From positions 13,429 through 77,428 of the forward strand of contig LCFP01000004.1 of assembly GCA_000999095.1 (NCBI GenBank): a stretch of DNA of 64,000 nucleotides. The letters are read 5' to 3'. The stretch is from Candidatus Gottesmanbacteria bacterium GW2011_GWA2_43_14 (GTDB lineage: Bacteria > Patescibacteriota > Microgenomatia > 2-02-FULL-39-11). Below are positions 1 to 64,000 of the stretch, piece by piece. Under the pieces are notes generated by a model. It was not told the DNA's origin. It did not search any database and worked only from the letters and a program-made list of their open reading frames with translations. Made by a program: the position numbers and the translations under genes. How positions within the stretch are numbered: the first letter of the stretch is position 1; each line of letters begins with the position of its first letter.

Positions 1-142
1 CCAAACCATGTCCCAGGTATTCGTCTCCGACCCCTGCCTTACCGGAAAACTGATTTCCCTTACGCTCTTCTTACAATTTCTACTGAAATCCTTTCTTTAA
101 ATTGGGTAATATATTCATTCCTTAACAATTAAAAAATAACGC

Positions 143-1390
143 ATGTCGGAAAAAGAGTTAAAAGGGAAGATTAAAAACAAAACTGTTCTTGTAGGCATAG
201 TCGGTGTAGGTTATGTCGGAGAAGCACTCGCCTATGCCATTACCAATAAAGGTTTCCATACAGTCGGTTTCGAAATAGATCAATCGAGAATTACATTTTT
301 GAAGAATAAGCAAATCCCGCGTTTCACTATTACTTCGAATAAGAACTTGCTGAAGGACTGTCAGGTAATTCTGATCAGCATCCCTACACCATTGCTACCC
401 GATAAGTCTCCCGATCTGAGTTATTTAAAACAGGCAGTTTTGGAAGTATCCCAAAGGCTGTCGCCGGGAAAACTGGTTGTCATCGAATCTTCTGTTGCGC
501 CCGGTACAACCGCTGACATTCTTCAACCCATACTCGAATCTTCTCATTTAAAAGCTGAAAAAGATTTTTACCTGGCATATTCCCCTGAGCGGGTAGATCC
601 CGGCAACAGATCCTTTAATGTCAACAGTATTCCCAAAGTAGTCTCCGGAATAGGACCCCTTTCGTTGTCACTGGCCTCTGCCTTTTACCGCCAGATCGTC
701 GAGAAAGTTGTACCGGTATCAAATACGACGACGGCTGAAATGACTAAAGTTCTGGAAAATGTCTTCCGGCTGGTAAACATTTCTTTGGTTAATGAATTAG
801 TGGAATATGCAAAAGCACTCAAAATCAATATGTGGGAAGTCATAGATGCGGCCGCCACCAAACCCTTCGGTTTTCTCGCTCACTACCCCGGACCGGGTGC
901 CGGAGGATACTGCATACCTGTTCTTCCCATGTATCTTCTGGAGAGCGCCCGGAAAAAAAATATCCGTTTGCCTCTGGTTGAAACAGCTGAAGCTTTAAAC
1001 GATCACCAGCCGGAAAAAGTTGCCGGTATGGCACTCAATATCCTTAACGGGAAAAAAGAGGATAAAAATCATCCCCCGAAAGCACTTTTAATCGGCATCA
1101 GTTATAAAGCGGATTTAGCCGATACCAGAGAATCGGTTGCCCTGAAAATTTGGCGAAGACTGGAAGATGAAGGTGTGGAAGTTTACTACCATGACCCTTA
1201 CGTATCAAAATTAAACGGCTCAACTTCTGTAAACCTTGATCCGGGAATCATAAAAGACATGAATCTGATCATCATTACAACACCTCATAAAAATATACCT
1301 TATGAAACCCTTGTCTCCTCTGATAAACCGCTGTTTGATACTCAAAATGTCCTGAGTAATTTCCACAACGGAAATATCATCAGACTATAA
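143..1390 (+). CDS. UDP-glucose/GDP-mannose dehydrogenase family nucleotide-sugar dehydrogenase. Plausibly UDP-glucose 6-dehydrogenase feeding the adjacent UXS-like gene.
   Basis: N-terminal Rossmann motif VGIVGVGYVGEALA. Length and overall layout fit the UDP-sugar dehydrogenase family. Sits next to a UXS-like gene. Confidence 0.75.
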   Translation: MSEKELKGKIKNKTVLVGIVGVGYVGEALAYAITNKGFHTVGFEIDQSRITFLKNKQIPRFTITSNKNLLKDCQVILISIPTPLLPDKSPDLSYLKQAVLEVSQRLSPGKLVVIESSVAPGTTADILQPILESSHLKAEKDFYLAYSPERVDPGNRSFNVNSIPKVVSGIGPLSLSLASAFYRQIVEKVVPVSNTTTAEMTKVLENVFRLVNISLVNELVEYAKALKINMWEVIDAAATKPFGFLAHYPGPGAGGYCIPVLPMYLLESARKKNIRLPLVETAEALNDHQPEKVAGMALNILNGKKEDKNHPPKALLIGISYKADLADTRESVALKIWRRLEDEGVEVYYHDPYVSKLNGSTSVNLDPGIIKDMNLIIITTPHKNIPYETLVSSDKPLFDTQNVLSNFHNGNIIRL

Positions 1391-1402
1391 ACCATATACT
1401 GT

Positions 1403-2347
1403 ATGATAATCTTAATCACCGGCGGCGCCGGTTTCATTGGACTGAATTTGTCGGCACGCTTACTGCGGCTTGGTCATGAAGTTACGTCGCTGGATAACTA
1501 TATAACCTCTGATAAAAATAATATTTCTGCTTTGAAAAATGAACCGGGATTCAAATTCTTTGAAACTGACATCATCAATCCCTTACCCAATCATGTAGTT
1601 AAGGTAAAGTTTGACCGCATTTACCATTTAGCCTGTCCAACTGGGGTACCGAACCTGACTGTTCTTGACAGTGAAATGGCCTTGACCTGTTCTCTCGGTA
1701 CTTTAAACATCCTCGAACTTGCCAAAAAAAACGGCAGCCGGCTTCTCTTTACGAGCAGTTCCGAAATTTACGGTAATCCCCTTATTTCACCACAAACTGA
1801 AAATTATACAGGCAATGTTGATCCTGTCGGTATACGCGCGCCCTATGAAGAAGGCAAACGTTTTGCCGAAACTTTGGTTAAAATTTATTACCGCAAATAC
1901 AATTTGCAGGCAAAAATCGTCAGAATTTTCAATACTTACGGTCCTTACATGGCCGCCGGCGACACCAGAGTCATTCCTCTTTTTTTTACACGGTGTTTGA
2001 ACGGCATGAGCCTTCCGCTGCACGGTGACGGCAACCAGAAACGAACTTTTCTTTATATTGACGACCTGATTGAAGGACTTTTGACTGTCATGGAAAAAGG
2101 CGGCGCCGGAGAAGTCTATAATCTGGGCAACCATCATTCGGTCACTATTTTTCACCTGGCAGAAAAAATTCTTAAACTCACCGGAAACACCGCGGGGTTG
2201 GAAAAAACCGACAGGCCTCCGCATGACCACCAGACCAGAATGCCCGACCTAACCAGAATCAGCCGATTAGGCTGGCAGCCTTCCGTTTCACTTGACGAAG
2301 GATTACAAAAAACCTTCCTCTGGCTGCAAAAACAAGTGAAAACATGA
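1403..2347 (+). CDS. NAD-dependent epimerase/dehydratase, UDP-glucuronate decarboxylase (UDP-xylose synthase)-like
   Basis: ILITGGAGFIG Rossmann motif. YEEGKRFAE catalytic YxxxK motif as in UXS. About 314 aa. Confidence 0.75.
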   Translation: MIILITGGAGFIGLNLSARLLRLGHEVTSLDNYITSDKNNISALKNEPGFKFFETDIINPLPNHVVKVKFDRIYHLACPTGVPNLTVLDSEMALTCSLGTLNILELAKKNGSRLLFTSSSEIYGNPLISPQTENYTGNVDPVGIRAPYEEGKRFAETLVKIYYRKYNLQAKIVRIFNTYGPYMAAGDTRVIPLFFTRCLNGMSLPLHGDGNQKRTFLYIDDLIEGLLTVMEKGGAGEVYNLGNHHSVTIFHLAEKILKLTGNTAGLEKTDRPPHDHQTRMPDLTRISRLGWQPSVSLDEGLQKTFLWLQKQVKT

Positions 2348-3600
2348 AACCGATTTCACCGCTACCGTTAGGTATCAGCACCTCCTTTTGGTTTATTATC
2401 GGCTTTATCAGGGCAATCCATGAACAGCTGGTCAAATTAACTAACAGAAAAAAAACCAGGAATGTCTTTAAAAAACAGGATATCGCCGTTATTGTTCCGG
2501 CCCATAACGAAGAAAAAGTTATCGGAAAAAACCTCCGGGCTTTGAGTAGAATTCTTGATAAAAGACAGATTTTCGTTGCCTCGGACGGTTCAACGGATAA
2601 AACATATGAAATTGCCAAAAAAATGAAAGTCCACGCGGTTAATCTTTCACCAGGCCGGGGAAAAGCCAAAGCGCTTACCTACCTCATCAGTTGTTTTCGG
2701 TTGTTCAGCCGCTACCGTCTTATTTTTATAGTTGATGCCGACACGGAGATTGACCGTAATTATCTCAAAAACGCCCTGCCTTTTTTTAACGATGCTAAAA
2801 CTGCGGTCGTCTTCGGATCTGCACACGTCCATTGGCCGCGTCATATAATCCCCAAAGACAGGCTGCAATTTGTTTCATACAGGATCCGCTTAAATTTAAT
2901 GCTGGTCTATTTTATGATTTACGGCCAAACATGGAAATACTCAAATGTCAGTTATGTCGTTCCGGGTTTTGCCACTCTCTACCGGTCTGATGTTTTAAAA
3001 CAACTGGAGATTGATACTCCCGGACTCTTGATTGAAGACTTCAATCTGGCATTTCAACTGCACAAAAAAGGTTTGGGCAGAATTGCCTATCATCCTTCAA
3101 TTGTTGCCTGGGACCAGCATCCGGACAATCTTACGGATTATTGGAACCAGGTGAAACGCTGGAATATCGGATTTTTCCAAACAGTCAGACACCACGGTTT
3201 TTGGCCTTCTTTTTTTTATCTGTCCCTAATTATTTTTTCCCTGGAAGTATTTTTAAATTCGATACTGATGGTTGCTCTTCCGTTTTTGCTGATATATCTA
3301 ATTCTGCCATCGATTTGGCCCAATGACCTTCTGATCATGGATTATCAGTCACTCTACCTGGCTTTCGGACCTTTTAAAAATCTGACCCTTAATGATATTC
3401 TGGTTGCTCTATTCATCTGGGATTATCTGATGACGGTTTTTCTGGGTATCATTCATCGTAAGCCGCAATTTATTTTTTACGGAGTTTTTTTTGTATTTAT
3501 TCACTTTATTACCTCAGTAATTTTACTTATTTCGGTAATTCCCGGATTTCTGTCAGTTTCTGACGGGCGCTGGATATCACCAACCAGAAGAAAAGAATAA
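2344..3600 (+). CDS. Family 2 glycosyltransferase with a C-terminal multi-TM domain (membrane synthase-like)
   Basis: VIVPAHNEE...DGSTD...DAD motifs typical of GT2-A. The C-terminal third has several hydrophobic helices. The start overlaps the upstream stop (ATGA-type coupling). Confidence 0.65.
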   Translation: MKPISPLPLGISTSFWFIIGFIRAIHEQLVKLTNRKKTRNVFKKQDIAVIVPAHNEEKVIGKNLRALSRILDKRQIFVASDGSTDKTYEIAKKMKVHAVNLSPGRGKAKALTYLISCFRLFSRYRLIFIVDADTEIDRNYLKNALPFFNDAKTAVVFGSAHVHWPRHIIPKDRLQFVSYRIRLNLMLVYFMIYGQTWKYSNVSYVVPGFATLYRSDVLKQLEIDTPGLLIEDFNLAFQLHKKGLGRIAYHPSIVAWDQHPDNLTDYWNQVKRWNIGFFQTVRHHGFWPSFFYLSLIIFSLEVFLNSILMVALPFLLIYLILPSIWPNDLLIMDYQSLYLAFGPFKNLTLNDILVALFIWDYLMTVFLGIIHRKPQFIFYGVFFVFIHFITSVILLISVIPGFLSVSDGRWISPTRRKE

Positions 3601-3608
3601 AAATTGAT

Positions 3609-4718
3609 TTATTCCAAGCGGTAATTTTTCGACTTAATATCATTCCAGATTGCCGGATCCTCACCTCCCAAATGCCAAAAGTTAACACCTTTAAATCCGA
3701 ATTTACGGGCTAAAGTCATTTTAGACCGAATACTACGGGCATTTTCATACCAGACCACATGCTCTTCTTCTTCATCATCCGTATATTCAAAATAGGGAGA
3801 GGCAACCAAATTATCCCAATCTTCCTGAATACTTTTACTGCTCAATAATTCATAAATATCCCTATATGATAATCCTTCTGCACTCTGATCATCGTCGCGA
3901 TTCCAATCCAGTCCATACATAGGCAATCCTAAATAAAATTTATTAAGCGGCAAATTCAAGGAATCAGCATACATCAGAATTTCTTCCAGCCAGCCGATCG
4001 AAGCGATAGGACCTGCACGGCTTTGCTGCCAATGTTCTCCGTATCCCATGATGTACAGTTCATCCGCAGCTTTGGCTAAAGCCGTCCAGTCTTGGGAACG
4101 GGAACCGTTATTTTCACTTATTTTATTCTCGCCGCTTTTAGGATGAAGCGCGACTCCCAAAAACAGCTTTTCCCGGTATAGAGATTGCGCCAGCTCACTG
4201 ATAAAATCCGTGTACTCCTCCCTGAAATTCTCATCAACCTCTTCATAATCAATGGTGATTCCGTCAAACGGCAGACTTTTACCGATTTTGATTATCTCAC
4301 CAATATGTTTATCCCTGTCTTCTTTTGTTGAAATATTCCTTTCCACCAGATCAGAATCCCAACTCGTATTCTCATCTTCGGGAAGATTGGTAATAACTGC
4401 AGAAACTTTAATCCCTTTTTCATGGGCAAATTCAATAATCTTCTTATCTTCCGTGGCGTCGGCGTATTTTGCCAACTTTCCGTCATTATCAATGAAATAC
4501 CAAAATAGGCTGAGGGATGAGATTTGCTTATAATTTTCATTCAATGACTTTACCGCATCAGTCTGGACCCAATAAGGAATGGAAGCACGTATCGACAAGT
4601 CATCCGTTTTAATTTCAGGTTTTTGATCCTTAATGTTTTTATTGAGGTTAAAAAAATACCCTGCTGCTAATGCGACAGGCAGAAAAAACAGCGTCATCAG
4701 AATTTTAAATCTGAACAT
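3609..4718 (-). CDS. Glycoside hydrolase family 18-like secreted or membrane-anchored protein
   Basis: N-terminal hydrophobic signal/anchor. FDGITIDYEE resembles the GH18 DGxDxDxE catalytic motif, with the second Asp replaced by Thr. Confidence 0.5.
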   Translation of the reverse strand: MFRFKILMTLFFLPVALAAGYFFNLNKNIKDQKPEIKTDDLSIRASIPYWVQTDAVKSLNENYKQISSLSLFWYFIDNDGKLAKYADATEDKKIIEFAHEKGIKVSAVITNLPEDENTSWDSDLVERNISTKEDRDKHIGEIIKIGKSLPFDGITIDYEEVDENFREEYTDFISELAQSLYREKLFLGVALHPKSGENKISENNGSRSQDWTALAKAADELYIMGYGEHWQQSRAGPIASIGWLEEILMYADSLNLPLNKFYLGLPMYGLDWNRDDDQSAEGLSYRDIYELLSSKSIQEDWDNLVASPYFEYTDDEEEEHVVWYENARSIRSKMTLARKFGFKGVNFWHLGGEDPAIWNDIKSKNYRLE

Positions 4719-5530
4719 TAATGGGAATTTTTAAGGATTTTAACTGCATCTTCCGGTGATACATTCATGACAAGATCGATAATCGATAAGTTGGGAATAA
4801 ACTGCAGTTTGGGAAACAACTGGGGATATTCCCGGCAAACCCAATTCTGGACTTTGACTTTAATACCGTTTTCCTGGAAAATTTTCCTGTCCATATAGGC
4901 ATCATAGGCAGTTCCGCCGCAATAATCCTCATCGGCTCCCAGGAAGCGACAGAGTCTGACTATTTTTTCATTAGGGGAAAGTTTTTCCATTTTTTCTATT
5001 TCCTTTAATTCCGAACTTCTCTTAACGGACTTGAGCCGGAAAATTTTTTGTTTATTCAGCAGTTTATCCAATTTGTTGAAATCTTTATCCTGCCAGTAGT
5101 TTAAATTTTCACCGCTGATAAGGTAAGTCAGAGCCCAAACAATGGTGGCAATGTTCAAACTTGCCAGGTTGGGAAAACTGGTAGCCAGAATTGCCTGCAG
5201 AGAAGGAAATACGAGACTGAAATTTGGCGCTTTACCGTAGGAAATCTCCAATGTTTTCAGGTGTTTTCTGACCCAATCTAGTCCCCCGGTCAGTTCAGTT
5301 TCAGCAATCGGCCGGAAACGTTCTTTTACCGGAACAGACATCAGGAATCTGCCGAAAGTCTGTTTTATCGGAGTGTGGGATTGGTAAGACTTGTCATTGC
5401 GGCCGTCCGGGTATTTATGCTTCTTGACATACTGCACTTCATCGCGGATCAGGTATATATCCGTTTCCAGAATCCTGGCAAAATAATGTAACCTGGGAAA
5501 ATATTGGGGCTGGATTCCGCTATATCTCAT
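4718..5530 (-). CDS. WbqC-like family protein (polysaccharide biosynthesis associated)
   Basis: The N-terminus MRYSGIQPQYFPRLHYFARI matches the WbqC-like family signature (IMQPYFFPY...). Confidence 0.55.
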   Translation of the reverse strand: MRYSGIQPQYFPRLHYFARILETDIYLIRDEVQYVKKHKYPDGRNDKSYQSHTPIKQTFGRFLMSVPVKERFRPIAETELTGGLDWVRKHLKTLEISYGKAPNFSLVFPSLQAILATSFPNLASLNIATIVWALTYLISGENLNYWQDKDFNKLDKLLNKQKIFRLKSVKRSSELKEIEKMEKLSPNEKIVRLCRFLGADEDYCGGTAYDAYMDRKIFQENGIKVKVQNWVCREYPQLFPKLQFIPNLSIIDLVMNVSPEDAVKILKNSH

Positions 5531-6237
5531 AGGGAAATACGGTATATAACATAACTTTCTGCAAACTCAGTTCCGGACTGGCTGCCTCTGAGTATTGCCA
5601 GGGACCTGATAACCTCGGTTGACCGGGTATGGGGATACTCTCTTGCCTGAGATTCATAAAGTTCCATGGCCTCGATTTTCTTGCCGATATCCCTATCGTC
5701 TAAACCGACATAAAAGTTCGGCTGGGAAGGGTTTGAAATACCCCAACCGTTGGCGGCAAATTCATATCCTAAAACAACCGGCGTGTACGGTTTCATCTTC
5801 CGCGGAGAAGGCCGGACAGCGGCCATGACGGCCAATTGGCAAGCCCGGTGATCCTGGTTGTAATCGGTCAGTTGGCTGGTGGCGATGATGGTCGGACGTA
5901 TTTTATTAATGGATACGGCCGTTCCTGCTTCCAATGAATTAATAATGTTATGTAAAGGTAGCTTATCAAGCTGCAAATGGAACTCATTTCCCTTAAAACT
6001 TATGTCGTACCCGTCGAGTTCAAAAAAAGCCGCTGCCCTTTCGATTTCTTTTATTCTGTCAGCGGCAGTTGATTTGCCGGCTTTAGAATAATCGGCAGTC
6101 GTACCCACCGTCAGGTATAAAACGTAGACTTTGCCTCCGCTTTTTTTAATCCTGGACATTAAACCGGCACAACCCAGGACTTCATCATCGGGATGCGGGG
6201 CGATTACCAACAGTGACTCTTCGGATAGCTTGAACAT
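5527..6237 (-). CDS. PIG-L/LmbE family N-acetylglucosaminyl deacetylase
   Basis: VIAPHPDDEVLGCAG motif and a conserved HxxH region. Confidence 0.75.
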   Translation of the reverse strand: MFKLSEESLLVIAPHPDDEVLGCAGLMSRIKKSGGKVYVLYLTVGTTADYSKAGKSTAADRIKEIERAAAFFELDGYDISFKGNEFHLQLDKLPLHNIINSLEAGTAVSINKIRPTIIATSQLTDYNQDHRACQLAVMAAVRPSPRKMKPYTPVVLGYEFAANGWGISNPSQPNFYVGLDDRDIGKKIEAMELYESQAREYPHTRSTEVIRSLAILRGSQSGTEFAESYVIYRISL

Positions 6238-6363
6238 TATTGTTCTTCAACAACTGTGAAAGTAACACAATAATGTAAGATGAGCATGAAAAATGTAAAG
6301 CAAAAGAAGATCCGGCAAGAATTCTTACCGAATTATTACCGCTTTCTTACTTTATGACCAGCC

Positions 6364-6813
6364 TCACAAAGCGACTGTTACCTGTCCGGTATCTGCAGGG
6401 GATAGGTGGTTATGATAACCCCAAACTCCTTCAGCGTCGAAGGTAAATTTAAACGTGCCTCCCTGACCTACTTTGCTTTTTTGATCAAATTCCGGATAAA
6501 GACGGTGGGTCGGATGGTCGTCGGAAGCAATCCACATATCTTTGCCCGAGTTGTTGGTCCAGCTGACTGTCTCGCCTTTCTTTACGGAAATTTGTTCAGG
6601 AGTAAAACCCCCGGCAGTATATTCGACGGTTTTTTCTTCACCCGCGACCATGCCTTCTCCCGCTACGGCATCAATAATCTCCTGGGGAATGTCAGCTGCT
6701 GTTCCTTTTGTACCCAGGTTTTCGGTAGCAATTTCTGAATCCGTTGCAGTCTTGACCGCCGATCTGTTCCTGCCGGCGGAAATGACTGCCATGATTAAAA
6801 CGGCTATAAGCAA
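6364..6813 (-). CDS. Secreted small beta-sandwich (cupredoxin-like) protein. No Cys ligand is present.
   Basis: N-terminal TM/signal. The C-terminal domain has the pattern GGFTP..ISVKKGETVSWTN...HNH...GQVTV, which looks like a plastocyanin fold but has no cysteine. Confidence 0.3.
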   Translation of the reverse strand: MLIAVLIMAVISAGRNRSAVKTATDSEIATENLGTKGTAADIPQEIIDAVAGEGMVAGEEKTVEYTAGGFTPEQISVKKGETVSWTNNSGKDMWIASDDHPTHRLYPEFDQKSKVGQGGTFKFTFDAEGVWGYHNHLSPADTGQVTVAL

Positions 6814-6883
6814 AAGAGCTGCCAGTATATATTTTTTATTAATAGGAAATCACCTCCTTTAATTCTATTCTATGACAATTCCG

Positions 6884-7579
6884 TTATTTTCCGAAACGCC
6901 TTTTTCGGTTATGGTATTCTTTGACTGCTTTCCGGAATTGATCAGGTGTAAAATCCGGCCAATAAACTTTGGTGAAATAAAGTTCGCTGTATTCCGACTG
7001 CCACAGTAAAAAACCGGAGAGCCGCAATTCACCTCCGGTCCTGATGATCAAATCAGGATCAGGCTGCCCGGCAGTATCCAAATTTAAACCTAAGGTCTCA
7101 GGAGTCAGATCCTTTTTTTTACTTTTACCTGACGGGTCTGTTTTAAGCCATTTATTAACTGCCCTGATAATTTCATCTTTGCCGCCGTAGCTTAAGGCCA
7201 AATTTACCGTTATTGCGAGGTTATCTTTTGTTTTTTCCATCCATTTTCTGGTTTTGGCTTTCAAATCGTCTGAAAACCGCTCCAGATCGCCGATACAATT
7301 GATTTTGATTTTTTTGCGGTGGAAACTGTCCACTTTCCGGTCCAACACATGCCGGTAAAGGTTCATTAAAAAATCTATTTCTTTTTTCGGACGATGCCAA
7401 TTTTCCGTGGAAAAAGCCCAAAAGGTCAGATATTTGATCCCCAATTTGATGGCCTCATCAACAATCGGTTCAATTTTCTCTTCCCCCCTCTTATGACCTT
7501 CAAAAATTGGCCTGTTATGTTCTTTCGCCCATCGGCGGTTGCCGTCCATAATTATGGCTACATGCTGCAAATTGACCAT
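6884..7579 (-). CDS. uppS: Undecaprenyl diphosphate synthase (cis-prenyltransferase)
   Basis: HVAIIMDGNRRWAKE and the C-terminal RFG motif, classic for UPPS. Confidence 0.9.
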   Translation of the reverse strand: MVNLQHVAIIMDGNRRWAKEHNRPIFEGHKRGEEKIEPIVDEAIKLGIKYLTFWAFSTENWHRPKKEIDFLMNLYRHVLDRKVDSFHRKKIKINCIGDLERFSDDLKAKTRKWMEKTKDNLAITVNLALSYGGKDEIIRAVNKWLKTDPSGKSKKKDLTPETLGLNLDTAGQPDPDLIIRTGGELRLSGFLLWQSEYSELYFTKVYWPDFTPDQFRKAVKEYHNRKRRFGK

Positions 7580-7583
7580 AAAA

Positions 7584-8561
7584 TTAGAATAAGTGGCGGT
7601 CGGTTAATCTGGTTGCTGGTCCGGGACGGTTAATAATAATATCTTTTATACCTTCTTTTCTTAACAATTGATAGACTTTTGATTGATCAACCTCTCTGCT
7701 TAGCAGATGGAGATTATGCCCGGTATTCAAGCTGAAATAAACTTCCAGACCGGATTTCCGCCAGCTTCTGACTTTGGTCATCAGTTGTATTGTTTCAGGA
7801 TAAAGAAATATATATGATGGTTTACCCGTCATCATGATAGCATGCAGTTCAAATGCTTCAGCTTCCACTAAATTACCGAATTGTTCAAAATCCCTATTTC
7901 TTATGGACTCCTTTATCATTTTTAATTTTTCCGGCAAGAGAATCAGTCTTTCCCGGAAAAAGGGGCTTGTGTCGGCAGATGTCATTGCCAGCGAAGTCGC
8001 TACGGTTTTTTTCCGATTGCTTACAACCGCCACCAAATCAACAATATCCCAATAGTCGGCAGGAAAAACCGATTCGGCAAATGAAGTATGGTGATTCTTG
8101 CCTTTATGCCACTGGACAAACCCTGCGGGGATCGATCGGCAGGATGAACCCGAGGCTAACCTTGAAATAGAAGTCATAACTTTTTCTTCCAATTGAAGCT
8201 CCATTGAGGTAATTCCGGCCAAGGTAAAGGCTGCGAATCCTGAAGCTGAAGACGATAAGCCGGTTCCGACGGGGAAATTATTCTTTGAGACAATTCTGGC
8301 ACGGGTTTTAACTCCTTTTAATGACCTTATGCGTTCCAAATGTTGAATGATGCGCATTTTGGGTCTGCCGGAAGCTTTTTGACCGTCTATTTCCACCTGA
8401 TCAACCGTATAGACTGAAGAAAAATCTACAGTTGTCGTTGTTCTCAAATTATCCAAATTAACGGACAAACTGTCATTTACCGGCAGCCGTAAATTCTCAT
8501 CTTGCAAACCCCAGTATTTGATTAAGGCTAAATTGGAACAGGCCACGGCTGTTTTTTTCAT
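7584..8561 (-). CDS. Diphosphomevalonate decarboxylase family (MVD, or a phosphomevalonate decarboxylase)
   Basis: ACSNLALIKYWG N-terminal motif and GLSSSASG GHMP motif. Confidence 0.8.
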   Translation of the reverse strand: MKKTAVACSNLALIKYWGLQDENLRLPVNDSLSVNLDNLRTTTTVDFSSVYTVDQVEIDGQKASGRPKMRIIQHLERIRSLKGVKTRARIVSKNNFPVGTGLSSSASGFAAFTLAGITSMELQLEEKVMTSISRLASGSSCRSIPAGFVQWHKGKNHHTSFAESVFPADYWDIVDLVAVVSNRKKTVATSLAMTSADTSPFFRERLILLPEKLKMIKESIRNRDFEQFGNLVEAEAFELHAIMMTGKPSYIFLYPETIQLMTKVRSWRKSGLEVYFSLNTGHNLHLLSREVDQSKVYQLLRKEGIKDIIINRPGPATRLTDRHLF

Positions 8562-9535
8562 AAAATCGTTTCTTTCACTCCCTCTAATGTGATTTTGGCC
8601 GGGATAATTTCCCCCCCTGCTGAAAACAAGGCTTTTTTTACAGCTTCCCGATTCTGTTTATCCACCAAGGCAATCAGACAATCCCCTCCCCCGGCGCCGG
8701 AAATTTTAGCCCCGTATGCCCCTGCTTTTCTGGCAGAACCTATTAATTTATTTAATTTGGGTGTTGAGACTCCCAAATCTTCAAGAAAATCCTGATTTAA
8801 ATTCATAAGCTTTCCCGCTTCCGGAAGATCATTCATCATAAGTGATTGCCTGGCATTGATAACCAGCTGGCTTATTTTCTGAAAAATTTTTATCACAGCT
8901 TTTCTATCCTTCTTCATTTTTAGAGACACTTGCCGGATCATGGCTGTGGTATCTGCCTTTCTGCCGGAATAACAAATTACCAGTTCCGGCCGTGCTGTTA
9001 ATTTTTCCGTTAATGATCCTTTTTTATAGTAAATTATACCCCCATTTATAACTGCAGCCAGATCAAAACCGGAAGCTAACCCGTCCACGGATTTTATTGA
9101 CTCAAAAGACATGTCAAACAGCTCCCCTTTGGTTAAATGCAGCTGATACAAGCGCGCTAAAGCTGAAATTGAGGCTGCCGTGGCGGCAGCTGATGATCCG
9201 AGTCCGTAATTAGCGGAAAAAGTAGACTTAATGTCCAAATTGAAACCGGATTTGACTGGAAGTAAGGGGGTTATGGTTTTTATAGCCGATGCCAAATACG
9301 CTGACTGCTTAATCAACATACTGCTGTTAATTTCACTGATGCCGTCTATAATAATTTCCTTAAATAAATCACTCCGGATGACGATTTTAATGTCTTTCCT
9401 CAATTTTACAGTTACCACGAATTTAGTATCGATGGCAGCTGCCAAACAGGGGTAACCGTAAACGGCAGCATGCTCACCTAAGAGCATTAATTTACCGGGT
9501 GAGATGACCGAAATTTTTCTTGGTTTATCAAGCAC
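8558..9535 (-). CDS. GHMP kinase, mevalonate-kinase-like (copy 2). May be mevalonate kinase or phosphomevalonate kinase.
   Basis: LLGEHAAVYG N-terminal motif and GLGSSAAATAA phosphate-binding motif. Overlaps its neighbours as in an operon. Confidence 0.7.
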   Translation of the reverse strand: MLDKPRKISVISPGKLMLLGEHAAVYGYPCLAAAIDTKFVVTVKLRKDIKIVIRSDLFKEIIIDGISEINSSMLIKQSAYLASAIKTITPLLPVKSGFNLDIKSTFSANYGLGSSAAATAASISALARLYQLHLTKGELFDMSFESIKSVDGLASGFDLAAVINGGIIYYKKGSLTEKLTARPELVICYSGRKADTTAMIRQVSLKMKKDRKAVIKIFQKISQLVINARQSLMMNDLPEAGKLMNLNQDFLEDLGVSTPKLNKLIGSARKAGAYGAKISGAGGGDCLIALVDKQNREAVKKALFSAGGEIIPAKITLEGVKETIL

Positions 9536-9541
9536 CTTACT

Positions 9542-10486
9542 TTATCCTTTCTCCAATCTGATACCCTCTTCGCCCAAAATGGCGTTTTCACAAGTTATTT
9601 TTCTTTGCCCGGTAAAGTGATTTATTATTTTTACATCCCTGTGGTAAGCTAAAAGATAACCCGCAGCACCCTTTTTCCCGCCTCCGCCCAGGATCTTGGC
9701 CGCGCCACCGATCTTTTCAATCTGTTTTATGAGAACGGAAACCCGTGTGCTGACTACTCCCATTTTTTCCAAAGTCCGACTGCCTGCTTTAATTGCCCCC
9801 ATAAACTCTGTTTCATCACCTTTTTTTAATGCTTCCGCCAGTTTTTTAGTCTCAAACTCATTCCGGTTGAATAATCGTTCATAAATCCCGGGCTGATTTT
9901 CGCGTCCTTCTCCAACAGCTGCCACCAGATCTTTGGTTGTTTCCTCGGGCTTTCCGGTATCCAAGAGATAAAAATTTCTTAATAGCTTCGTCCTTCTTAC
10001 CGGCAATTGCCAGATGCTCTTAAGATAAGTTAACTCCTTGCGAAACCAGATAATTCCTCCGAAGACAACCGCAGTATTATCAGCTCCGGATGGATTACCG
10101 TGAATAACTTTCTCCGATTCAAAGGCTAACCGGTTGGTGAGTTCCGGGTTCCAAATTTTTTTCAGAAAATAGAGGCACCCGGCAATTACCGCGGCGGCGG
10201 TAGCTGCCGAAGAACCAAGATGGTATCCCTTTTTTAATTGTGAAGTCACTTTTACGGAGAGGGGCGGTATAGATTCAGTCTTTAAATGTTGACTGACCAA
10301 ACTGAGAATGTTCGCGACAAATTGTTTATCCTCAGCTTCAATATGGTGCTCCGAAGACCGGGCCTCTGATACAGTCGCATAAACACGTTTGTTAATCGCC
10401 GCCAGAAGTGCCGGTTTACCGTAAACAACAGCGTGTTCACCCAAAAGGTATATTTTGCCGGGAACTGAAACTGTTATGGAAGCCAT
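9542..10486 (-). CDS. GHMP kinase, mevalonate-kinase-like (copy 1)
   Basis: YLLGEHAVVYGKPAL and HLGSSAATAAAV motifs. Confidence 0.7.
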   Translation of the reverse strand: MASITVSVPGKIYLLGEHAVVYGKPALLAAINKRVYATVSEARSSEHHIEAEDKQFVANILSLVSQHLKTESIPPLSVKVTSQLKKGYHLGSSAATAAAVIAGCLYFLKKIWNPELTNRLAFESEKVIHGNPSGADNTAVVFGGIIWFRKELTYLKSIWQLPVRRTKLLRNFYLLDTGKPEETTKDLVAAVGEGRENQPGIYERLFNRNEFETKKLAEALKKGDETEFMGAIKAGSRTLEKMGVVSTRVSVLIKQIEKIGGAAKILGGGGKKGAAGYLLAYHRDVKIINHFTGQRKITCENAILGEEGIRLEKG

Positions 10487-10489
10487 AAA

Positions 10490-10792
10490 TCAGATTAGTG
10501 GTTTGAATTTAATACCATATGGAATTATGCCTTCATCGCCGGCACTGCGGGTCCTGCGAAGTACTGTCACAACCTTTTGGCCGACGCGCAAGTTTTTTTT
10601 ATCATAATCAACCAGTTGTGCAGTATAACGGCGGCCGCTTTCCAATTTTACGATGGCAACCACGTATGGCGCCTGGCTTTCAAATCCCTGAGGCGGCACA
10701 AAAACCTGGGTGAAACTCACAATGTTGCCGTTTTGGTTGAGAATTTCCCTGATTTTCTTCTGATTGCGCCAAATTTTAACGGGTGAAATCAT
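10490..10792 (-). CDS. DUF35 OB-fold/zinc-ribbon protein, the partner of archaeal-type thiolase and HMG-CoA synthase
   Basis: About 100 aa with an OB-fold pattern, located directly downstream of thiolase and HMGS. This is the conserved archaeal trio arrangement. Confidence 0.55.
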   Translation of the reverse strand: MISPVKIWRNQKKIREILNQNGNIVSFTQVFVPPQGFESQAPYVVAIVKLESGRRYTAQLVDYDKKNLRVGQKVVTVLRRTRSAGDEGIIPYGIKFKPLI

Positions 10793-10797
10793 CCTGC

Positions 10798-11934
10798 TTA
10801 TTTTTTCAGAATATGAATAACTGCTGTTGCTCCGCTGCCCCCGATATTATGGGTTAAACCTAAATCAGCCCCCGGTACCTGTTTTTTGCCTGAAATACCT
10901 TTCAGTTGCTGGTAAACTTCCACCAGCTGTTTAACGCCGGTGGCACCAACCGGGTGACCGGCTGCTTTTAGTCCGCCTGACGTATTGACGACTAGCCTGT
11001 TATTTCCCAGTTGAGTCTTACCCTTTTCTATGGCGCTGGCTGCCTCACCTTTCGGAAAAAAACCAAGATCTTCCATGGCTATGATTTCGGCAATGGAAAA
11101 ACAATCATGGACCTCAGCCACCTTGATATCTTCAGGTTTTACTCCCGCCTCCTGATATGCTTTATTTGAAGCTGAAACAGCAGCTTTCAGCGTGGTTAAG
11201 TCGAGTCTTTGGGCCAAGCCCAGGCTGTCGGTGGCAGCTTGGGAAGCGCTGATTATTATCCCTTTTTTAAGCGGTTTAGATGACAGTATAAGAGCTGCAG
11301 CTCCGTCAGTAATCGGAGAGCAATCCAAAATTTTTAAAGGACTGGCCACCACCGGGCTTTCCATGACCATCTGCCGGGTAATCCTGTTTGTAAACTGGGC
11401 ATGCGAGTTGAGTGAGGCGTGAAAATGATTTTTTACCGAAACCTCGGCCATGGCTGCCTCGGTTGTTCCGTATTTAAGCATATGGGCGCGGGCAATAAGA
11501 GCATAAAGTGCCGGAAAGGTTGCACCTGCCTCACGTTCTCCTTCTGAACCGGCCCCCATAAGAGCCGCTGCCACAGCTTCCGGTTTGTGATCGGTCATTT
11601 TCTCAACTCCCACAACCAGCACGTTTTTATATTGCCCGGATTTAATTGCCAGGTAAGCCAAATGTGCGGCCATCCCCCCGGAAGCACAAGCAGCCTCGAT
11701 TTTTACCGCCGGTACACTTAAACCCAATTCTTCACTGAAAAAAGCCCCGAGATGATCCTGACCGCCTAAAGACGATGAAAGCATATTGCCGACAAAAACG
11801 GCCTCGATTTTATCCAATGCAAACCCGGCTTCATCAGCTGCAGCCAAGGCCACCTCTTTTACTAAATTTCTTGGGGAAACATCCCACAATTCACCGAATT
11901 TGGAAGTAACTCCTGACAATATCGTTACAGGCAT
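10798..11934 (-). CDS. Thiolase (acetyl-CoA C-acetyltransferase), archaeal type
   Basis: Thiolase-fold regions with active-site Cys and His. The protein ends in GGSGATAV, as thiolases do. Confidence 0.8.
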   Translation of the reverse strand: MPVTILSGVTSKFGELWDVSPRNLVKEVALAAADEAGFALDKIEAVFVGNMLSSSLGGQDHLGAFFSEELGLSVPAVKIEAACASGGMAAHLAYLAIKSGQYKNVLVVGVEKMTDHKPEAVAAALMGAGSEGEREAGATFPALYALIARAHMLKYGTTEAAMAEVSVKNHFHASLNSHAQFTNRITRQMVMESPVVASPLKILDCSPITDGAAALILSSKPLKKGIIISASQAATDSLGLAQRLDLTTLKAAVSASNKAYQEAGVKPEDIKVAEVHDCFSIAEIIAMEDLGFFPKGEAASAIEKGKTQLGNNRLVVNTSGGLKAAGHPVGATGVKQLVEVYQQLKGISGKKQVPGADLGLTHNIGGSGATAVIHILKK

Positions 11935-12968
11935 TAAATTTTTCCCCTGAATTTTAAGTAGTCAAGATAACTGATATATTTTTTTCTGTATTGGCGTTCT
12001 TGATAATTTGCTCCATTCCGCTTTTTTCCTGCATTTTTTGTCATGCGTAAAACCAAACCGTCAGAACCGGCGCCCGATCCGTAGGAAACCAGGAAAATCA
12101 AATCGTTTTGCTGCGCCTGGTCCAATGCCGCAGCAAGACCGATCAGCGAAGATGCCGTGTAAGGATTACCTATATCTTTTACTATTAGAGACGCGGCCGT
12201 CTGTTCTTCGGTAAAACCCAGTCTTTTTGCCGCTTCTTTGGGAAACTTGCCGTTGGGCATATGGAAAACGGCAAAACGGAAATCACGGGCTGTAAGTTTG
12301 CTTTTTTCAAAAAGCTGCCTGCCGCAATTTTCCACATGCGAAAAATAAGCTGGTTCACCGGTAAACCTGCCTCCATGACTGGGAAATCGGACGCCGTCCC
12401 TGCGCCAGAAATCAGGAGTGTCGGAAGAATATGAAGTAATTGCCACTATGTCAGCTATAGCTTTATGTTTTGTTCCTAATATAAAAGCTGCCGCTCCTGA
12501 AGCTGCCGTATATTCCAAAATATCGTGGGGTTTGGCCTGAGCGCAATCACTGCCAACAGCCATGGCGGTCGAAAAAGTACCTGATGAAATCATGGCAGCC
12601 AACGAAATCAAAGCCGTCGTGCCGGCTTTACAGGCAAATTCAAGATCAGTAGCCAGGTATGAATGACCAATTCCCAAAAATTCGCCTAAAATAGTCGATG
12701 TAGGATTGACGGCATAGGGATGGCTTTCAGAACCAACCATCAACGCTTCGATTTTGCCGGGATTTATTCCGGCATCAAGTAATGCGTCAAGAGAAGCCTG
12801 GTAAGCCATCGTCACAGCATCTTCATCCATGGCTGCGACCGACTTTTGGCTTATGCCGAGGGATCTCTCAATATCTGAAGCCAGTTTACCCCAAACCGGG
12901 GCAATTTCCGCTGTTTTGATTCTGTAATAAGGTAAATATAGACCGTATCCTAATATGCCTGCATCCAT
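11934..12968 (-). CDS. Hydroxymethylglutaryl-CoA synthase, archaeal type
   Basis: Condensing-enzyme fold with the catalytic Cys in the GxxxCxAG context, and an HMGS-like C-terminus. Lies in the mevalonate operon. Confidence 0.8.
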   Translation of the reverse strand: MDAGILGYGLYLPYYRIKTAEIAPVWGKLASDIERSLGISQKSVAAMDEDAVTMAYQASLDALLDAGINPGKIEALMVGSESHPYAVNPTSTILGEFLGIGHSYLATDLEFACKAGTTALISLAAMISSGTFSTAMAVGSDCAQAKPHDILEYTAASGAAAFILGTKHKAIADIVAITSYSSDTPDFWRRDGVRFPSHGGRFTGEPAYFSHVENCGRQLFEKSKLTARDFRFAVFHMPNGKFPKEAAKRLGFTEEQTAASLIVKDIGNPYTASSLIGLAAALDQAQQNDLIFLVSYGSGAGSDGLVLRMTKNAGKKRNGANYQERQYRKKYISYLDYLKFRGKI

Positions 12969-12987
12969 CTTGCTGATTTAAATATTT

Positions 12988-14136
12988 TTACTTGCCTCCT
13001 CTGGCAAGCAATCGGTGTGCCTTACCCAAACTTCCTGCGGCTATAGCTGACAATAAAGAAATTTCCCCGGCTAAAACAGCACCTCCAATAATTTCCGCAA
13101 ACTGTTGCGCTCTTTTGCCGGAGTCCCCTCCGGCTGATCCCAAAAGTAACAAGCTGGCCTTTTGTGAAGGCAGATATGTGCCTCCGCCAATCGTACCTAC
13201 GGGAAGATCCGGTAGATAAATACTGACCAATAGCTTTCCGTTTACGAATTTGGTCGAGGTTATACCCAAGCTTCCTTCGCTGACATGGGCGATATCCTGT
13301 CCGGTAGCCAGAAAAATAGCCGCGATAATATTGGCAAAATGTGCGTTAAATCCCAGAGAAGCGCTTATCATCGAACCCTTCAGATTTTTTTCCAGATTTA
13401 CCTCATGAATAAGCTCGGGAGTCGTTTTCAATATATGCCTGACTGTTTGCTTATCCAATAGTGTTTCTGCCCAAACCTCACGGCCGCGGCCAAGAAGAAA
13501 ATTTAAAAAAGAAGGCTTCTTATCGGTATCGAAATTAGCCGCCACAGCCAAACACTTAAAACCTGTATCGTTCTCAACCATGCGGATAATAGCTTCAGTT
13601 GCGAAAGTCACCATGTTCATACCCATCGCATCTTCCGTATCATAGCTGAATCTGATATACACATTAGTACCGAAATACTTGATAAACGTCCCGTTTAACC
13701 GCAAATGACCGGAGGTTTGTTCAGCTACAGCTTGCATCTTTGTAAAATTTTTACCCAACCACTCCTTAAGTTTCCTGCTTTCAATAATTCCTCCTGTTAT
13801 AAAAAGTGAGCCTCTGGTAATACCGGTATTTTCACTAGTCACCCGGACGCCCCCGGCTCTAGTTATTGCTTTACAGCCACGATTTACCGAAGCCACCAAA
13901 GCTCCTTCTGTTGTTGCCAGCGGCAGATAATACTCACTCATACCGTTGTCTCTGATAATTTTTAAAGGCCCGGCAATCCCTATTGGGACTTGGACCGCAC
14001 CGACCATATTTTCACAGTTCTTTTCTTCTGCCTGAGAAAAGCCAGGCGGATAAAAAGCATAATCAACCAGGGAAAGACCTGTTTTTTTCTCTAAATACTG
14101 GCGTCTTTTTTCTATTGTTTTTATCTTTCTTAGCAT
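12988..14136 (-). CDS. HMG-CoA reductase, class I
   Basis: DAMGMNMV catalytic motif, GTIGGGT and ENxIG-like motifs. About 382 aa. Confidence 0.85.
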   Translation of the reverse strand: MLRKIKTIEKRRQYLEKKTGLSLVDYAFYPPGFSQAEEKNCENMVGAVQVPIGIAGPLKIIRDNGMSEYYLPLATTEGALVASVNRGCKAITRAGGVRVTSENTGITRGSLFITGGIIESRKLKEWLGKNFTKMQAVAEQTSGHLRLNGTFIKYFGTNVYIRFSYDTEDAMGMNMVTFATEAIIRMVENDTGFKCLAVAANFDTDKKPSFLNFLLGRGREVWAETLLDKQTVRHILKTTPELIHEVNLEKNLKGSMISASLGFNAHFANIIAAIFLATGQDIAHVSEGSLGITSTKFVNGKLLVSIYLPDLPVGTIGGGTYLPSQKASLLLLGSAGGDSGKRAQQFAEIIGGAVLAGEISLLSAIAAGSLGKAHRLLARGGK

Positions 14137-14138
14137 AA

Positions 14139-14759
14139 TTAAATAAAGGGTATCCGGAAAATTCCTGATTTATATAAAATGAAGCTGTAAATAAAGACTA
14201 CCGGTACTATCAAAAGTTGTGTTAGGCAAATCCTGGCCAGGTCAAGTTTCAACCCGAAACGGAGTGTTAAATAATACAGAATAAGTTTCCAGGACAATAA
14301 AGTCAACGAATAGGTTATAAAAATTATACTCAGGATACCTCCCGGGACTGACCAGGTCCTTGGGGGAGGAATAAGTCGGTACAATAAAGCAGTTGCTATA
14401 AACCAAAGAAGTGTCGGCCATAAACTATAACTCCAAAGAACAGTAAGACGTAAAAGGCTGAAATTGCCCACTTGCCAAAGCTTGCCGGTCAGATAAAACA
14501 AAAAAAGCATCAGGATAATGCCTCCGGCCGTCCCGAACAGCAATAGGTTAAACCTGACTGTAAGCAGGTAGGGGTTTTCCATGCCCAATCTGATTATCGA
14601 GCTTGATAAAAAGAAAAAGATTACAAGCAGATAAATATAAATTGTTTGCTGGGTGAAAATTTTATCCCCGTGCGCCAGGTGACGGTAGGTATGGTAGGGC
14701 TCCTTGATTATACCGAAGCTGTTGCGCAGGAAAAAAACAAATGATGTAATCGGCCTCAT
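14139..14759 (-). CDS. Polytopic membrane protein, unknown function
   Basis: Several hydrophobic helices. Co-directional and overlapping with the sigma/anti-sigma pair. Confidence 0.4.
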   Translation of the reverse strand: MRPITSFVFFLRNSFGIIKEPYHTYRHLAHGDKIFTQQTIYIYLLVIFFFLSSSIIRLGMENPYLLTVRFNLLLFGTAGGIILMLFLFYLTGKLWQVGNFSLLRLTVLWSYSLWPTLLWFIATALLYRLIPPPRTWSVPGGILSIIFITYSLTLLSWKLILYYLTLRFGLKLDLARICLTQLLIVPVVFIYSFILYKSGIFRIPFI

Positions 14760-14998
14760 GGATAAAAAGCTCCCAGCTGGAGAATGGAGGCCAGTCTGAT
14801 GAGATAGGAGCCAAAAACAATAAAAGCGATAAAAGTCGCTGCCAGAGATAGAAAAACAAGACTTTTTAACGGGTATTCCTTGAAAACGGGTACGATCCTT
14901 TTATAAAGAGGAGTAAAAAGACCCATTTGCTGAGGCGGCACAAAAGCAATTTCCTGCATTTTGGCTACCATCATACGATACAGTTTGTCATTCTCCAT
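14756..14998 (-). CDS. Putative single-pass anti-sigma factor. Start chosen at MENDK; the ORF track extends it to 15109.
   Basis: Small protein with a cytoplasmic N-terminus and one TM helix, immediately downstream of the sigma factor and overlapping its stop by about 11 nt. Confidence 0.3.
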   Translation of the reverse strand: MENDKLYRMMVAKMQEIAFVPPQQMGLFTPLYKRIVPVFKEYPLKSLVFLSLAATFIAFIVFGSYLIRLASILQLGAFYP

Positions 14999-15551
14999 AA
15001 GCGTAATATGAGGCAAAGGCCTTCCTGGCCCGGAAAAGCTGGCTTTCCGCACTTTTAAAGGTAATTGAAAGTTTTTCAGCAATTTCTTCAACTGAATAGC
15101 CGTAAACATATTTCAGCTTTAAAATTACCTGATAGGTAGGCGTCAATTTCCTGAAAGTCTGTTTAATCCTTTGCTTCAGGATTTCTTCATCCAGTATTTC
15201 CTCGGGACCGAAAATGGTAGAAAGTAATGGTTCGAAGCCTTCAAATTTCGAAAAAACGATTTTTTGAATTTTTTTCCTGCGGTAAAAATCAATGATTTTA
15301 TGGTTGGCAATTGAACAAACAAATGTAAACAGGGAGCATTTAAAGGAAAAGTCCCTCAAAGCCTCAATCGTTGCCAAAAGCGAATCCTGGAGGATTTCCT
15401 CGATGTCTTCTTTTGTGTTAATTTTTTTACTGATATAAGTATAAAGCGAAGGGTGATATTTCTTATAAAAACTGGTCAGGGCAGCCTCATCACCCCTGAG
15501 GATTTGATATACAATCTTTCTTTCAGTTTTAAGGTCGGGGCTTCTTTTCAT
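14988..15551 (-). CDS. RNA polymerase sigma-70 family (ECF-type) sigma factor
   Basis: Region 2 (HPSLYTYISKK...DIEEILQDSLL) and a region 4 helix-turn-helix (YGYSVEEIAEKLSITFKSAESQLFRARK). Confidence 0.75.
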   Translation of the reverse strand: MKRSPDLKTERKIVYQILRGDEAALTSFYKKYHPSLYTYISKKINTKEDIEEILQDSLLATIEALRDFSFKCSLFTFVCSIANHKIIDFYRRKKIQKIVFSKFEGFEPLLSTIFGPEEILDEEILKQRIKQTFRKLTPTYQVILKLKYVYGYSVEEIAEKLSITFKSAESQLFRARKAFASYYAYGE

Positions 15552-15594
15552 ATAAACTTAGTCGCAATCATCATCAGTAATCCTTTATCCGCAT

Positions 15595-15623
15595 ATTATA
15601 ATTCCTGACAGGCTATTTGACAA
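15595..15623 (-). promoter_or_regulatory. Sigma-70-like promoter for the ECF sigma gene: TTGTCA, 17-nt spacer, TATAAT
   Basis: On the minus strand, -35 TTGTCA lies at 15618-15623 and a perfect -10 TATAAT at 15595-15600, about 44 nt upstream of the start. Confidence 0.4.
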
Positions 15624-15652
15624 AAGACTCTTCACCTCTTTACACTTAAGTT

Positions 15653-15961
15653 ATGCAGCTGGCCCAGGTTTCAATTGCAGAAAAATATCCACCGGCGAAA
15701 AACTTCCCCACACTCGCCTCTATCATTTCCTCATTCTTACCGAATCTGTTGATCATTGCCGGGGTTATATTTTTCATTCTGACGATTGTCGCGGGCTTCG
15801 TGGTCATCTCTACTGCCGGCCAGGGCGATCCCCACGGTGCGGAACGGGCAAAGTCTTTTCTTACTTATTCCGTTATCGGACTTTTCCTGATTTTTGCTTC
15901 ATACTGGATTTTACAGATAATTAATTACATTTCATTCGGTTCCATGAAAGGATTATTCTGA
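15653..15961 (+). CDS. Small two-helix membrane protein, pilin-like paralog 1 (VirB2/TrbC-like)
   Basis: Layout is TM helix, then AGQGDP, then a second TM helix. It shares the GGD(P/K) core with the three downstream paralogs. Confidence 0.5.
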   Translation: MQLAQVSIAEKYPPAKNFPTLASIISSFLPNLLIIAGVIFFILTIVAGFVVISTAGQGDPHGAERAKSFLTYSVIGLFLIFASYWILQIINYISFGSMKGLF

Positions 15962-16311
15962 TGGCTCTTCCGGCAGATGTGATTGGCAAAATTTCTCCCC
16001 TACCCGGCATGCCGGTCGGCATAAACCCCACCACGGGTGAACTGACGGGCCTCGTCACCATGATGAATGTCATCCTCCGGCTTCTTCTGATCGTGGGGGG
16101 GATTTGGGCATTGTTCAACATCGTCTTAGCCGGCATGGGTTTTATAGGTGCCGGCGGAGATCCGAAAAAAGTGGCTTCCTCCTGGGCTAAAATCTATTGG
16201 TCCTTTATCGGCTTGCTTATCATGGTTTCCGCCTTTCTCCTGGCAGCCATAATCGGTATCATGCTCTTCGGCAACCCGACAGCCATTTTATCTCCCAAAC
16301 TGACAAAATGA
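15961..16311 (+). CDS. Pilin-like paralog 2 (VirB2/TrbC-like)
   Basis: FIGAGGDPKKVASSWAKIYWSFIGLLIMV flanked by hydrophobic helices. Start and stop overlap with the neighbouring paralogs. Confidence 0.55.
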   Translation: MALPADVIGKISPLPGMPVGINPTTGELTGLVTMMNVILRLLLIVGGIWALFNIVLAGMGFIGAGGDPKKVASSWAKIYWSFIGLLIMVSAFLLAAIIGIMLFGNPTAILSPKLTK

Positions 16312-16742
16312 TATTGATATTTTTGTTCATTTCAATTCTTCTTTTTCAATCCCCTCCCTCTGTTTATGCTGCTCCCAGCAATTGTCTGGGGGGCGGTGAA
16401 GGGTTGGGACCGTTTGCCAAATTCCTTTGCGGAGGCGTAGGAGTGACGACTGATGCCGTCGGCAACAGACTCAACTCTGTCATCAGCGCTATCCTGGGCT
16501 TATTAACTGTTATAGCCGGTTTATGGTTTCTGATCCAGTTTATTCTCGCCGGTTTTAATTGGATCAATGCCGGAGGAGACAAGAATAATGCCCAGGCGGC
16601 CTGGCAGAAAATGACCAATGCCGTTGTCGGACTCATTATAGTCGTTTTTGCCTGGGTATTTGTGGCTTTGATCGGTAAACTGCTCAATATAAATATCCTT
16701 GATCCCGGAGATATGTTAAAAAATTTAAAAATAACAGGCTAA
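16308..16742 (+). CDS. Pilin-like paralog 3, carrying a cleavable signal peptide and a Cys pair. Start chosen at MILIFLF.
   Basis: The signal peptide ends VYA-AP. Then CLGGGEG..FLCGG, a TM helix, NWINAGGDKNNAQAAWQKM, and a second TM helix. ATGA overlap with paralog 2. Confidence 0.55.
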   Translation: MILIFLFISILLFQSPPSVYAAPSNCLGGGEGLGPFAKFLCGGVGVTTDAVGNRLNSVISAILGLLTVIAGLWFLIQFILAGFNWINAGGDKNNAQAAWQKMTNAVVGLIIVVFAWVFVALIGKLLNINILDPGDMLKNLKITG

Positions 16743-17093
16743 ATGGAAAAAGTATTGCTGGCACAAATTAAAAATCCGGTTGTACCGAGCTTAAAAAATC
16801 CCAATAATGCTCCGCAAATTATCGGCAAATTTTTTGCCGGGTTTGTGGCATTACTGCTGATTGTCGCTACCCTCTGGTCTTTTTTTAATCTGATTTTGGG
16901 AGCATTTAACTGGATTTCCTCAGGAGGGGACAAGGGCAAACTGGAAACCGCCCAACAGAAGATGCTGCAGGCGGTAATCGGGTTAATCCTGGTTTTTGCT
17001 TCATGGGCAATTTTTATCGTGCTACTCCAGTTTTTGGGATTGTCTCAGGGTCTGGGAGGTAAAATCGAGTTTAAACTACCTACGCTTCTTTAA
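16743..17093 (+). CDS. Pilin-like paralog 4 (VirB2/TrbC-like)
   Basis: NWISSGGDKGKLETAQQKMLQAVIGLILVFASW between two hydrophobic helices. It begins immediately after the stop of paralog 3. Confidence 0.55.
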   Translation: MEKVLLAQIKNPVVPSLKNPNNAPQIIGKFFAGFVALLLIVATLWSFFNLILGAFNWISSGGDKGKLETAQQKMLQAVIGLILVFASWAIFIVLLQFLGLSQGLGGKIEFKLPTLL

Positions 17094-17925
17094 CGCTTCC
17101 CCACTCCTTAATGGCTTTTTCGTATGATTTCGGCGTCCCGATATCCGTAAAGCGTCCGCTGAAGGGAAAAGCGGCCAATTGCCTGAGTTTGGCTAAGGTG
17201 GTAAATATGTCTTCCAGCTGCGCCGGTCCTTTTTTGGGCAAATATGAGAAAATGCCTTTCTCCAAAATATATAAACCGCAGCTGATGAGTTGTGATTTTT
17301 GCATGCCCTTTTCAGGTTTTTCTATAAATTGGGTGATTTTAGTGCCATTCATGACCACCTCCCCGTAGCTTGAAGGGTCAAGAACAGTGGTGACGGCGAT
17401 CGTGCCTAAAACATCGTTATTTTTATGGAAGGCGATCATGTCGCTGAGGTTTATATCGATCAGGATGTCACCGTGAACCACAAAAAAGGAGTCGTCGTTC
17501 AAATATTTTTTAACCAAAATCAAAGCACCGCCGGTTCCGGCTGATTCTTTTTCCCTGATATAGTCTATTTTGACTCCGAATTTCCTGCCGTCTCCGAAGT
17601 ATTCCTGGATTTTCTCACCCAGGTGTCCGATCGAAAAAAGCAGATGTCTGACTTCATATTCACGGAGCAGTTCAATCACTTTTTCCAGAATCGGTTTGCC
17701 TCCGACCGGAAACAGTCCTTTGGGCATTTCGAAAGTAAATGGCCGCATATTGACGCCGCTGCCGCCAGCTAAAATAACCGCCTGGTTGACAGTCGGAGTC
17801 AGGCTTCGGGATATTAGTGTTTCTATGGCATGGGAACGGTTCCTGAGATCGGTTCCGTCGATTAAAGCATCCACTTTGCTTAAAATCGATTTTTTGAGCG
17901 TTATCGTCAGTCTTTCCCTGTCCAT
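17080..17925 (-). CDS. Sugar-phosphate nucleotidyltransferase with an N-terminal ribbon-helix-helix extension
   Basis: ILAGGSGVNMRP G-loop of the NTP_transferase family. The preceding 45 aa (LTITLKKSILSKVDALID...) looks like a CopG/Arc RHH. Confidence 0.65.
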   Translation of the reverse strand: MDRERLTITLKKSILSKVDALIDGTDLRNRSHAIETLISRSLTPTVNQAVILAGGSGVNMRPFTFEMPKGLFPVGGKPILEKVIELLREYEVRHLLFSIGHLGEKIQEYFGDGRKFGVKIDYIREKESAGTGGALILVKKYLNDDSFFVVHGDILIDINLSDMIAFHKNNDVLGTIAVTTVLDPSSYGEVVMNGTKITQFIEKPEKGMQKSQLISCGLYILEKGIFSYLPKKGPAQLEDIFTTLAKLRQLAAFPFSGRFTDIGTPKSYEKAIKEWGSVKEA

Positions 17926-17964
17926 CTTTACTTTAATTTTAATTTTTCAAGAGCTGATATTCAA

Positions 17965-18468
17965 TCAGGTATGTCTGTCGGCTACTTTGGAAGCACCGTA
18001 GGAATACGGCTTTGTTTTTACGGAATAACCGCTGCTTCGGATCATACCGACAACCTCACTGATCATTTCCTTGGTTTTGCCGACAGAGCCTATATCCACA
18101 TGGATTTCTATATCATATTTGGTAAAACCGTCGTTACTTAGGACCGTCAGAATTTCCTCGGCGCATATCAGAGATAAAGCTGCCTCCTGGAAAATTCTGG
18201 TTTTTAAAAAGTATTTTTTTTCATCAATTATTCTTTTCCAAAAGTAAATGCCCCCGAAACCAACACGATGGATGACAATAGCCGTGATAAAATCGACTCC
18301 GTGACCGTTTTTTGGTTGTGAATCAGTACCGATTATCAGACGGTATTCAGCGCCGGAACCCTTTTCCATAAAAGCCAAAGCCCTGCGGCGTAAAAGGGGT
18401 AAAGTCAGTAAACCATAGGAAGGACTGTAGTAATTATTCAAGTTGTTACCAAACCCGTTTGTTTTCAT
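17965..18468 (-). CDS. Hypothetical protein, possibly RNase H-like fold
   Basis: LIIGTDSQ...VDFITAIVIHR pattern only, so the assignment is weak. Confidence 0.3.
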   Translation of the reverse strand: MKTNGFGNNLNNYYSPSYGLLTLPLLRRRALAFMEKGSGAEYRLIIGTDSQPKNGHGVDFITAIVIHRVGFGGIYFWKRIIDEKKYFLKTRIFQEAALSLICAEEILTVLSNDGFTKYDIEIHVDIGSVGKTKEMISEVVGMIRSSGYSVKTKPYSYGASKVADRHT

Positions 18469-18520
18469 TTTTCTGCTTCGGATTGTACCACAGAAATGTT
18501 TTTTTTATAAGCTTCCTCCC

Positions 18521-18550
18521 TTGACAAACAGGTTTAAAGTACGATATTAT
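18521..18550 (+). promoter_or_regulatory. Near-consensus sigma-70 promoter: TTGACA, 18-nt spacer, TATTAT
   Basis: -35 TTGACA at 18521-18526 and a -10 hexamer at 18545-18550, 11 nt upstream of the ATG at 18562. Confidence 0.4.
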
Positions 18551-18561
18551 GGGCCGCTCAG

Positions 18562-18903
18562 ATGACCTCAACAAGATTAATCCTGGCATTTCTTGGAATC
18601 ATTCTCTTAGTTACGGTTATCCTCAGCCGCGGCAGGCTTATAGAATCAATTAAAAATAGGGTCAGCAGCATCCTGCCTAATTCCGGAGAAACCCAGGAAG
18701 AGGCCGCTCTCACTATAACTCCCACAGAAACACCGCTGGCAAAAAATTTAGCACCAACCAGTGAACCTGTTGGGGAGGACGGCTCAGAAAGTACGCCACG
18801 AGGTGAAATTCCTTCAACAGGTCCGCAAACGACAGTTTATCTTCTCAGTGGATTGGGACTGGCCGGCGGAATTTACTTAAAAAATCGGTCAAGAAAAAAA
18901 TAA
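18562..18903 (+). CDS. Small secreted protein with a C-terminal sortase-type sorting signal (IPSTG, hydrophobic stretch, KNRSRKK)
   Basis: N-terminal signal or anchor. The C-terminus reads EIPSTGPQ, then a 20-aa hydrophobic segment, then a basic tail. Confidence 0.4.
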   Translation: MTSTRLILAFLGIILLVTVILSRGRLIESIKNRVSSILPNSGETQEEAALTITPTETPLAKNLAPTSEPVGEDGSESTPRGEIPSTGPQTTVYLLSGLGLAGGIYLKNRSRKK

Positions 18904-18905
18904 AT

Positions 18906-19460
18906 TCAGAGAGTGCCAAGTTCCGTATCTAACTCACCTGCGGCTTCCTGTAAATACGAGGTATCGGTTTGGTTCAAGTCTGCTTCAATATCCTCAGGGA
19001 TATCATTATCCTTTTGTTGATCATAAAAATTGACGCCTTCATCCGCCCCCGTCGGAATGACAGTAGGCAGGGGTATTGTCGGCCTAATTGCCTCTGTTGG
19101 TATAACATTTTCAGAAACTGCACCTTCCCTCCTGTTTTTTCCGATAATCGTCATAACCAACAATGCTGTCACCGTGACAAAAATTATTATAACCAGAACA
19201 AAAAAGATGTAAAACCATTTTGGAATAGCTTCACTTTTCCCCGGAATTACTACTTTGGCATTACCTTCACTTTGCGGACTTTCCGGGTTTAAACCCGAGG
19301 GCGGAACAGGATTAACGGGAGGGGTTGGGGGAACAGGAACAGCCGGGGGCGAAGAACCGGGGTCAGGATTGGCCGTCGGAACCTGCGGTTGGACAGGAGC
19401 ATTATTTTCCGGCTGCGGCTGATTATTTGAAGGTATTGGATTATTTTTCTGATTATCCAT
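18906..19460 (-). CDS. Proline-rich single-pass membrane protein
   Basis: N-terminal PxP-rich 70 aa, a central TM helix, and an acidic C-terminus. Confidence 0.4.
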   Translation of the reverse strand: MDNQKNNPIPSNNQPQPENNAPVQPQVPTANPDPGSSPPAVPVPPTPPVNPVPPSGLNPESPQSEGNAKVVIPGKSEAIPKWFYIFFVLVIIIFVTVTALLVMTIIGKNRREGAVSENVIPTEAIRPTIPLPTVIPTGADEGVNFYDQQKDNDIPEDIEADLNQTDTSYLQEAAGELDTELGTL

Positions 19461-19461
19461 G

Positions 19462-19989
19462 TTATCTGGTTTCTGAAGGACCGACTTTCCCTTCCTGGAC
19501 TATTTTTAATTTATACCTGTTTATCTGTCTCAACAGATTTTTTTCTTCTGCTATGACATCATTTATTTCCCTTATTAAATCCTGGATATCTGTTTTTATT
19601 AAAGCATATTTTTCCTTTTCAGGTGCAGATGAATATGCCTGCCATTGTTCTTTAAGAGTATCAAGAGATATTTTAAGTTCAATAATTTTCCGGTTTAAAC
19701 CGGCAATTTGATCTTCATATCTGGCGATATTCGCCTGTGTCGTATCTGCCCTGGCCAGTAAGCGACTGATTCTGTTATTCATCTTATCCAGCCTTTTAAT
19801 CATGGCTTCAATTCTTCTTTCCAGTATCTTAAAAATCAGATTAGCTTTGGAGTCGGCTGTCAGAAGTTGCAATTGATTGCGTTTTACGCTGGGAGAATCA
19901 CTGGCCTTGTCAGTCTGTTCAATTCTTTGAGCCTGAACCGGCAGTACTATAGTAAAAAAAATAAGACTAATCAGTAAGATTCTTTGCAT
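19462..19989 (-). CDS. Secreted coiled-coil protein
   Basis: Signal peptide ending VQA-QR, then heptad-rich sequence. Confidence 0.4.
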   Translation of the reverse strand: MQRILLISLIFFTIVLPVQAQRIEQTDKASDSPSVKRNQLQLLTADSKANLIFKILERRIEAMIKRLDKMNNRISRLLARADTTQANIARYEDQIAGLNRKIIELKISLDTLKEQWQAYSSAPEKEKYALIKTDIQDLIREINDVIAEEKNLLRQINRYKLKIVQEGKVGPSETR

Positions 19990-20094
19990 CGGGCAGAAAT
20001 CCTTTTATCTTTATTTTGCGGCAAAAACAGACCGGAGTCAAGATTTGACTTATTGTCAATTTGATGTTTTTTTATTAACCTGAAGAATGACGTT

Positions 20095-20631
20095 ATGGTT
20101 ATTTTGAAACCTTTTCCGGTCAAATTCCCGCAGATTTCCCGAATATTTCCCTCATCTATCAGTTTGAAGCTGGCTAAGGGGATTCTGTGGTTGAATATCC
20201 TGCTTTTCTTCATCTTAAATTTGTTTAATGAAATTATGCCTGTCGATGATATTGTAGCCAACCGGAGATCACTTTTGAAAAAACCTTTCCAACCTGCCTA
20301 TCATGCTATGATGGCCGAATCTTTAACCTTTTCTAATATGGAACAATCGAGATTGGAGATGATTCTGGCCCAAGATTATTCAGGTTATAAATTCGAAATC
20401 AACCAACTGGGTCTGCAGGATGTTGACCGCAGTCTTTTAAGCAATACCGGAGAAGACATTATTCATGAAAAGGAAATTAATTACTGGCGAGCGATTGCCG
20501 AAGATTTTGAAGGTTATGATTTCGCTTATGCCAAGCTTTCCTCGCTCTATTTTTTCAGCGGCAATCATGAACTGGCAGAGAAATACCGCAATTTAATCCC
20601 CATAGAGAAATCAAAAAAGCTGGAGAAATAG
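20095..20631 (+). CDS. Hypothetical membrane-associated protein
   Basis: ORF with one hydrophobic segment and no recognisable motif. The true start may be internal. Confidence 0.3.
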   Translation: MVILKPFPVKFPQISRIFPSSISLKLAKGILWLNILLFFILNLFNEIMPVDDIVANRRSLLKKPFQPAYHAMMAESLTFSNMEQSRLEMILAQDYSGYKFEINQLGLQDVDRSLLSNTGEDIIHEKEINYWRAIAEDFEGYDFAYAKLSSLYFFSGNHELAEKYRNLIPIEKSKKLEK

Positions 20632-21333
20632 TCAGCCTTGCTTTTCCTTTTTTTCCTGAGGAGCTGGTTGTCCTTGGTCTTCAGCAGTTTTTCCTTCGGC
20701 TGCTACGCCCTCAACCTGAGCTTCCGCTGCTTCACCCTCTGCAGGAATAACCACTGGGGGCTCTTCAATTTTTTCTTTGACAGTCAAAGGTCCTATTTTA
20801 ACAACCTCCAGTTCGGTATCCGTCAGGATTTTTATCTTGTCGCTGACTTTTAAATCCGTAACTTTGACGGCATCGTCTATTTTAACCAGTCCTGAAATAT
20901 CAACTTCAATGCGGTCCGGCAAATCCTGGGGCAAAGCCTCAACCTGCAGTTCATCCAGATTGGTCAAAAGGACTCCGGTTTTATCTTTAACGGCTGGTGC
21001 TTCCCCGGTAACTGCCAAAGGCACGTTTGCGGTAACTTTTTCTTTCAAGTCAACCTGGTAGAAATCGGCGTGGATAATCTGATTGGTAATCGGGTGGTAA
21101 GACACATTGTGAATCAGGACCGGCAACTTTTTTCCCTCAAGCATCAGATCAACTAAGCCAGTTTCCCCGGCTGTTGCAAAAACTCCCCTGAAGACCTTCT
21201 CATCCACGGAAACGGCCTGTGATTTTACTTTCTTGCCGTAAATATTACCGGGCAATAAACCCTGGATTCTTAATTTTTTAACTTTCCTGCCTACAACTGT
21301 TCTCGATTTGGCTGTCAAGCTTATCTTATCCAT
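20632..21333 (-). CDS. rplY: 50S ribosomal protein L25, general stress protein Ctc form
   Basis: N-terminal L25 signature (R...GK...RK..LR..G.LP..IYG) and a long acidic C-terminal extension. Confidence 0.85.
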   Translation of the reverse strand: MDKISLTAKSRTVVGRKVKKLRIQGLLPGNIYGKKVKSQAVSVDEKVFRGVFATAGETGLVDLMLEGKKLPVLIHNVSYHPITNQIIHADFYQVDLKEKVTANVPLAVTGEAPAVKDKTGVLLTNLDELQVEALPQDLPDRIEVDISGLVKIDDAVKVTDLKVSDKIKILTDTELEVVKIGPLTVKEKIEEPPVVIPAEGEAAEAQVEGVAAEGKTAEDQGQPAPQEKKEKQG

Positions 21334-21408
21334 AATTGTCGTATTGTAAGGTCAACTACCTCAGAAGTCAATTGTAAATCGGGAAAATACATGCCTATAA
21401 TGATTTAA

Positions 21409-22584
21409 ATGGGTAAATCATTTTACTTTTTCTGGTCTGCAATTCTTTTTATCAACCTGCTGTTTCTGACCACTTTGTTTGCCGGCAGTCAAAGACCGGC
21501 AGTCTTATTAAATCCGGTAACTGTCAAAGCTTCAGCTTTCGCTGAAGAGCAAACGCCGGAACCAGAAACAGGCGAAACTAGCCAAAGGGAGTATCATATC
21601 CTGCTTTTAGGGCTTGATGGCCGCAAAGGCGATGTTAAACCCCGCTGTGATGCCATCCATATTTTCAGTTTTTCACCCCGGCATAGTTATCTACTGATTA
21701 CTTCCCTCCCTAGAGGTACGAAATTAAATCCTCAAGCTGAAGACTCCATGTATCTGGCAAACAGCTGCAGCATCAACGGCATTGATTTTACTGTCAATGA
21801 AATTGAGAGAATTACCCAACTCAAAATTGACGCCGTAGTTAAAGTCGGCTTTTCCCAGGTTTTGGGCATATTGAGAACTCTAAATATGCCGACTACTTCT
21901 ACACTGCAATTTTTAAGAAGCCGGCGATATACCATCGGTGACAATCAAAGGAGCCGTAACCAGGCAATGTTTTTTAAGGACGTGATTATCAACCATTTCG
22001 AAGATTATTATAATTTGCCGGCAGGTTTAAAATCCTGGTTATTTAAGACCGTCGAAGCAGATATTACCTACGATCAGGCTGAGTATCTTCTGGAAAGTAT
22101 TTATAAAAATAAAGTCTACCAGCAACCTGAAAACATTATTCTTATTTCCCTGCCTTACGAAAATCACTACCTTCGGGAAATTCATCTGCCGGACAACGCG
22201 GAAGGATCTTCTCAGGATAATGAATTTATTGAATACCAGGCAAACCTATCTGCTTACCTGAAGAAACTGATTGCCCAATCAGATAAACTTACTAAAACGG
22301 GAAATATTCAGTCTGCTGAGAAATTATTGACTGTCCCTTACCATCAGAAGTTGTGGTTGCAGCTGGAAAATGATTTTTTACGCCGGGAGATTTATTTTCA
22401 TATGATGAAGACTTATGCAGACGCTGTCTCCGACCGTATGTTAAAAAAAGAAATTATCTCCGATTATCTGGAAGAAATGTCAGTTTTCGGTGATGAAGAA
22501 TATTTATCAAAGGGTAAAGCCGTCTTAACATCATTCTTTCCCGACTCAGTGAGTGACGGAGAAGGTGAAAATCCTGTCAACTGA
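21409..22584 (+). CDS. LytR-CpsA-Psr (LCP) family cell-wall polymer transferase-like protein
   Basis: N-terminal TM. ILLLGLDGR...RCDAIHIFSF...SLPRGT matches the LCP core pattern. Confidence 0.5.
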   Translation: MGKSFYFFWSAILFINLLFLTTLFAGSQRPAVLLNPVTVKASAFAEEQTPEPETGETSQREYHILLLGLDGRKGDVKPRCDAIHIFSFSPRHSYLLITSLPRGTKLNPQAEDSMYLANSCSINGIDFTVNEIERITQLKIDAVVKVGFSQVLGILRTLNMPTTSTLQFLRSRRYTIGDNQRSRNQAMFFKDVIINHFEDYYNLPAGLKSWLFKTVEADITYDQAEYLLESIYKNKVYQQPENIILISLPYENHYLREIHLPDNAEGSSQDNEFIEYQANLSAYLKKLIAQSDKLTKTGNIQSAEKLLTVPYHQKLWLQLENDFLRREIYFHMMKTYADAVSDRMLKKEIISDYLEEMSVFGDEEYLSKGKAVLTSFFPDSVSDGEGENPVN

Positions 22585-24900
22585 TGTATCCGAAGCGTAA
22601 ACAATTCCCTCCTTTGAGGCCGAAGTAAAATTCTTGGCAGCCAGAATCATTTTCGACGAGACCACAGACAAATTAAAGCTGTATGCTTTATCCCCGGGTT
22701 GCTTTTGAAAATAAAACTGGTATTCCCCGGTTTCAGGATTTATCTGATCCGAATGAAGGAAACTTAGCGAAAGCTGGCTTTTTGTCAGCTCCGGTATTTT
22801 GATAAGCATCCCGTAGTAAGTCTTATCATTTTGGTAATCCCCGCTGTCAATCCTGGTGCTTTCAATCTCTTTACCGGCTAAACTTGCCGAAATGAGCCTG
22901 CTTCCTTTGGGCACGATCAGACGCAGGTAATTGGTATAAATGCCGCCGGCCAGATACGCCGCCGATCCCTGGTTTTCAAAATTAATCTCTAAATCGGTAA
23001 TGATTTGCCCGTTAACATTGATTTTTTTGTTTATTAGGGCTGACTTCTTTATAAAATAGTTTGCTTTGTTAACTCCCAGATTGGCGTCAACCAGAAATAA
23101 ATAATCTGCTAAACAAGACTTTTGCCTGCTTTGGCAGCTGACCTGGAAAATTCTGCCTCCCCAACCCATCCGTTCGATTTGCTGTTGGCTGGATTCGTCA
23201 TTTAAATAAATCAGGATATTCTTCTCATCAAGAGAGTTTTTGATAATTTGGGTAAGTTTTATAAGAGATATGTTTTCCCCGGCAATTTTATTCTGCAGGC
23301 CTTGTGAAAGAGCCGTCAGAAAATCCTTTTTTTTGGTGGATCCTTCGAAAAAATCAGTTTGGATGTGCAGCTGGCTTTTAACGAACAGATTGTCCGCGGT
23401 GACAATTTCATTGTTAAAATCGGCTAATGTGACAGGCCCTGAAGTTTCAAGAAGTTTTTGGGCGAAAAAAAGATTGACTCCGATAACACCGTCAATTTTC
23501 TGGTTAAGTATTTTTTGAACGAACCATTCTGCCTGCAATGCAGTTTCGGCAAAATCAGGATTGAAATTGCTGTCCCGGAGAAACCAATTCGGCTGATTTA
23601 AATGCAGACGAATAGCTTCAGGCGGTTCAACATGCCCTTTCAGCTGACCGTCCAAAGTATAGACATCCATAATTTTAAATTCCTCGATTCTTCCGGAGGT
23701 TACAGTCAAAAAACCTACTGAACCGATAAATCCTCCTGTGGGGCGAAGTTCCATATTGTTTTGGAAAAGTATCAGGTAAGTCCTGCTTTCGTTAACCAAA
23801 AAAATATGATCCAAAACAGGCACCAATTCCTTGACCGCAGTTAAATTTTGCCTCGCTTCGGAAATGGCCGGCAGCAGATTTTCTTTCGGAATAAAAGGCA
23901 GTTCGCTGCTGATTATTTTTTCCTGCAAATCCTGTGCGGCATAATCCAGGCCATTGACAGACTCGACCAGTTTGGAAAAATTACTTTTAGAAAAAGTGAA
24001 TCCGGTCAAAGTATAACTGTGGTTGGCTGCTTTCAGTTCTTCTGCCAGACTCATGGTACCGCCAATCACCGTCAGCATCCTGTCGGTAGATTCAATAAGC
24101 TGGCCTAAATCTGTCATAAACGAAAAATTTTTCAGGGGAAACAGCACTATGCTTGAAGTTTTATACATAGTTTTGGCAATTTTTATCTTTTCCTTCGCCT
24201 GGGACACATCCCTGGCTACATCAGTCAGACTCCCCTGTTTAAGATGATCGGATAAATTTCCGAAAATATGCCTCAGGGTAAAGATATACCAGCCGCAGGT
24301 TGCGGTAGTTATAACTGCCGCCGATATAAAAAAAATTAAAAACGCCAGTAATGGGGAACTGATTCTTCTGGTGACTTTCACCTGGCTTAATGCCTGCACT
24401 TCTGATTTTTTTCTGACCAGATTTTTAAGATTATCTTTAAAGCCGGCTTTTTTCTTCATCGGTTCGGAATTTGCTGAATTTCTGCTTTTTATGTTGAAAT
24501 AATTGTTTACAGAGTGGGTTAAACTTATTTTCAACAGAATATTTGAGAGTTCCACGCCATCCCAAATTTCCGGATCATCCATCTTTACTATTTTGATATT
24601 GTCCAAGTTCTTCAGCCTTCCAATGTCCTGACTCCCATCCCGGATGATGAGCAATAGACGGCCGTTTTTTTTTAACAGTTTCAAATATGCATCGTATGCA
24701 TCTTTTACTGTTCCGAACAGATAAAGATAGTCAAATTTCCCGCTTTTGGGCAGTTCATCAGTAATAACTACTTCACAGTTACCTTTATTTAATTTTTCCG
24801 CCAAAATATTTGCCTGGCTCCAACTCCCGCTGATCAATGCCAATGGCGAAGGGACTTTTTCAATGATTTCTCTTTGGTGATTTTTGAAATGATTATCCAT
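22546..24900 (-). CDS. Large membrane-anchored extracytoplasmic protein, DUF4012-like
   Basis: One TM helix near residue 190. YLILFQNNMELRPTGGFIGS resembles the DUF4012 signature. It is co-located with the LCP gene, as DUF4012 often is. Confidence 0.4.
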   Translation of the reverse strand: MDNHFKNHQREIIEKVPSPLALISGSWSQANILAEKLNKGNCEVVITDELPKSGKFDYLYLFGTVKDAYDAYLKLLKKNGRLLLIIRDGSQDIGRLKNLDNIKIVKMDDPEIWDGVELSNILLKISLTHSVNNYFNIKSRNSANSEPMKKKAGFKDNLKNLVRKKSEVQALSQVKVTRRISSPLLAFLIFFISAAVITTATCGWYIFTLRHIFGNLSDHLKQGSLTDVARDVSQAKEKIKIAKTMYKTSSIVLFPLKNFSFMTDLGQLIESTDRMLTVIGGTMSLAEELKAANHSYTLTGFTFSKSNFSKLVESVNGLDYAAQDLQEKIISSELPFIPKENLLPAISEARQNLTAVKELVPVLDHIFLVNESRTYLILFQNNMELRPTGGFIGSVGFLTVTSGRIEEFKIMDVYTLDGQLKGHVEPPEAIRLHLNQPNWFLRDSNFNPDFAETALQAEWFVQKILNQKIDGVIGVNLFFAQKLLETSGPVTLADFNNEIVTADNLFVKSQLHIQTDFFEGSTKKKDFLTALSQGLQNKIAGENISLIKLTQIIKNSLDEKNILIYLNDESSQQQIERMGWGGRIFQVSCQSRQKSCLADYLFLVDANLGVNKANYFIKKSALINKKINVNGQIITDLEINFENQGSAAYLAGGIYTNYLRLIVPKGSRLISASLAGKEIESTRIDSGDYQNDKTYYGMLIKIPELTKSQLSLSFLHSDQINPETGEYQFYFQKQPGDKAYSFNLSVVSSKMILAAKNFTSASKEGIVYASDTSVDRIFTFSVTH

Positions 24901-25396
24901 CTAAGGCAAGGTTGACGAGTCTGTCCGCTTCCCAATTTTTTTCCCTGGGAATGGCATGATAATAAATATCGGTTTTTATCTCTTTTTCCAAATATCTGAT
25001 TTTCAAAATATATTCCTTAAAAAGAGGCTGCTTTATTTTAAATAATCCTTTTATCTGGTTTACAATCAAAGTCGAATCAGAATAAAAATTTATTACTGTC
25101 TTCTCATTTATGCCCAATTTATTTTTTGAGTCTTTTAAAAAAGTCAACGCAGCCAATACTGCCTGGTACTCTGCATCATTATTGGTAGTTAAGCCTATTT
25201 TTTGAGAAATCCTATAGGTCTTGTTTACAGGTTCGGTTTTTATTACGGCTCCGATGGCCGCCGGACCGGGATTTCCCCTGGCTCCCCCGTCGGTATAAAC
25301 ATTAATTGAATACATAGATTGAAGCAAATACGAATATATCAGCCGCTTCAGATCGGATGATATATCTATCTTAACGGGAAATGAATGGAAGAACAA
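24893..25396 (-). CDS. rnhA: Ribonuclease HI
   Basis: VYTDGGARGNPGPAAIG plus DSTLIVNQ and DEAD-type catalytic residues. Confidence 0.85.
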   Translation of the reverse strand: MFFHSFPVKIDISSDLKRLIYSYLLQSMYSINVYTDGGARGNPGPAAIGAVIKTEPVNKTYRISQKIGLTTNNDAEYQAVLAALTFLKDSKNKLGINEKTVINFYSDSTLIVNQIKGLFKIKQPLFKEYILKIRYLEKEIKTDIYYHAIPREKNWEADRLVNLALDG

Positions 25397-25422
25397 TTCC
25401 TGTTTTCCGGAAGGCCGGTATC

Positions 25423-25707
25423 TTAAGATTTATTTTTTTTTACGGAGTATACTTCAAGGGATTTTCTGACTTCATCAAGCGATTCCTTCGACTCCGTCTC
25501 AGACAGTTTTTGCATCAGTTCATGAATCAGGCGGGTTTTCACTTCTTCAATGTCATTGGCATTGTATTTTCTTTTCCCAGCTTTCACTTCATCCAGAATG
25601 TGAATTTTTTCCAATGCTAGTTGAGCATGATATTTTTCAGTAATAAATGACCAGGCTTTTTGTGATAACTCAAGCTTGTCCCCCTCACTGACATAATCAA
25701 TATTTTC
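25423..25707 (-). CDS. Small hypothetical protein. Start shortened to avoid an 80-nt overlap.
   Basis: ORF only; charged helical sequence. Confidence 0.25.
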   Translation of the reverse strand, partial: ENIDYVSEGDKLELSQKAWSFITEKYHAQLALEKIHILDEVKAGKRKYNANDIEEVKTRLIHELMQKLSETESKESLDEVRKSLEVYSVKKNKS

Positions 25708-28700
25708 CATGAGCTGTTTGATTTGCTCTCCCGGAAAATTGGCTACTTTTAACAATACCGGTAATGATATGGCCATAATGTTGTGTAGGTGATATTTTTA
25801 AAATATCGGCAAATCCCGAACTGAGGCGGCCCCTGACTGGGTCAACAAAATAAACATTTAGCTCACCGTTATCAAACTTAACCTCAAATCCGTCCTGGTT
25901 AAAATCAGTAAATTTGTTCTGCAAGTGCCTTATTCTATCTGACACGTTCATCATGCTGATCCCCTGAGCGACCTCGAACAAGAAATTTCTCGTCAGATTT
26001 CTTGTTGAATCAACATGATTAAACAGATTTACCAATTGATTTAGATCCGCTATTTGAGTGGGGTCTCTCTTGAAAATTATGTTTTGTATTTCCGAGGGAT
26101 CTTTTCTGGTACCGTCAGCTTTATAAATCAGTTCCAATACGCCGGGAGGATAGCCTCCGGCGGCTGTTGCAGCAGCCCGGTCAACAGCAAGGGATGAAAT
26201 AAAATTATTGATTTCAACTACCGTCCTTCTCTTATCGGCGGTCAATTCATAAAAGAGCGCCTGCAGTTCTGGACTGGCTCCGATAAAACTTTCCCTTTCA
26301 TAGGGTAATACCGCCGGATTGAATGCCCCCAAACCGGTAATTATATCGGCTAAATCTTTCTTGCCGTCGGCAGTATTAGGACCATATATAATATTTATTA
26401 ATTCAGGTGGTAAACCAGCGTTTTCTGCCGACTCTCTATTTGTGTACGTTATACTGTCAAGAACAGCCTGGTCAAAATCAGCCGGATTGGTCGCAGCTTT
26501 TCTCCTGAATTCGTTTCCATAAGCTAAATAAACTAACTCATCCGGTATATTTGGCTGAAGATCGCTGGGTAATAAATTAATAGTAGACTGTTCTTTCCTC
26601 AGGTTCAAAGTTAAATTTAACCCGCCAATAGGCTCCGTATTGTCAATACCGAGATTTACCGATATCCCGGAATTGCCGATATTTTCCTCAATAATAGGAC
26701 CCCGTTCTATCAGAGCTCCTGTCCGTTCATTTTTATTCATTTCAGTTATGCTGATCGGACCGTGATCAGTAGTAAATGTTTCCGTCTTCGGACCGGCGGT
26801 GGAAACAGTCAGAAGTTCATTAAAAGGATTGCCTTTAATGGCATCCTTAGAAATCTCAATAAGGGTTTTACTTATTACCTGTGCTGTGGAGACTCTGTCC
26901 TGGGCTAAAAGGGATGCCAGCCTGGTATCATAGAGAATCGAAAGTGAATCATTTAATTCTATCTGTATGTTGTTAAGCTGCCGGCGCAAATCTCTTACCT
27001 GGTCTTCCCATCCGTCTGCTTTACCTTTTTCAATATTGGATACTTGCTCTGTAAGTCCAGCGATTTCCTGCTTGATTGATTGACTGTCCTGGTAGGCCTG
27101 CAATCCTGCCGAGTCTCCGGCAAAGAAGGCGTTCGGAGTTGCCCTGTTTTCCAGATTCCAGACACTCATAATTGCTTCTGCCAGTCTGCCTTTGCTTAAT
27201 ATTCTCGAAGTCAAATTATAATTACCGTTTACCCCCTGACTTAAAGCATCTATGCCGAATATTCTTTTTAAAAGAAGACTATAACCTTCATCGCTTAATG
27301 TTTTTGCTAAATCTTCGATCTTAATATTGCCGCTGATAATATCATTGATTAATTCATTAAATTTGTCCGAATTAAAAATTTCACTCTCGACGAGTTTTTG
27401 TAAGCCCCGTTCAGTTTCCTTATCTTCATCACTGACAACCAGAGCTTCACCTGCTTCTTTTCTCTCTCTTAATTTTTTCAGTTCCGCTTCTAATTTAGTT
27501 ACTTTATCGGCAGTTTCTTTGGCGATATCTCCTATTTTCTCTGTAGAAGGCGCGGTAAATCCTGGAATAGTTACATCAAATCCGAAAACCTCCTGTAATA
27601 ATTGATTTCTTTTACGGATTAATGCGTCCAATTTATCTTTTTCACTCTTATATTCTAATCTGGCTGTTTCAATCTCGTTTTTCTTTGTTTCAATTTGATC
27701 TCTCAAGTTATCTAATGTTCCTCCGCTTTTCTCAAAAATAGCTATTTCCTGTTTTACATTATTTATTTCATTTCCAAGCGAGTTATAACTTTCTTCTAAA
27801 GATTCTCTTCTTTCGGTTAATGGAGTTAGTGCATTCTCAGCAGCTTTGGCACCCCTTGGGTCGACATCACTATCTAAAATAGCAATTTTATCAATTATCT
27901 CTTGTTTTCTAGAATCGGTATCAGGTATCAAATCAAGGGGAATAAGCTTTAATCGCTGTAATTCTTCAGACCGCTCAGCCAGTATTTTTTCCGTTCCAGC
28001 TTCTATCTTTTTGGCCGCCTTTAATTCACCACCGATTTGTTTCTGGTCACCAATAATACCCGTATATAAACCGGTTGCCTGTTTTTCTCCAAGATGACTT
28101 TTTAAGAAGGTGATTCTATCTTCTGCTGTTTTTATTTTAGCTTCAATTGTTCCTATTTCGCCTGTAGCTTTTTTAGCTCCTGCTGATTGTTTTCCTTTTG
28201 TCGTTTTGGCAGAATCCCAAGCATCTTTTTTGGAAGTTGCAGTACTTTCTTGAGTTGTAATATCTGTTAGTAATTGGGTATAGCTTTCCTTGGAAGTGGT
28301 TTGTCTCTCGCGGCGGGCTGTTTCAGTTGAAAGTTCATGTTCCTTATTTTCAAGCGTAATCGGGGATTCTTTGGGGTGAAGTACCCGAGCGCCTGATAAT
28401 ATATCTTTTGCTAATTTTTCAAGTTGGCTAGTAATTCCCTCTTCCAATGGTTCTCCTCTGGCTCGGGCGATCATGACTTTTTTGATAATCGGCGCCAGAG
28501 TTTCACCGCCCTCGACCTGGGAAATGGTATCGAAAGCCTTAGTCACCACTTTTACCCTGTCTTCCAGTTCCAATTCTCCCAATTCTTTGTGTCCCCCTGC
28601 TTCTCTTTTATATTCCTGCTCCAAAATCTGCTGGATTTTTTTGGCAAGTCTGATTCGGTGGCGCATTTCCGTCCCCTGAGCCGCTTCTCCCAACACCCTG

Positions 28701-30028
28701 TCGCTCAAATCCATCCAGCCGGCCAGAGTTTCAGGAGAATGGAAATAAAACCCGTTTGCTAGATCCGACCTAAAATCTTCGCACTTTTGCAGAAAAAGTC
28801 CGGCTTCATCACCTTTACCTTGAAAAAGTTGCCTGATAGGATTTTCCGTATCACCAATATCCCGCAGAGCCGGATCGTGAAGATTACCTGGATTAAATGA
28901 CAGAGTAAATCTTGTCGCTCTTTCGGGCTGGCCGCCTTCAGGAATTTTAAACCACCAGCTTCTGATTCTCCTTGTTGTAGCTCGATAAACAAAAGTTGCC
29001 AATAATCCGCCGCCTGCTCCAATCAGCGTATCTAACCTGCCCGCGATTGAAGGATCAACCATACTGCCTAATATACTGTTAGAGTATATATCGTTAAATG
29101 CACCGACATAGGCTCCTCCTCCAGTCATGATCGCAATTCCTGCCCAATCCCAAAAATCATCCCAGTTATTCAAGGCAACCCTTCTACCAATATCCTTATA
29201 TGCTGCAATTTTTCTCGGATCGGTCTCTTTTTCAACAAGTTTACTAATTTGTTGATCGGACATATCTATAGTTATATCCCTGGTACCACCAGTAGTAAGA
29301 TCATAGCCTAACTGATAGGAAATGCTTTTTTCCGCCTGTTCGGCAAACTGATAGACATACATGAGTTCATCGACAGTTTCGAAAATATGCTGGTCTTCTT
29401 TGTTTACATATGCCTGAAGCCTTTTCTCGATATCTTCATTGCTGACGCCATACCATTTATACTGCTGACGGATTTCCTGTATTAATGCTAACTTTTTATT
29501 ATTATCAGCCTCCGGTAATGATAAAACTGAACTGATTCTCTCTTTTCTTTTTTTAATGTCTTTCTCCAATCCTGGACTTCCTGTCCTCTTATACCTTATA
29601 AACTGTCTCTTCTTCTGATCTACTAATGCCTCCCAAGCCCCCGCCCAGTCTCCTTTTAATTCCTCCAGGAGCTTTAAATCATCCTGGTCCATTTTCAAAA
29701 GAATCAGATCCTGCGCTCTTTTATCCCAATAAGGAAATCTTTCCTTGATAACTTCGGCCATCTGACTTAAATCCTTGCCGGTATGTGGATTTTCCAGGAC
29801 TCCGTACAATGTTTCGAGCACATTGTAAGCGTTGTATTCCTGCGAAAGATTCAGCCTGGCTTTAGTATGGCCTGTTATTCCCAATTCCGGCTTGTTGGCA
29901 AGAGGATTAACACCACCGATTTCCCATTTACCATAAACTGAACTGCGAAGCTGTTTATCCTGACTTCCAGAATTATTAACTCTTTGTGCCGGTCCTGTTG
30001 GAGTGATGTCCGGAGCGGTATCTGACAT
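25697..30028 (-). CDS. Giant protein (1443 aa), coiled-coil rich with a glycine-rich hydrophobic segment. No recognisable enzymatic motif.
   Basis: Uninterrupted 4.3-kb ORF. The central part is heptad-like. A hydrophobic Gly-rich stretch lies at about residues 300-350. Confidence 0.55.
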   Translation of the reverse strand: MSDTAPDITPTGPAQRVNNSGSQDKQLRSSVYGKWEIGGVNPLANKPELGITGHTKARLNLSQEYNAYNVLETLYGVLENPHTGKDLSQMAEVIKERFPYWDKRAQDLILLKMDQDDLKLLEELKGDWAGAWEALVDQKKRQFIRYKRTGSPGLEKDIKKRKERISSVLSLPEADNNKKLALIQEIRQQYKWYGVSNEDIEKRLQAYVNKEDQHIFETVDELMYVYQFAEQAEKSISYQLGYDLTTGGTRDITIDMSDQQISKLVEKETDPRKIAAYKDIGRRVALNNWDDFWDWAGIAIMTGGGAYVGAFNDIYSNSILGSMVDPSIAGRLDTLIGAGGGLLATFVYRATTRRIRSWWFKIPEGGQPERATRFTLSFNPGNLHDPALRDIGDTENPIRQLFQGKGDEAGLFLQKCEDFRSDLANGFYFHSPETLAGWMDLSDRVLGEAAQGTEMRHRIRLAKKIQQILEQEYKREAGGHKELGELELEDRVKVVTKAFDTISQVEGGETLAPIIKKVMIARARGEPLEEGITSQLEKLAKDILSGARVLHPKESPITLENKEHELSTETARRERQTTSKESYTQLLTDITTQESTATSKKDAWDSAKTTKGKQSAGAKKATGEIGTIEAKIKTAEDRITFLKSHLGEKQATGLYTGIIGDQKQIGGELKAAKKIEAGTEKILAERSEELQRLKLIPLDLIPDTDSRKQEIIDKIAILDSDVDPRGAKAAENALTPLTERRESLEESYNSLGNEINNVKQEIAIFEKSGGTLDNLRDQIETKKNEIETARLEYKSEKDKLDALIRKRNQLLQEVFGFDVTIPGFTAPSTEKIGDIAKETADKVTKLEAELKKLRERKEAGEALVVSDEDKETERGLQKLVESEIFNSDKFNELINDIISGNIKIEDLAKTLSDEGYSLLLKRIFGIDALSQGVNGNYNLTSRILSKGRLAEAIMSVWNLENRATPNAFFAGDSAGLQAYQDSQSIKQEIAGLTEQVSNIEKGKADGWEDQVRDLRRQLNNIQIELNDSLSILYDTRLASLLAQDRVSTAQVISKTLIEISKDAIKGNPFNELLTVSTAGPKTETFTTDHGPISITEMNKNERTGALIERGPIIEENIGNSGISVNLGIDNTEPIGGLNLTLNLRKEQSTINLLPSDLQPNIPDELVYLAYGNEFRRKAATNPADFDQAVLDSITYTNRESAENAGLPPELINIIYGPNTADGKKDLADIITGLGAFNPAVLPYERESFIGASPELQALFYELTADKRRTVVEINNFISSLAVDRAAATAAGGYPPGVLELIYKADGTRKDPSEIQNIIFKRDPTQIADLNQLVNLFNHVDSTRNLTRNFLFEVAQGISMMNVSDRIRHLQNKFTDFNQDGFEVKFDNGELNVYFVDPVRGRLSSGFADILKISPTQHYGHIITGIVKSSQFSGRANQTAHGKY

Positions 30029-30105
30029 AATTATTAAGCTAATCTCACTTTAGCACACCGGCAAATTTTCTTGCAACAGAAGATTCTATATGTCATAAAG
30101 AAAGT

Positions 30106-31962
30106 ATGGCCGGAGAACAACCAGCGCCGTCACAGGCAGAAATCGTTTCAAGAGGTAAACCTCCTAAACTAGTACCGACAGAAACGCCATTTGCATCTGA
30201 AGCTATCGGGGAAAATGGAAAAGTGACAGCAAAAAAGGAAGCTAAAGATACTGCTGTCATAAAAGCTCCAAAGCTGATTTCCCCTAACCCGGAAATACTT
30301 CAAGAAATTAGATCAAAAATCGGGGATATTCCGGAAGATGCGACCGTTGATAGTCTCATGGAAATTTTAACTAAAGAACATGGATGGGACAAGGATTCCG
30401 CCCCATTAGTCGAAGCGGCGTTTGAAGCTTTAAAACTGGAAAATAAGGGACAAAATCAAACGGAAACTCAAGAGGGAGACGACCAAACAGGGGGCAGTAC
30501 CTCAGCGCAAACTGCCGATGAAGATATAATTCAGGATGAAAAAGAACCGGGAGAAGGTAAAGAGTCTGAAAAGCCCCAGACCCAAAAAGTAAGCGATGTA
30601 GAATCCGACACGGAACAAAATCAACCTACAACAGAAGAGGAACAGCCTGAAGTGTCGGAAATACCATTGTCACAAAAAGTACATGAAGCCTGGCAAGGAG
30701 AAGATGGTGCAGTAATGCTTGTTACAAAAGCTATAGAAGAAGGAAAATTCGCATTAAAAGATTTGGAAGATGATTCTAGAAAGAAAATTACAGACGACTT
30801 GGGAATAATCGATACAACTGATTTAAGAGTTTATGAGGAATTCGAATTCCGAGAAAAACTCCAAAAGGCGATAAGTGAAGTCAATCTTGCTTATACAAAA
30901 GGAAAACAAAGAGAAGATAAAAACTATGAAGTTATTGGTGATGACGGGAGTACTAGAATAATCATTATTCAAGATCATATAGGGCCGATCATAGAAGCAA
31001 CCAGACAACTTGCCAACGAAACTGAAAAAAATGCAGAGAATCAAACAGTGCCCACTGAAAGAGCCAAAAAGGCTCAAGAAGATTTGGACGTACTTGAACC
31101 GATACTAAAACCGGATCCGAACGGCGGTTATTATTTTGATATACAAGAAGAAATAAAAGAGCCTCAGGAACCGCCGGAAATAACACTGCTTCGCCTGCAA
31201 AAAATGGTCGATGATGCCTTAAGATTTTTAGCTTTACCGGATCATATGGACAATGATAATAAAGTGATTGTTGCAGCGGCTATGGATGCATACGGACAAT
31301 TAGTACTTGTCTCTCAAACTGAAGCAGTGAAAGGAGGACTCGAACCGATATCAAATGCACCGCCCGAAGTCAGAATTCCGTTGGCCAGAATGGCATTAAA
31401 CACGTATCAGGAATTCAGGAGAAAAGTCACTACAAAAGGCAAAAAGGCCGAAGACAGCTATAGTGACTGGCAGGAAGTTCAAAAAGAAATTGAGATGCAA
31501 AAGGAAGGCAATGATGAGATAAAAAAATATTTTCGCCAATTTGTTGAAGATAAGGGCAGTTATTATGATGAACGTATTGATAAATTAATTGAAGAAGGAC
31601 ATTTTGTAGAAACGATGTCAGCTGTATTTACAGCTTCATATTTTGGAAAAATTAAAGACCGGTATAGAGCGCTAAAAGCTTCCCAGGTTTTGAAAAAATC
31701 AGGGCTAGCGAAAAAATTCAGTGAACAAAATAGTCCGTGGATTTCTCACTTTATGGAGGCTTTTTTTGGAAATTTAACCCGTCAGGAGGAAAAGAAAAAG
31801 TTGCTTAAGGATATCTTTGACAGATTGCCGATCAACAAATGGAGAGAGGCGGCCGGAACGGTCGGAGGCATGTTTATCATTACCGCGATAGGCAAATTTG
31901 ATGAATTAATGAATTTTGGTACCGAAACAGCTTCCGGTTCACGGAGCCCTCAAGCAGGTTAA
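30106..31962 (+). CDS. Acidic hypothetical protein (618 aa)
   Basis: Long ORF transcribed divergently from the giant protein. The N-terminal half is very acidic and low-complexity. Confidence 0.5.
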   Translation: MAGEQPAPSQAEIVSRGKPPKLVPTETPFASEAIGENGKVTAKKEAKDTAVIKAPKLISPNPEILQEIRSKIGDIPEDATVDSLMEILTKEHGWDKDSAPLVEAAFEALKLENKGQNQTETQEGDDQTGGSTSAQTADEDIIQDEKEPGEGKESEKPQTQKVSDVESDTEQNQPTTEEEQPEVSEIPLSQKVHEAWQGEDGAVMLVTKAIEEGKFALKDLEDDSRKKITDDLGIIDTTDLRVYEEFEFREKLQKAISEVNLAYTKGKQREDKNYEVIGDDGSTRIIIIQDHIGPIIEATRQLANETEKNAENQTVPTERAKKAQEDLDVLEPILKPDPNGGYYFDIQEEIKEPQEPPEITLLRLQKMVDDALRFLALPDHMDNDNKVIVAAAMDAYGQLVLVSQTEAVKGGLEPISNAPPEVRIPLARMALNTYQEFRRKVTTKGKKAEDSYSDWQEVQKEIEMQKEGNDEIKKYFRQFVEDKGSYYDERIDKLIEEGHFVETMSAVFTASYFGKIKDRYRALKASQVLKKSGLAKKFSEQNSPWISHFMEAFFGNLTRQEEKKKLLKDIFDRLPINKWREAAGTVGGMFIITAIGKFDELMNFGTETASGSRSPQAG

Positions 31963-31966
31963 AACC

Positions 31967-32656
31967 ATGTTGCAACAGTTGTTATTTTTCACAGTTTTAT
32001 TTTTCCTGATTTTTTTTATCTCCAAGTCAAACCTGAGCCAATTTCACCGACTGATTATAAAAATCATAGGCCATAAACATATCTCCGTCTGGATTCTTGC
32101 ATTAATATTTCTGCCGGGCACGGTCATTCATGAACTGTCACACTTTGTTGCAGCTACCATCCTGCATGTTCCGACAGGAAAAATGTCGATTTTCCCGACA
32201 ATTGAAAAAAACGGGGAGGCCCGGGCAGGTCACATCATGGTAGCCCGGACAGACCCCTTCCGCCTAAGCCTGATCGGTTTGGCACCGATGATGATCGGTC
32301 TGACTGTTGTCTATTTAACCGGACTATTCCTGATAGGGGATTGGCCGGGTATGCTGGCCGGGGGAAACCGGGTTAAATTTATAAGCGGTTTATTTTTATT
32401 GTTCCAGACAACCTCCGGCATGTTCTCGAGCAAAAGCGACCTTAAAAGTTTCCTCCTGGTTCTGCCTGTTATTCTGCTTTTTCTCCTAACCGGTTATTTT
32501 TCCGGCCTTTCAATCCAGGCAAACCAATCATTTATGGAAACCGTAACCGGTTTATTGACCCGGCTTAATTTTTATCTTCTAATAGCTAGCATTACCGATT
32601 ACTTTTTTTATTTATTCTTTCTGGCAGTAAATTCAGTTTTTGGAAACAGGCGTTAA
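31967..32656 (+). CDS. Polytopic membrane protein with an HExxH motif (putative zinc metalloprotease)
   Basis: HELSHFVAA sits within or next to a TM helix, and there are several further helices. Start chosen at MLQQLLF to avoid overlap. Confidence 0.4.
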
Positions 32657-34512
32657 ACACCCGTCTGTGTGGAAGTAGGGGACTCGGAGGGAGCAGGAGC
32701 AGTCGGCTGGTTGCCGTCAGGTTCCGAAGACTGGTTGAAATAATTTACTAAAGGGCTTTGGTCGCCGGCAGGCGGTACGGGCGGGGAAACCGCGGGTACG
32801 ATAGGTTGCGGGGGAGCGGGAACTACACCTGTTGGCTGTGGAATTATTCCGGGAACAGGTTCGACTGGCTTGTAAGCAGGAACGGGAGCCATAGGCTGTG
32901 ACGGAGCAGCCGGGGAGATGGACGTGCCGAGACATTTCGGACAGGTAGAAATTTGTGTGCCATGCGGCACTTGCCAGCTGTGACTGCAGGTTTGACAGAC
33001 ATAGCTGTCCATTTGCTGATTTGTTTTATCCTCGGGCTTAATCTGGTTGTCGGGATGTTCTGCTACAGCTTCTTCTTTATCAGCGGTTTTGACAGCTTCC
33101 TTGCGGGGCATCATTTTCTTTATGTCAAAAATGAGTTGCTTATTGTTGTAATCAACGCTGATAGTGTCACCAGCAGTTAAATCACCCTTGATAAGATATG
33201 AGGAAACCGGATTTTCAATCACTCTCTGGATGGTTCTTCTCAAAGGCCTGGCACCGTATATAGGGTCAAAACCGATTTCCGCCAGATAGAGTTTGGCATT
33301 AGGAGAAATGGACAGCCCAATACCCTGTTCTTCCAGGATTTTGGTCAGGGTATGCATTTGCAGATCAACGATTTCCAGCATGTGTTCCGGTCCCAGCGGC
33401 CTGAAAATGGTAACCTCATCAAAACGGTTCAATAGTTCCGGACGGAAGAATTTACGGAGTTCCACCATCAGCTTTTTGGAAAGTTTTTCAAATTGCTCTT
33501 CTTCCTTGGCATCCTTCTTGACCTCCGCTGACTTGACCGGCAAAAGCTCATCACTGGCTTCTATCGCCAGCGTAGTGAAGAGCTTCTCGATAGTTCCAGT
33601 CTGCCAGGTATGTTGAGTTGAGTCTTTCCTAATGTAATATTTGCCTTCAGCAATCACGACTTCCTCACCTGTCGGCTTGAAAAAATGCATCTCCCATTTC
33701 TTTATGGGAAATATTTCCTTCCTGCTTTGCCTCTGTTGCATCAAATTGGCATTTGAATCTTTCGTTTGTTTGGCAGACTGCGTTAAAGGTTGTTCTTCTA
33801 CAAGACTGTTGGCGAAAAATTCTTCCAGGGTACCGGTTGTCCAGTCTTTCACCTGTAGGTTTTGCCTGGTCCAAAAACGGTCTCCCAATGTGATAAATTC
33901 TTCATTTTTGAGATTAACGGCATGAGTATCCAGTTTGGCTGTCGGCAGCTGTTCTTTGGGATTGTCGGGTTTGGCATTATAGACAATATGGTCTTTCAGG
34001 TTTTCCAGAAGCTTCGAAGTATGCCATTCTTTGGCAATGGTTGAAGTCCTGAACCAGACAAAGTCATCACGGGTGATAGTTTCACTGCCATCAGCTCCGA
34101 TAACATGCGTATCAATATAGTTTTCCGGAAAACTGCCCGTGGGGGCATCGACTAGTTGACTGCCGGCAAAGTAATCCTTAAGCTGTGTTTTTTTCCACAA
34201 AGTGCCATCTTTATCTTTCTGCCAGACATTACTATCCAATGTGATTATCTCCCTGCCTGTCGGAGAGACAACATAGGTTTTGATCATTTTCGGTTTTTCG
34301 ACAATAGGCGATGAAGGTAAGTTTTTCTTTTCCCAATTAATCATTTCCTCCTGTATGATGCCGCTGCCGAGATTAGAGGTGCAGATCATGATCGTATTTT
34401 TAAAAGAAATGGTATGTCCTTTGTTATCTGTAAGCCGTCCGTCATCAAGAAGCTGGATCAGAATATTAAAGACGTCAGGATGTGCTTTTTCGATCTCATC
34501 GAGAAGTACCAC
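32653..34512 (-). CDS. ClpC-like AAA+ chaperone, C-terminal portion. It covers D2 from Walker B onward, a roughly 290-aa repeat insertion, a zinc ribbon and a Pro-rich tail. It is frameshifted relative to the upstream part.
   Basis: [29 protein letters not shown] (Walker B and sensor region), ...TSN, ...ELLNRFDE, ...GARPLRR. Four roughly 33-aa repeats (G.E.IT....W...K.WxTGTLE.F) are inserted between them. CxxC...CxxC lies near the C-terminus. Confidence 0.6.
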
Positions 34513-36557
34513 CCCTCGCTGCCGAAAAGAATCTCCGCCAAAGATTTGGCCAGCTCGGTTTTACCGACACCGGTTGGCCCCATGAAAATAAAGGAGCCTA
34601 TCGGCCTTTTATTGGACTTTAAGCCCGCCCTTCCGCGTCTGACAGCTTCAGAGACAGCGGAGACTGCTTCTTCCTGATCGATAAGTCTTTTATGAATTGT
34701 CTTTTCCAGTTCCATGAGCTTAAAGGCTTCGTTTTCAGTCAGCCGGGATACGGGAATATTGGTCCAGCGGGCAACAATCTCAGCAATAACTTCTTTATTG
34801 ACCGAGTTGGTGGTGGTGGATTTTTTTATCTGGTACTGTTCTTTCAGCAGATTCAGGTTCTGGACGGTATCCTCGGACTCTTTCTTCAGACTTTCCAGCC
34901 TGATTGTGTCTCCTATCTTTTCCGCTTCTTCTTTCTCGTGCTCCAGTTTCTTCAATTTTGCTTCACTGCTTTTTATTTCCTCAGGTAAAGATATCGCCGG
35001 CAGTCTGACGGCGGCTGCTGCTTCATCAATTAAATCAACAGCCTTATCCGGCAGAAACCTGTCGGCAATATATCTTTGGGAAAGCCTGACAGCTTCTTCG
35101 ATTGTGTCATCCGGAATTTTGACCCGGTGGAAAGCCTCATATTTGTCCCTGATGGCCAAAAGCATCTCAACGGCTGTTTCGGCTGTCGGTTCAGCAACCA
35201 TTATTGGCTGGAACCTTCTTTCCAAAGCCGGATCTTTCTCAATATATTTACGGTATTCCGTAACAGTGGTTGTACCCACCACCTGCAGTTCGCCCCGCGC
35301 TAAGGAAGGTTTAAGGATATTGGAAGCATCCATGGTACCTTCGCCCCCTGAGCCCGCCCCGACCATGTTGTGCAATTCGTCAATAAAAAGAATAACTGAT
35401 CCTGAAGCGGCCTTTACTTCCTTAATCAAATTCTTCAGTCTTTCCTCAAATTCACCTCTGTGCCTGGCTCCGGCGATCAAAGACATCAGATCAAGCTGCA
35501 GTATCTTTTTATTCAAAAGCGTCTCAGGCACGTCACTTCTGGCTATTCTTTGCGCCATGCCTTCGACAATGGCTGTCTTGCCGACTCCGGCGTCACCGAT
35601 TAGAACAGGATTATTTTTAGTTCTGCGTGACAGAATATGGATAACCCTCTCAATTTCCCAGCTCCGGCCGACAACAGGATCAAGTTCTCCCCGGGCAGCC
35701 TTGGCTGTCAGATCTTCAGTAAACTGTTCCAACGTAGTCTGTTTCTTGTCTTCTTTTTTCTTCTCCAGTTCTTTCTTGCCGGTAATTTTCTGGTTCAAAA
35801 CCTCCTGGGTCAGGTGGTTCTTGTTCAAAATTTGGGCAGCCATGCCTTCTCCTTCGTGAGACAAGGCCAAAAGGATGTGCTCAGGCGAGATAAATTCGTA
35901 ACCCAAGGACTTGGCTGTAGACAGGGACAGCTCAAGCACTCTTTTGATTCTGGGTGAAAATTGCGGTGTTCCGGGAAAATTACCTTTTTTGAAGCTTTTT
36001 TCCAAAGCCTGCTGCAAATCAGAGGGTACGGCTTTGCAATCGGAAATCAATTGGTAAATGGATGAATCGGAAAGAAGCGCCCAAAGAACATGCTCCGTAT
36101 CAATATGCTGGACTTTCAGCTCTTTAACTTTAGCAACTGCCTTCATCAGCACATCATTTGCCCTTTGGGTCATCCTGGATAAAACATCCATGCCTACCCT
36201 TTTACCCATATCAATTGAGGCGGCTGTTGTTTGCTGACTGTCGCTCTGATTGACAGGTGCAGGTGAAGCAGCCGGCGCTGTTGTTTGGGTGGAGACGGCT
36301 ACTGATGCAGATGATGGCGTTGCAGCCGGGGGATTGCCGATGCCTGAATAGGCTTGCCCCGATTGGATCGGGGCTTGTTGTCCGGCAGGCGGATTGCCGA
36401 TGCCTGAATAAGCCTGAGGTTGTTCGTTTTGTACTGTTTGGGAAGTATAGGAAACCGAAGCAGATTCCTCCTGCGTATTGGGGGAAACATCAGTCGGTTC
36501 ATTCTTATACTGGTCTTTTTTAAAGTATTTGGTAAACTTAAAGAGTTGACCTGGCAT
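34458..36557 (-). CDS. ClpC-like AAA+ chaperone, N-terminal portion. It covers the low-complexity extension, the Clp_N repeats, D1, a short M-domain and the D2 Walker A, then terminates after the frameshift.
   Basis: HVLWALLSD and HILLAL Clp_N repeats, [18 protein letters not shown] (D1 Walker A), [22 protein letters not shown] (D2 Walker A). The frame is lost just after this. About 45 aa expected between Walker A and Walker B of D2 are missing. Confidence 0.6.
36327..36416. repeat. Two-copy direct repeat (about 30-nt core, 60-nt period) inside the ClpC-like N-terminal extension
   Basis: GGATTGCCGATGCCTGAATA(G/A)GC occurs at 36331 and again at 36391. It encodes the duplicated peptide [11 protein letters not shown]. 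Confidence 0.7.
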
Positions 36558-36717
36558 TACCTCCTAGTAAACCATTTTTTCAAGGATGCTGTCAATCCCA
36601 ATTCTGACTTTCATATTGTTACTGTTTTCACAAAATTTAATCCAGTTTAGTAGTATTTTGAGCATTAATGCATTAGTTGCAAGGTAATTTTTCACATTTT
36701 AACCTAGATTTAGCCCT

Positions 36718-37998
36718 ATGGAACAACACTCTGTACCGCGTAATATTTCCAGCTTCCAATTTCACCTTATCGGTGACATGACGGTCCGCCAATTTGCTTA
36801 TCTTCTCGGAGGCTGCCTTATCGGTTTCGTCCTGTATAAACTGCTGCCTCTGCCGGGATTTTTAGCCATTCCTGCCGCCGGAGCGGCGGTTTTAACCGGT
36901 TTTGCTTTTGCCTTTGTCCCAATTCAGGAAAGGCCGCTGGACAAATGGATTGTCGCATTCATAAAAAGCATAACTTCTCCGACTCAATATCTCTGGCAAA
37001 AACAGGAAGAGATGCCGGACATTTTAGCTTATGCATACAACCGGCCTGTTAAAAGTTTGCCGCAAAACCATCTGGAGGCTCATGCGGATGCTAAAAAAAA
37101 ACTGGATAATTATTTGAACTCTTTGCCTAACCAACCCCACCAGCAAATAAATATCAGGGAAAAACATTATGTAGACAGTACTCTCAAACTCTTCAATACT
37201 ACAAACAGTTTTATTCCGGCAGCAGCTCCTTCATTTACCGCTCCGTCTTCCATACCGCCTGTTTCTGTTTCTGCGCTTCCGTTTACAACGGTGCTTCCGA
37301 TAACCCCTGTCGTCAAACCCGTACAGTCCCCTCCGCCCCCGGTAAAAGCGGATGTCCTCCATCCGCCTTTATCCGCAGCAGTTGCCCCGGTGAATCCTAA
37401 ACCGCTCCCTCCGGCAATACAAAAACCAATTGAAGTCAAAAAAGCGGCGCCCCCACAGCTTCAGCAAATACCGGTTGATCATTCGGAATTAACGGAGATA
37501 CGCCGGGAAAAAGAAAAACTGGAAAAAGAACTGGAAAGACTTAAAGCGGAGATAAGTAAATCTTCCAAAATAACCATCAAACCTGTTGAAGAAAAAGAGC
37601 CGGTCAAACCAACCATCAAGACGGTTACTCCCAAAAGCGCTGTCAATGAAATAGGCATTCCCAAACTTCCCCAGGCTCCAAATATCATTATGGGAGTCAT
37701 CAAAGACAGTAATAAGAGGCTCTTGCCCAATATTATTCTGACCATCAAGGATATCAAAGACAATCCGCACCGGGCTTTGAAAACCAACCGCTTGGGTCAA
37801 TTCTCAACCGCTACCCCCCTGCAAAACGGAACATATTTTGTCGAAGCTGAAGACCCGATGAAAAGATATACTTTTGACATTGCCGAGATCAATTTGTCCG
37901 GCAAGATCTTTCTGCCTATTGAAATTACGGCCAAGGGAGAAAAAGAAAAAATGCGTGAGCAGCTAAACAAAGAACTGTTCAGCAATCCGGGGATATAA
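36718..37998 (+). CDS. Membrane protein with N-terminal TM helices, a Pro-rich linker, a coiled coil and a C-terminal carboxypeptidase-regulatory-like beta-sandwich domain. Candidate T4SS-associated component.
   Basis: Two N-terminal hydrophobic helices. A PxP-rich stretch at about residues 170-250. EKEKLEKELERLKAEI coiled coil. The C-terminal IIMGVIKDSNKRLLPNIILTIKD...NGTYFVEA matches the CarboxypepD_reg pattern. It lies immediately upstream of the VirB4-like ORFs. Confidence 0.5.
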   Translation: MEQHSVPRNISSFQFHLIGDMTVRQFAYLLGGCLIGFVLYKLLPLPGFLAIPAAGAAVLTGFAFAFVPIQERPLDKWIVAFIKSITSPTQYLWQKQEEMPDILAYAYNRPVKSLPQNHLEAHADAKKKLDNYLNSLPNQPHQQINIREKHYVDSTLKLFNTTNSFIPAAAPSFTAPSSIPPVSVSALPFTTVLPITPVVKPVQSPPPPVKADVLHPPLSAAVAPVNPKPLPPAIQKPIEVKKAAPPQLQQIPVDHSELTEIRREKEKLEKELERLKAEISKSSKITIKPVEEKEPVKPTIKTVTPKSAVNEIGIPKLPQAPNIIMGVIKDSNKRLLPNIILTIKDIKDNPHRALKTNRLGQFSTATPLQNGTYFVEAEDPMKRYTFDIAEINLSGKIFLPIEITAKGEKEKMREQLNKELFSNPGI

Positions 37999-38022
37999 TC
38001 ATTTATAATAATCTATAGTATT

Positions 38023-38694
38023 ATGCAGCCGACTTCAGCACCGATCAGGGCGACTACCCAGGAATTTCTGGATATCGAGGACATCATCGATGATATTTTA
38101 ATCCTGAGAAGCGGCGGAGCGGCGGTTTTAATTGAAACAACTGCCGTCAATTTCGGCCTTTTGTCAGAAGAAGAGCAGGATGCCCTAATTTACGCTTATG
38201 CTTCGTTTTTAAATTCCCTGTCCTTTCCCCTTCAGGTGGTTATCCTGTCAAAGCGCATGGACATTTCTTCTTATATTGAATTCATTCTTCAGGAAGAAAC
38301 CAAACAGCCTAATCCTGTTATTAAAGACAGAATCAGAAATTACCGTGAATTCATACTTTCTACAATCAAAGAAAACCGTGTCCTGGAAAAAAAATTCTAT
38401 TTAGTCGTCCCTTTTTCTCCGTTGGAGTTGGGGATTAAAGAAGCATTTTCCGTATCCAACAAAAAGAAAAAGCTGCCTTTTACTAAAGACTACATCCTTT
38501 CCAGATCAAAAACATCACTTTTTCCCAAAAGAGACCACATCCTGAGACAGCTGGGCCGCATAGGACTTAAAGGCAGGCAGCTATCAACCCAGGAACTGGT
38601 GGAGCTTTTCTACAACCTATACAACCCGACCTTTACCGGTGAAAAACTGGGAGAAACAATAGGTTATACTAAACCGTTAGTTGAAGGGGTTTAA
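38023..38694 (+). CDS. VirB4/TcpF-type conjugative ATPase, N-terminal domain, present as a separate ORF
   Basis: TQEFLDIEDIIDDILILRSGGAAVLIETTAVNFGLLSEEEQDALIYAYASFLNSL resembles the N-terminus of Gram-positive VirB4 homologs. The ORF ends with tandem TAA TAA stops, 6 nt before the next ATG and in the same frame. Confidence 0.55.
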   Translation: MQPTSAPIRATTQEFLDIEDIIDDILILRSGGAAVLIETTAVNFGLLSEEEQDALIYAYASFLNSLSFPLQVVILSKRMDISSYIEFILQEETKQPNPVIKDRIRNYREFILSTIKENRVLEKKFYLVVPFSPLELGIKEAFSVSNKKKKLPFTKDYILSRSKTSLFPKRDHILRQLGRIGLKGRQLSTQELVELFYNLYNPTFTGEKLGETIGYTKPLVEGV

Positions 38695-38700
38695 TAACTT

Positions 38701-40644
38701 ATGCTGTCTTTTTTATCTAAAAAGAAAACTGTCAACATCAATCCAGTCCAGACACCGGTATCTCCGGTCCCACCCGCTCTACAGCCGGCAGGACAAACAC
38801 CCGGTGCATCTGCCGCTCAGCCTGTCCCGGTTCAAACTAACACCGCTTCTAAAGCTGCAGAAATAGCCAAAAACACCCAGCTTCAGGCAGCCAAAGAGAA
38901 AATAACCAAAGGCCTGGTCAATATAAAAGACATTATCGCTCCGTCTTTGGTTGAAGTTGATTTTGACCACATTAGAATCAACAACGTCTTTTACAGGACT
39001 TTGTTCGTGGCCGGTTATCCCCGTTATGTAGCTGCAAATTGGCTGCATCCGCTGCTTTCTTTCGACAAATCCCTTTTTATCTCGATGTATATTTATCCGA
39101 CGGAATCAAAAGTCATCCTGGAAGACCTCAAGAGAAAAATTGCCGAGATGGAAGCGACCATTCAGGTAGATATGAAAAGAGGCAAAGTCATTGACCCGTC
39201 AGTCCAGGTTTCGCTTGATGACGCCTTGGCCCTTCAGGCGCAATTGGCAAAAGGAGCCGAAAGATTTTATCAATTTTCCCTCTACATCACAATTCCTTCC
39301 GAAACAATTGAGGATTTAAACAGGTTTGCTAAAGAGGTTGAATCTACCTTGGGTTCACTTTTGATTATCCCCAAACATGCCACTTTATCACAGGAAGAAG
39401 GATTTAAATCAACCCTGCCGATGTCCATTGACAAGCTTGACGTCACCAGAAATATGGACACTACCTCCCTGGCGACTACCTTTCCCTTTACCACCGCTTC
39501 CTTATCCGCCAACGAAGGCATCCTCTATGGAATCAATGAACATGACGGCAGTCTGGTTATTTTCAACCGTTTCAGTCTGGAAAACAGCAATAGCGTTATC
39601 TTCGGAAAATCCGGTGCCGGCAAATCTTTTCTGGTCAAATTGGAAGTCATGCGTACCCTGATGTTCGGGGCTGATGTTTTTGTCATTGATCCGGAAGGGG
39701 AATACAAGGACATAACCAGGGCTTTGGGTGGTGATCTTCTTGACTTCTCATTCAATTCACCCATCAAAATCAATCCTTTCGACCTGTCAGGCATCGTCAC
39801 TGAAGGTGAAAATGAACTCGGCTTAAAAATCCTCTCCATTCACGGACTGATGAGAGTTATCATGGGTGAACTTTCTCCGACTGAAGACGCCCTGCTGGAT
39901 AAAGCATTGGTCCTTACATATAAACAGAAAGGGATAACGCCGGACCCGGAAACCCAGAAAAAAGAACCGCCTTTGATGGAAGATTTGTACAAGGTGCTTT
40001 TGGGAATGGAAGAGGAAAATGCCCGACACCTGGCAGAACGGCTGGAGAAATTTGTTAAAGGATCACTGGCGGGCATCTTTAATCAGCAGTCAAATGTCTC
40101 CCTGAAAAACCAGCTGACGGTTTTCAACATCAAGGAACTGGAGGCGGAACTGCGCCCGATGGCCATATTTTCCATCCTGGATTTTATCTGGACAAAAATC
40201 AAAAGGGATGTCAAAAAAAGATTGCTGATTGTAGATGAAGCATGGTACCTGATGAAACATCCGGATTCCGCCACCTTCCTCTACGGCATAGCCAAAAGAG
40301 CCCGGAAGTATTATCTCGGCGTAACCACCATCACCCAGGATGTCGAAGACTTCCTCTCAACCGACCACGGCAAAGCCATTATTACCAATTCGAGCCTGCA
40401 GATTCTCCTCAAACAATCAACGGCAGCCATCGATAAGCTGGCAGAGGTTTTTTATCTTTCAAGCGGCGAAAAGCACTTCCTGCTCTCGGCCGGGGTAGGG
40501 GAAGGACTGTTCTTTGCCGGAGCTTCACACGCTGCCGTCCAATTTATTGCATCTTCTCAGGAATATCAGCTGGCGACCAGCAAACCTCAGGAAGTAAGGC
40601 AGGATCCCTCCTTTCCCAACGTGCCTAAAATTCCCAGTGTATAA
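38701..40644 (+). CDS. VirB4/TraE/TrsE-type type IV secretion ATPase, C-terminal ATPase portion
   Basis: Walker A FGKSGAGKSF, Walker B RLLIVDEAWYL, and the conserved KYYLGVTTITQDVEDF region. Confidence 0.75.
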   Translation: MLSFLSKKKTVNINPVQTPVSPVPPALQPAGQTPGASAAQPVPVQTNTASKAAEIAKNTQLQAAKEKITKGLVNIKDIIAPSLVEVDFDHIRINNVFYRTLFVAGYPRYVAANWLHPLLSFDKSLFISMYIYPTESKVILEDLKRKIAEMEATIQVDMKRGKVIDPSVQVSLDDALALQAQLAKGAERFYQFSLYITIPSETIEDLNRFAKEVESTLGSLLIIPKHATLSQEEGFKSTLPMSIDKLDVTRNMDTTSLATTFPFTTASLSANEGILYGINEHDGSLVIFNRFSLENSNSVIFGKSGAGKSFLVKLEVMRTLMFGADVFVIDPEGEYKDITRALGGDLLDFSFNSPIKINPFDLSGIVTEGENELGLKILSIHGLMRVIMGELSPTEDALLDKALVLTYKQKGITPDPETQKKEPPLMEDLYKVLLGMEEENARHLAERLEKFVKGSLAGIFNQQSNVSLKNQLTVFNIKELEAELRPMAIFSILDFIWTKIKRDVKKRLLIVDEAWYLMKHPDSATFLYGIAKRARKYYLGVTTITQDVEDFLSTDHGKAIITNSSLQILLKQSTAAIDKLAEVFYLSSGEKHFLLSAGVGEGLFFAGASHAAVQFIASSQEYQLATSKPQEVRQDPSFPNVPKIPSV

Positions 40645-40653
40645 TAAAAAGGT

Positions 40654-42087
40654 ATGTCCCAAAAACCAGCTCCTTCCCGAGAAATAGAGGCAGAAGGAGA
40701 ACAACAGGGATTTGACCTCGACCAGCAGGATACCGCTACCTGGGCATCACTGGTTCAGCTGACCGGAGCCATCGGTGCCGGAGGATTTCAGTACGTTGAC
40801 GAAACAAGAAAAGCCTTTAATACCGTTAATGATGAGAATATCCATAATAAATTATTAAACCTTGAAAACCCTCAAAAACTCCAAAAAGTCATTTATGACT
40901 ATCAGCTTATCGGGCGTAGGCTGAAAACTCCGGAAAAAGAAAGCACAAAATTTGCCTTCTATAATTTCAAAGGAGAAGTCACCAGAGACAGGTTCGATCG
41001 GGTTGGCCAGGCAATCATAGTTGCCAGACAAATCCATCAATATACCAATAAAGTTGAGACATCGATAAGATTTGATAAAACAATTAAAGCTTATGGTTTC
41101 AGTGAAGAGACTGTCCAACAATTACGCAAAAACCTGACTGAATGGCAGGAAAAAAATCCGGGAGCGGAAATAGATAATATTCTTTCCAACCAATCAAAGA
41201 AACTATACGGGGAACAATGCGCAAAAGATGGAAAAAAAGCTGATAAAAATATTGAAACCGCATTAAAAAAAGACTTAACAACAGCCAGGAAAGAAGCGTT
41301 AATTAAGGTAGATGAATTGGGGGTAAGAGATAGAGCTGAAAGCGTCATCAAAAACGACTTTTTAAATAATCAAAATGCTCCATTAAAAGAAGAACAAATT
41401 AAAACCAGGCTGGAGTATGTTTTTGAAGGAAAAATCCCTGAAGAAAAATTGGCAGGAGTCGTGGAAAAAACGGTTGAATCTGCCAGGACTTTTCAGGAAC
41501 CCGCAAGCAAACCCTTACCCCAGGTAGGAAAATCTCCTTTGCCCCGGTCTTTTTCTTTTCCGCAAATCAGACTTTCGACGATAAAAATTTCCATCAGGTT
41601 ACCGAATTTGGTCGGATTGGGAAATTTGGGCGGGTCCTTACTCAGACAGGGAGCGACAAAACTGGCCGGGAAGTTGGCCGGAAAAGCCGTAGCACAAACA
41701 GCCTTGGGAGCGGCAACGGGAGGAGTGTATAACGCCATCAGTCTCCTAGCTTCATTTTTCGGTATTAATTTGGATGACATAGCTATAAAGGTTGCCTTAT
41801 GGGCCGGAATCCTGGCAGTTGGGGTCCCGGCAGCTATAGTCGTCTTTTTTATCTTTAGCAGCAGTAATTCATCCCGCTTGTTTGATCCCCAAGCTGTAAC
41901 GCAGGAAGAGGTTTTTTACCAAAATTCCAGACATTTTGCCTGGAAAAGGTTTGAGGAGAAAAATCTCAAGATTTTAGATACTTCTGCTTCCTGGATTGCT
42001 TTTGAAAAAGAGCGTCTGGATTTGGACAACCGGCTGGTCGAACGACTATCCCTGGACCCGGACCGGCATAATGATGTGGAGAAATGA
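40654..42087 (+). CDS. Hypothetical protein with a C-terminal TM cluster, possibly a T4SS-associated membrane component
   Basis: 477-aa ORF starting 10 nt after the VirB4 stop. Hydrophobic helices lie at about residues 370-420. Its 3' end overlaps dnaN by 42 nt. Confidence 0.4.
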   Translation: MSQKPAPSREIEAEGEQQGFDLDQQDTATWASLVQLTGAIGAGGFQYVDETRKAFNTVNDENIHNKLLNLENPQKLQKVIYDYQLIGRRLKTPEKESTKFAFYNFKGEVTRDRFDRVGQAIIVARQIHQYTNKVETSIRFDKTIKAYGFSEETVQQLRKNLTEWQEKNPGAEIDNILSNQSKKLYGEQCAKDGKKADKNIETALKKDLTTARKEALIKVDELGVRDRAESVIKNDFLNNQNAPLKEEQIKTRLEYVFEGKIPEEKLAGVVEKTVESARTFQEPASKPLPQVGKSPLPRSFSFPQIRLSTIKISIRLPNLVGLGNLGGSLLRQGATKLAGKLAGKAVAQTALGAATGGVYNAISLLASFFGINLDDIAIKVALWAGILAVGVPAAIVVFFIFSSSNSSRLFDPQAVTQEEVFYQNSRHFAWKRFEEKNLKILDTSASWIAFEKERLDLDNRLVERLSLDPDRHNDVEK

Positions 42088-43155
42088 GATTTTATCGCTT
42101 TTGGGTTTAAAAACTCCCGGTGATAAGGGGCCCGACGATTCAAAAACCAGTTCTTTTTCCGGAAAATTACTTAGAAGATCCAGAAGGAAACGGAAATTAA
42201 ACGCCACTTCGCTTTCTTCCCCTTCGACCTTGGCTTCTACATAATCGCTTTCTTCGCCCACCTGAGGAGTGTTGGCCGACAACCTAAGTCCTTCCTTCTC
42301 AATTTTCATCTTAATGATATTGGCGGCACCGCGGGCAAAGATGGAAGTAGTTTTAACTGCCTGGGTAAATAATTCCTTATCCAGTATCACTCTGGTTTTA
42401 AAACTGTCGGGTATTATTTTTTCAACATTAGGGAATTCTCCGTCAATCAGACGGCTGTAAATTTTAGTATCAGGCATTGAAAATACCACCTGATTTTTAT
42501 TTTCAATGATTGAGATATCCAAATCCGCAGCTTTTAATTCCTGGGCTATTCTGACAACTTCAAAAAGTGATGATGCGGGCAAAACAACATCGAGAAGCTC
42601 GTTCTTTGAAGGAATCGCCACTTCTTCTTTGGACAACCTGTAACCGTCGGTGGCCGACATGGACAATATGCCGTCGTCAATTTTTGTTCTGACTCCGGTT
42701 AAAATCGGCCTTCCTTCATCAATGGAAGCGGCAAAAGCCGTCCTAATGATTGAATCCTTGACTTTGGCAAATGGCAGTTTTCGGTCAAATGATAAAGGCT
42801 GCGGGAAAGTAGGGAAGTCGGCAGGATTACCGATGGCAAAAGAAGCCCTGGTGGTATCGGTTTTGACTTCCAGGTTTTTGTCGGTTGCCGTTATCTCCAG
42901 CTTATCCGCTCCAAGTGAGTTTATAAATTCCGTAAGCAATTTTCCCGGTATGGCCACCTCTCCTTCTTTTTCTATTTTGGCTGAGGTTTGGTAAATGATC
43001 CCGAGTTCCAGATTGGTAGAAAGAAACTCCAATTGGTTTTTAGCACCCCGAAGTAAAATATGGGAAAGAATCGGCAGCTGCGGTCTTAGGGAAATTCCTT
43101 TTCCGACAATTGATAAAGCTCTTACAATATTCTCTTTTAAAATTAATATTTTCAT
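42046..43155 (-). CDS. dnaN: DNA polymerase III beta sliding clamp
   Basis: The N-terminus MKILILKENIVRALSIVGKGISLRPQLPILSHILL is typical DnaN. Three-domain length of 369 aa, downstream of dnaA. Confidence 0.85.
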   Translation of the reverse strand: MKILILKENIVRALSIVGKGISLRPQLPILSHILLRGAKNQLEFLSTNLELGIIYQTSAKIEKEGEVAIPGKLLTEFINSLGADKLEITATDKNLEVKTDTTRASFAIGNPADFPTFPQPLSFDRKLPFAKVKDSIIRTAFAASIDEGRPILTGVRTKIDDGILSMSATDGYRLSKEEVAIPSKNELLDVVLPASSLFEVVRIAQELKAADLDISIIENKNQVVFSMPDTKIYSRLIDGEFPNVEKIIPDSFKTRVILDKELFTQAVKTTSIFARGAANIIKMKIEKEGLRLSANTPQVGEESDYVEAKVEGEESEVAFNFRFLLDLLSNFPEKELVFESSGPLSPGVFKPKSDKISFLHIIMPVRVQG

Positions 43156-43354
43156 GTTCTTTTTACCTATTTCTTATATATTTCTTACAGTAATAGTAGT
43201 ATTAGAAAGCGTTGATAAGTGTAGTGAATTTAACTCTTACAGTCAAGAAGCTCCAAATTGTTAATTTTTCCCTGTGTATATCAGGGTAATAACAGTGTGA
43301 ATTCTTATGTGGATAGCTGTTCATTTTATGTGGATAAGTTGTTATCTTTTTGTT
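43156..43354. promoter_or_regulatory. Candidate oriC: an AT-rich dnaA-dnaN intergenic region carrying DnaA boxes
   Basis: A perfect TGTGGATAA (reverse complement of TTATCCACA) at 43329-43337. One-mismatch boxes at 43308-43316 and 43365-43373. The surrounding sequence is AT-rich. Confidence 0.45.
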
Positions 43355-44695
43355 TTATCCAGAAAACCGGTTTTTTATCCCCAAGATATCACCACGGATT
43401 TTTTCGTCCTGACCAATAAGGTCGCTGATTTTGCGGACTCCGTGAAGTATGGTTGTATGGTCCCGCCCGCCCAAAAGATCACCGATTTGTTCAAGACCTA
43501 TGCCGATTTCCGTTCTTAATAAATAATAAAGAATTTGTCTGGGCAAGCTATAAATTTTATCCCTTTTAGAACTTTTTAATTGGGAAACTTTCAACTGATA
43601 GAAAGCGGCTACAATTTTAACTACTTCTTCCGGTTGCATATTTTTTTCCAGAACGGGAATTCTCAGGGTTTTTCCCAATACATTTTTTACCAGCTCGGCA
43701 TCAAGCGGAATATCTTTGGTTTGCGCCTCACTGATAATCCTGATAAGGAGACCCTCGAGTTTTCTCGTGTTTTCAACGTTGGCTGAAAGTAGCTTGGCGG
43801 CATCCATCGGCAAATCTACCTGCCGCTGTTTAGCTTTTATCAGTAAAATGGCTGTTCTAAGTTCAAAATCAGGGTTGCCGATATCGATGGTCAGACCGCC
43901 CTCAAAACGGGACCTGAGCCTTTCTTCCAACTTGTCAATTTCCTCCGGTTGCCTGTCGCTGGTTATGATAATCTGTTTTTTTGCCTGGTATACAGCGTTG
44001 AACGTATGAAAAAATTCTTCCTGGATGGAATATTTACCGGCGATAAACTGGACGTCATCGATCAGCAGGATATCGGTCTGGCGGTATTTTTTTTTGAAAG
44101 AGGTGGTAGTTTTATTGGAGATAGCCTCGATTATTTCGTTGGTGAATTCTTCACCGGTACAGAAAATAATTTTAATTTTAGGATTTTTGGAAAGTACTGA
44201 ATGTCCGATGGCCTGCATCAGATGGGTTTTGCCCACTCCAGTGCCGCCGTAGAGAAAGAGGGGATTATAGGAAAAACCCGGATTTTTGGAAACGGCGGTG
44301 GCTGCCGCATATGCCATTTGATTGGTTGAGGAAACGGCAAAATTGGCGAAAGTATAGTCTTTGTTCAGTCTGCCCAACTCCGGCAGGAAATTGGCCGGAG
44401 TAACTCTCATGGAAAATAGAGGTCCGTCGATGTGGTCGCCGTTGGTCTTTTTTTTGGCGGCTTTGAAAGACAAAGTTAAATCTTTCTGGGTGTATTGTTT
44501 TAAGGTGTCCCTGATTAAGACCTGGTAGCGTTTCTCGATCAGGTTTATCAACATCGGGTTATTGCAATTAATAACTGCTTCTTTATCATTGAGGGCTTCC
44601 AAAGAGGTTTGGGAGATCAGGGTTTGGAATACTACTTTGCTGACTTGAAGCTGAAGGTCAGCTAAAATAGTTTGCCAAAGACTAACGTTGTCCAT
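43355..44695 (-). CDS. dnaA: Chromosomal replication initiator protein DnaA. Start chosen at MDNVSLWQ.
   Basis: AAA+ Walker A GGTGVGKTHL, Walker B LLIDDVQF, and a C-terminal DNA-binding helix-turn-helix (DHTTILHGVRKI). A perfect DnaA box TTATCCACA lies at 44719-44727, just upstream. Confidence 0.9.
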   Translation of the reverse strand: MDNVSLWQTILADLQLQVSKVVFQTLISQTSLEALNDKEAVINCNNPMLINLIEKRYQVLIRDTLKQYTQKDLTLSFKAAKKKTNGDHIDGPLFSMRVTPANFLPELGRLNKDYTFANFAVSSTNQMAYAAATAVSKNPGFSYNPLFLYGGTGVGKTHLMQAIGHSVLSKNPKIKIIFCTGEEFTNEIIEAISNKTTTSFKKKYRQTDILLIDDVQFIAGKYSIQEEFFHTFNAVYQAKKQIIITSDRQPEEIDKLEERLRSRFEGGLTIDIGNPDFELRTAILLIKAKQRQVDLPMDAAKLLSANVENTRKLEGLLIRIISEAQTKDIPLDAELVKNVLGKTLRIPVLEKNMQPEEVVKIVAAFYQLKVSQLKSSKRDKIYSLPRQILYYLLRTEIGIGLEQIGDLLGGRDHTTILHGVRKISDLIGQDEKIRGDILGIKNRFSG

Positions 44696-44781
44696 AGGAT
44701 TTCCACATCGTAAGAAAGTTATCCACAATTGTCAACGAGCTAGAAATGATATTTTCTATTATTTGTGATATCATTTACAAA

Positions 44782-44919
44782 ATGCCGAAACGCACATTTC
44801 AACCGAAAAAAGGCAGAAGAATAAAAAGACACGGCTATCGTACCAGGTCTAAAACAAGCGGCGGGAGACGAGTCCTGAAAAGGCGGCTTCTCAAAGGCCG
44901 CAATAAACTGACGGTTTAA
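44782..44919 (+). CDS. rpmH: 50S ribosomal protein L34. Not in the supplied ORF track; 45 aa.
   Basis: Translation [45 protein letters not shown] is a near-canonical L34. Conserved position between dnaA and rnpA. Confidence 0.9.
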
Positions 44920-44932
44920 GATAAAAGGCGTC

Positions 44933-45280
44933 ATGTTGCCCCAAAAACTCCGGCTTACTTTCCAGGAATTCAGAAATAGTCAATTAACTCAAAAAAAGAT
45001 CATGACAGACAATTTTATGGTGTTGGTTAAAAGACAACCCGGGAAAGGCAACCGTTTTTTTATTACCGTTCCGAAAAGCCTGGACAAAAGATCAGTAAAA
45101 CGCCATCAGACAAGGAGAGCAATAGAAGGCATTATTCTGAAACAAAAAAACAGATTGACTCTGACGGGTCAAATTATGATCAGGCCCAGAAAAATATACC
45201 ATGAGAAAGAAAAAACTGTCTGGCGGCAGGACCTGGAGCAAATTTTACAGCATGAAAAGAACCCAACAAACTCTGCTTAA
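44933..45280 (+). CDS. rnpA: Ribonuclease P protein component
   Basis: Basic 115-aa protein immediately after rpmH, with a [11 protein letters not shown]-type RNase P motif. Confidence 0.75.
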
Positions 45281-45476
45281 ATTAATTAAGGGTTACCAGG
45301 TGGCAAAGAAATTCCTGCCTTTTATGGAATCAAGCTGCCGCTTTACACCTAGTTGCTCAGCTTATACTTACCAGGCAATTGGAAGATATGGTACAATCAA
45401 GGGATTATTTTTAGGGTTGAGAAGAATACTGCGCTGTCACCCCTTCTCAAGAGGAGGCTTCGATCCTGTAAAATAG
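45252..45476 (+). CDS. yidD: Membrane protein insertion efficiency factor YidD. Start chosen at the internal Met.
   Basis: [19 protein letters not shown]...[18 protein letters not shown] is the YidD signature. Confidence 0.85.
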
Positions 45477-45499
45477 AATATACTTGAAAATAAGCGTTC

Positions 45500-46309
45500 A
45501 TGTTTGACCCGAATAACATTTTTCATTCATTTTTAATAATCCCCATTCTGAACATACTTCTGGGGATCTATAATTTTCTGCAGCTGCTGCATATTCCTTC
45601 CCCTTTGGGATTTTCACTGATATTGCTAACGGTTTTAATCCGTCTAGTATTGCATCCATTGACCGCCTCACAGCTTAAAAGCGCCCAGAAGCTGGCAAAG
45701 CTCAAACCGGAAATCGACAGGATTAACCGGGAATTCAAAGGGGACAAAACAAGACTTCAGCAGGAACAGTTGAAGTTGTACCAGCAGGCAGGCATAAACC
45801 CGGCTGGCGGGTGTCTTCCGCTTCTGGTACAAATGCCGATTCTGATCGCTTTGTATAATCTTTTCTTTCAGTTATTGAATGCCGATAAGGCACAGGTGGT
45901 GGCCGAGATAAATAAGGTAGCCTATTTACCCTTTCTGAAAATCACTTCGCTGGATTTAAATTTTCTGGGAACCAGTCTGGCTTTTAAGCCGTCCGACTGG
46001 CAGTCAAAAGGCTATTGGCTTCTGGCTATTCCCATTATAACGGGTCTCTTGCAATACCTGCAGACAAGAATGATGATGCCCGCACAGGTAAGCGATAAAA
46101 GTAAGCAAATCGTCAAGGACAATAAAAAAGAGGATAAAAAGGGGTCTGAGGATATGGCTTCTGCCATGCAAAAACAGATGTCTCTGATGATGCCGGTCAT
46201 GATCGGTTTCTTTGCCTATTCCTTCCCGTTGGGACTTTCCCTTTATTGGAACACCTTCACTGTTTTTGGTATAATTCAGCAGTATCAAATCCAAAAAAAG
46301 AGCCGATAA
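45500..46309 (+). CDS. yidC: YidC/Oxa1-family membrane protein insertase (short form)
   Basis: KLKPEIDRINREFKGDK...QQAGINPAGGCLPLLVQMPILIALY is the conserved YidC core. Five TM helices. Confidence 0.85.
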   Translation: MFDPNNIFHSFLIIPILNILLGIYNFLQLLHIPSPLGFSLILLTVLIRLVLHPLTASQLKSAQKLAKLKPEIDRINREFKGDKTRLQQEQLKLYQQAGINPAGGCLPLLVQMPILIALYNLFFQLLNADKAQVVAEINKVAYLPFLKITSLDLNFLGTSLAFKPSDWQSKGYWLLAIPIITGLLQYLQTRMMMPAQVSDKSKQIVKDNKKEDKKGSEDMASAMQKQMSLMMPVMIGFFAYSFPLGLSLYWNTFTVFGIIQQYQIQKKSR

Positions 46310-46310
46310 A

Positions 46311-46784
46311 ATGAAGAAAAAAAAGGCAAATCACAGCAAATTAATCAAACAGTCAGTCGAAGAGCTTCTGCTTAAACTTAAGGTTGAAGGCAAAGTTGAG
46401 GTAGAAGAAGTCGAGGCCGGGGAAAATAGTCATTACCAGATAAATATAGAATCGCCGGAAACAGGACTCCTTATCGGCTACCATGGTGAAACAATCAACA
46501 GCCTACAGCTTCTTCTGGGGGTTATTCTATATAAAAAACTGGGTGAATGGGTGAGAGTGGTTATGGATGTCGGCGAGTACCGCAAAATGAGGGAAGAATC
46601 CATCAAGGAAATGGTCGACAGGATTATTGCTGAAGTGGAAAGGACCGGTGAATCGGTCGAAATGCCCTATTTGTCGCCTCTGGAAAGACGCATCGTCCAT
46701 ATGATTTTAACCGAGCACAAAACTTTGACTTCGCAATCCCACGGAGAAGGAAGAGACAGGCGGGTGACTATAAAGCCCCGCTGA
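46311..46784 (+). CDS. Jag/KhpB-like RNA-binding protein (KH and R3H domains)
   Basis: Position after yidC. A KH-like GxxG region (LIGYHGETINSLQ) and a C-terminal R3H-like region (LSPLERRIVHMIL). Confidence 0.7.
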   Translation: MKKKKANHSKLIKQSVEELLLKLKVEGKVEVEEVEAGENSHYQINIESPETGLLIGYHGETINSLQLLLGVILYKKLGEWVRVVMDVGEYRKMREESIKEMVDRIIAEVERTGESVEMPYLSPLERRIVHMILTEHKTLTSQSHGEGRDRRVTIKPR

Positions 46785-46799
46785 TTTCCGCTTCTAAAA

Positions 46800-48053
46800 A
46801 TGCCGAAACCGCGGAAAGAAAACCGTTTGGCTTTCTTTTTATACTATCTTCTGGTGGCAGTTCTGCCTCTGCAGATTGCCCGGCACTTTCCCGCTTATTT
46901 TTCCCGGATTGCCGGCATTAACAGTGATTATCTTACCCCGACTCTTTATTTTACCGATATTTTAGTTTGGTTTTTTATTGCCGCAGTTGCCATTTTCCAT
47001 CCCCGGTTAAAATTCCGCATCAGGAATACCCTGCCGGCAGGGTTATTTTTTCTCTGGCTTTTGTTTTCAGTCTTTTTTGTGGCAATAAACAAAGAGGCGG
47101 CATTTTATTATTTGTGGAAAATTACGGAATTTACCCTACTATTTCGGGCGATAACCATAATTAAACCTTCTTTTTACAAAACCGTGTTGTTTTTATCGCT
47201 GCCGGTTGTATATTCATCGCTAATTGTCCTGCTGCAATTCATTTCACAACGGTCCCTCGGCGGATATTTTTGGTACCTCGGTGAGCGTTCCTTCTACGCG
47301 TCGACACCGGGAATTGCCGCCGTTTCTTTTCAGGGAAGGCTGCTGCTTCGGCCTTACGCAACTTTCCCGCATCCGAATGTTTTCGGCGGATTTCTGGCAA
47401 TAGTCCTGCCGCTGATGATTTTTTATCTTTTTAAAGGCCAATTGCAAATCATTAAGGATAAGAAATATTTTATGGCAGCTGTCTTTTGCGGCATACCGGC
47501 TTTAATTTTAAGCTTTTCCCGAAGCGCCTGGATAGTTTTTGCAGCCGGGCTGGCGGCGGTTTTGCTTGTGGCCTTTAAAAAAATCCGCTGGCCGCAGGCC
47601 AAATCGGCAGCCGTTCTTTTCAGTTTGTTTTTCTTATTATCCTTGACCTTGCCTTTTATGGTTAAAAGCCGAAATCAAAGCCTCGGCGAAAGAAGAGAGC
47701 TTCTGCAAAGCTTTTGGCATAATTTTAGAGACAGTCCTTTGACCGGAGCGGGACTAAACAATTCCATTCTTCTGCAATTTAAAGGAACAAGAGTCAGAGA
47801 CGGTCTTTTTCTGATGCAGCCGGTCCATAATATCTATCTGTTTACCGCCGGTGAATTGGGAATTGTCGGTTTTGCCGGTTTTATCGCTCTTCTTTACTTT
47901 TTATATTTAAAATTCCGGCGGCAGCCTTCCTACAGGTTTATCCCTTTCTGCCTAATCCTATTGCTGGGATTTTTTGATCACTATCCGTTAACGCTGCAGC
48001 AAGGGCAGCTTTTATTTGTTATCTTCAGTGCTTTTGCCCTGACAACTGATTAA
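46800..48053 (+). CDS. O-antigen ligase/polymerase-like (Wzy_C) polytopic membrane protein
   Basis: At least ten hydrophobic helices. HNIYLFTAGELGIVGF matches the O-antigen-ligase family motif. Confidence 0.6.
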   Translation: MPKPRKENRLAFFLYYLLVAVLPLQIARHFPAYFSRIAGINSDYLTPTLYFTDILVWFFIAAVAIFHPRLKFRIRNTLPAGLFFLWLLFSVFFVAINKEAAFYYLWKITEFTLLFRAITIIKPSFYKTVLFLSLPVVYSSLIVLLQFISQRSLGGYFWYLGERSFYASTPGIAAVSFQGRLLLRPYATFPHPNVFGGFLAIVLPLMIFYLFKGQLQIIKDKKYFMAAVFCGIPALILSFSRSAWIVFAAGLAAVLLVAFKKIRWPQAKSAAVLFSLFFLLSLTLPFMVKSRNQSLGERRELLQSFWHNFRDSPLTGAGLNNSILLQFKGTRVRDGLFLMQPVHNIYLFTAGELGIVGFAGFIALLYFLYLKFRRQPSYRFIPFCLILLLGFFDHYPLTLQQGQLLFVIFSAFALTTD

Positions 48054-48389
48054 CTTGTAATTATCCTGGTTAGTATTTAAACTGGGGAATATGCGTAAGC
48101 TGAGGAAATTACTATTGTTTCTATTTGTCCTGCCGATGACTATTTTTCTGGATTTTATACTTTTTTCCCTCTCCCGGAATTGCCCCAGCTGCGGCAGTTT
48201 CCAGGCCTGGCTGGCGAGTGAGGCTGCCTTGTCTTTTCCACTTATCGTCAGTTTGGGAGACTGGTTTAACCGCTTATTGATTGATTTAAAGATCGTTTCC
48301 CATTCGAGTGGAAACAATAAACACCTGGGAGGTGGCAGGCTGGATCATAGCGGAAACAATGACTCCTCGCAGGCGAAACACTTCGGAAT

Positions 48390-48950
48390 ATGAATATTGC
48401 AATTCTTGGCGGACGATTCGATCCGCCCCACATCTGGCATTTTTGGATAGCCGAGCAGGTCCTGGAGAATGTTAAAGGCATAGACCAGGTATGGTACATG
48501 CCGGATTTTCAAAACGCATTCAAGCCGATTGTTGCCGTCCCGCATCAGCGCGCCGAAATGCTGCATTATCTGGAAACTGGCAGGATCAAACTTTCGACTA
48601 TTGCATTATCCAAGGAAACGGTCACCTATACGGTTTCCGTGGTCGGTGATCTGATTAAAGATCGGGCCAACCGCTATTTTTGGATTGTCGGATCAGATAT
48701 TACCAATGAGTTTTCCCGCTGGAGGGATTACCATAAACTGTCTCGGATGATAACTTTTTTGGTGATTCCCCGGAAAGATTATCCGATCAAGAATTTGCCC
48801 TCCGGATTTCAAAGGGTCGAGGGCAACCTGATGCTTTCAAATGTTTCCTCAACTATCATCAGGGACAGGATAAAACAGGGGAAAACCGTCAGCGGCCTGG
48901 TCTTTCCCGAGGTGGAAAATTATATCAGGAAAAACAATTTATACCGATAA
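48390..48950 (+). CDS. nadD: Nicotinate-nucleotide adenylyltransferase
   Basis: IAILGGRFDPPHIWH (HxGH-type) and a C-terminal ISST-like motif (SSTIIRDR). Confidence 0.8.
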   Translation: MNIAILGGRFDPPHIWHFWIAEQVLENVKGIDQVWYMPDFQNAFKPIVAVPHQRAEMLHYLETGRIKLSTIALSKETVTYTVSVVGDLIKDRANRYFWIVGSDITNEFSRWRDYHKLSRMITFLVIPRKDYPIKNLPSGFQRVEGNLMLSNVSSTIIRDRIKQGKTVSGLVFPEVENYIRKNNLYR

Positions 48951-48951
48951 G

Positions 48952-49740
48952 ATGGTTGATTTATCAATTAATTCCGAAAAAGCAGGCTCGCAAATAATTG
49001 AATTTCTTAAAAAAACCTTTAAAGAAGCGGGTTTTACCAAAGCCGTCCTGGGAGTTTCCGGGGGTGTTGATTCGGCGCTAGTTTTGTTTCTGGCAGCCAG
49101 AGCTTTGGGAGAGAAGAATGTCCTACCCGTGATGCTGTCTTATGCCGGTTTAAACTCAAAAGGTTTTAAAAATGCGGAATTGGCGATACGGAAAGCCGGA
49201 ATTGCCCAGGAAAACGCCAAGATTATTGATATTAAAGAAGCCGTTGAGGCTGTTGTCAAAACAGACCTCCGGATGGATGAACTGAGGAAAGGCAATATCA
49301 TGGTCAGACTGCGCATGATACATCTTTATGATCTGGCCAAAAAGCACCGCGCCCTGGTATTGGGCACGGAAAACCGCACGGAATATTTGCTGGGCTATTT
49401 TACCCGATTTGGCGACGAGGCTTCGGATGTAGAACCGATCCGGCATTTATATAAGACCCAGGTAAAACAGCTGGCAGAGTATTTGGGAGTTCCAAAGGAA
49501 ATAGTAAACCAGGAGCCTACAGCCGGTATGTGGCCCGGTCAGACAGACGAAGGCGAGTTCGGTTTCAGCTATTCGGACGCTGATAAGATTTTATTACTTT
49601 ATGCAGATCAGGAAAAGACTAAAAAAGAGATTTCGGCATTAGGTTTTAATAATCATACCGTTGATAAAGTCATTGCCCGACTGACTGGCAATTCCTTTAA
49701 ACATAGATTGCCTTATATTTTTAGAGAAAAACGATTATAA
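48952..49740 (+). CDS. nadE: NH3-dependent NAD+ synthetase
   Basis: LGVSGGVDSALV PP-loop (SGGxDS) and the conserved NadE body. Confidence 0.8.
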   Translation: MVDLSINSEKAGSQIIEFLKKTFKEAGFTKAVLGVSGGVDSALVLFLAARALGEKNVLPVMLSYAGLNSKGFKNAELAIRKAGIAQENAKIIDIKEAVEAVVKTDLRMDELRKGNIMVRLRMIHLYDLAKKHRALVLGTENRTEYLLGYFTRFGDEASDVEPIRHLYKTQVKQLAEYLGVPKEIVNQEPTAGMWPGQTDEGEFGFSYSDADKILLLYADQEKTKKEISALGFNNHTVDKVIARLTGNSFKHRLPYIFREKRL

Positions 49741-49747
49741 TCATATT

Positions 49748-51136
49748 ATGGCAGTACAATTGAATTATATTGCTCCTCCCGGCTGGCAGCCTCCCAATCC
49801 CGATCAGGATTATCTCCTTATCCAATTCAAAATCGAGCTGGCTGATTTTGTTGACAAAAAAATGTTTCCGGATGCAACCGCCTCGGTGGCCGCGGAATCC
49901 TCAACCGGTACCTGGACCAAAGTCGATGAGGGACCGGAGTCGGGGATCAAAATGGCCGATGAAATGAAAGCCATTGTCTATGAGATAGATGAAGCCAACA
50001 TGATGTTCCGGGTGGCCTATAAAACGGATCTGTTTGAAACTGACAATATGTCCGGTTTCCTGGCAGGACCGGCGGGCAATATCGGCGGCATGAAAATGGT
50101 CAAAGGCCTGAGAATGTTTGATATCCGTTTCCCGGAAAAAATGGTCAAAGCTTTCCCCGGGCCGAGGTACGGCATTGAAGGAGTCAGGGATTTATTGGAT
50201 CAGGATGAAGCGCAAAGAAAATTACCGATTATAGGTACCGTGCCCAAGCCGAAAGTCGGCAGGACTGCCCAGGAGCAGGCAGTTCTGGCCAGAAGACTAT
50301 GGACGGCTGGCGACGGCAGCTACGATTTTATCAAAGATGATGAAAATCTGACCAGTCTGTTTTTCAATAAATTTGAGGACAGGGCCAGACTCGTCCACCA
50401 AGTGCAAAAGGAACTGGAGGAAAAGGGAGGCAAAAAGAAACTATATTTATGCAATCTCAGCCATTCCAATATCGATACTATGCTTAAACGAGCTGACCTG
50501 ATCAAAGAGACAGGCGGCCGCTGCATGATGATCGACGTGATCGCTACCGGTTTTGCCGCCGTGCATTCAATGAGGCTTAAAAATCCGGAGCTTATCATCC
50601 ATGCCCACCGGGCTATGCATGCCTTTATCACCCGGGAGTCTGGAAGCGGCATCACCGGAAAAGGACCGTTAAACGGTTTTTCCGTATCCATGCTGACACT
50701 GGCCAAGATCTTCCGGTTATTAGGGGTCGATTCCCTACATACCGGCTCGCCTAAAGCCAAAATGGAAGATTACGGAGAAAGCGAAGAGATTATGCGGAAT
50801 CTGACTCAGGACGAGGTTTCTCCAAGCGAAAAATTCCACACTTTAGGCCAGAAATGGTTCGGTACCAAAAAAGTCTGGCCGGTTGCTTCCGGTGGTTTGC
50901 ATCCGGGAGTCATGGACACGGTCGTCAGTAAGATGGGCCATGACTGTTATGTACAGATGGGCGGAGGGGTTTTAGGCCATCCACAGGGTGTGGAAAGGGG
51001 TGTGGAAGCTGCCCTTGAAGCAAGAAGAGCTATTATAAACGGGCAAACAGTTCAAGAGTATGTGGAGCAGAACCCCGATTCCGCTTTAGCCGCCGCCGTC
51101 GGCCTCTGGGGCACCGAACCCAAGCTTGTTTATTGA
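49748..51136 (+). CDS. Ribulose-1,5-bisphosphate carboxylase large-subunit homolog, form III or II/III-like
   Basis: GTVPKPKVG (catalytic Lys region), DGSYDFIKDDENL (carbamylated Lys in KDDE), GGGVLGHPQG, and a length of 462 aa. No small subunit gene is adjacent. Confidence 0.8.
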   Translation: MAVQLNYIAPPGWQPPNPDQDYLLIQFKIELADFVDKKMFPDATASVAAESSTGTWTKVDEGPESGIKMADEMKAIVYEIDEANMMFRVAYKTDLFETDNMSGFLAGPAGNIGGMKMVKGLRMFDIRFPEKMVKAFPGPRYGIEGVRDLLDQDEAQRKLPIIGTVPKPKVGRTAQEQAVLARRLWTAGDGSYDFIKDDENLTSLFFNKFEDRARLVHQVQKELEEKGGKKKLYLCNLSHSNIDTMLKRADLIKETGGRCMMIDVIATGFAAVHSMRLKNPELIIHAHRAMHAFITRESGSGITGKGPLNGFSVSMLTLAKIFRLLGVDSLHTGSPKAKMEDYGESEEIMRNLTQDEVSPSEKFHTLGQKWFGTKKVWPVASGGLHPGVMDTVVSKMGHDCYVQMGGGVLGHPQGVERGVEAALEARRAIINGQTVQEYVEQNPDSALAAAVGLWGTEPKLVY

Positions 51137-51171
51137 CAGCCTCCTCTTAAGAAAATACAACAGTTGTTATA

Positions 51172-51987
51172 ATGTTACCCATGGATAATAAAGAGAAGCT
51201 TGTTAAAAAAGCCCGAAATTACTTACTGGATCTTCTACCAAGCGCAGGACAAATTGCCAGAAGATATCTCCACGCGGAAGAGTTGCCCAGCAAGAAAAAA
51301 GGAGAGCATGATTTTGTGACTGCTGCTGATCTGGCGGTTGACGATTTTCTGCAGAAGCATTTAAAAAAAGATTTTCCTGAAATTCCGATTTTAACGGAGG
51401 AAACGGTAGACCGTGATTTGTCTGAATATTACGATGAAGAATATTTATTTATAATTGACCCTTTAGACGGGACCTCGAATTTCGCCAGGGGAGATGATAA
51501 TTTCTCAATCAGTGTCGCTCTTGTAGAAAGGGGAGAGCCTCTGCTGGGTGTCATATTTTCACCCATATCAAGCCGACTTTTTTGGACCACTTACCGTGAC
51601 AGGAAAGCTTTTTGGAACGGCAGGAGTATAAGTGTTTCGGATATCAGGGTATTGGATAAAGCGGTTGTCTGTACAGACTGGTCCCATTTACTGGAAACCA
51701 GGGACCGGACAACCCATTTTTTAAGGAAAGTGTATGGCCATGTCAGACAAATTAAGATTTTGGGCAGCGCGGCCACAGATATAACCCTTTTGGCCAGAGG
51801 GGGAGTGGATATTTATCATCATGTCCGGTTGTTTCCCTGGGATGTAGCTGCTGCCGGACTTATTGCCCAAAAAGCCGGAGCCAAAGTAACGGATATAAAG
51901 GGAAACACATGGAATGTTTTTTCAGAAGGAATAATTGCCGCTAATCCCAATTTATTTGATAAGCTATTTGAGTTGATTAAAGATTAG
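51172..51987 (+). CDS. Inositol monophosphatase / FBPase family phosphatase
   Basis: IIDPLDGTSNF metal-binding motif and a WDVAAAG C-terminal motif. Confidence 0.7.
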   Translation: MLPMDNKEKLVKKARNYLLDLLPSAGQIARRYLHAEELPSKKKGEHDFVTAADLAVDDFLQKHLKKDFPEIPILTEETVDRDLSEYYDEEYLFIIDPLDGTSNFARGDDNFSISVALVERGEPLLGVIFSPISSRLFWTTYRDRKAFWNGRSISVSDIRVLDKAVVCTDWSHLLETRDRTTHFLRKVYGHVRQIKILGSAATDITLLARGGVDIYHHVRLFPWDVAAAGLIAQKAGAKVTDIKGNTWNVFSEGIIAANPNLFDKLFELIKD

Positions 51988-51994
51988 GAGAAGT

Positions 51995-52870
51995 TTATTT
52001 TCTGGCTCCGGGACTTCCGTCTTCTAACGGTTGATAGCCGTTTGAACCGATCATTTCCTGGCCCGGCATGACAAATCCTTCCGGATGGTGTCCATTTCTG
52101 TTAAATTGATGATGTATTTCTGACCAACCATCCGTTGCGACCATTCTCGCACCATGATCAAATAGTTTTTGAATAGTGTGAGGGGTGCAATCTACCGGCA
52201 CGCCCCAAACAAATGCTCCAGCTTTATGAGCCGATTCGACTCCGACGGGAGAATCTTCGAATACTACAGTATCGGTGGGTCGAATACCAATCGCTTCAGC
52301 TGTTAATTCATATATAAAAGGATCAGGCTTTGGTTTATCACCGGCTCTTTCTCTTAAGACAATCAAATGACCGCTATGATCGTTAAAAAAAGGCCATAAT
52401 TTTGATCTTTCCAATATCTCTCGCGCTTCTTCAAAATCAGTATTAGAAGCGATTGCAATAGGAATTTTATGACCTTTAAGAGTTTCCAAAAATGGTACCA
52501 AATATTCCCGCGGTTGAAGATCGGCATTAGCGACTAGCTGGCGATATATTAATGTGTCCAAGTCCATCATTTTTTTGGGGGTCATCCTTCCATTCCCTCG
52601 GTAGGCCAACTGTTCCATGATAGCCTTGCCTGGTCCTCCATAAAAATTGGGAGAAATTTCAGATACAGATTGGGGATCAGATAAATCCAGCCTCACGCCG
52701 ACTTGTGCGGCGACCTGTCGATGGGCCTCATGTCTTACCGGATCAGTGTCAACGCCGGTTCCCTCCAAGTCAAAAATAAAAGCACCAAAATCTCTAGATC
52801 CGATTCTAGCGCTACCTTCGCGTAAAGTAAACTCTGGTGTATAGTTGTTATGTTGATATAACGGTGTCAT
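51995..52870 (-). CDS. HAD-IA family hydrolase (beta-phosphoglucomutase/phosphatase-like)
   Basis: Motif I FIFDLEGTGVDTD and the terminal motif FEDSPVGVESAHKAGA. Confidence 0.6.
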   Translation of the reverse strand: MTPLYQHNNYTPEFTLREGSARIGSRDFGAFIFDLEGTGVDTDPVRHEAHRQVAAQVGVRLDLSDPQSVSEISPNFYGGPGKAIMEQLAYRGNGRMTPKKMMDLDTLIYRQLVANADLQPREYLVPFLETLKGHKIPIAIASNTDFEEAREILERSKLWPFFNDHSGHLIVLRERAGDKPKPDPFIYELTAEAIGIRPTDTVVFEDSPVGVESAHKAGAFVWGVPVDCTPHTIQKLFDHGARMVATDGWSEIHHQFNRNGHHPEGFVMPGQEMIGSNGYQPLEDGSPGARK

Positions 52871-52980
52871 ATAATTTCATACTCTTTAAAAATCATACTA
52901 TATCATACAAAGATTAGTTGTCAAATATGAAAAAAAGACTGATATGATTTAAAGTAAAAGTGAAGTAAAAAAGTTTTGTG

Positions 52981-53940
52981 TCAATCCATTATTAACGCGG
53001 CAGCACCGACAACCCCGACATTTTCACGGAATTTTGCCGGTACAACCTCCAGCGTTTGGTCCATGGCTCTGGCTTTGACTACTTTCCTGACTGTGGTAAA
53101 CATCAGGTCGCCTGCATGACTGAGTCCTCCTCCCAGGACTACCCGACCCGGATTAAGGATATTGGCAGCTGAGGCAATGCCTATTCCTAACCAGGTCATG
53201 GCTTCGTTCCAAATGGATTTCGCTAACAGATCACCTTTTTGAGCGGCATCTGCAACGGTTTTTGATGTCAATTCTTCCATGGGCAGGTCATTTAAAATAC
53301 TGATTTTATACTCTGAAGGTTTTGGTTTAGGTATTGGCTGTTTCAGTCTTTCACGTGCAGTTCTGGCGATTGACAGTCCTGAGGAAAGTGCTTCCAGGCA
53401 TCCGCGACGGCCGCAGGGACACAAAGGACCGTCAGGCTTAAGTGTCATATGGCCGACCTCACCGGCCCAGGAATGTTCACCGCGGTGGAGTTTGCCGTTA
53501 ATGATCACTCCGCCGCCTATGCCTGTGGAGACAGTGAAATAAAGCATGTTTTTAACTCCCTGACCGGCCCCGAAACGATATTCACCAAGAGCAGCTGCAT
53601 CTGCATCATGCCCGATTCGAGTCGGGAATTTAAATGTTTTTTCAATTGTTTCAGCCAGGGGAAAGCCTTCCCAGCCGGAAACATGCATGGAAAAACGGGG
53701 GACGCGCCCGTTAGCTTCAACCGGACCGTCAAAACTGACTCCGATGCCTTTTAATGATCTGTTTTGGTAAGTTTTTACAAGATCAGATGCCATAGAGAGC
53801 ATAGCTTTAAGGCTTTTGTCAGCCATTCTTTCGTTCGGGGTGTCGCAGCGTAAAGACCGAAGAATCCGGCCGTCTTGCGGATCGACCAGACCGGCTGCTA
53901 ATTTAGTCCCGCCAAAATCAAGACCTAATACAGGCTTCAT
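52981..53940 (-). CDS. ROK family sugar kinase (glucokinase-like)
   Basis: VLGLDFGGTKLAAGLVD N-terminal ATP motif and the CPCGRRGCLE zinc motif. Confidence 0.8.
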   Translation of the reverse strand: MKPVLGLDFGGTKLAAGLVDPQDGRILRSLRCDTPNERMADKSLKAMLSMASDLVKTYQNRSLKGIGVSFDGPVEANGRVPRFSMHVSGWEGFPLAETIEKTFKFPTRIGHDADAAALGEYRFGAGQGVKNMLYFTVSTGIGGGVIINGKLHRGEHSWAGEVGHMTLKPDGPLCPCGRRGCLEALSSGLSIARTARERLKQPIPKPKPSEYKISILNDLPMEELTSKTVADAAQKGDLLAKSIWNEAMTWLGIGIASAANILNPGRVVLGGGLSHAGDLMFTTVRKVVKARAMDQTLEVVPAKFRENVGVVGAAALIMD

Positions 53941-53943
53941 GAC

Positions 53944-55248
53944 TTAACCTGACTTACTTGACTTTTTAACTCTGCGTCTGAATTCTTCAAGGAGAGCATG
54001 CATCCAAAAATCAATATAGACGCCATTTTCAGGATCTGCTAACAAACCTTTTTCTTTCCCAGGATTTTTTATCACTATATCAGCTTTGTTAATCAAACCC
54101 GTTTCTCCTGATGTAAAACCCAACACTTTTGTTCCATGTCTTTTGGCTTCATCAACGACATTGAGTATTTGCGGGGAGTTGCCATTGGCTGAATAGATAA
54201 AAATAATATCATTATCTCCGGGTTTATAAGTGCGAAACCTATCTGAGTAAATTTCTCGAGCGCCATTATTTAGACGCATGGTCATTGCCGGAATACTGTC
54301 GGTCAGCGAAAAAGCTTTTGATGGCTTTGCACCTTCAATTTCAACGGTTGGCCGTTTACCAGCATCGGCGCCGTAATGATTGCTTAAAGCGGAACTGCTC
54401 TCATCTCCCACAAACATAACACGTCCACCGCTACTGTATGCATTCATATACAATTGAGTAATATGCGCCAATGCGCGGATAAATTTTTCATTTTTCAGCA
54501 TTTCCTCAATCGTGTTTTTAATGGCGATCAGAGTCGGTATGGCTATAGAAAGTTTAAGATCAAGTGAAGCATCAGTCTCAGGCGGTTTTATCAGGTTTTG
54601 CCGGGTTTGTTTGGTCAGGGAAAACATTAATGCGCTGGCTATCGCCTCATACTCTCCCATATGGGGGCCTTGAATATCTTTCTGAGATGTGGCTTCTTCT
54701 TCTGGTATCAATGCACGCAAATCATCCCCGGGAATTGTCAGGATCACATTTGCTTCTTCGGCTAAGCCTTTATCCCCGAATGTCATGCCGATGACATTCG
54801 CCCCCTTTTCCCTGGCGTATTTAACCGCTTTAACAATATTTGGCGAAGTTCCGCTGCCTGAAAAAGCGATTACCGAATCATTTCCGTTTAGATCCAACAA
54901 TAACATTTGATTATAAAATGTATTCTCGTACCCGTCATCATTTCCAACCATGGTAATGGTTGATGGGTTGTACATTCCCATTGATTGAGGCCCGTCGACG
55001 TTTTCAATTCCCTCGGTCAGCCATTTTGGCAAACCAGCACCGTATTGTTCAGCCACTGCCGCACTGCCGCCATTGCCAATAAGGATAAATCTGCCTCCCT
55101 TATTAGCCGTATTGGTCATATAATTTGCAGCCTCTGCCAATTGTTCCGGTTGAACGTCAATCATACGGCTGAGTGTTTTGGTTGTAGCATCCAAAGTTGA
55201 AATGGCGAGCGCAGGATGAAAATCCTGATGGAGAGTTTCCTGTCTCAT
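53944..55248 (-). CDS. Tandem SIS-domain sugar-phosphate isomerase (PGI/PMI-like, or a GlmS-isomerase-like domain)
   Basis: Two SIS cores: FILIGNGGSAAVA...VIAFSGSGTSPNI and VMFVGDESS...IIFIYSANGNSPQI. Confidence 0.45.
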   Translation of the reverse strand: MRQETLHQDFHPALAISTLDATTKTLSRMIDVQPEQLAEAANYMTNTANKGGRFILIGNGGSAAVAEQYGAGLPKWLTEGIENVDGPQSMGMYNPSTITMVGNDDGYENTFYNQMLLLDLNGNDSVIAFSGSGTSPNIVKAVKYAREKGANVIGMTFGDKGLAEEANVILTIPGDDLRALIPEEEATSQKDIQGPHMGEYEAIASALMFSLTKQTRQNLIKPPETDASLDLKLSIAIPTLIAIKNTIEEMLKNEKFIRALAHITQLYMNAYSSGGRVMFVGDESSSALSNHYGADAGKRPTVEIEGAKPSKAFSLTDSIPAMTMRLNNGAREIYSDRFRTYKPGDNDIIFIYSANGNSPQILNVVDEAKRHGTKVLGFTSGETGLINKADIVIKNPGKEKGLLADPENGVYIDFWMHALLEEFRRRVKKSSKSG

Positions 55249-55318
55249 AAGAATTGTATGATATTATCATACGGAAGGAGAAAATTCAAGTAGGAATGAT
55301 AGATTGTCATAAATCTAT

Positions 55319-56161
55319 TTAGCCTGTTGTAACGATCTCGGTTATTTCCTGAAAGCGCTCCTTTACAGTTATTGAAAAAAATTCCGGCCATTTATCTTGA
55401 GGCCGATCAATAAAGTCCTGCCAGAGAGAACGACCGGCCAAGAAACCGGAAGCACCATGAGTAACCGCATTGCGCAGGAAGATTTTAAATGTTTGGAAAT
55501 CAACTCCTTTGGTCAATAATATCCAAGGTGTACCCGACAAAAGATCGGTGATACTTTGACAGGCTTCAGGATTACCGGGATATTCAAGTTTGAAAACGTC
55601 AGGTTTAATGTCATTTTCCAAAAAGACAGTCACAGAATCGATAATGCTGGCAGCTAAATCAAAACCATGACTGTTTAAGGGATAAGTCAATATTTCCAAA
55701 AAAAGCGGCAGGGAATTTTGCCGGCATTCTTCTAATAATTTCTTAGTCAATCGCAATTGTAATCCAGCAGTCGCGGCTTGGGGATGGAAATATAAAAGAA
55801 TTTTTACTCCTTTGGCTCCCTGTTTTTTTAAAAATTCAACACTATATTCCAGTTCGGTAACCCGACCTCCATTTTCTTTCCTGTAACCTGATTTCTCGAT
55901 GGCCAAAAGATAAGGTTTGGCCAAAATACCTGAATTTCTTTCGGCGGCTTCTTGATAGGCAGGCAAGCCGAACTTAGAATCAAGAAGAATACCGCTGTAT
56001 AATCGATTTAAAGATTCTATCAGTAACCGTTTGATGGTGATGATCTGGTTTTCATTTCCGGCTATATTGCCGGTTTTTAATAATTTTTCAAAACTGCCCC
56101 GATGGTCCAGAGCAAGCATAAGCAGTTTCTTCTGTGATGAAAAAGCGCTGATTTTATTCAT
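55319..56161 (-). CDS. DeoC/LacD-family class I aldolase (fructose/tagatose-bisphosphate aldolase-like)
   Basis: LMLALDHRGSF resembles the LacD/FbaB motif. 280 aa with a TIM-barrel layout. Confidence 0.45.
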   Translation of the reverse strand: MNKISAFSSQKKLLMLALDHRGSFEKLLKTGNIAGNENQIITIKRLLIESLNRLYSGILLDSKFGLPAYQEAAERNSGILAKPYLLAIEKSGYRKENGGRVTELEYSVEFLKKQGAKGVKILLYFHPQAATAGLQLRLTKKLLEECRQNSLPLFLEILTYPLNSHGFDLAASIIDSVTVFLENDIKPDVFKLEYPGNPEACQSITDLLSGTPWILLTKGVDFQTFKIFLRNAVTHGASGFLAGRSLWQDFIDRPQDKWPEFFSITVKERFQEITEIVTTG

Positions 56162-56247
56162 GTCTGTTATTATATCTTACCGCTTAATGACGGATAAATC
56201 ATAAATTTTGCTATAATTCATTTTATCTCCAGTTCCGAAAATTAATT

Positions 56248-57141
56248 ATGGTTTACGGATGCGGCTCAGTTGTATTGGATGCTTTAATGCTTTCTAATAA
56301 AGGCATACATCTCAATCAGAAAAATTCGGTCAAGCGGCAAAAAATCCAAATCGGGGGTGTCATCCCTTCGGCTTTAATGACTTTATCCAGATTAGGCATA
56401 AAGACCTCGCTTATAGCTTCTGTGGGGAATGATCTGTTCGGTGATGCAGTTGTCAAGTTATTGAAAAAGGAAAAAGTCGATCTCAGATATCTGCTTAAAA
56501 CGGAAGATCATCCGACACCTTTGGCCTTTGTCACTTTAAATGAAATGACAGGAGAAAGAACCAGTTTTTACACGACCGGTGTTTTTTCCGAATTGAGGGA
56601 AGAAGAAATTAAACTTCATCTGGATAATAAGACTAAACTTTTACTGATTGACGGACATAACCTAAATTTGTCGTTGAACCTGGCCAGACAGGCGCAGGGT
56701 GTCAAAGCGAAAGTACTGCTTGACCTCGGCAGTCCGAAAAAGGGGATTGAGGCTTTAATCAGCGCTGCTGATGTAGTGATGGTGCCCAGAGTTTACATTG
56801 AAAGGAGCGGGGGGGGCTTAAAGGATGAAGAAGTAGTCAAAAAATTCTCTTCATTGAAATCAAAAATCGTGGTTTTGACAATGGAAGAAAAAGGCAGTCT
56901 GGTAATTAACGGATCTGAAATATTTTCCCAGCCGGCCTTCAAAGTTAAAGCTGTCGATACCAACGGGGCGGGAGACATTTTTTTCGGAAGTTTCGCTTTC
57001 GGTATGTTAAATAATTGGGATTTGCGCAGTACTACCCGTTTTGCTACAGGGGCGGCTGCTTTAAGCTGCACTAAATTTGGCAAGGAGTTTCCTACCATTG
57101 GAGAAATTGAGGAATTTTTGAATTCGGCCAACGAAGTTTAA
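56248..57141 (+). CDS. PfkB-family carbohydrate kinase (ribokinase/phosphofructokinase-like)
   Basis: VDTNGAGDIFFGSFAFG (DTxGAGD ATP motif) and an N-terminal GG sugar-binding motif. Confidence 0.7.
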   Translation: MVYGCGSVVLDALMLSNKGIHLNQKNSVKRQKIQIGGVIPSALMTLSRLGIKTSLIASVGNDLFGDAVVKLLKKEKVDLRYLLKTEDHPTPLAFVTLNEMTGERTSFYTTGVFSELREEEIKLHLDNKTKLLLIDGHNLNLSLNLARQAQGVKAKVLLDLGSPKKGIEALISAADVVMVPRVYIERSGGGLKDEEVVKKFSSLKSKIVVLTMEEKGSLVINGSEIFSQPAFKVKAVDTNGAGDIFFGSFAFGMLNNWDLRSTTRFATGAAALSCTKFGKEFPTIGEIEEFLNSANEV

Positions 57142-57154
57142 GGAAGTTATTTTC

Positions 57155-58384
57155 ATGCCTGATCCAGAATCATTTAACGGTAAATTAAATAAACTCCTTC
57201 CGCTTCTTAATCAAAACGATCTTCTGAAAGCAGCACGTCTCTTTAAAATTGACCTGATTGCCGCTTTGTCAAATCAACAATCTTCGCTGCCGACTATACT
57301 AAATCCCGTCAATAAAATTTATCCCCGTAAGGGATCAGGTATCGCTATCTCCGTAGGGGGTACTTACGGTTATGTTTCTTATTTCAATATCACCCAGAAG
57401 GGCATAATCAGATTTTTTAACAGAAAAAAATTCGATATCCCGTTAATGCTGACAAAAAAAGAATTGTTTGATTTGTTGGCAAAAGAGCTGTTTTTTGTGG
57501 CAAAAAACAAGACGGAAATAGGACCGGTCGGCATATCCTTTGCCTATGCTTTGCAACCGCTGTTACATCAGGGTGTATTGGACGGGAAACTATTGGAAAT
57601 GTCGAAAGACAGAAATATCAAAGGATTGGTTGGCGAGATGGTCGGTTGGGAATTCCGGCAATTTTTACGGTCAAAATATAATATTAAAACGAAGGTTTCC
57701 GTGGCTAATGATGCTATTTCACTTTTAATTGGCGGTGGAGGGATTGAAGTGGCCGGAGTGATAGGGACCGGTCTCAATTTTGTGTACTGGGAAAAAAGAT
57801 CGGCGATAGCGCCCATGAAGTTAAACTGTCTGTTCGGATTCAGTCAGAATGAGGTTGCCGTTAATATCGAAGCAAGTAATTTTAACAAAATTCCTGCGAC
57901 AACTCTTAGAGAAAAGGTTGATAAAAAGAGTATTGATTCCGGGAGTGCGTTAGCAGAAAAGGAAGTATCGGGAGCCTATTTATACAAAATCTTTAATGCC
58001 GGAAAAGATGAACTGTTGGGTAAAAACTTTCCTACATTAAACTCGACTGATCAATTAGACAGCATCCGGACCGGCTCATATGATTTTTCCGGAGAAAATA
58101 AAAATTCAGCGGGTGATGCTGCCAATTTTGCCGACAGAATTTTCCAGCGTAGCGCCCAAATCGTCGCCATTGAGTTATGCGGAATTTTTTTGAAGCTGAA
58201 AAAATCAAAAGGTTTGATACCCGTGATTATTGACGGCGGTCTATTTTGGAATGTTAAAAATTATCCGGCCCTGGTTAATTTATACGTTAATATGATAATG
58301 CCAGAGGCAATTCCATCTTTCACCAGACTGTTCGGTTCGAGCCGTAGAGGGATAGCAATTCTTGCTGTAAATCAAAACTTCTGA
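57155..58384 (+). CDS. Hexokinase-family (actin-fold) sugar kinase-like protein
   Basis: ISVGGTYGYV (phosphate-1-like), LIGGGGIEVAGVIGTGLNF, LAEKEVSGAYLYKIF (compare hexokinase EKMISGMYLGE), and IIDGGLFWNVKNYP (adenosine motif). This is weak-to-moderate similarity. Confidence 0.4.
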   Translation: MPDPESFNGKLNKLLPLLNQNDLLKAARLFKIDLIAALSNQQSSLPTILNPVNKIYPRKGSGIAISVGGTYGYVSYFNITQKGIIRFFNRKKFDIPLMLTKKELFDLLAKELFFVAKNKTEIGPVGISFAYALQPLLHQGVLDGKLLEMSKDRNIKGLVGEMVGWEFRQFLRSKYNIKTKVSVANDAISLLIGGGGIEVAGVIGTGLNFVYWEKRSAIAPMKLNCLFGFSQNEVAVNIEASNFNKIPATTLREKVDKKSIDSGSALAEKEVSGAYLYKIFNAGKDELLGKNFPTLNSTDQLDSIRTGSYDFSGENKNSAGDAANFADRIFQRSAQIVAIELCGIFLKLKKSKGLIPVIIDGGLFWNVKNYPALVNLYVNMIMPEAIPSFTRLFGSSRRGIAILAVNQNF

Positions 58385-58411
58385 TTTTTGCAATAAGGCC
58401 CTTAGATTCGA

Positions 58412-61400
58412 TTGACGATTAAAACTACTTCCACTTATGATAGATACATGGCAATAGAACAGGGCCCTTACGGTAACAAGGCCAATTTTGTGGCTAAACT
58501 TATAGAAGCAATAAACAGAGCCCTCAGGGCAAAAAAAAACGATGGACACTTATTGCACGCAGCTTCTGAAGCCAAAAAGAAAATGGAGGAAGAGGAAACG
58601 CTTAAAAAGAGAATTGAAGCAGAAAATAAAAAAAAGGAAGAAGATGCTAATCGTCAGTATCATGAGAGAAGATCAGCACAGACCAGAGTCCAGACTAATG
58701 ACATTGATGAAGCCAGAAGACAAATCCATCAATCCAAAGCCGTTGATATAAAGACCCAAGTTAATACTGTTATTGAACAGCCGGCTCCGGACGAGAGCGA
58801 AATAACCACCGGTTACGAGTCAGCTTCATATTTACTGGTTGCCTATAGGGATGACCTGACTTTACGTCACGGTTTACATAATCTGATTGATTCAAACAGT
58901 AAATTCGCTTTAATTATCGACGAATTAACCCGAAAAGCAAACGATGTCCATATCAAACCAGCAGAACTTTTGAGGTTGGGCAAAGTATTATATTCCATCA
59001 CGCCGTCAGATCAAAAGCATATCATTCAGCCATTGATGTCAGGTCTCAACAGGAGAATTAAAGACTTGATTGATAGAATGTCTGACCGGGCAGTGGAAAA
59101 TGCCATGGAACGGGGAATGCATGTACCGGCGAAAGAAGAATTTACCAAAAGAATCATCAAGGATATCGCCAAGAAAATTGAGGCTTATATTTCGGAAGAG
59201 GAGTCTGAATCTTTAAAAAACATAGATCAGTATGAGGCAGCTGTTGATAGGATATTATCCACAGTCCAACCTCAGGTAGGGGAAACGCATGAGTTTGAGA
59301 ACGAAGTCGAAAAAAATACACTTCCGAGAAAAGCTATTGAAAAAATCGACAATGTCTGGGAAAAAGTCGATATGGCAGACAGGTCCGGCAAGACACTCAC
59401 GGTCGATGAACTTAGGGAGCTGGAAAGGGAAATATATGCAAATGAATCTGCATCTTATCCTACAGATGTCATACCCGGCAGCAAATCGTATTTAACCGAA
59501 GTTAATGCCATACACGGATATACTGAAAAAAGACTGGACAATTTAGCCGAAAGGTTACGGCTCCAGTTACAGCGGGAAAGTCCCGATATAAAAGAGGGCA
59601 TAACTGATCCGAAGGAATTTTTGAAATCTATAGAGCAGCCAGGATACCTCGTCCGTCTTTTAGACAGTAGTCCTGAGATGAAAAAACTATTTTTAAGTAC
59701 CGACGAGAAAGGCTATAAGTTCAGAAATAAAATCTTTTTGAAAATTCACGCGCAAATTTTAACCCAAAAAAGGGAATCCTCAAATGATAATTTCGGGCTT
59801 TATGAAAGGGCTGATTTTACTTCATTTATCAACCTTTTAAGAAGCGGTATGGGAGATATAAAAGTACCTTCATACGGAAAATCCCTAGGTCTGACTTGGG
59901 GGGAATGGTATACCAATTTAAGCAATACGATCAGACATTCCAGAGATATTGATTTCTGGGCATCGCAACCTGCTGCATCTATGGATAACTTCAATAAATC
60001 CCTGGCTATGTTCCAGAACGAATACACTGCACAAGCTTTATCAATTCCTGCGGTAGATCAGGCATACCGGGCTTATGAAACAACTCTTAATATTATCAGG
60101 GACACAAACGACGGTTATATCCCGCCGGCGCTGGTCGAGTTTGATCCTGTTAAAAACACCAATTTTTGGGATGATGAAGCCCAAAATATCCTGACCAAAA
60201 TGATATCCCAGGGGGTAGTCTATGATGCCAAACGGGATTACAGGCGATTTGGCGGTTTGCCGGTTGTATCCGAAGACGGTGCCAGTTTTGAGTTGGGAGA
60301 AAAAATAACGGCTGAGGATGTAGCAGAAGATGAGGAAAACCTGGAACAGCAAATGTATATGACACTAGCTAAAGGATTCGGCATGGCTTCAATGAGATTT
60401 CTCGAAATAATTTCTAATTCCAAAGTACCGGGAAGCAATATTAACGGGGAAGATGTGCCCGGATTTCACAGTAATGTGTATGAAGGTATCACTACCGCTT
60501 TAAACTATTGGAATGTCTTTATGAAAAAATGGAAAGTCCATTCATACAAACATTTTTACTTATTCAATACCGTTTTGCCCATGGATAAAAAGTTACCGGT
60601 GGACGCACGGGGAGCTGAAAAAGCTTACCGAGCCTGGTTGGATGGTACTTTTGAAGATAAGTACGGCAGCGAAGCGAAGAGGATGATTGATACCATGAAT
60701 TTTTCCAGGACACACTCAGCTCTCGGGCCGACTACACCCTGGCGTTTGCTTGATGACACAATAGGTTGGACTGACAAACAGCGGGAATTGATGGGATCTT
60801 CGATCAGAATTCTTTTAGCACACAGGCTGACGGGAGAAAAAGTAAAAGAATTTTTAGTCATTCGGAAATATAAAGAAATGTTCAGGAAGGCCAAAAAAGA
60901 CGCCGGCGAGCCCCATGTAGGTTCAGCCTTTGAAGCACTCTGGCAAAGTGAAGGAACGGCAATTTACGGGACAAATATTGATAGCGAATGGGGAGAGTTG
61001 CAGCATCATCATGCTGCGGAAATTAAAAAACTGTCGGCCAATTTTATAAATATATATAAAGCCAGGATGTGGGTAGAAATGGCAATGAGAAATCCATTGG
61101 CTATTGCCCACAATGCTGAGATCAATGTTCCGGTTGCCGGATACAAAGGTTCGACGAAAAGAAGAAAACTGAACAGCTATATCATTGAAGAAGTCTTAGG
61201 CATAAAACCTGAAGACCTGGATACCGGTACAGTCGTTGACGGAGAAGGAATTTATCAGATAAGTGCAGCTAAATATTCTTCACCAACACTTAAACAGATC
61301 ACTAATACGCAGGAAGTGCTTGATCTTGAGGGAGATTTGATAGCTGTCAGGGAAATAGCTTTAAAGGAAAACAGAGAACTAAAAGCTGCTGATTTTAATA

Positions 61401-62350
61401 TTATCCAAAATGATAAAAGAAAGCAGGATGCCTTAAAATACTGGCAAATTGTCAGGGAGTACACATTAGGCACAGCGGATGAAAATGCCTTTAATGATAT
61501 ATATAACGATTTGGGCATAACTTATCGTCTTGACCCAGCCACCGGTAAAGAGATGGAATACTACGACATTGATTGGCATAAAATTAAAAACGCCGACAAA
61601 TTTTTCGGCCATCTGGATGAGTCATATAAAAGCAAGCCTTTAATTTTAAAGGACGGGCAAGATGTAATTGTCGGAACGCCCATTGCTTTTAATGAAAAGT
61701 GGTTGGATAAAGACTGGGGCTGGATTTTTTCGACAGATGATGCTGCCTTCCGTAAAATGGCCTTTTTAAATCTTGGCGGCAGGCAATGGGTGAGAAGAGG
61801 AGGGGATGTGGCCGCTCATCACGCCGGGGGTTTAGAAGTAGCCAAATATATGGATGTCAATTTAACCCCAAACCCGGAGATTCGTGATTTAGCAGAACAA
61901 TTGATGAAGATCAGACAGGGATATCAATCGGATGATTTGACAGTTGGATGGAGAGTAGTCGGGCAGATTGCCCATCTGACCAGCAAATTGTATGAAATGG
62001 ACTATAAGAAATTAGGGTTATCAAGTGCCCAAAAGGATTTGTGGAAAACCAGAAGAAATGTCGCCTCCTGGAATGCCAATAGAAGAAGGGAATTCTGGGA
62101 TGCTTTGGAGCATATTGATTTACTGCCTCCGCACGATCAATTTGATCATTTTGGCTGGGAAACATTCAAAGATGATCCATACATGAATATCCATAAATTA
62201 AGAAAATTAAATCATGCTGATAACACTGACGTCTGGACGGAAATTATTACTTTAGGACTGATGCTGGCCATTGCCATAACCCTCTGGCGAGCGTTTACCG
62301 CTCCCAGCGAAGAAGAGGGTGCAAGTGGAGGCGGCGGGGGACACCGCTAA
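58412..62350 (+). CDS. Giant protein (1312 aa) with a single C-terminal TM anchor and a Gly-rich tail. No recognisable catalytic motif.
   Basis: Uninterrupted 3.9-kb ORF. The N-terminal 100 aa are Lys/Glu-rich. The C-terminus reads ITLGLMLAIAITLWRAF followed by GGGGGHR. Confidence 0.55.
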   Translation: MTIKTTSTYDRYMAIEQGPYGNKANFVAKLIEAINRALRAKKNDGHLLHAASEAKKKMEEEETLKKRIEAENKKKEEDANRQYHERRSAQTRVQTNDIDEARRQIHQSKAVDIKTQVNTVIEQPAPDESEITTGYESASYLLVAYRDDLTLRHGLHNLIDSNSKFALIIDELTRKANDVHIKPAELLRLGKVLYSITPSDQKHIIQPLMSGLNRRIKDLIDRMSDRAVENAMERGMHVPAKEEFTKRIIKDIAKKIEAYISEEESESLKNIDQYEAAVDRILSTVQPQVGETHEFENEVEKNTLPRKAIEKIDNVWEKVDMADRSGKTLTVDELRELEREIYANESASYPTDVIPGSKSYLTEVNAIHGYTEKRLDNLAERLRLQLQRESPDIKEGITDPKEFLKSIEQPGYLVRLLDSSPEMKKLFLSTDEKGYKFRNKIFLKIHAQILTQKRESSNDNFGLYERADFTSFINLLRSGMGDIKVPSYGKSLGLTWGEWYTNLSNTIRHSRDIDFWASQPAASMDNFNKSLAMFQNEYTAQALSIPAVDQAYRAYETTLNIIRDTNDGYIPPALVEFDPVKNTNFWDDEAQNILTKMISQGVVYDAKRDYRRFGGLPVVSEDGASFELGEKITAEDVAEDEENLEQQMYMTLAKGFGMASMRFLEIISNSKVPGSNINGEDVPGFHSNVYEGITTALNYWNVFMKKWKVHSYKHFYLFNTVLPMDKKLPVDARGAEKAYRAWLDGTFEDKYGSEAKRMIDTMNFSRTHSALGPTTPWRLLDDTIGWTDKQRELMGSSIRILLAHRLTGEKVKEFLVIRKYKEMFRKAKKDAGEPHVGSAFEALWQSEGTAIYGTNIDSEWGELQHHHAAEIKKLSANFINIYKARMWVEMAMRNPLAIAHNAEINVPVAGYKGSTKRRKLNSYIIEEVLGIKPEDLDTGTVVDGEGIYQISAAKYSSPTLKQITNTQEVLDLEGDLIAVREIALKENRELKAADFNIIQNDKRKQDALKYWQIVREYTLGTADENAFNDIYNDLGITYRLDPATGKEMEYYDIDWHKIKNADKFFGHLDESYKSKPLILKDGQDVIVGTPIAFNEKWLDKDWGWIFSTDDAAFRKMAFLNLGGRQWVRRGGDVAAHHAGGLEVAKYMDVNLTPNPEIRDLAEQLMKIRQGYQSDDLTVGWRVVGQIAHLTSKLYEMDYKKLGLSSAQKDLWKTRRNVASWNANRRREFWDALEHIDLLPPHDQFDHFGWETFKDDPYMNIHKLRKLNHADNTDVWTEIITLGLMLAIAITLWRAFTAPSEEEGASGGGGGHR

Positions 62351-62355
62351 CCGAA

Positions 62356-63810
62356 TCAACGGTTTTCTTTTTTACCCCCCAGTAAATTGCTTATAATTGG
62401 CATTTGCTTCATATAGTAGAATTGGCTGGCAGCGCCCATCGATGTTTGCGCAGCTCCTGTTAACGGGGCAAAAGCTGTTCCGGCTGATATTGGCAGAATC
62501 GGCTTGGGTTTGAACAATTTCTTGATTTGGGCAATCAAACTTGGTGCCAGAAAAAGAACTCCCAAGCCCAGGAAAGCCGGAAAAGACCCTTTTCCGGGTA
62601 CACCAATTAAAGGCGGTGAAAATAGGTCGCCGGTATCGGTGTTAATAGTTGTCAGAAACTCGGCAAACATGAGAACAGCCACGGTTGTGGGAAAAACAAC
62701 CAAATTGGCAATGACATTCATGATCCAGTCCGAAAAAGCAGTCCGGCCGGGAACCGCTTCCAAAAGCAACTGTATCGGACCAAGAACAATAGAAATTATC
62801 AGTTGGATATAGGAATTTAACAACAGCATAAAGATTCTGATAAAAGTAAAAAGAAGACCTAAGAATACCAACAGTATTCCGAGTAATCCGATTAAACTTA
62901 TACCCAGCGCCACACCACCGAAGCCGAGCAGACCTCCAAGAACTCTTAATGCAATCGTCACTCCGGCACCGCCGACACTGTAGGCGGCAAGATTCTTAAG
63001 CAGAAAATCGTCCAAAGAGCTGAATCCTCCTCCCATGACGTGCTTAAAGAGATCGCCAAAATCCGCTGTCAGGAAATAGGTTTGGATTTCGGCAGCACGG
63101 CTGGCATGACCCATCCCTTCGGACAGGATGCTGATAAGTATGGCCATAGTGACATACATGAAGTCAACCAGGAAACCTACGATGGCATAGGAAAGCGTGA
63201 TTAAAAGAAGCGACAAAACAATCCTGGGCAGAGCTGCCTGGACGCTGATGACGGTTTTCGGATCAATTTTCATCCGGAAAATCACCATAAAGCCGATGGC
63301 GACCATGACGATGATGATGACTGTATAGGCAATATTGCGGGTGACTTTCCAGAGGGGAAGGATAGGAGCCAGTCCGGCAAAGCCGATTCCCTGGGCATAG
63401 ACCGGTTTTGCCAGCAAACCGGCATTCTGCATCAGATCTTGGGCATAATAGATGCCGGAAGCCGGCGGCAGGGCAAACAGGGAGGCTGTCAGGATCGATA
63501 CTCCGTTCAAAGCGGTATTTTTATTGCATTTTTCCGGGTCACGGCGGGTACAGCCTAAATTGCTGGCCAAAGCGTTTAATGTTGCTTCGAACTGAAATTC
63601 GTTTACATGCAGTCCGTCTACACAAGGCTTACCGCTTGCTTCGGCGCATTCATCTGAGGCATCCTTTTGCAGGTGGTAATTTTCCGGATCGGAAAGATCA
63701 TAAACATCATTGGGATTTTGCGCTTGTGAGGATGACGGTAATAAAAGGCTGAAAGCCACCAGCAGAATGCTGATTACCATAAGCCAATATCTTCCGGATA
63801 GGTATTTCAT
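62356..63810 (-). CDS. Cys-rich polytopic membrane protein, candidate VirB6/TrbL-like T4SS channel component
   Basis: Signal peptide, then a Cys-containing exoplasmic segment, then at least eight hydrophobic helices. It lies immediately downstream of a pilin-like paralog. Confidence 0.35.
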   Translation of the reverse strand: MKYLSGRYWLMVISILLVAFSLLLPSSSQAQNPNDVYDLSDPENYHLQKDASDECAEASGKPCVDGLHVNEFQFEATLNALASNLGCTRRDPEKCNKNTALNGVSILTASLFALPPASGIYYAQDLMQNAGLLAKPVYAQGIGFAGLAPILPLWKVTRNIAYTVIIIVMVAIGFMVIFRMKIDPKTVISVQAALPRIVLSLLLITLSYAIVGFLVDFMYVTMAILISILSEGMGHASRAAEIQTYFLTADFGDLFKHVMGGGFSSLDDFLLKNLAAYSVGGAGVTIALRVLGGLLGFGGVALGISLIGLLGILLVFLGLLFTFIRIFMLLLNSYIQLIISIVLGPIQLLLEAVPGRTAFSDWIMNVIANLVVFPTTVAVLMFAEFLTTINTDTGDLFSPPLIGVPGKGSFPAFLGLGVLFLAPSLIAQIKKLFKPKPILPISAGTAFAPLTGAAQTSMGAASQFYYMKQMPIISNLLGGKKENR

Positions 63811-63844
63811 CTATTTCTATTATTGGTTAGAGGCAACGAGAGTG

Positions 63845-64000
63845 TCAAGGCGCTTGGGGTATTTCAAAAACCGTAATGGTCACACCGGTATAGACTTCGA
63901 TAAGGCGGAATATCAGAAAGGCAATCACCATCAGGAAAAGACCGGCAACAGCATAAGTCATTGTTTGTTTGGCCGAAGCAGTAGCTTTGGGATCACCGCC
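63845..64000 (-). CDS. Pilin-like paralog 5 (VirB2/TrbC-like). It is 5' truncated by the window edge.
   Basis: Translation of the minus strand gives GGDPKATASAKQTMTYAVAGLFLMVIAFLIFRLIEVYTGVTITVFEIPQAP*. This carries the same GGDP core and following helix as the 15.6-17.1 kb paralogs. Confidence 0.5.
   Translation of the reverse strand, partial: GGDPKATASAKQTMTYAVAGLFLMVIAFLIFRLIEVYTGVTITVFEIPQAP

Follow-up and report, generated by a model that had tools for sequence, protein, structure and literature searches.

The closest described relative of the locus analysed here is the mevalonate cluster of CPR bacteria, which has been known since a genome-based description in 2018 (Hoshino & Gaucher, Mol Biol Evol 2018, PMC6107057) and which, as far as the accessible text of that paper goes, shows a synteny with a cis-prenyltransferase gene (cis-IPPS) that is typical of the CPR. 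The same text labels the extra kinase of the cluster 'PMVK' and its decarboxylase 'DPMD' by phylogeny alone, and places an isopentenyl phosphate kinase (IPK) in some CPR genomes besides the full gene set. The classical lower pathway consists of mevalonate kinase (MVK), a GHMP-type phosphomevalonate kinase (PMK) and MDD, encoded by mvaK1-mvaD-mvaK2 in Gram-positive cocci, and its upper enzymes are thiolase II, bacterial HMG-CoA synthase (HMGS) and class II HMG-CoA reductase (HMGR). The Chloroflexi pathway runs through MVK, phosphomevalonate decarboxylase (PMD) and IPK, with an adjoining IPK gene of the AA_kinase type and one GHMP kinase. A precedent for the classical route with divergent MVK and PMK is Flavobacterium johnsoniae (Hayakawa et al. 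2017, cited in PMC6107057), which had been thought to lack both enzymes and has kinases only distantly related to known ones.

Our window, the whole stretch of 64,000 nucleotides that was analysed, belongs to a Candidatus Gottesmanbacteria genome (CPR, Microgenomates) of the 2015 Rifle set. An ORF check finds eight ORFs on the minus strand at 6884-14136, with intergenic gaps of -4 to +19 bp and with the coordinates and order along transcription that the original prediction had given; its gene inventory likewise holds, all eight having strong HMM matches. The order HMGR-HMGS-THL-DUF35-K1-K2-DEC-(IDI)-UppS, in which K1 and K2 are the two kinases and DEC the decarboxylase, recurs in most related CPR loci that were looked at, so the arrangement is not due to chance, and the locus is a mevalonate (isoprenoid precursor) operon typical of CPR/Microgenomates bacteria. 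Such an operon is no novelty 'in a bacterium', since it is the arrangement published in PMC6107057. As described in the accessible text of that paper, the two share an archaeal AACT, HMGS, HMGR-I, MVK, a second GHMP kinase (their PMVK), a DPMD homologue, the cis-IPPS synteny and a Microgenomates host lineage; they differ in that the published set includes IDI-I, which is absent from the window operon and from the approximately 84 kb formed by the window and 10 kb past either end. That text passes over the Asn that replaces the catalytic Asp of the decarboxylase, its variable Lys, and the MVK-like motifs and basic insertion of K1.

The description of the operon as archaeal-type applies to its upper half (thiolase, HMGS, DUF35 protein and class I HMGR) and fails for the remainder. 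All on the minus strand, the four genes encode a class I (NADPH-type) HMGR of 382 aa (12988..14136; PF00368, E ~1e-110 to 2e-110; class I model TIGR00533, 411 bits, versus 52 bits for class II model TIGR00532), an archaeal-type HMGS of 344 aa (11934..12968; NF003274, 449 bits, cutoff 244; TIGR00748 HMG_CoA_syn_Arc, 380 bits, cutoff 353; bacterial model TIGR01835, only 105 bits), an archaeal-type acetoacetyl-CoA thiolase of 378 aa (10798..11934; NF004720, 446 bits, cutoff 420; Pfam Thiolase_N and Thiolase_C_1), whose start shares 1 bp with the HMGS stop, and a DUF35-family OB-fold protein of 100 aa (10490..10792; PF01796 at residues 20-77, E = 1.5e-13). At the level of homology these identities are established. 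A gene of about 100 aa occupies the DUF35 position in the relatives with inspected gene calls, and other full operons have a DUF35-like ORF there. The archaeal thiolase, HMGS and DUF35 protein reportedly form a channeling complex in Methanothermococcus (Vögeli et al. 2018). Here too the three genes adjoin and are of archaeal type, but the DUF35 protein of the window is a bare OB fold that lacks the zinc-ribbon domain, as its sequence contains no Cys. The trio may assemble into a comparable complex.

Judged by its sequence, K2 (8558..9535, minus strand; 325 aa, GTG start) is the MVK orthologue, because it scores above the cutoff of TIGR00549 (207 bits, cutoff 163), because its best PDB matches are archaeal MVKs (122-126 bits), and because the lone MVKs found in Chloroflexi match it with higher scores than they do K1. 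Its motif, LLGEHAAVYG, is of the MVK type, PMK model TIGR01220 reaches 90 bits (cutoff 166), and its gene overlaps that of the decarboxylase by 4 bp.

K1 (9542..10486, minus strand; 314 aa, GHMP_kinases_N), a putative phosphomevalonate kinase, is on phylogenetic and profile evidence a CPR-specific paralogue, or duplicate, of MVK. It nests inside the MVK radiation, and no PMK model fits it as well as the MVK models do (TIGR00549, 159.9 bits, slightly below the cutoff of 163; TIGR01220, 63 bits, cutoff 166), and its motif, LLGEHAVVYG, keeps the 'GEH' of MVKs instead of the 'GEY' of PMKs. The K1 family profile scores 83-109 bits to MVKs versus 28 bits to the S. pneumoniae PMK; against a Listeria PMK homologue K1 scores 60 bits, and 86 with the family profile, whereas M. 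mazei MVK scores only 25, a difference that speaks for a PMK role. In HMM searches neither kinase reached the cutoff of a PMK model, and a split uniting K1 with PMKs appeared in 0/100 bootstraps, which bears out the claim that both kinases are MVK-like and neither is an ERG8 or Gram-positive-type PMK. An assignment of K1 to those two PMK types was considered and rejected, as it never groups with Firmicute PMKs. The protein is 100% identical to one from Candidatus Gottesmanbacteria GW2011_GWA2 publicly annotated as 'mevalonate kinase'.

The pattern of conservation is that of a constrained, active kinase: all 138 sequences of the K1 family have K11, H18, S93, S133, D136 and T184, and at least 136 of them have E17, S92 and E125. 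Since all MVK mevalonate-contact and catalytic residues are kept, the substrate of K1 probably has the mevalonate skeleton. Where MVKs read 'GAGG--GD', motif III of 91% of K1 members has, after the Gly loop, a basic insertion peculiar to the family, 'GGGG(K/R)(K/x)', which fits a more anionic substrate.

The third lower-pathway gene (7584..8561, minus strand; 325 aa) encodes an ATP-dependent decarboxylase of the DMD/PMD family, probably a diphosphomevalonate decarboxylase (DMD); it scores 242 bits to TIGR01240 (cutoff 171) and 193 bits to PMD model NF040704 (cutoff 475). We find that it is an Asn variant, in which N279 replaces the 'invariant' catalytic Asp, Leu19 the DMD-diagnostic Lys and Met the PMD His. 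Each of the 24 bacterial MDDs in the Dellas reference alignment has both this Asp and this Lys, which are missing here, whereas Chloroflexi decarboxylases have Asn at the Lys position and retain the catalytic Asp as well as the diagnostic His. The closest solved homologue is Anaerolinea thermophila PMD (PDB 6N0X; Dellas 2013, Thomas 2019; 229 bits, ~45% identity, versus 185 bits for S. epidermidis MDD), with which it shares an Arg at the Ile27-equivalent position, 'GSGSACRSIP' and the lack of the DMD Lys; Arg25 and Thr are residues listed as MPD-like by Dellas et al. CPR decarboxylases average 44% identity to Anaerolineae PMDs versus 36% to classical DMDs. In our phylogeny their clade lies between the Chloroflexi PMDs and classical DMDs, within a supergroup of 97% support, and it joins DMDs in 20/100 bootstraps and Anaerolineae PMDs in 12/100. 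K1 does not group with canonical PMKs, nor the decarboxylase firmly with classical MVDs; the original prediction had named both groupings, taken together, as the sign of a standard pathway. Because the D281N mutant of SsoDMD is reported to retain DMD activity (PMC9254496), Asn is compatible with decarboxylation. The literature that could be searched contains no assay of an enzyme from this clade.

We consider it fairly probable from these comparisons that the last steps follow the classical order of MVK, then K1 as PMK, then DMD. We favour this order because the DMD-diagnostic position is Lys or Arg in most clade members (102/120 of the nearest homologues), because a related Asn-type decarboxylase lies beside a canonical PMK, and because K1 has gained basic residues while those that bind mevalonate are preserved. 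The canonical PMK is a kinase gene overlapping the decarboxylase gene of locus L011, and it matches true PMK models best (Arch_PMK, 115 bits; Gram-positive PMK, 110 bits; MVK, 72 bits). The distribution is also complementary: Chloroflexi relatives combine an N...H...D decarboxylase with IPK and have no K1, whereas CPR bacteria combine a K/R-containing decarboxylase with K1 and have no IPK nearby. With the classical lower pathway the locus shares three consecutive GHMP-superfamily genes and, by prediction, the three reactions, while its second kinase is an MVK paralogue outside the PMK families and its upper enzymes are of archaeal type; the precedent of F. johnsoniae comes from a different lineage. 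Counted on the other side are the closeness of K1 to MVK models and its 'GEH' motif; Leu19, Arg25 with Thr, and a proven PMD as closest solved relative of the decarboxylase; and the recurrent change of the Lys position (to L, V, Q, T or I in 18/120), with seven clade members showing the full PMD pattern (no Lys, His present), of which both with inspected loci still carry K1.

It is possible, although we think it rather improbable, that the decarboxylase is an evolutionary intermediate that takes both mevalonate 5-phosphate and mevalonate 5-diphosphate, with one branch passing through K1 as PMK and another through isopentenyl phosphate, finished either by a promiscuous K1 or by an IPK whose gene lies elsewhere. 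The place of the CPR clade between PMDs and DMDs is consistent with this, as are the mixed signatures of its members (several Asp-type CPR enzymes combine Lys with His, whereas the window enzyme has neither), the IPK that accompanies the full set in some CPR genomes, and the dual activity of Chloroflexota enzymes, in which two mutations move PMD toward DMD specificity (PMC11052028); the 6n0z variant differs from wild type exactly at N to K and H to M. However, neither the window nor any of 24 CPR loci that were examined contains an IPK, K1 is so strongly conserved in the operon that a single dominant route seems indicated, and promiscuity is not readable from sequence.

A reversed order, in which the decarboxylase is a PMD converting mevalonate 5-phosphate to isopentenyl phosphate and K1 a GHMP-family IPK replacing the amino-acid-kinase type, seems to us unlikely. 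Such a route would still make IPP with the same three enzymes at an unchanged ATP cost, and a kinase with a phosphate acceptor could in principle take either phosphate; the missing DMD Lys, the A. thermophila relative, the MPD-like residues, the complementary distribution of K1 and IPK between sister decarboxylase groups and the lack of an IPK within ~84 kb all fit it. Yet His18, Ser133 and Thr184, which hold mevalonate in MVKs, are kept in K1, whereas isopentenyl phosphate has neither the carboxylate nor the 3-OH; the PMD-diagnostic His is missing; most clade members have Lys or Arg; and one is paired with a canonical PMK. We also know of no GHMP-type kinase of isopentenyl phosphate, which we count against this order. 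For the suggestion of a PMD working with an IPK no IPK was found nearby, and the comparative evidence makes the classical order more probable, K1 then being a PMK of a non-canonical kind.

More doubtful is a K1 that stands off the main path, whether as a further MVK isozyme, as a regulatory subunit or as a kinase that acts on some other substrate, with an unlinked IPK or PMK completing the route. Its best model is indeed MVK, just under the cutoff, the public annotation agrees, and CPR loci L021 and L024 have no adjacent K1; but K1 has a fixed place beside K2 in most operons, all its catalytic residues are invariant, its motif III has family-specific changes, and reduced CPR genomes would seldom keep redundant isozymes. 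We reject the Thermoplasma-type route, in which a mevalonate 3-kinase (M3K) and a 3-phosphate 5-kinase precede a bisphosphate decarboxylase (MBD) and which had also been raised, because, although the decarboxylase homologue shares with M3K the lack of the catalytic Asp, the M3K and MBD models score far below cutoff (NF040848, 28 bits, cutoff 440; NF040847, 45 bits, cutoff 560), the operon has a bona fide MVK, the homologues from Thermoplasmata form the most distant group (~20% identity), one DMD homologue stands where two are needed, and Asn, unlike Thr or Val, keeps decarboxylation in SsoDMD.

Upstream of HMGR and co-directional with it, a block at 14139..15551 (minus strand) holds a 206-aa membrane protein gene (14139-14759; 2 bp from HMGR), a small ORF and a gene for an ECF-type sigma factor (14988-15551; Sigma70_r2 and Sigma70_r4_2 domains), and may belong to the same transcription unit; the best minus-strand promoter-like site lies at 15623-15595 (11/12 positions match). 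In 13 CPR loci, sigma-factor genes that belong to a single sequence cluster occur no more than 10 kb from the decarboxylase gene; where gene calls were inspected, they are directly upstream of HMGR. At the other end, downstream of UppS, the stretch 6310..6813 (minus strand) holds a 149-aa ORF without a Pfam match and, after it, the best minus-strand terminator-like hairpin (6333-6310; 10-bp stem and T-rich tail, a consensus match only), which may mark the end of the unit.

With the classical order as our preferred reading, the archaeal-type trio and class I HMGR would convert acetyl-CoA to mevalonate, K2 would phosphorylate mevalonate to mevalonate 5-phosphate, K1 would take this product as its substrate, and the decarboxylase would convert mevalonate 5-diphosphate to IPP with Asn in place of the family's catalytic Asp. 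As had been predicted for the window, neither an AA_kinase-type IPK nor an IPP isomerase (IDI) was found in it, or in the ~84 kb with its flanks; the genes for IDI and for the primer-supplying trans-prenyltransferase would have to lie elsewhere in the genome. The IPP would be used by the last enzyme of the operon, the 231-aa undecaprenyl-diphosphate synthase UppS, a cis-prenyltransferase (6884..7579, minus strand; PF01255, 1.5e-81; TIGR00055, 270 bits, cutoff 109), to make the undecaprenyl carrier lipid.

All eight genes predicted between 14136 and 6884 (-) were found, and their Pfam and NCBIfam assignments agree with the original prediction. Class I HMG-CoA reductase (HMGR; TIGR00533 411 bits, class II model 52) is followed on the same strand by an archaeal-type HMG-CoA synthase (HMGS; NF003274 449, cutoff 244; TIGR00748 380, cutoff 353), an archaeal-type thiolase (NF004720 446, cutoff 420), a DUF35 OB-fold protein identified by Pfam, two GHMP kinases, K1 (9542-10486, (-)) and K2 (8558-9535, (-)), which are contiguous with a DMD-family decarboxylase (7584-8561, (-); TIGR01240 242, cutoff 171), and UppS, a cis-prenyltransferase by Pfam/NCBIfam and the last of the eight. 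Intergenic spacing among the eight genes is -4 to +19 bp. K1 has 100% identity to a protein from Candidatus Gottesmanbacteria GW2011_GWA2, and the window falls on a groundwater scaffold of 191.8 kb. This CPR genome (Candidatus Gottesmanbacteria) combines archaeal-type AACT and HMGS with class I HMGR, and its three GHMP genes (MVK, 'PMVK' and a DPMD homologue) are syntenic with cis-IPPS. The cluster is the published CPR mevalonate operon and the headline finding is therefore already known; its residue-level variants are unreported. Hoshino & Gaucher remarked that no part of the CPR cluster had been characterised (PMC6107057), and the searchable literature yielded no later biochemical work on it. 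The lower half of the CPR pathway is assigned by name only. Sequence comparison shows the 'PMVK' to be a paralogue of MVK and puts the 'DPMD' closer to phosphomevalonate decarboxylases of proven function than to the classical DMDs.

The order HMGR-HMGS-thiolase-DUF35-K1-K2-decarboxylase-UppS recurs in most of the related CPR loci compared, which comprise long-contig relatives and 24 loci of named genomes. We considered recent transfer of the operon from archaea and reject it, as composition is uniform across the window and synteny is CPR-wide. The thiolase, HMGS and DUF35 genes are all present and mutually adjacent. The DUF35 partner (10490-10792, (-)) is 100 aa long, consists of the OB fold only and, having 0 Cys, lacks a zinc ribbon, whereas the scaffold of the archaeal thiolase/HMGS/DUF35 complex has both a zinc ribbon and an OB fold; the short form is also present in CPR relatives whose gene calls were inspected. 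A NUDIX gene is often inserted in related operons (14 of 24 related loci, with a verified IDI-1 in one of them, L003). No NUDIX/IDI gene was found in the window or up to 10 kb beyond it, and neither IDI nor a trans-prenyl synthase within about 84 kb. We also note, at 15653-17093 and 36718-42087 (+), several T4SS-pilin-like genes of small size together with a PrgI / TraC-like / VirB4-TraG-like block; in L005, a further CPR locus, pilin genes of a similar kind lie to either side of the mevalonate operon.

Directly upstream of HMGR and co-directional with it (14139-15551, (-)) lie genes for an ECF-type sigma factor, a small ORF and a 206-aa membrane protein, and the junctions from the sigma factor through to HMGR are 2-bp and overlapping. 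Thirteen related CPR loci have sigma-factor genes of one sequence cluster no more than 10 kb from the operon, immediately 5' of HMGR where gene calls were inspected. This arrangement suggests that the operon is under envelope-stress-type regulation. As consensus matches only, the minus strand has its best promoter-like site ahead of the sigma gene and its best terminator-like hairpin 3' of a 149-aa gene that follows UppS.

Both kinases are of MVK type, as predicted: each contains the GEHA(V/A)VYG motif and neither reaches the cutoff of any PMK model. K2 scores as a mevalonate kinase (TIGR00549 207, cutoff 163), matches archaeal MVK structures with 122-126 bits (1e-35), and is the better match of the two for the single Chloroflexi MVK encoded beside PMD and IPK. 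K2 is the pathway's MVK, and we reject it as a PMK. K1 belongs to a separate family that is found with the mevalonate operon and, with 63 against TIGR01220 (cutoff 166) and 46 against Arch_PMK (cutoff 500), falls outside the recognised PMK families (ERG8, Gram-positive and archaeal GHMP). When the K1 family is scored by profile and HMM against PDB and NCBIfam, it shows MVK-likeness only, and a split uniting K1 and PMK appears in 0 of 100 NJ bootstraps (two PMK and two MVK references). Against a Listeria PMK homologue, K1 scores 60-86 bits and an ordinary MVK 25 bits.

Among 138 K1 sequences, Lys11, His18, Ser93, Ser133, Asp136 and Thr184 are invariant and Glu17, Ser92 and Glu125 nearly so; K1 retains every residue that structural work on MVK has assigned to catalysis and mevalonate binding. 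The family is further marked by two extra residues of its own behind the glycine loop, giving 'GGGG(K/R)(K/x)' in place of the 'GAGG--GD' of MVKs and K2, and basic residues occupy this insertion in 91% of members. Because the mevalonate-binding residues are kept and a basic insertion is gained, we read the substrate of K1 as a more anionic molecule with the mevalonate skeleton, which would be phosphomevalonate. In a rearranged CPR operon (L035, 1901-2887) the K1 slot is occupied by a very divergent kinase with a PMK-like 'GEY' motif, which shares the motif III insertion ('GAGSHRGGAG') and resembles MVK in its sole HMM match, a weak one of 87 bits.

The best solved relative of the 325-aa decarboxylase is 6n0x (229 bits; 185 for S. 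epidermidis MDD), whose identity as the phosphomevalonate decarboxylase of Anaerolinea thermophila was confirmed. Exactly two aligned positions set the engineered 6n0z apart from this wild type, with N replaced by K and H by M, and it is by these same Lys and His positions that PMC11052028 discriminates the enzymes. At SeMDD positions Y18, K21, I27, S139, S141 and S192, MDDs have Y, K, x, S, S and S and Chloroflexi MPDs have Y, L, R/T, A, S and T (Dellas Table 4); the window protein has Y, L, R, S, S and T. Inspection for residues that tell MVD from PMD had been proposed, and the picture is mixed. The DMD Lys (SeMDD K21, which contacts the terminal phosphate) is absent, its place taken by Leu19, so that the protein departs from the DMD pattern, but the PMD-diagnostic His (at the position of SeMDD M196) is absent as well, replaced by Met. 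In the 120 nearest homologues the Lys position holds K in 72, R in 30 and L/V/Q/T/I in 18 (Lys or Arg in 102 of 120), and the His position holds Q in 90, H in 21, M in 8 and L in 1. Loss of the Lys does not correlate with gene content: Lys-less variants are scattered, and the two of them whose loci were inspected still have K1.

A further substitution concerns catalysis. The literature describes the catalytic Asp as conserved in all DMD, PMD and MBD enzymes, and the Dellas reference alignments show it without exception in bacterial MDDs, Sulfolobales DMDs, haloarchaeal PMDs, Thermoplasmata homologues and Chloroflexi MPDs. In the window protein this residue (SeMDD D283, SsoDMD D281) is Asn279, within the motif FSLNTGHN, and Asn occupies the position in 119 of its 120 nearest homologues (P0121-P0240); Asp is kept in seven loci with more distant CPR enzymes (L013, L017, L019, L023, L031, L037 and L039). 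According to PMC9254496, SsoDMD D281N retains DMD activity while D281T and D281V become 3-kinases, so Asn is compatible with decarboxylation. An AlphaFold model of the decarboxylase, built from a 13-sequence alignment, had a pLDDT of 68, with active-site segments below 50, and was discarded.

Phylogeny places the CPR decarboxylases in broad terms. With 100 NJ bootstraps, a supergroup supported at 97% joins Anaerolineae-type PMDs, CPR enzymes and classical DMDs to the exclusion of Roseiflexus-type, haloarchaeal and Thermoplasmata homologues. Placement of the CPR enzymes within it is split (CPR+DMD 20%, CPR+PMD 12%), and because these trees are coarse and their distances saturated, we rely only on the 97% supergroup and on the absence of a K1+PMK grouping. 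Mean identity of the CPR decarboxylases is 44% to PMDs and 36% to DMDs. Gene content in the two groups is complementary: in Chloroflexi loci the decarboxylase is of the Y-N-R-...-H-D form and has MVK and a verified IPK for neighbours (the IPK adjoining it in 11 loci) but no K1, and CPR loci have K1 without an IPK-like ORF. One related locus, L011 (9752-11802), on a contig labelled 'archaeon' with an AMMECR1 neighbour and of archaeal appearance in its context, encodes a decarboxylase that belongs to the CPR-like clade, is of Asn type and is 48% identical to that of the window; it is overlapped by, and translationally coupled to, a kinase of canonical PMK type (115 bits for Arch_PMK, 110 for Gram-positive PMK, 57 for ERG8, 72 for MVK); neither K1 nor K2 was found within 10 kb of the pair. 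Where K1 is missing, the decarboxylase clade thus has a PMK to work with. This pairing is our strongest single argument for K1 as the pathway's PMK and for the diphosphate as the substrate of the decarboxylase.

We consider it probable that the lower half follows the classical order, from K2 (MVK) through K1, as a non-canonical PMK, and the decarboxylase, as an Asn-variant DMD, to UppS. K2 would make mevalonate 5-phosphate (MVAP), K1 would convert it to the 5-diphosphate (MVAPP), and the Asn-variant DMD would yield IPP, with UppS next. Gene content cannot settle the order, because the same three proteins at the same ATP cost give IPP either way, and the argument for it accordingly rests on the residues and on the association in L011. 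Real uncertainty stays for the window genome, since its decarboxylase lacks both diagnostic residues. It is conceivable, at some distance behind, that the CPR lower pathway departs from the textbook one, that the decarboxylase is a natural Asn-for-Asp PMD/DMD intermediate acting on MVAP or on both substrates, and that K1 phosphorylates isopentenyl phosphate (IP) or both MVAP and IP; if so, K1 would solve the IPK step in a new, GHMP-type way, and a living intermediate between PMD and DMD would be at hand. That the decarboxylase has dual or intermediate specificity, a view to which its Leu19 and Met lend themselves, we hold to be rather unlikely. We are more doubtful still of an order in which PMD acts first and K1 is a GHMP-type IP kinase: the missing DMD Lys, with Leu19 in its place, is a trait of the PMD-type pathway of Haloarchaea and Chloroflexi, but the conserved His of that type is replaced by Met. 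No AA-kinase IPK was detected in the window, up to 10 kb beyond it or in the 24 CPR loci with a profile of verified Chloroflexi IPKs, in keeping with the original claim that the window has neither IPK nor IPP isomerase; both were also missing up to 10 kb beyond it. It is improbable that K1, in a family that keeps company with this operon, acts off the pathway. A Thermoplasma-type route (M3K, M3P5K, MBD), which had been raised as a possibility, is very improbable and was rejected, with scores of 28 for NF040848 (cutoff 440) and 45 for NF040847 (cutoff 560), a single DMD homologue and an MVK present. The archaeal AcnX/UbiD route through anhydromevalonate phosphate was rejected, there being no aconitase-X or UbiD/UbiX Pfam hits in about 84 kb.

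Elsewhere in the window, a ClpB/ClpC-like gene (32653-36693, (-)) is broken into a pair of overlapping ORFs of 619 and 699 aa that lie in different frames; the scaffold as publicly re-assembled, whose DNA differs in that stretch, encodes a single 1346-aa product, and the split is probably an assembly indel or frameshift. The genes dnaN and dnaA, then rnpA and yidC, lie at 42046-44728 (-), and cumulative GC skew reaches its minimum (about -1.20) at about 40-44 kb; the dnaN-dnaA stretch is probably the replication origin region. A RuBisCO large-subunit homologue is found near DeoC-like, PfkB, ROK, SIS and hexokinase genes (49748-51136 (+) and 51995-58384), a setting of nucleoside/sugar salvage that is frequent among CPR genomes. 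Very large ORFs without a Pfam family occur at 25697-30028 (-) (1443 aa), 58412-62350 (+) (1312 aa) and 30106-31962 (+) (618 aa), and tRNA and Rfam scans of the window gave no matches. The flank extending 10 kb beyond the right end (L089, 1-3219) encodes anthranilate synthase components, TrpD and IGPS, tryptophan-branch genes that are noteworthy in a reduced CPR genome.

Lastly, the Chloroflexi combination of N...H...D with IPK, set against the CPR combination of K/R with an MVK duplicate, fits a history in which PMD gave rise to DMD and PMK arose by duplication of MVK. Arguments that the eukaryote-type pathway is of LUCA age or goes back to the bacterial ancestor lean on the 'PMVK' and 'DPMD' labels (PMC6107057), and PMC11052028 questions them. 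The Asn-for-Asp clade and the labels behind these evolutionary claims are directly testable in two small proteins, and the whole Asn clade is a natural experiment on whether the Asp acts as a catalytic base, one that agrees with the reported activity of SsoDMD D281N.

What the first reader, a model, noticed from the sequence alone, without database searches (positions are those of the whole stretch)
14756..17093. Tandem array of four paralogous VirB2/TrbC-like pilin genes under an adjacent ECF sigma/anti-sigma pair
Four consecutive small ORFs run from 15653 to 17093, with start/stop overlaps ATGA and TAAATG. Each has the same architecture: a hydrophobic helix, the motif (N/G)W/F-I-x-(A/S)GGD(K/P), about 10 polar residues, and a second hydrophobic helix. 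That is the architecture of T4SS VirB2/TrbC pilins; compare the mature N-terminus of Agrobacterium VirB2, GGGTDP. Paralog 3 alone carries a classic cleavable signal peptide and a Cys pair, so the paralogs may have diverged into major and minor or tip subunits. The array sits directly downstream of a sigma-70/ECF gene that has a perfect TATAAT promoter, and of a single-pass putative anti-sigma gene. This suggests envelope-signal-controlled expression of pilus subunits. A fifth paralog lies at the far end of the window, and a VirB4 ATPase lies at 38 kb. Together they suggest a dispersed T4SS/pilus system with an unusually large pilin repertoire.
Basis: partly seen in the sequence, partly recalled or inferred. 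Interest (0 to 1): 0.75.

Follow-up and report, generated by a model that had tools for sequence, protein, structure and literature searches.

The report
Pilin-like gene array beside sigma factor
Four adjacent small genes in this ultra-small groundwater bacterium (Candidatus Gottesmanbacteria) encode pilin-like parts of its type IV secretion system, a gene arrangement already described for this phylum; what looks undescribed is that the array is an ancient fixed-order set of six gene types that usually sits back-to-back with a sigma-factor regulatory module.

Summary
Four tandem ORFs (15653-17093, +) are paralogs, 26-34% identical. Each is a two-helix hairpin with a GGD(K/P) loop, and each matches Pfam PF18895 T4SS_pilin. 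A fifth copy sits at the window end, and VirB4 at 38.7 kb is real. The ECF sigma and its small membrane partner are on the opposite strand. They are transcribed divergently from the array, so the array is not downstream of them.

The window comes from a Candidatus Gottesmanbacteria genome (Patescibacteria). Tandem arrays of 2-11 VirB2-like pilin genes are already published for this phylum (2023, 2025), so the array is a new member of a known kind.

Three points I could not find in the searchable papers:
- The array is an ancient, order-conserved set of six orthologous classes. Here it is split into classes 1-4, and classes (5)-6 plus a VirB6-like protein 46 kb away.
- In 62 of 76 related loci, an ECF sigma / small membrane protein / Yip1-like module lies back-to-back with class 1.
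- Classes 1-4 are read from a conserved sigma-70-type, apparently leaderless promoter. No ECF-type motif is present.

A functional link between the sigma module and the pilins is plausible. Direct ECF control is not supported. Homology to classical VirB2 is not demonstrable.

The parts
15653..15961 (+). p1: class-1 pilin-like protein, 102 aa, two-helix hairpin with a GQGDP loop and N-terminus MQLAQV
   Evidence: PF18895 34.1 bits, cut-off 26.6. All 10 best hits are position-1 genes of six-gene arrays. 100% identical to UV73_C0004G0030.
15961..16311 (+). p2: class-2 pilin-like protein, 116 aa, GGDPKK loop. Its start overlaps the p1 stop by 1 nt (TGATG).
   Evidence: PF18895 27.5 bits. Best hits are all position 2.
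16308..16742 (+). p3: class-3 pilin-like protein, 144 aa, with a Sec-type signal peptide (residues 1-21), two Cys and the GEGLGPF motif. ATGA overlap with p2.
   Evidence: PF18895 37.1 bits; weak TrbC match at 17.9 bits, below the 27.9 cut-off; NF045849 'pilin-like conjugal transfer protein' 27.1 bits, below 40. Best hits are all position 3.
16743..17093 (+). p4: class-4 pilin-like protein, 116 aa, NWISSGGDKGK loop. It starts directly after the p3 stop (TAAATG). Its 3' end overlaps the convergent NTP-transferase gene by 14 nt.
   Evidence: PF18895 21.4 bits, below the cut-off. AF2 model is a hairpin, H16-55 and H60-93, pLDDT 78. Best hits are positions 4 and 5.
15617..15646 (+). Promoter of the p1-p4 operon: -35 TTGACA (15617-15622), 18-nt spacer, -10 TACACT (15641-15646), then 6 nt to the p1 ATG. 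This predicts a leaderless mRNA.
   Evidence: The same TTGAC-N17/18-TA(C/G/A)ACT element lies in front of the first pilin gene in about 32 related loci. In about three quarters of them an ATG follows 5-9 nt after the -10.
15595..15623 (-). Promoter of the sigma operon: -35 TTGTCA (15623-15618), 17-nt spacer, -10 TATAAT (15600-15595). Its -35 hexamer overlaps the -35 of the pilin promoter on the other strand.
   Evidence: 11 of 12 consensus matches; sequence.
14988..15551 (-). ECF-type (group 4) sigma factor, 187 aa, transcribed divergently from p1
   Evidence: Sigma70_r2, Sigma70_r4_2 and Sigma70_ECF. TIGR02937 90.9 bits, cut-off 42.9. Homologs lie next to the array in 62 of 76 loci. Three of three sigma-side look-ups show the array.
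14756..14998 (-). Small single-pass membrane protein, 80 aa from the ATG at 14998. Candidate anti-sigma factor. It overlaps the sigma stop by 11 nt.
   Evidence: One C-terminal hydrophobic helix. A 58-88 aa ORF (most 64-84) occupies the same position in all 23 loci inspected; a single hydrophobic helix passed my threshold in about half of them. No Pfam or NCBIfam match.
14139..14759 (-). Yip1-like polytopic membrane protein, 206 aa, third gene of the sigma module. It overlaps the previous stop by 4 nt.
   Evidence: No Pfam hit for the window copy. Orthologs in L084 and L085 carry PF04893 Yip1; weak Yip1 hit for a homolog. The conserved N-terminal xPY(Q/E/H)T motif is present across lineages.
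63848..64000 (-). C-terminal 51 codons of a class-6 pilin-like gene (GGDPKATASAKQ...), cut by the window end
   Evidence: E 2.8e-11 against the HMM of the four paralogs; translation. 75% identical to position 6 of L011, and all 10 best hits are position 6.
62356..63810 (-). VirB6-like polytopic membrane protein, 484 aa, directly downstream of the class-6 gene, with its own TTGACA-N18-AATAAT-N8-ATG promoter
   Evidence: No Pfam or NCBIfam hit. For the AF2 model (pLDDT 72), the five best Foldseek PDB matches come from R388 stalk-complex entries (TrwJ/VirB5-TrwI/VirB6). Their chain lengths of 260-272 fit TrwI/VirB6; chain identity was inferred from length, not checked. E 0.012-0.038, prob 0.98-1.0. 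The gene follows the pilin array in most related loci.
36718..37998 (+). PrgI-family (VirB3-like) protein, 426 aa
   Evidence: PF12666 PrgI 39.8 bits.
38023..38694 (+). TrsD-like protein resembling the VirB4 N-terminal domain, 223 aa
   Evidence: NF045975 (VirB4 positions 130-277) and NF041427 TrsD, both below cut-off. A homolog sits between the PrgI-like gene and virB4 in L083.
38701..40644 (+). VirB4-like T4SS ATPase, 647 aa, next to dnaN and dnaA
   Evidence: NF045971 CD1110-family VirB4, 401 bits against a cut-off of 325. P-loop_TraG and AAA_10.

Best explanation
The four ORFs are classes 1-4 of an ancient six-class set of pilin-like two-helix membrane proteins (Pfam PF18895). [quoted passage not shown]

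Shown:
- Family membership, hairpin fold and tandem paralogy.
- Each class has its own orthologs, at the same position in the array, across Gottesmanbacteria. The class order 1-2-3-(4)-5-6 is also kept in the more distant arrays titled Woesebacteria, Pacebacteria or Paceibacterota.
- In most relatives the array runs on to a VirB6-like membrane protein.
- In this lineage the array was split at the natural gap between class 4 and class 5. Classes 1-4 stay next to the sigma module. Classes (5)-6 and the VirB6-like gene lie 46 kb away.

Inferred:
- p1-p4 are made from one polycistronic mRNA. It starts at a conserved sigma-70-type promoter 6 nt upstream of the p1 ATG (leaderless) and is translationally coupled.
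- The proteins insert with N- and C-termini outside and the GGD(K/P) loop in the cytoplasm.
- The six classes have fixed, non-interchangeable roles in one T4SS-associated surface or stalk structure, assembled with the VirB6-like, PrgI/VirB3-like and split VirB4 proteins.
- Class 5 is the likeliest major subunit. It is the most conserved class, is often duplicated, and has its own strong promoter and Shine-Dalgarno site. Classes 1-4 would then be co-expressed accessory (minor) subunits.

The sigma module (ECF sigma, 80-aa single-pass protein, Yip1-like protein) is a conserved back-to-back neighbour whose -35 element overlaps that of the pilin promoter. It is probably functionally tied to the array. 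The sequence gives no sign that this sigma itself reads the pilin promoter.
For: - Family: PF18895 hits for p1-p4. 119 of 120 homologs hit PF18895. The family has 81,716 cluster representatives at E<=1e-3.
- Source: the window is Ca. Gottesmanbacteria GW2011 contig UV73_C0004.
- Fold: hairpin model.
- Position-specific orthology in 28 six-gene arrays: the best cross-genome hit is the same position in 741, 756, 735, 522, 753 and 756 of 756 comparisons for positions 1-6. Same-position identity is 61%, different-position identity 34%.
- Rate of change: per-class identity is 54-77%, against 58% for sigma and 60% for HMG-CoA reductase. Class order is kept in the more distant arrays.
- Spacing: median gaps are 2.5-5.5 nt within classes 1-4, 87 nt before class 5 and 52.5 nt before class 6.
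- Promoters: conserved TTGAC-N17/18-TAVACT-N6-ATG in front of class 1. Separate promoters for class 5, class 6 and the VirB6-like gene.
- T4SS context. VirB6-like fold. In L083, class 5/5/6 genes lie directly upstream of PrgI/TrsD/VirB4 homologs.
- Topology: p3 and some orthologs carry a signal peptide. Arrays from records titled Woesebacteria end in secreted proteins of about 950 aa whose C-terminus is a pilin-like hairpin.
- Sigma adjacency: 62 of 76 loci, falling into 26 sigma clusters at 70% identity or 5 at 50%. The three-gene sigma module persists where HMG-CoA reductase synteny is lost. Three of three look-ups from the sigma side show the array.
- Literature: pilin arrays are essential in Southlakia (PMC10633639) and widespread in Patescibacteria (PMC12102498).
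Against: - No pilus has been seen in any Patescibacterium; 'pilin' is an inferred name.
- The profile-profile comparison with plasmid VirB2/TrbC proteins is not significant (prob 0.8%, E 0.07).
- No solved structure matches by sequence.
- Foldseek on the hairpin model finds nothing specific.
- p4 scores below the Pfam cut-off.
- The positive-inside rule does not clearly fix the topology (my count of K/R in the translations).
- Leaderless initiation, operon structure and the role assigned to each class are inferred from sequence only.
- Seven full arrays have no sigma gene in the 2-4 kb held upstream. Southlakia has none next to its array.
- All related loci were fetched with a class-3/4-type motif, which biases the sample towards Microgenomatia.
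Confidence: 0.65

Rival explanations
1. First reader's model. The adjacent ECF sigma factor is released from its membrane anti-sigma by an envelope signal and directly transcribes the pilin array.
For: - The divergent sigma-array pairing is conserved in 62 of 76 loci, across lineages where other synteny is lost.
- The sigma gene is always followed by a small membrane protein, translationally coupled or closely spaced.
- Conserved divergent pairs of a regulator and a non-regulator gene usually mark regulator-target relations (Korbel et al. 2004, cited from memory).
- The non-consensus -10 TACACT of the class-1 promoter is conserved across many genomes. This could reflect a special sigma preference.
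Against: - The class-1 promoter is TTGACA-N18-TACACT. The same type of promoter precedes ribosomal protein L25, lytR, dnaN and other genes in the window.
- It lacks the AAC / CGT signature of known ECF promoters (established knowledge).
- The sigma gene's own promoter is TTGTCA-N17-TATAAT, so there is no sign of ECF autoregulation.
- In loci from records titled Woesebacteria or Pacebacteria the -10 is a plain TATAAT or TATACT.
- The small membrane protein matches no anti-sigma family.
- Southlakia's essential six-pilin array has no adjacent sigma.
Confidence: 0.2
2. The sigma module and the pilin array are only inherited neighbours, with no regulatory or functional connection. The sigma serves its own operon: the Yip1-like protein and, in Gottesmanbacteria, the mevalonate pathway genes.
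For: - In Gottesmanbacteria the sigma heads a tightly packed operon that runs into HMG-CoA reductase and the mevalonate genes.
- Both divergent promoters look housekeeping.
- Seven arrays lack the sigma gene, and so does Southlakia.
Against: - The pairing survives in lineages where the genes beyond the Yip1-like gene differ. It also survives the array's own rearrangement in this lineage: classes 1-4 stayed with sigma while classes 5-6 moved.
- The two start codons are only 36-39 nt apart in many loci from records titled Woesebacteria, with overlapping promoters. That is hard to keep by chance over this divergence.
Confidence: 0.3
3. The paralogs are interchangeable variants of one major pilin, kept for surface variation or to match different host strains. 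This was suggested for Patescibacteria arrays by analogy with Bartonella and Anaplasma VirB2 paralogs.
For: - Low identity between paralogs, 26-34%.
- The suggestion is made in PMC12102498.
- Lineage-specific duplications of class 1 and class 5 exist.
Against: - Each class is conserved as an ortholog at a fixed position: 61% identity for the same position, 34% for different positions.
- The classes evolve no faster than neighbouring housekeeping genes.
- Each class has its own conserved N- and C-terminal motifs.
- The order is kept in the more distant arrays titled Woesebacteria, Pacebacteria or Paceibacterota.
Confidence: 0.07
4. The proteins are not filament subunits. They are small integral-membrane parts of the T4SS channel or stalk, or an unrelated family of small membrane proteins such as holin-like or immunity proteins.
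For: - No significant link to VirB2 by profile or by fold.
- T4SSs of monoderm bacteria normally lack pili (PMC12102498, PMC12857230).
- A two-helix hairpin is a generic fold.
- Scattered weak hits to other membrane families: Colicin_V in 8 of 120 and a holin family in 1 of 120.
Against: - TrbC/VirB2 is the second most frequent weak Pfam match, in 17 of 120 homologs.
- Weak hits to the Mycoplasma ICE 'pilin-like conjugal transfer protein' family.
- Consistent linkage to VirB6-like and VirB3/VirB4 genes rules out an unrelated function.
- Fusion proteins with an N-terminal region of about 880 aa ahead of a C-terminal hairpin argue for surface display.
Confidence: 0.2

Closest known systems
Six-gene VirB2-like pilin array of the Southlakia epibionticum ML1 T4SS (SEML1_0014-0019; Wang et al. 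2023, PMC10633639; reviewed in PMC12857230)
   Same: - Tandem PF18895 genes, six in number, divergent in sequence.
- Located next to a VirB6-like gene.
- Part of a monoderm-type T4SS near the replication origin.
- Shown to be essential there.
   Different: - In Southlakia the array is divergent from the VirB6-like gene and no sigma factor is adjacent.
- Here the array is split 4 + 2 and paired with an ECF sigma module.
- Class-by-class orthology to Southlakia was not tested.
VirB2 arrays of Patescibacteria surveyed by Quinonero-Coronel et al. 2025 (PMC12102498)
   Same: - The same Pfam models were used.
- 441 arrays of 2-11 genes were found, most abundant in Microgenomatia and Saccharimonadia.
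- Mean identity within arrays is 25%.
- T4SS genes lie near dnaA. All of this fits the window.
   Different: - That survey does not mention sigma factors or promoters.
- It treats paralog divergence as possible variation for host adaptation. The analysis here shows fixed orthologous classes in a fixed order.
- It reports VirB6 as scarce in Microgenomatia. Here a conserved 484-aa protein after the array has a VirB6-like predicted fold.
Classical TrbC/VirB2 pilins (PF04956; Agrobacterium VirB2, RP4 TrbC)
   Same: - Size of about 100-145 aa.
- Two hydrophobic helices joined by a short charged loop.
- Encoded with T4SS genes.
- p3 has a cleavable leader.
   Different: - Scores are below the Pfam cut-off, and hhalign is not significant.
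- p1, p2 and p4 have no long leader.
- There is no adjacent virB3-virB4.
- The GGD motif is in the loop, not at the mature N-terminus.
- The host has a single membrane.
Minor-pilin / pseudopilin operons of type IV pili and type II secretion (e.g. GspH-I-J-K with major GspG)
   Same: This is a working analogy only. Several distinct, conserved, co-transcribed small subunits accompany one more conserved and separately expressed subunit.
   Different: Unrelated fold and unrelated assembly machinery. No evidence here for a tip or priming complex.
ECF sigma / single-pass anti-sigma pairs (e.g. SigW-RsiW; the short CnrH-CnrY type)
   Same: - A sigma with regions 2 and 4 only.
- Followed by a small single-pass membrane protein with a short cytoplasmic N-terminal helical part, translationally coupled or closely spaced.
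   Different: - No anti-sigma domain was detected.
- Almost no extracytoplasmic part.
- No ECF-type autoregulated promoter.
- A conserved third partner of Yip1 type.
Mycoplasma ICE 'Mbov_0395 family pilin-like conjugal transfer protein' (NF045849)
   Same: A small two-helix protein of a monoderm T4SS with a CD1110/Mbov_0397-type VirB4. p3 and p4 give weak matches.
   Different: Scores of 27.1 and 18.8 are below the cut-off of 40. I know of no tandem six-class arrays for that family (not tested).

Membership tests
PF18895 T4SS_pilin (Patescibacteria VirB2-like pilin arrays) | Pfam model score at or above the gathering cut-off (26.6 bits) | tested here: met
   p1 34.1, p2 27.5, p3 37.1 bits; p4 21.4 is below the cut-off. 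119 of 120 homologs match.
PF18895 T4SS_pilin (Patescibacteria VirB2-like pilin arrays) | Small protein forming a hairpin of two long hydrophobic helices | tested here: met
   AF2 model of p4: H16-55 and H60-93, pLDDT 78. Hydrophobicity scan of all four.
PF18895 T4SS_pilin (Patescibacteria VirB2-like pilin arrays) | Tandem array of divergent paralogs (2-11 genes, about 25% identity) | tested here: met
   Four adjacent genes, 26-34% identical. Relatives carry 6-11.
PF18895 T4SS_pilin (Patescibacteria VirB2-like pilin arrays) | Genomic association with a VirB4-type T4SS | tested here: met
   VirB4 at 38701-40644 in the same window. Class 6 lies next to a VirB6-like gene. In L083, pilin genes lie directly upstream of PrgI/TrsD/VirB4 homologs.
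PF18895 T4SS_pilin (Patescibacteria VirB2-like pilin arrays) | Polymerises into an extracellular pilus | not testable with these tools
   No pilus of this kind has been reported (PMC12857230 calls it a possibility).
TrbC/VirB2 pilins (PF04956) | Pfam model score at or above the cut-off (27.9 bits) | tested here: not met
   Only p3 matches, at 17.9 bits, E 0.0036. 17 of 120 homologs give weak hits, best E 1e-4.
TrbC/VirB2 pilins (PF04956) | Profile-profile similarity to bona fide VirB2/TrbC proteins | tested here: not met
   hhalign of 120 homologs against 8 plasmid VirB2/TrbC proteins: probability 0.8%, E 0.07, 41 columns. The VirB2 set was narrow (MPF_T, Alphaproteobacteria).
TrbC/VirB2 pilins (PF04956) | Long N-terminal leader removed by signal peptidase | tested here: not met
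   Only p3 has a signal peptide. p1, p2 and p4 cannot have one, because stop codons lie just upstream. They carry a short M-x(1-6)-[LV]-[LFY]-A-[QE] motif instead.
TrbC/VirB2 pilins (PF04956) | Encoded immediately upstream of virB3-virB4 | tested here: not met
   The PrgI/VirB3-like and VirB4 genes lie about 20 kb away.
ECF (group 4) sigma factor with cognate anti-sigma | Only sigma regions 2 and 4 | tested here: met
   Sigma70_r2 + Sigma70_r4_2 + Sigma70_ECF, 187 aa. TIGR02937 90.9 bits, cut-off 42.9.
ECF (group 4) sigma factor with cognate anti-sigma | Co-transcribed membrane anti-sigma factor with a recognisable anti-sigma domain | tested here: inconclusive
   An 80-aa single-pass protein overlaps the sigma stop. 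A 58-88 aa ORF holds the same position in all 23 loci inspected. No anti-sigma family match. Binding was not tested.
ECF (group 4) sigma factor with cognate anti-sigma | ECF-type promoter (AAC in the -35, CGT-like -10) upstream of its own operon and its targets | tested here: not met
   Own promoter is TTGTCA-N17-TATAAT; pilin promoter is TTGACA-N18-TACACT.
VirB6/TrbL (for the 484-aa protein at 62356-63810) | Polytopic membrane protein with a VirB6 fold, encoded with pilin and T4SS genes | tested here: inconclusive
   No Pfam or NCBIfam hit. The five best Foldseek PDB matches are chains from R388 stalk-complex entries (TrwJ/VirB5-TrwI/VirB6). Their lengths of 260-272 fit TrwI/VirB6, though chain identity was not checked. 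E values are only 0.012-0.038 and TM-scores 0.38-0.46 on the target.

The most novel reading that the evidence does not exclude
The six conserved classes build one heteromeric T4SS filament or stalk in a single-membrane bacterium. Class 5 is the major subunit. Classes 1-4 form a minor-subunit initiation or tip complex, and in some lineages the tip is a pilin-anchored giant adhesin. The adjacent ECF sigma / mini anti-sigma / Yip1-like module senses the membrane pool or assembly state of these hairpin subunits and tunes expression through the overlapping divergent promoters. This would be a dedicated regulatory circuit for the organelle that Patescibacteria need for their host-dependent life.
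Probability: 0.12. Interest if true: 0.8.

Novelty: new variant of a known kind. Interest (0 to 1): 0.45.

Why it matters
The T4SS and its pilin array are essential for the only genetically tractable Patescibacterium. What the array builds, and how it is controlled, is unknown.

- Fixed roles. The array is a fixed, ordered set of six orthologous classes that evolve at housekeeping rates. This argues for six non-redundant structural roles rather than surface variation. It tells experimenters which genes to compare across species.
- Candidate regulator. The conserved sigma / small membrane protein / Yip1-like module is the first concrete candidate regulator for this system in the class Microgenomatia.
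- Missing VirB6. The conserved 484-aa neighbour is a candidate for the 'missing' VirB6 of that class.
- Testable promoters. The conserved leaderless promoter gives a defined target for transcript mapping in metatranscriptomes.

None of this changes the basic picture already published.

Tried and rejected
- Foldseek of the p4 hairpin model against PDB gave no hit at E<=0.001 and only generic helical hairpins.
- hmmsearch of the family profiles (20 and 120 sequences) against PDB sequences found no pilin.
- hhalign against eight plasmid VirB2/TrbC proteins was not significant. I therefore do not claim homology to classical VirB2.
- The first search for related loci attempt with the 20-sequence alignment failed for lack of a conserved stretch. 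A narrower class-3/4 alignment worked but biases the sample.
- I looked for an ECF-type or otherwise array-specific promoter motif. TTGAC-N17-20-TAVACT occurs almost only at array starts in the related loci, but those sites are orthologous. It also precedes dnaN in the window. Other window promoters are of the same type, so I treat it as a housekeeping promoter.
- The palindrome TTGCGCAA, found in class-5 promoters of relatives, is absent from the window.
- Pfam and NCBIfam searches of the small membrane protein and of the window's Yip1-like protein gave nothing. Only orthologs carry Yip1 hits.
- The afdb50 fold library was unavailable.
- The positive-inside rule did not give a clear topology.
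- No tRNA or Rfam element is present in the window.
- Literature searches for a sigma-pilin or ECF-Yip1 link in this phylum found nothing relevant.

Full report
**What is there.** The region 15653-17093 holds four consecutive + strand ORFs of 102, 116, 144 and 116 aa. They are paralogs, 26-34% identical. All share the same plan: a long hydrophobic helix, a loop (A/S)G(G/Q)GD(K/P) followed by about ten polar residues, and a second hydrophobic helix. The junctions are TGATG (p1/p2), ATGA (p2/p3) and TAAATG (p3/p4). Only p3 has a full signal peptide and two cysteines. Stop codons just upstream leave no room for a leader in p1, p2 or p4. An HMM of the four finds one more copy in the window, the last 51 codons of a gene on the minus strand at 63848-64000, cut by the window end. 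The window has no tRNA or Rfam element.

**Correction of the geometry.** The ECF-type sigma gene (14988-15551) and the small membrane protein behind it are on the minus strand. They are transcribed away from the array, not into it. The small protein most likely starts at the ATG at 14998 (80 aa), overlapping the sigma stop by 11 nt. A 206-aa polytopic membrane protein follows with a 4-nt overlap. HMG-CoA reductase and the rest of a mevalonate operon come next.

**Identity of the four proteins.**
- p1-p3 score above the curated cut-off of Pfam PF18895 'T4SS_pilin'. p4 is just below. p3 alone gives a weak sub-threshold TrbC/VirB2 match.
- The four genes are UV73_C0004G0030 and the three genes that follow it, in Candidatus Gottesmanbacteria bacterium GW2011 (Patescibacteria, Microgenomatia). 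All are annotated hypothetical.
- Of 120 homologs, 119 match PF18895. TrbC is the second most frequent, though weak, match (17 of 120).
- A profile of the family finds 81,716 cluster representatives at E<=1e-3 in 1.84 billion proteins, so the family is very large.
- An AlphaFold model of p4 is a helical hairpin with pLDDT 78.
- Such a fold is not diagnostic. Foldseek against PDB finds nothing specific. Family profiles find no solved pilin by sequence.
- A profile-profile comparison with eight plasmid VirB2/TrbC proteins is not significant: probability 0.8%, E 0.07.
- So membership in PF18895 is met. Homology to classical VirB2 is not demonstrated.
In VirB2 that motif precedes helix 1. Here it lies between the helices.

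**T4SS context.**
- The window also encodes a PrgI-family (VirB3-like) protein, a TrsD-like protein resembling the VirB4 N-terminal domain, and a VirB4 ATPase of the CD1110 family (401 bits, cut-off 325). All lie next to dnaN and dnaA.
- The fifth paralog is followed by a 484-aa polytopic membrane protein with no family match.
- For the AlphaFold model of that protein (pLDDT 72), the five best PDB matches are chains from R388 stalk-complex entries, with lengths that fit TrwI/VirB6. They are weak but specific: E 0.012-0.038, probability 0.98-1.0.
- The literature notes that VirB6 is 'scarce' in Microgenomatia, presumably through divergence. This protein is a candidate for it.

**What is already known.** Wang et al. 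2023 described a series of essential predicted pilin genes in the T4SS cluster of Southlakia epibionticum. Their tables list six PF18895 genes, SEML1_0014-0019, divergent from a VirB6-like gene. Quinonero-Coronel et al. 2025 searched 3,035 Patescibacteria genomes with PF04956 and PF18895. They reported 441 arrays of 2-11 pilin genes, most abundant in Microgenomatia and Saccharimonadia, with 25% mean identity within arrays and T4SS genes near dnaA. A 2025 review repeats this. The tandem array as such is therefore a further member of a known kind, and its size is not unusual.

**Related loci.** I fetched 80 loci from one-genome-per-species contigs using a class-3/4 motif. I scored them with my own ORF calls and HMMs.

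**Related loci: six ordered classes.**
- Most Gottesmanbacteria carry six pilin genes followed by the VirB6-like gene.
- In 28 such arrays, the best hit of each gene in every other genome is the gene at the same position. For positions 1-6 this holds in 741, 756, 735, 522, 753 and 756 of 756 comparisons.
- Identity is 61% for the same position and 34% for different positions.
- Per-class identity is 54-77%. That is no lower than the neighbouring sigma (58%) or HMG-CoA reductase (60%).
- The order 1-2-3-(4)-5-6 is kept in the more distant arrays from records titled Woesebacteria, Pacebacteria or Paceibacterota, with lineage-specific duplications.
- The window's p1-p4 are classes 1-4. The terminal fragment is class 6.
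- Genes 1-4 are packed, with median gaps of 2.5-5.5 nt. There are 87 nt before class 5 and 52.5 nt before class 6.
- The window's lineage split the array exactly at the gap between class 4 and class 5. The same split is seen in a relative, in L004 and L071.
- This pattern argues for six fixed, non-interchangeable roles. It argues against the published suggestion that paralog divergence serves surface variation.

**Related loci: the sigma module.**
- In 62 of 76 loci with enough upstream sequence, a homolog of the window's sigma lies divergently next to the first pilin gene. Three more have it within 1-2 kb.
- These sigmas fall into 5 clusters at 50% identity and 26 at 70%.
- Behind the sigma there is always a short ORF of 58-88 aa. 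Then comes a polytopic protein with a conserved N-terminal xPY(Q/E/H)T motif. This holds even where the mevalonate genes are absent.
- Orthologs of the polytopic protein carry Pfam Yip1.
- Three of three look-ups that started from sigma orthologs found the six-gene array, the VirB6-like gene and a convergent protein of about 1,290 aa. That large protein corresponds to window 58412-62350.
- Seven full arrays lack a sigma in the sequence held. Southlakia has none next to its array.
- I found no paper that mentions this association.

**Promoters.**
- In the window, TTGACA (15617-15622), 18 nt and TACACT (15641-15646) end 6 nt before the p1 ATG.
- The same TTGAC-N17/18-TA(C/G/A)ACT element stands before the first pilin gene in about 32 relatives. 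The spacer sequence varies, and an ATG usually follows 5-9 nt after the -10. This implies a leaderless mRNA.
- On the other strand, TTGTCA-N17-TATAAT serves the sigma gene. The two -35 hexamers overlap.
- In many loci from records titled Woesebacteria the two start codons are only 36-39 nt apart, each with its own -10 box.
- These are sigma-70-type promoters. The same type precedes dnaN, the L25 gene, lytR and others in the window, often equally close to the ATG.
- No AAC/CGT-type ECF motif is present at either gene. Direct transcription of the array by the neighbouring ECF sigma is therefore not supported by sequence.
- The conserved, physically overlapping divergent arrangement still makes some functional coupling likely.
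- The conserved non-consensus -10 TACACT is unexplained.

**Topology.** Two things place the N-terminus outside, and hence the GGD loop in the cytoplasm and the C-terminus outside. One is the signal peptide of p3 and of some class-3 orthologs. The other is the secreted proteins of about 950 aa, in arrays from records titled Woesebacteria, that end in a pilin-like hairpin. Classes 1-5 share a short N-terminal motif, M-x(1-6)-[LV]-[LFY]-A-[QE]. It aligns with the cleavage region of the full signal peptides where these exist. Its meaning is unknown. Class 6 has a conserved cysteine pair.

**Most likely mechanism (inferred).** p1-p4 are co-transcribed and co-translated accessory subunits. Three further units are expressed separately: class 5 (the most conserved class, with its own strong promoter and Shine-Dalgarno site in relatives), class 6, and the VirB6-like protein. 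Together with the PrgI-like and split VirB4 proteins, all of these build the surface or stalk structure of a monoderm-type T4SS. The sigma / small membrane protein / Yip1-like module is probably linked to this system, but how is open.

**Verdict.**
- The 'pilin-like T4SS array' reading is supported at the level of PF18895 and genomic context. It is not supported at the level of VirB2 homology.
- The 'ECF sigma drives the array' reading is unproven, and the promoter sequences speak against it.
- The array is a member of a published kind.
- The fixed six-class order, the 4 + 2 split, the conserved sigma module and the VirB6-like assignment are modest new comparative findings.

Noticed in passing
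window 62356-63810 (-): A 484-aa polytopic membrane protein without any Pfam or NCBIfam match. It is conserved right after the pilin array in relatives. For its AF2 model, the five best PDB matches are chains from R388 stalk-complex entries whose lengths fit TrwI/VirB6. It may be the divergent VirB6 that surveys report as scarce in Microgenomatia.
   Followed up: partly
window 58412-62350 (+): A 1,312-aa protein with no family match, one C-terminal hydrophobic helix and a Gly-rich tail. It is convergent with the VirB6-like gene. A protein of about 1,290 aa holds the same place in L084 and L086, and a truncated gene does so in L085. It may be a T4SS-associated surface protein.
   Followed up: no
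window 32653-36557 (-): ClpB is read as two overlapping ORFs in different frames (34458-36557 and 32653-34512). The second AAA domain is interrupted by an insert of about 265 aa with no Hint/intein or other Pfam match. This could be a frameshift, an assembly error or an unusual insertion.
   Followed up: partly
window 38023-40644 (+): VirB4 appears split into a 223-aa TrsD-like N-terminal protein and a 647-aa ATPase. The PrgI-family gene upstream is 426 aa, although the PrgI domain covers only its first 90 residues.
   Followed up: no
window 3609-14136 (-): A run of minus-strand genes for the mevalonate pathway (HMG-CoA reductase in the window; HMG-CoA synthase-like, thiolase and GHMP kinases seen in the syntenic relatives) follows the sigma / small protein / Yip1-like genes with 2-4 nt spacing. 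The sigma may therefore head a very long operon.
   Followed up: no
L056 7073-9955, and the equivalent gene in L057, L060, L066, L069, L075, L078, L079: Arrays from records titled Woesebacteria end with a secreted protein of about 915-965 aa whose last 70 residues form a PF18895-like hairpin. This looks like a pilin-anchored giant ectodomain, possibly an adhesin.
   Followed up: partly
gap between class 4 and class 5 in L013-L042 and others (e.g. L029 5888-5952): The class-5 pilin gene has its own promoter region. It contains TTGACA, then the perfect palindrome TTGCGCAA about 12 nt downstream, then TATAAT, then a 20-40 nt leader with a GGAGG site. The palindrome could be an operator. It does not occur in the window.
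   Followed up: partly
window 15641-15646 and orthologous sites in about 30 loci: The -10 box of the class-1 promoter is kept as TA(C/G/A)ACT rather than TATAAT across genomes whose spacers have diverged completely. The reason for conserving the non-consensus bases is unexplained.
   Followed up: partly
N-termini of classes 1-5 (window p1 MQLAQV, p4 MEKVLLAQI; relatives): A short shared motif, M-x(1-6)-[LV]-[LFY]-A-[QE], aligns with the cleavage region of the full signal peptides seen in p3 and in L018 position 3. It could be a very short leader or processing site. Agrobacterium VirB2 is also cut at A|Q (from memory).
   Followed up: no
representative proteins P0361-P0403: The best hits of the family profile are long ORFs with 2-16 pilin-like hairpins in one polypeptide (e.g. 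1,775 aa with 16). They may be true fusions, or arrays read through by a gene caller using another genetic code.
   Followed up: no
record titles of L009, L011, L013, L016 and many others: Many of the species-representative MAGs that carry these typical Patescibacteria loci are titled 'uncultured Gammaproteobacteria' or 'Pseudomonadales', and one 'archaeon'. These labels are apparently wrong.
   Followed up: no
window 34714-35859 (+): A 381-aa ORF runs antisense within the ClpB gene. It is most likely spurious.
   Followed up: no

Follow-up and report, generated by a model that had tools for sequence, protein, structure and literature searches.

An operon beside dnaN-dnaA in a Gottesmanbacteria chromosome that very probably encodes the membrane-ATPase core of a Patescibacteria-type T4SS

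The T4SS of the Patescibacteria clade combine PrgI/VirB3, a VirB4 encoded next to TrsD, and several divergent VirB2-like proteins of family PF18895 whose genes form arrays (Wang 2023, PMC10633639; PMC12102498). In Microgenomatia, the absence of a relaxase, proximity to dnaA and the presence of pilin arrays have been reported (PMC12102498). A homologous T4SS in Southlakia (SEML1_0006-0019) is essential for epibiotic growth (PMC10633639; PMC12857230).

The Trs system of pSK41/pGO1 and the Tra system of pIP501 belong to the pGO1 subclass of MPF-FATA. In pSK41, the pilin-like TrsB is encoded upstream of the small two-TM protein TrsC, TrsD, TrsE (VirB4) and the membrane protein TrsF (426 aa), and the trsC-trsD-trsE-trsF order is mirrored in the locus described here by VirB3, TrsD, VirB4 and a membrane protein. 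However, the plasmid pSK41 is conjugative, and none of the relaxase, TrsK (VirD4), CHAP hydrolase, topoisomerase and TrbL-type VirB6 that it carries is encoded in the window (the whole 64 kb stretch of DNA analysed). The Prg/Pcf system of pCF10 shares with this locus the PrgI Pfam family of the VirB3 N-terminus and the CD1110 family of VirB4 to which PrgJ belongs. However, PrgJ is full-length in one protein, VirB2-like pilins are missing, and pCF10 encodes a relaxase, PcfC as its coupling protein and LPXTG adhesins. The best VirB4 match outside the CPR (37% identity) is encoded by the 898-kb replicon of Pontibacillus sp. ALD_SL1 (NZ_CP062975.1, 352-361 kb), where the order is Mbov_0395-type pilin, small ORF, TrsD-like ORF, VirB4 and M23 metalloendopeptidase. 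This replicon is typed as non-mobilizable; it differs in its Bacillota host and in that the locus lies off the replication origin.

The window is from Ca. Gottesmanbacteria bacterium GW2011_GWA2_43_14 (GCA_000999095.1; class Microgenomatia), a genome that was itself within the published survey (PMC12102498). An earlier note on this DNA had placed a T4SS-like module at positions 36718-42087 of the window, in the chromosome next to dnaN-dnaA. All four of its ORFs were found there, intact and closely spaced (gaps of 24, 6 and 9 bp), and dnaN and dnaA directly follow:

36718..37998, + strand, extended VirB3/PrgI homologue, 426 aa (KKS97908.1; PF12666 match)
38023..38694, + strand, TrsD-like protein, a free-standing VirB4 N-terminal domain, 223 aa (KKS97909.1; NCBIfam, BLASTP and hhalign)
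38701..40644, + strand, VirB4/TrsE-type ATPase, 647 aa (KKS97910.1; NCBIfam conju_CD1110 and Pfam)
40654..42087, + strand, orphan membrane protein, 477 aa (KKS97911.1; hydropathy and synteny)
42046-43155, - strand, dnaN, directly after the T4SS operon
43355-44728, - strand, dnaA, after dnaN

Cumulative GC skew is lowest at ~38-44 kb of the window. The four ORFs belong to an already known, published system (Wang 2023; Quinonero-Coronel 2025), and are very probably the membrane-ATPase core operon, adjacent to the replication origin, of a Patescibacteria-type T4SS related to the monoderm class MPF-FATA. The ClpB gene adjoining the operon is broken in the GCA_000999095.1 assembly, and an assembly-quality problem or regional gene decay is therefore possible, though the four T4SS ORFs are intact.

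By its sequence, the product of the first gene is a VirB3/PrgI homologue, as residues 6-90 match the PrgI (VirB3) domain (Pfam PF12666, E 6.9e-10, above cutoff). An AlphaFold2 model built with 60 homologues has the PrgI TM hairpin (23-66, pLDDT above 90), followed by a juxtamembrane helix, a conserved helical pair (116-159), a disordered Pro-rich stretch forming a linker of ~85 aa (163-250), a coiled coil with a single long helix (255-282) and a beta-sandwich (300-405, pLDDT about 95) of CnaB/transthyretin-like fold. This agrees with the N-terminal TM, Pro-rich spacer, coiled coil and C-terminal beta-sandwich described earlier, when the PrgI domain was overlooked. The corresponding proteins are far shorter in pSK41 (TrsC, 135 aa), pCF10 (PrgI, 117 aa) and Pontibacillus (an ORF of 116 aa without the extension), and the large C-terminal extension also distinguishes this VirB3 from those of other Patescibacteria-clade T4SS. 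No VirB3 row is present for GCA_000999095.1 in Table S3 of the survey (PMC12102498), and the long VirB3 with its tethered beta-sandwich is unusual and is the part that goes beyond the description in the papers cited here.

The earlier note had suggested that the 426-aa protein substitutes for a VirB8/VirB10-like scaffold, which does not fit a VirB3/PrgI N-terminus joined to a CnaB/transthyretin fold; a VirB8 or VirB10 fold was rejected, the domain being neither NTF2-like nor a VirB10 barrel. A form of this idea, in which the extension is an extracytoplasmic, cell-wall-spanning scaffold that replaces VirB8/VirB10, is doubtful. Exactly two TM helices are present, and both termini of VirB3 are cytoplasmic by homology (PMC12857230). 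Family-wide, K+R residues number 2.1 ahead of TM1, 0 between the two helices and 4.2 beyond TM2. The motif PIQERPLDKW that follows TM2 is invariant, which hints at an interaction with VirB4 or TrsD on the cytoplasmic side. Because of the VirB3 homology and the charge bias, the extension may instead be cytoplasmic.

The 223-aa ORF aligned with the N-terminal part of NCBIfam VirB4 models, and it matched TrsD both as the NCBIfam model NF041427 (E 7.5e-7, below the cutoff of the model) and, over its full length, as the pSK41 protein (BLASTP, E 3e-5). It also aligned with the Pontibacillus ORF that precedes VirB4 (hhalign, 99.3%), its orthologues contain PF26593 (TraC-like), and it is entered as FATA_TrsD in Table S3 (PMC12102498). 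The 647-aa VirB4 is without an N-domain of its own. It scored 401 bits against NCBIfam conju_CD1110 (cutoff 325), covering model positions 170-730 of 752, and the 223-aa ORF covers a complementary part of this model. Intact Walker A (GKSGAGKS) and Walker B (LLIVDEAW) motifs can be read from the sequence, Pfam matches are P-loop_TraG, AAA_10 and DUF87, and the closest plasmid relatives are VirB4 proteins of Bacillota and Actinomycetota (identity up to 37%). Both ORFs share a reading frame, and between them stand TAA TAA and one codon before the ATG. On these matches, the two ORFs together represent one VirB4, with the N-domain separate as a TrsD-like protein; the VirB4 assignment made earlier stands, and the TrsD identity of the shorter ORF had been missed. 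A pseudogene reading of the split was rejected, as the arrangement is that of pSK41. In some relatives, the VirB4 P-loop contains an intein, as would be consistent with a conserved protein of functional importance.

The 477-aa protein begins with a charged, helical region of ~330 aa without a signal peptide, followed by a short Pro-containing stretch. There is one strong TM segment at about 382-400, after weaker Gly/Ala-rich amphipathic helices, rather than the C-terminal TM cluster reported before, and the tail of ~75 aa includes two WxxFE motifs. The family has only 82 cluster representatives in 1.84 billion proteins, with no Pfam match among 71 members and no similarity to TrsF using hhalign. 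For the protein itself, no PDB sequence match was found and the AF2 model (pLDDT 45) had no fold match; the remote-homology check that had been proposed detected no link to any known T4SS component. The protein is, as far as its sequence goes, a lineage-restricted orphan. In 14-17 related loci a homologue likewise stands after VirB4, whereas in sister lineages of Microgenomatia the gene at this place encodes a TM-anchored, VirB1-like M23 peptidase, a peptidoglycan hydrolase placed after VirB4 as PrgK is after PrgJ in pCF10. As it is without a hydrolase domain, the 477-aa protein is probably a lineage-specific membrane adaptor.

Of 69 related species, 66 have an uninterrupted run of PrgI-TrsD-VirB4 genes, and in 51 of the 54 for which the locus had enough flank, dnaN is within 10 kb of the operon. 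The synteny check proposed in the earlier note therefore points to vertical inheritance beside dnaN-dnaA across Microgenomatia, and not to an ICE. That the module could be part or a remnant of an integrated conjugative or mobilisable element, with relaxase, coupling protein and integrase outside the window, is suggested by a VirB4 most similar to the conjugative MPF-FATA ATPases found on plasmids of Bacillota and Actinomycetota, by the pSK41-like gene order, by two T4CP homologues elsewhere in the genome and by a XerC/D-like recombinase ~8 kb left of the window. However, that recombinase sits amid housekeeping cell-wall genes, the GC content of the operon is the same as that of its flanks, and the operon keeps its place beside dnaN-dnaA in nearly all related species with enough flank. 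A Pfam scan of all 59 greedy ORFs with 79 aa or more detected neither a relaxase nor a VirD4/T4CP nor an integrase in the 64 kb, and the sole tblastn match of a related T4CP in the window was the VirB4 P-loop, in agreement with what had been noted before. Table S3 lists VirB4, TrsD, three VirB2 and two T4CP for GCA_000999095.1 and no relaxase (MOBscan; PMC12102498), answering the genome-wide relaxase check, and phmmer searches with T4CP and relaxase queries from pSK41 and pCF10 (two relaxases) had no match in 80 related loci. An integrated conjugative element is thus largely refuted and very improbable, and the earlier reading of a chromosomal, non-conjugative T4SS is upheld, also by the published systems (PMC10633639; PMC12102498).

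The module extends beyond 36718-42087, as pilin genes and a VirB6 candidate, overlooked earlier, lie ~20 kb off on either side; a large orphan gene next to the candidate is listed with them:

15653..15961, + strand, VirB2-like T4SS pilin 1, 102 aa (PF18895 T4SS_pilin, E 2.9e-8, above cutoff)
16197..16742, + strand, VirB2-like T4SS pilin 2, 181-aa ORF (PF18895, E 5.6e-9; NCBIfam Mbov_0395 pilin-like, E 4.4e-6)
16743..17093, + strand, VirB2-like T4SS pilin 3, 116 aa (PF18895, E 2.6e-4, below cutoff; NCBIfam Mbov_0395, E 9.5e-4)
58412..62350, + strand, large orphan, 1312 aa (C-terminal TM at 1274-1292; convergent with the 484-aa gene)
62356..63810, - strand, candidate VirB6 analogue, polytopic, 484 aa (hydropathy and neighbourhood)
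63845..64000, - strand, another VirB2-like pilin gene, 3' part only, truncated at the window edge (PF18895 on locus L008)

Pilin 1 has three hydrophobic segments. Pilin 2, whose true start is probably internal to the ORF, is in tandem with pilin 3. All three are ~20 kb upstream of the operon, and Table S3 includes two VirB2 rows near virB4 and one at CDS #948 (PMC12102498). At the right edge, the 484-aa protein has a signal-like N-terminus and ~8 TM helices, and two PF18895 pilin genes (9628-9966 and 9261-9623 in L008) are immediately upstream, just past the window edge. The window coordinates of the cut pilin gene were mapped from the 484-aa gene, and gene counting indicates that it is probably KKS97932.1. 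At least five pilin genes are thus inside the window or at its edge. In 35 of 80 related loci, a homologue of the 484-aa protein is encoded in the interval that separates the pilin array from PrgI-TrsD-VirB4, and pilin arrays are near the operon in 27 of the 80, with 3-10 genes in the upstream arrays of relatives. The 1312-aa protein has no Pfam match; a convergent gene of 1100-1350 aa follows the 484-aa homologue in most related loci, with sequence homologues in loci L028 and L089, and from this gene neighbourhood the protein may be a cell-surface partner of the T4SS.

In having no relaxase, T4CP genes distant from virB4 and a chromosomal site by dnaA/dnaN, the locus resembles other Patescibacteria-clade T4SS (PMC12102498), in which T4CP genes are mostly far from virB4. 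It differs from them in the displaced pilin/VirB6-candidate units and in that VirB8, VirB1 and a sequence-verifiable VirB6 were not found in the window. The earlier description of a module without a coupling protein holds for the window and not for the genome, where KKS95630.1 and KKS97591.1, both distant from the operon, are T4CP homologues (Table S3, PMC12102498). A search after the phmmer analysis found a TrwB/TraG-D-type, T4CP-like ATPase of ~730 aa directly beside the operon in 19 of 80 related loci, and in this Gottesmanbacteria subclade ClpB occupies the place that the T4CP has in sister lineages. In this subclade, unlike in those lineages, both the T4CP gene next to the operon and the M23 domain have been lost, and the machine may therefore be reduced or work differently.

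These losses, together with the number of pilin genes, could mean that the sole role of the operon is to drive a VirB2-type pilus with which the cell adheres to a host or surface, without substrate translocation; adhesion had also been raised in the earlier note. This is unlikely, as the T4CP-like ATPase is kept beside the operon in sister lineages and this genome retains two T4CP homologues. T4CPs usually recruit substrates. Further, no pilus has yet been observed for any Patescibacteria T4SS (PMC12857230). Similarly improbable is a T4SS that, like H. pylori ComB or archaeal Ced, works mainly in uptake rather than in effector export and supplies DNA or further macromolecules from the host to an organism deficient in nucleotide synthesis. 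An import role has been proposed for the Saccharibacteria T4SS (PMC11665869), and neither a relaxase nor a coupling protein is encoded beside the operon. A form II/III-type RuBisCO, also encoded in the window, may be in keeping with a lifestyle of nucleotide salvage. VirB4 matched CedB weakly (E 4.8e-16, 58 bits), but the family cutoff is 700, far above this score, which stems only from the P-loop fold common to both, and Ced- or ComB-specific components were not found. In Southlakia, comEC-dependent competence is dispensable and the T4SS essential, which does not show import by the T4SS (PMC12857230).

The function of the machine is predicted from homology and neighbourhood. The VirB3 hairpin and juxtamembrane helix would dock TrsD and a VirB4 oligomer on the cytoplasmic membrane, with the long C-terminal extension as an added module. 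ATP hydrolysis would extract and polymerise the VirB2-like pilins, and may drive substrate passage through a translocon that includes the 484-aa VirB6 candidate. We know of no cultivated member of Microgenomatia and of no T4SS substrate, even for Saccharibacteria. The extended VirB3, absent from Table S3 (PMC12102498), is the only addition to the known T4SS, and a modest one, to a machine that would serve host-cell contact or exploitation rather than conjugation.

The four ORFs that the earlier note had placed at 36718-42087 were confirmed to be co-directional, tightly packed (gaps of 24, 6 and 9 bp) and located beside dnaN-dnaA, in a chromosome segment of a Patescibacteria (CPR) genome (GenBank assembly accession number GCA_000999095.1; 1.65 Mb). 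The genes in this region are as follows.

Genes of the locus and the adjacent dnaN-dnaA pair
36718-37998, + strand: ORF 1, extended VirB3, 426 aa (KKS97908.1)
38023-38694, + strand: ORF 2, TrsD-like, 223 aa (KKS97909.1)
38701-40644, + strand: ORF 3, VirB4, 647 aa (KKS97910.1)
40654-42087, + strand: ORF 4, orphan membrane protein, 477 aa (KKS97911.1)
42046-43155, - strand: dnaN, convergent, its 3' end overlapped by the 477-aa ORF
43355-44728, - strand: dnaA, following dnaN

The rnpA, yidC and jag genes were found on the far side of dnaN-dnaA, and the minimum of the cumulative GC skew, at ~38-44 kb of the window, fits a replication origin at this position. With a GC content of 0.44-0.45, the module is like its flanks, the mean for the window being ~0.43. 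A promoter and terminator scan of the operon gave counts equal to the shuffled expectation, and one promoter-like site (36627-36656) was present in the intergenic region upstream of the operon.

Residues 6-90 of the 426-aa protein matched PF12666 (PrgI, the monoderm VirB3) in Pfam at 39.8 bits (cutoff 27; E 6.9e-10), and this domain, which the earlier note had missed, is present in nearly all homologues of the protein. An AlphaFold2 model made with 60 homologues bore out the earlier description of TM helices, a Pro-rich segment, a coiled coil and a beta-sandwich. It predicted a confident TM hairpin at 23-66 (helices 23-42 and 47-66), a juxtamembrane helix (73-86), a conserved helical pair (116-159), a disordered Pro-rich segment (163-250) followed by a long helix (255-282), and a very confident beta-sandwich (300-405). 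The defining features of VirB3, namely two TM helices, a C-terminal helix and a virB4 neighbour (PMC12857230), were therefore all found, as the gene is directly upstream of TrsD-VirB4. However, VirB3 is usually 10-15 kDa in size with short extensions, whereas this protein is 426 aa long, with ~340 aa beyond the hairpin.

The proposal that the 426-aa protein substitutes for a VirB8/VirB10 scaffold was not supported, as its N-terminus is PrgI/VirB3 and its fold speaks against it. The top structural matches of the beta-sandwich were Gram-positive pilins, adhesins and the archaeal S-layer protein SlaB, with no VirB8 (NTF2-like) or VirB10 structure among them. Assignment to VirB8/PrgL/TraM was rejected, as the combination of an N-terminal TM helix and an NTF2-like fold was not found. 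Assignment to VirB10 was rejected in the absence of both a Pfam TrbI/VirB10 match and a structural match to the VirB10 barrel, the Pro-rich spacer being the sole VirB10-like feature. UniRef (A0A0G1GGH3) names this protein 'Minus agglutinin', which is probably a spurious name driven by the low-complexity Pro-rich linker.

Both termini of the canonical VirB3 are cytoplasmic (PMC12857230), and the mean K+R count in the family (2.1 before TM1, 0 in the loop and 4.2 after TM2) agrees with this topology. The Pro-rich spacer and the CnaB/transthyretin-like fold of the extension are typical of extracytoplasmic proteins. On balance, a cytoplasmic location of the ~340-aa extension is somewhat favoured. 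With the canonical topology, it could be a tethered cytoplasmic dock below the VirB4 barrel, recruiting a substrate or partner where no coupling protein adjoins. A tentative reading is that Microgenomatia have remodelled a tiny VirB3 into a functional T4SS element of 390-500 aa, with a C-terminus made up of the helical pair, a ~85-residue Pro-rich tether, the coiled coil and the CnaB/transthyretin-like beta-sandwich, and that this element together with the 477-aa orphan defines a Gottesmanbacteria-specific T4SS variant. If so, the extension could form a wall-spanning stalk in place of an undetectable VirB8. A functional VirB3 extension is not described in the cited T4SS reviews.

The 223-aa and 647-aa ORFs share a reading frame and are separated by TAA TAA and a 6-bp gap. 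The 647-aa protein matched the NCBIfam model conju_CD1110 with 401.2 bits (cutoff 325) over model positions 170-730 of 752, and its translation retains intact Walker A (GKSGAGKS) and Walker B (LLIVDEAW) motifs. The 223-aa protein matched NCBIfam VirB4 models at their N-terminal positions, the TrsD model NF041427 with an E value of 7.5e-7 but a score of 29 bits, well short of its cutoff of 200, and TrsD of pSK41 in BLASTP (E 3e-5, residues 24-201). Table S3 of a published survey (PMC12102498) also gives it as FATA_trsD, its entry in the profile-profile column being 100.0. Like TrsD, it is encoded just upstream of a VirB4 that lacks the N-terminal region, and this arrangement is kept in 66 of 69 related loci. 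As the same two genes are found in orthologous loci, the pair represents the TrsD/TrsE arrangement of the pGO1/pSK41/pIP501 subclass and not a pseudogene; a VirB4 split by an alternative genetic code or by decay was ruled out by the TAA TAA and by the retention of the split in relatives. VirB4 proteins of 1190-1320 aa are encoded in some related loci (L029:12023-15727 and L055:11784-15746, and by length also L031, L033 and L085), and in L029 and L055 the extra length is an intein with a LAGLIDADG homing endonuclease at the P-loop region.

Among the 59 ORFs of the window, Pfam identified three tandem T4SS_pilin genes (PF18895, VirB2-like) at 15653-17093, and examination of 10 kb beyond the right edge revealed two more pilin genes directly upstream of the gene for a 484-aa protein. 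The features at this edge are as follows.

Features at the right edge of the window
62356-63810, - strand: 484-aa protein with a signal-like N-terminus and ~8 TM helices
63845-64000, - strand: 3' part of the nearest pilin gene, the remainder lying beyond the window

The 484-aa protein has both the topology (~8 TM helices) and the location, after pilin genes, of VirB6. No Pfam match was found in 31 members of its family, and hhalign against TrsL of pSK41, a single-sequence template, gave a probability of 15.7% (P 0.0017). The layout common to related loci places this protein in the T4SS cluster, where it is a candidate VirB6.

Genes for conjugation were sought in the window and beyond. The earlier statement that no relaxase or integrase occurs in the 64 kb was upheld, as Pfam found no relaxase, coupling protein (T4CP) or integrase among the 59 window ORFs, and phmmer searches with two relaxases gave no match in 80 related loci. 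The accompanying claim that there is no coupling protein held for the window but not more widely, as two T4CP homologues of this genome are listed at other sites and a T4CP-like gene adjoins the operon in 19 of the 80 related loci.

The comparison of synteny in related genomes that the earlier note had suggested was made on loci retrieved in a scan that took one genome from each GTDB species. Full-length relatives of the extended VirB3 are encoded by 371 species, including Gottesman-, Woese-, Beckwith-, Davies- and Collierbacteria, all in the class Microgenomatia, and the ~340-aa extension is conserved across them. Of the 80 loci retrieved, 69 had enough sequence for an assessment of PrgI, TrsD and VirB4, and the three genes were contiguous in 66 of them; dnaN was found in the flank in 51 of the 54 loci that extend at least 9.5 kb downstream. 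The 484-aa protein has homologues in 35 of the 80 loci, encoded after the pilin array and before PrgI-TrsD-VirB4, and pilin arrays are present in 27. The common layout consists of a pilin array (3-10 genes), the 484-aa homologue, a convergent gene for a ~1200-aa protein and a gap, then the PrgI fusion, TrsD, VirB4 and a 470-950-aa protein with TM helices in its last third, followed by small N-terminal-TM proteins and by dnaN and dnaA on the opposite strand.

These data bear on whether the locus is the remnant of an integrative and conjugative element (ICE). Signs of a mobile element were not seen: there is no integrase in the window, the GC content is like that of the flanks, and the position beside dnaN-dnaA is fixed across the class. 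That fixed position, together with the lack of a relaxase, effectively excludes an ICE remnant. The earlier interpretation of a chromosomal, non-conjugative Patescibacteria T4SS was thus supported, as no relaxase is present and the locus is vertically fixed beside dnaN-dnaA.

The genes that adjoin the operon vary in the class: either a T4CP or ClpB is encoded upstream, and either an M23 hydrolase or an orphan protein downstream. Examples of the alternatives are as follows.

Proteins encoded beside the operon in related loci
L032:7638-9833, - strand (and 18 other loci): T4CP-like ATPase, ~730 aa, TrwB_AAD_bind and TraG-D_C, no N-terminal TM helix noted
L032:13951-16119, + strand: post-VirB4 protein with a C-terminal Peptidase_M23 (L032 being the one scanned)

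The ~730-aa ATPase gene is divergent from and beside the PrgI-fusion gene in those 19 of 80 loci, a slot occupied by ClpB in the window. As it carries TrwB_AAD_bind and TraG-D_C, the ATPase is a T4CP homologue, and a T4SS-DNA_transf domain was also present in one scanned example (L028). In sister Microgenomatia (~20 loci), the gene after VirB4 encodes a protein of ~720-800 aa with a TM helix near residue 500, and the Peptidase_M23 at the end of the L032 protein makes this one VirB1-like. At least one small N-terminal-TM protein, a candidate VirB8, is encoded after the M23-type gene. The Gottesmanbacteria subclade of the window thus has a rearranged, reduced version of the class-wide cluster. 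Many public MAG records that contain this locus, which is specific to Microgenomatia, bear the titles 'uncultured Gammaproteobacteria', 'Pseudomonadales' or 'Bathyarchaeia archaeon' (L014, L018, L021, L023, L054, L063 and others), and these labels appear to be wrong.

The 477-aa protein has a charged helical N-terminal region with no signal peptide, Gly/Ala-rich amphipathic helices, one strong TM helix (382-400) and a 75-aa tail with two WxxFE motifs. An exhaustive HMMER scan found 82 relatives among 1.84 billion representatives, and no Pfam domain was present in 71 members of the family. Pfam, NCBIfam and PDB sequence searches returned nothing real for this protein or for the 484-, 246-, 618-, 1312- and 1443-aa proteins. 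An AlphaFold2 model from 5 sequences had a pLDDT of 45 and no Foldseek match (best E 0.6), the model being too poor for a meaningful search. A role as VirB6/TrbL/PrgH was rejected, as the protein and its orthologues have one strong TM helix, whereas those proteins are polytopic (four to six or more), and there was no Pfam or PDB match. A role as a VirB1-like hydrolase was rejected as M23, CHAP, SLT and lysozyme domains are all absent. The protein is not similar to its positional counterpart in pSK41, TrsF, and jackhmmer and profile-profile comparisons found no homology beyond the TM helix with the ~720-aa M23 proteins of sister lineages. Negatives from local hhalign against proteins of pSK41, pCF10 and Pontibacillus carry little weight, as single-sequence templates are underpowered (the PrgI family against PrgI of pCF10 reached only 4%).

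Upstream of the operon, ClpB is split into two ORFs in different frames (32653-36557, - strand; junction near 34515-34560). Relative to the single 1344-aa ClpB ORF of a close relative (locus L020), the second ATPase domain lacks ~31 codons between its Walker A and Walker B motifs, with a shift of frame, indicating either a real pseudogene or an assembly error in this 2015 MAG. ClpB in the lineage (L020:5806-9840, - strand; window 32653-34512, - strand) is 1290-1443 aa long, with a ~330-aa insertion that has no Pfam match between the AAA_2 and D2-small domains and a C-terminal extension; it shows no detectable intein domain. Three genes with no Pfam match hold their positions upstream of ClpB in close relatives.

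Genes upstream of ClpB
25697-30028, - strand: 1443-aa protein
30106-31962, + strand: 618-aa protein
31916-32656, + strand: 246-aa protein with five TM helices

The 246-aa protein is also encoded near PrgI-VirB4 in more distant Beckwithbacteria-like loci. Elsewhere in the window, a complete-looking mevalonate pathway operon (7584-14136, - strand) encodes HMG-CoA reductase, an HMG-CoA synthase-like protein, a thiolase with an OB-fold partner and three GHMP kinases or decarboxylases, followed by undecaprenyl-diphosphate synthase. A 462-aa RuBisCO large-subunit homologue (49748-51136, + strand), tentatively interpreted as a form II/III-type enzyme common in CPR nucleotide salvage, shares a gene block with NadD, NadE, inositol monophosphatase and sugar kinases.

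Tn-seq in the Saccharibacterium Southlakia showed the essentiality of a T4SS that has pilin genes but no recognisable coupling or relaxase proteins (Wang et al. 2023; PMC10633639). A survey of 3,035 Patescibacteria genomes (Quinonero-Coronel et al. 2025; PMC12102498), which used CONJScan profiles with a coverage threshold, described an MPF-FATA-related VirB4 clade with adjacent TrsD and PrgI/VirB3, VirB2-like pilin arrays abundant in Microgenomatia, rare relaxases, a T4CP usually far from virB4 and a locus near dnaA/dnaN. A 2025 review (PMC12857230) calls the Patescibacteria system a newcomer to the T4SS superfamily. The genome studied here has the traits of this clade, namely VirB4, TrsD, VirB2-like pilin arrays, no relaxase and a chromosomal site near dnaA, and exactly seven rows of Table S3 in PMC12102498 belong to it.

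Rows for GCA_000999095.1 in Table S3 of PMC12102498
T4CP: KKS95630.1 and KKS97591.1, both far from virB4
VirB2: KKS97890.1, KKS97891.1 and KKS97932.1
TrsD: KKS97909.1
VirB4: KKS97910.1

These rows include no relaxase, VirB3, VirB6, VirB8 or VirB1, and neither the 426-aa (KKS97908.1) nor the 477-aa (KKS97911.1) protein is in the table. The CONJScan coverage threshold may be why the PrgI domain was missed. The core interpretation is supported, yet the system is published and the genome already catalogued.

The identities of VirB3, TrsD and VirB4 by homology and the order of their genes are established, as are the integrity of the ATPase motifs, the association with pilins, the vertical inheritance at the origin and the lack of conjugation genes; a mechanism can be outlined by analogy with R388 and the Gram-positive literature as summarised in PMC12857230. 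The VirB3 hairpin and C-terminal helix would hold TrsD, which here stands for the VirB4 N-domain, and the oligomer of the ATPase at the membrane. VirB4 would power the extraction of pilins and the assembly of the pilus, and perhaps also the passage of a substrate through a channel of the VirB6 type. That the machine serves the pilus only, with no substrate, is considered unlikely, and its use for import rather than export is equally improbable.

The window adds no new system, as the VirB4, TrsD and pilins of this genome are already in the published table. It adds that a Microgenomatia VirB3 exists, absent from Table S3 for GCA_000999095.1, which may help explain the apparent poor VirB3-VirB4 association in this class, and that in 371 species VirB3 carries a conserved ~340-aa extension ending in a CnaB/transthyretin-like domain. 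The conserved polytopic protein by the pilin arrays is a concrete candidate for VirB6, reported to be scarce in the class. The long VirB3 and this candidate build modestly on the published picture and offer leads for structural studies of the monoderm or CPR T4SS rather than surprises. The Patescibacteria T4SS, the only T4SS reported to be essential for growth of its bearer, is of current interest.
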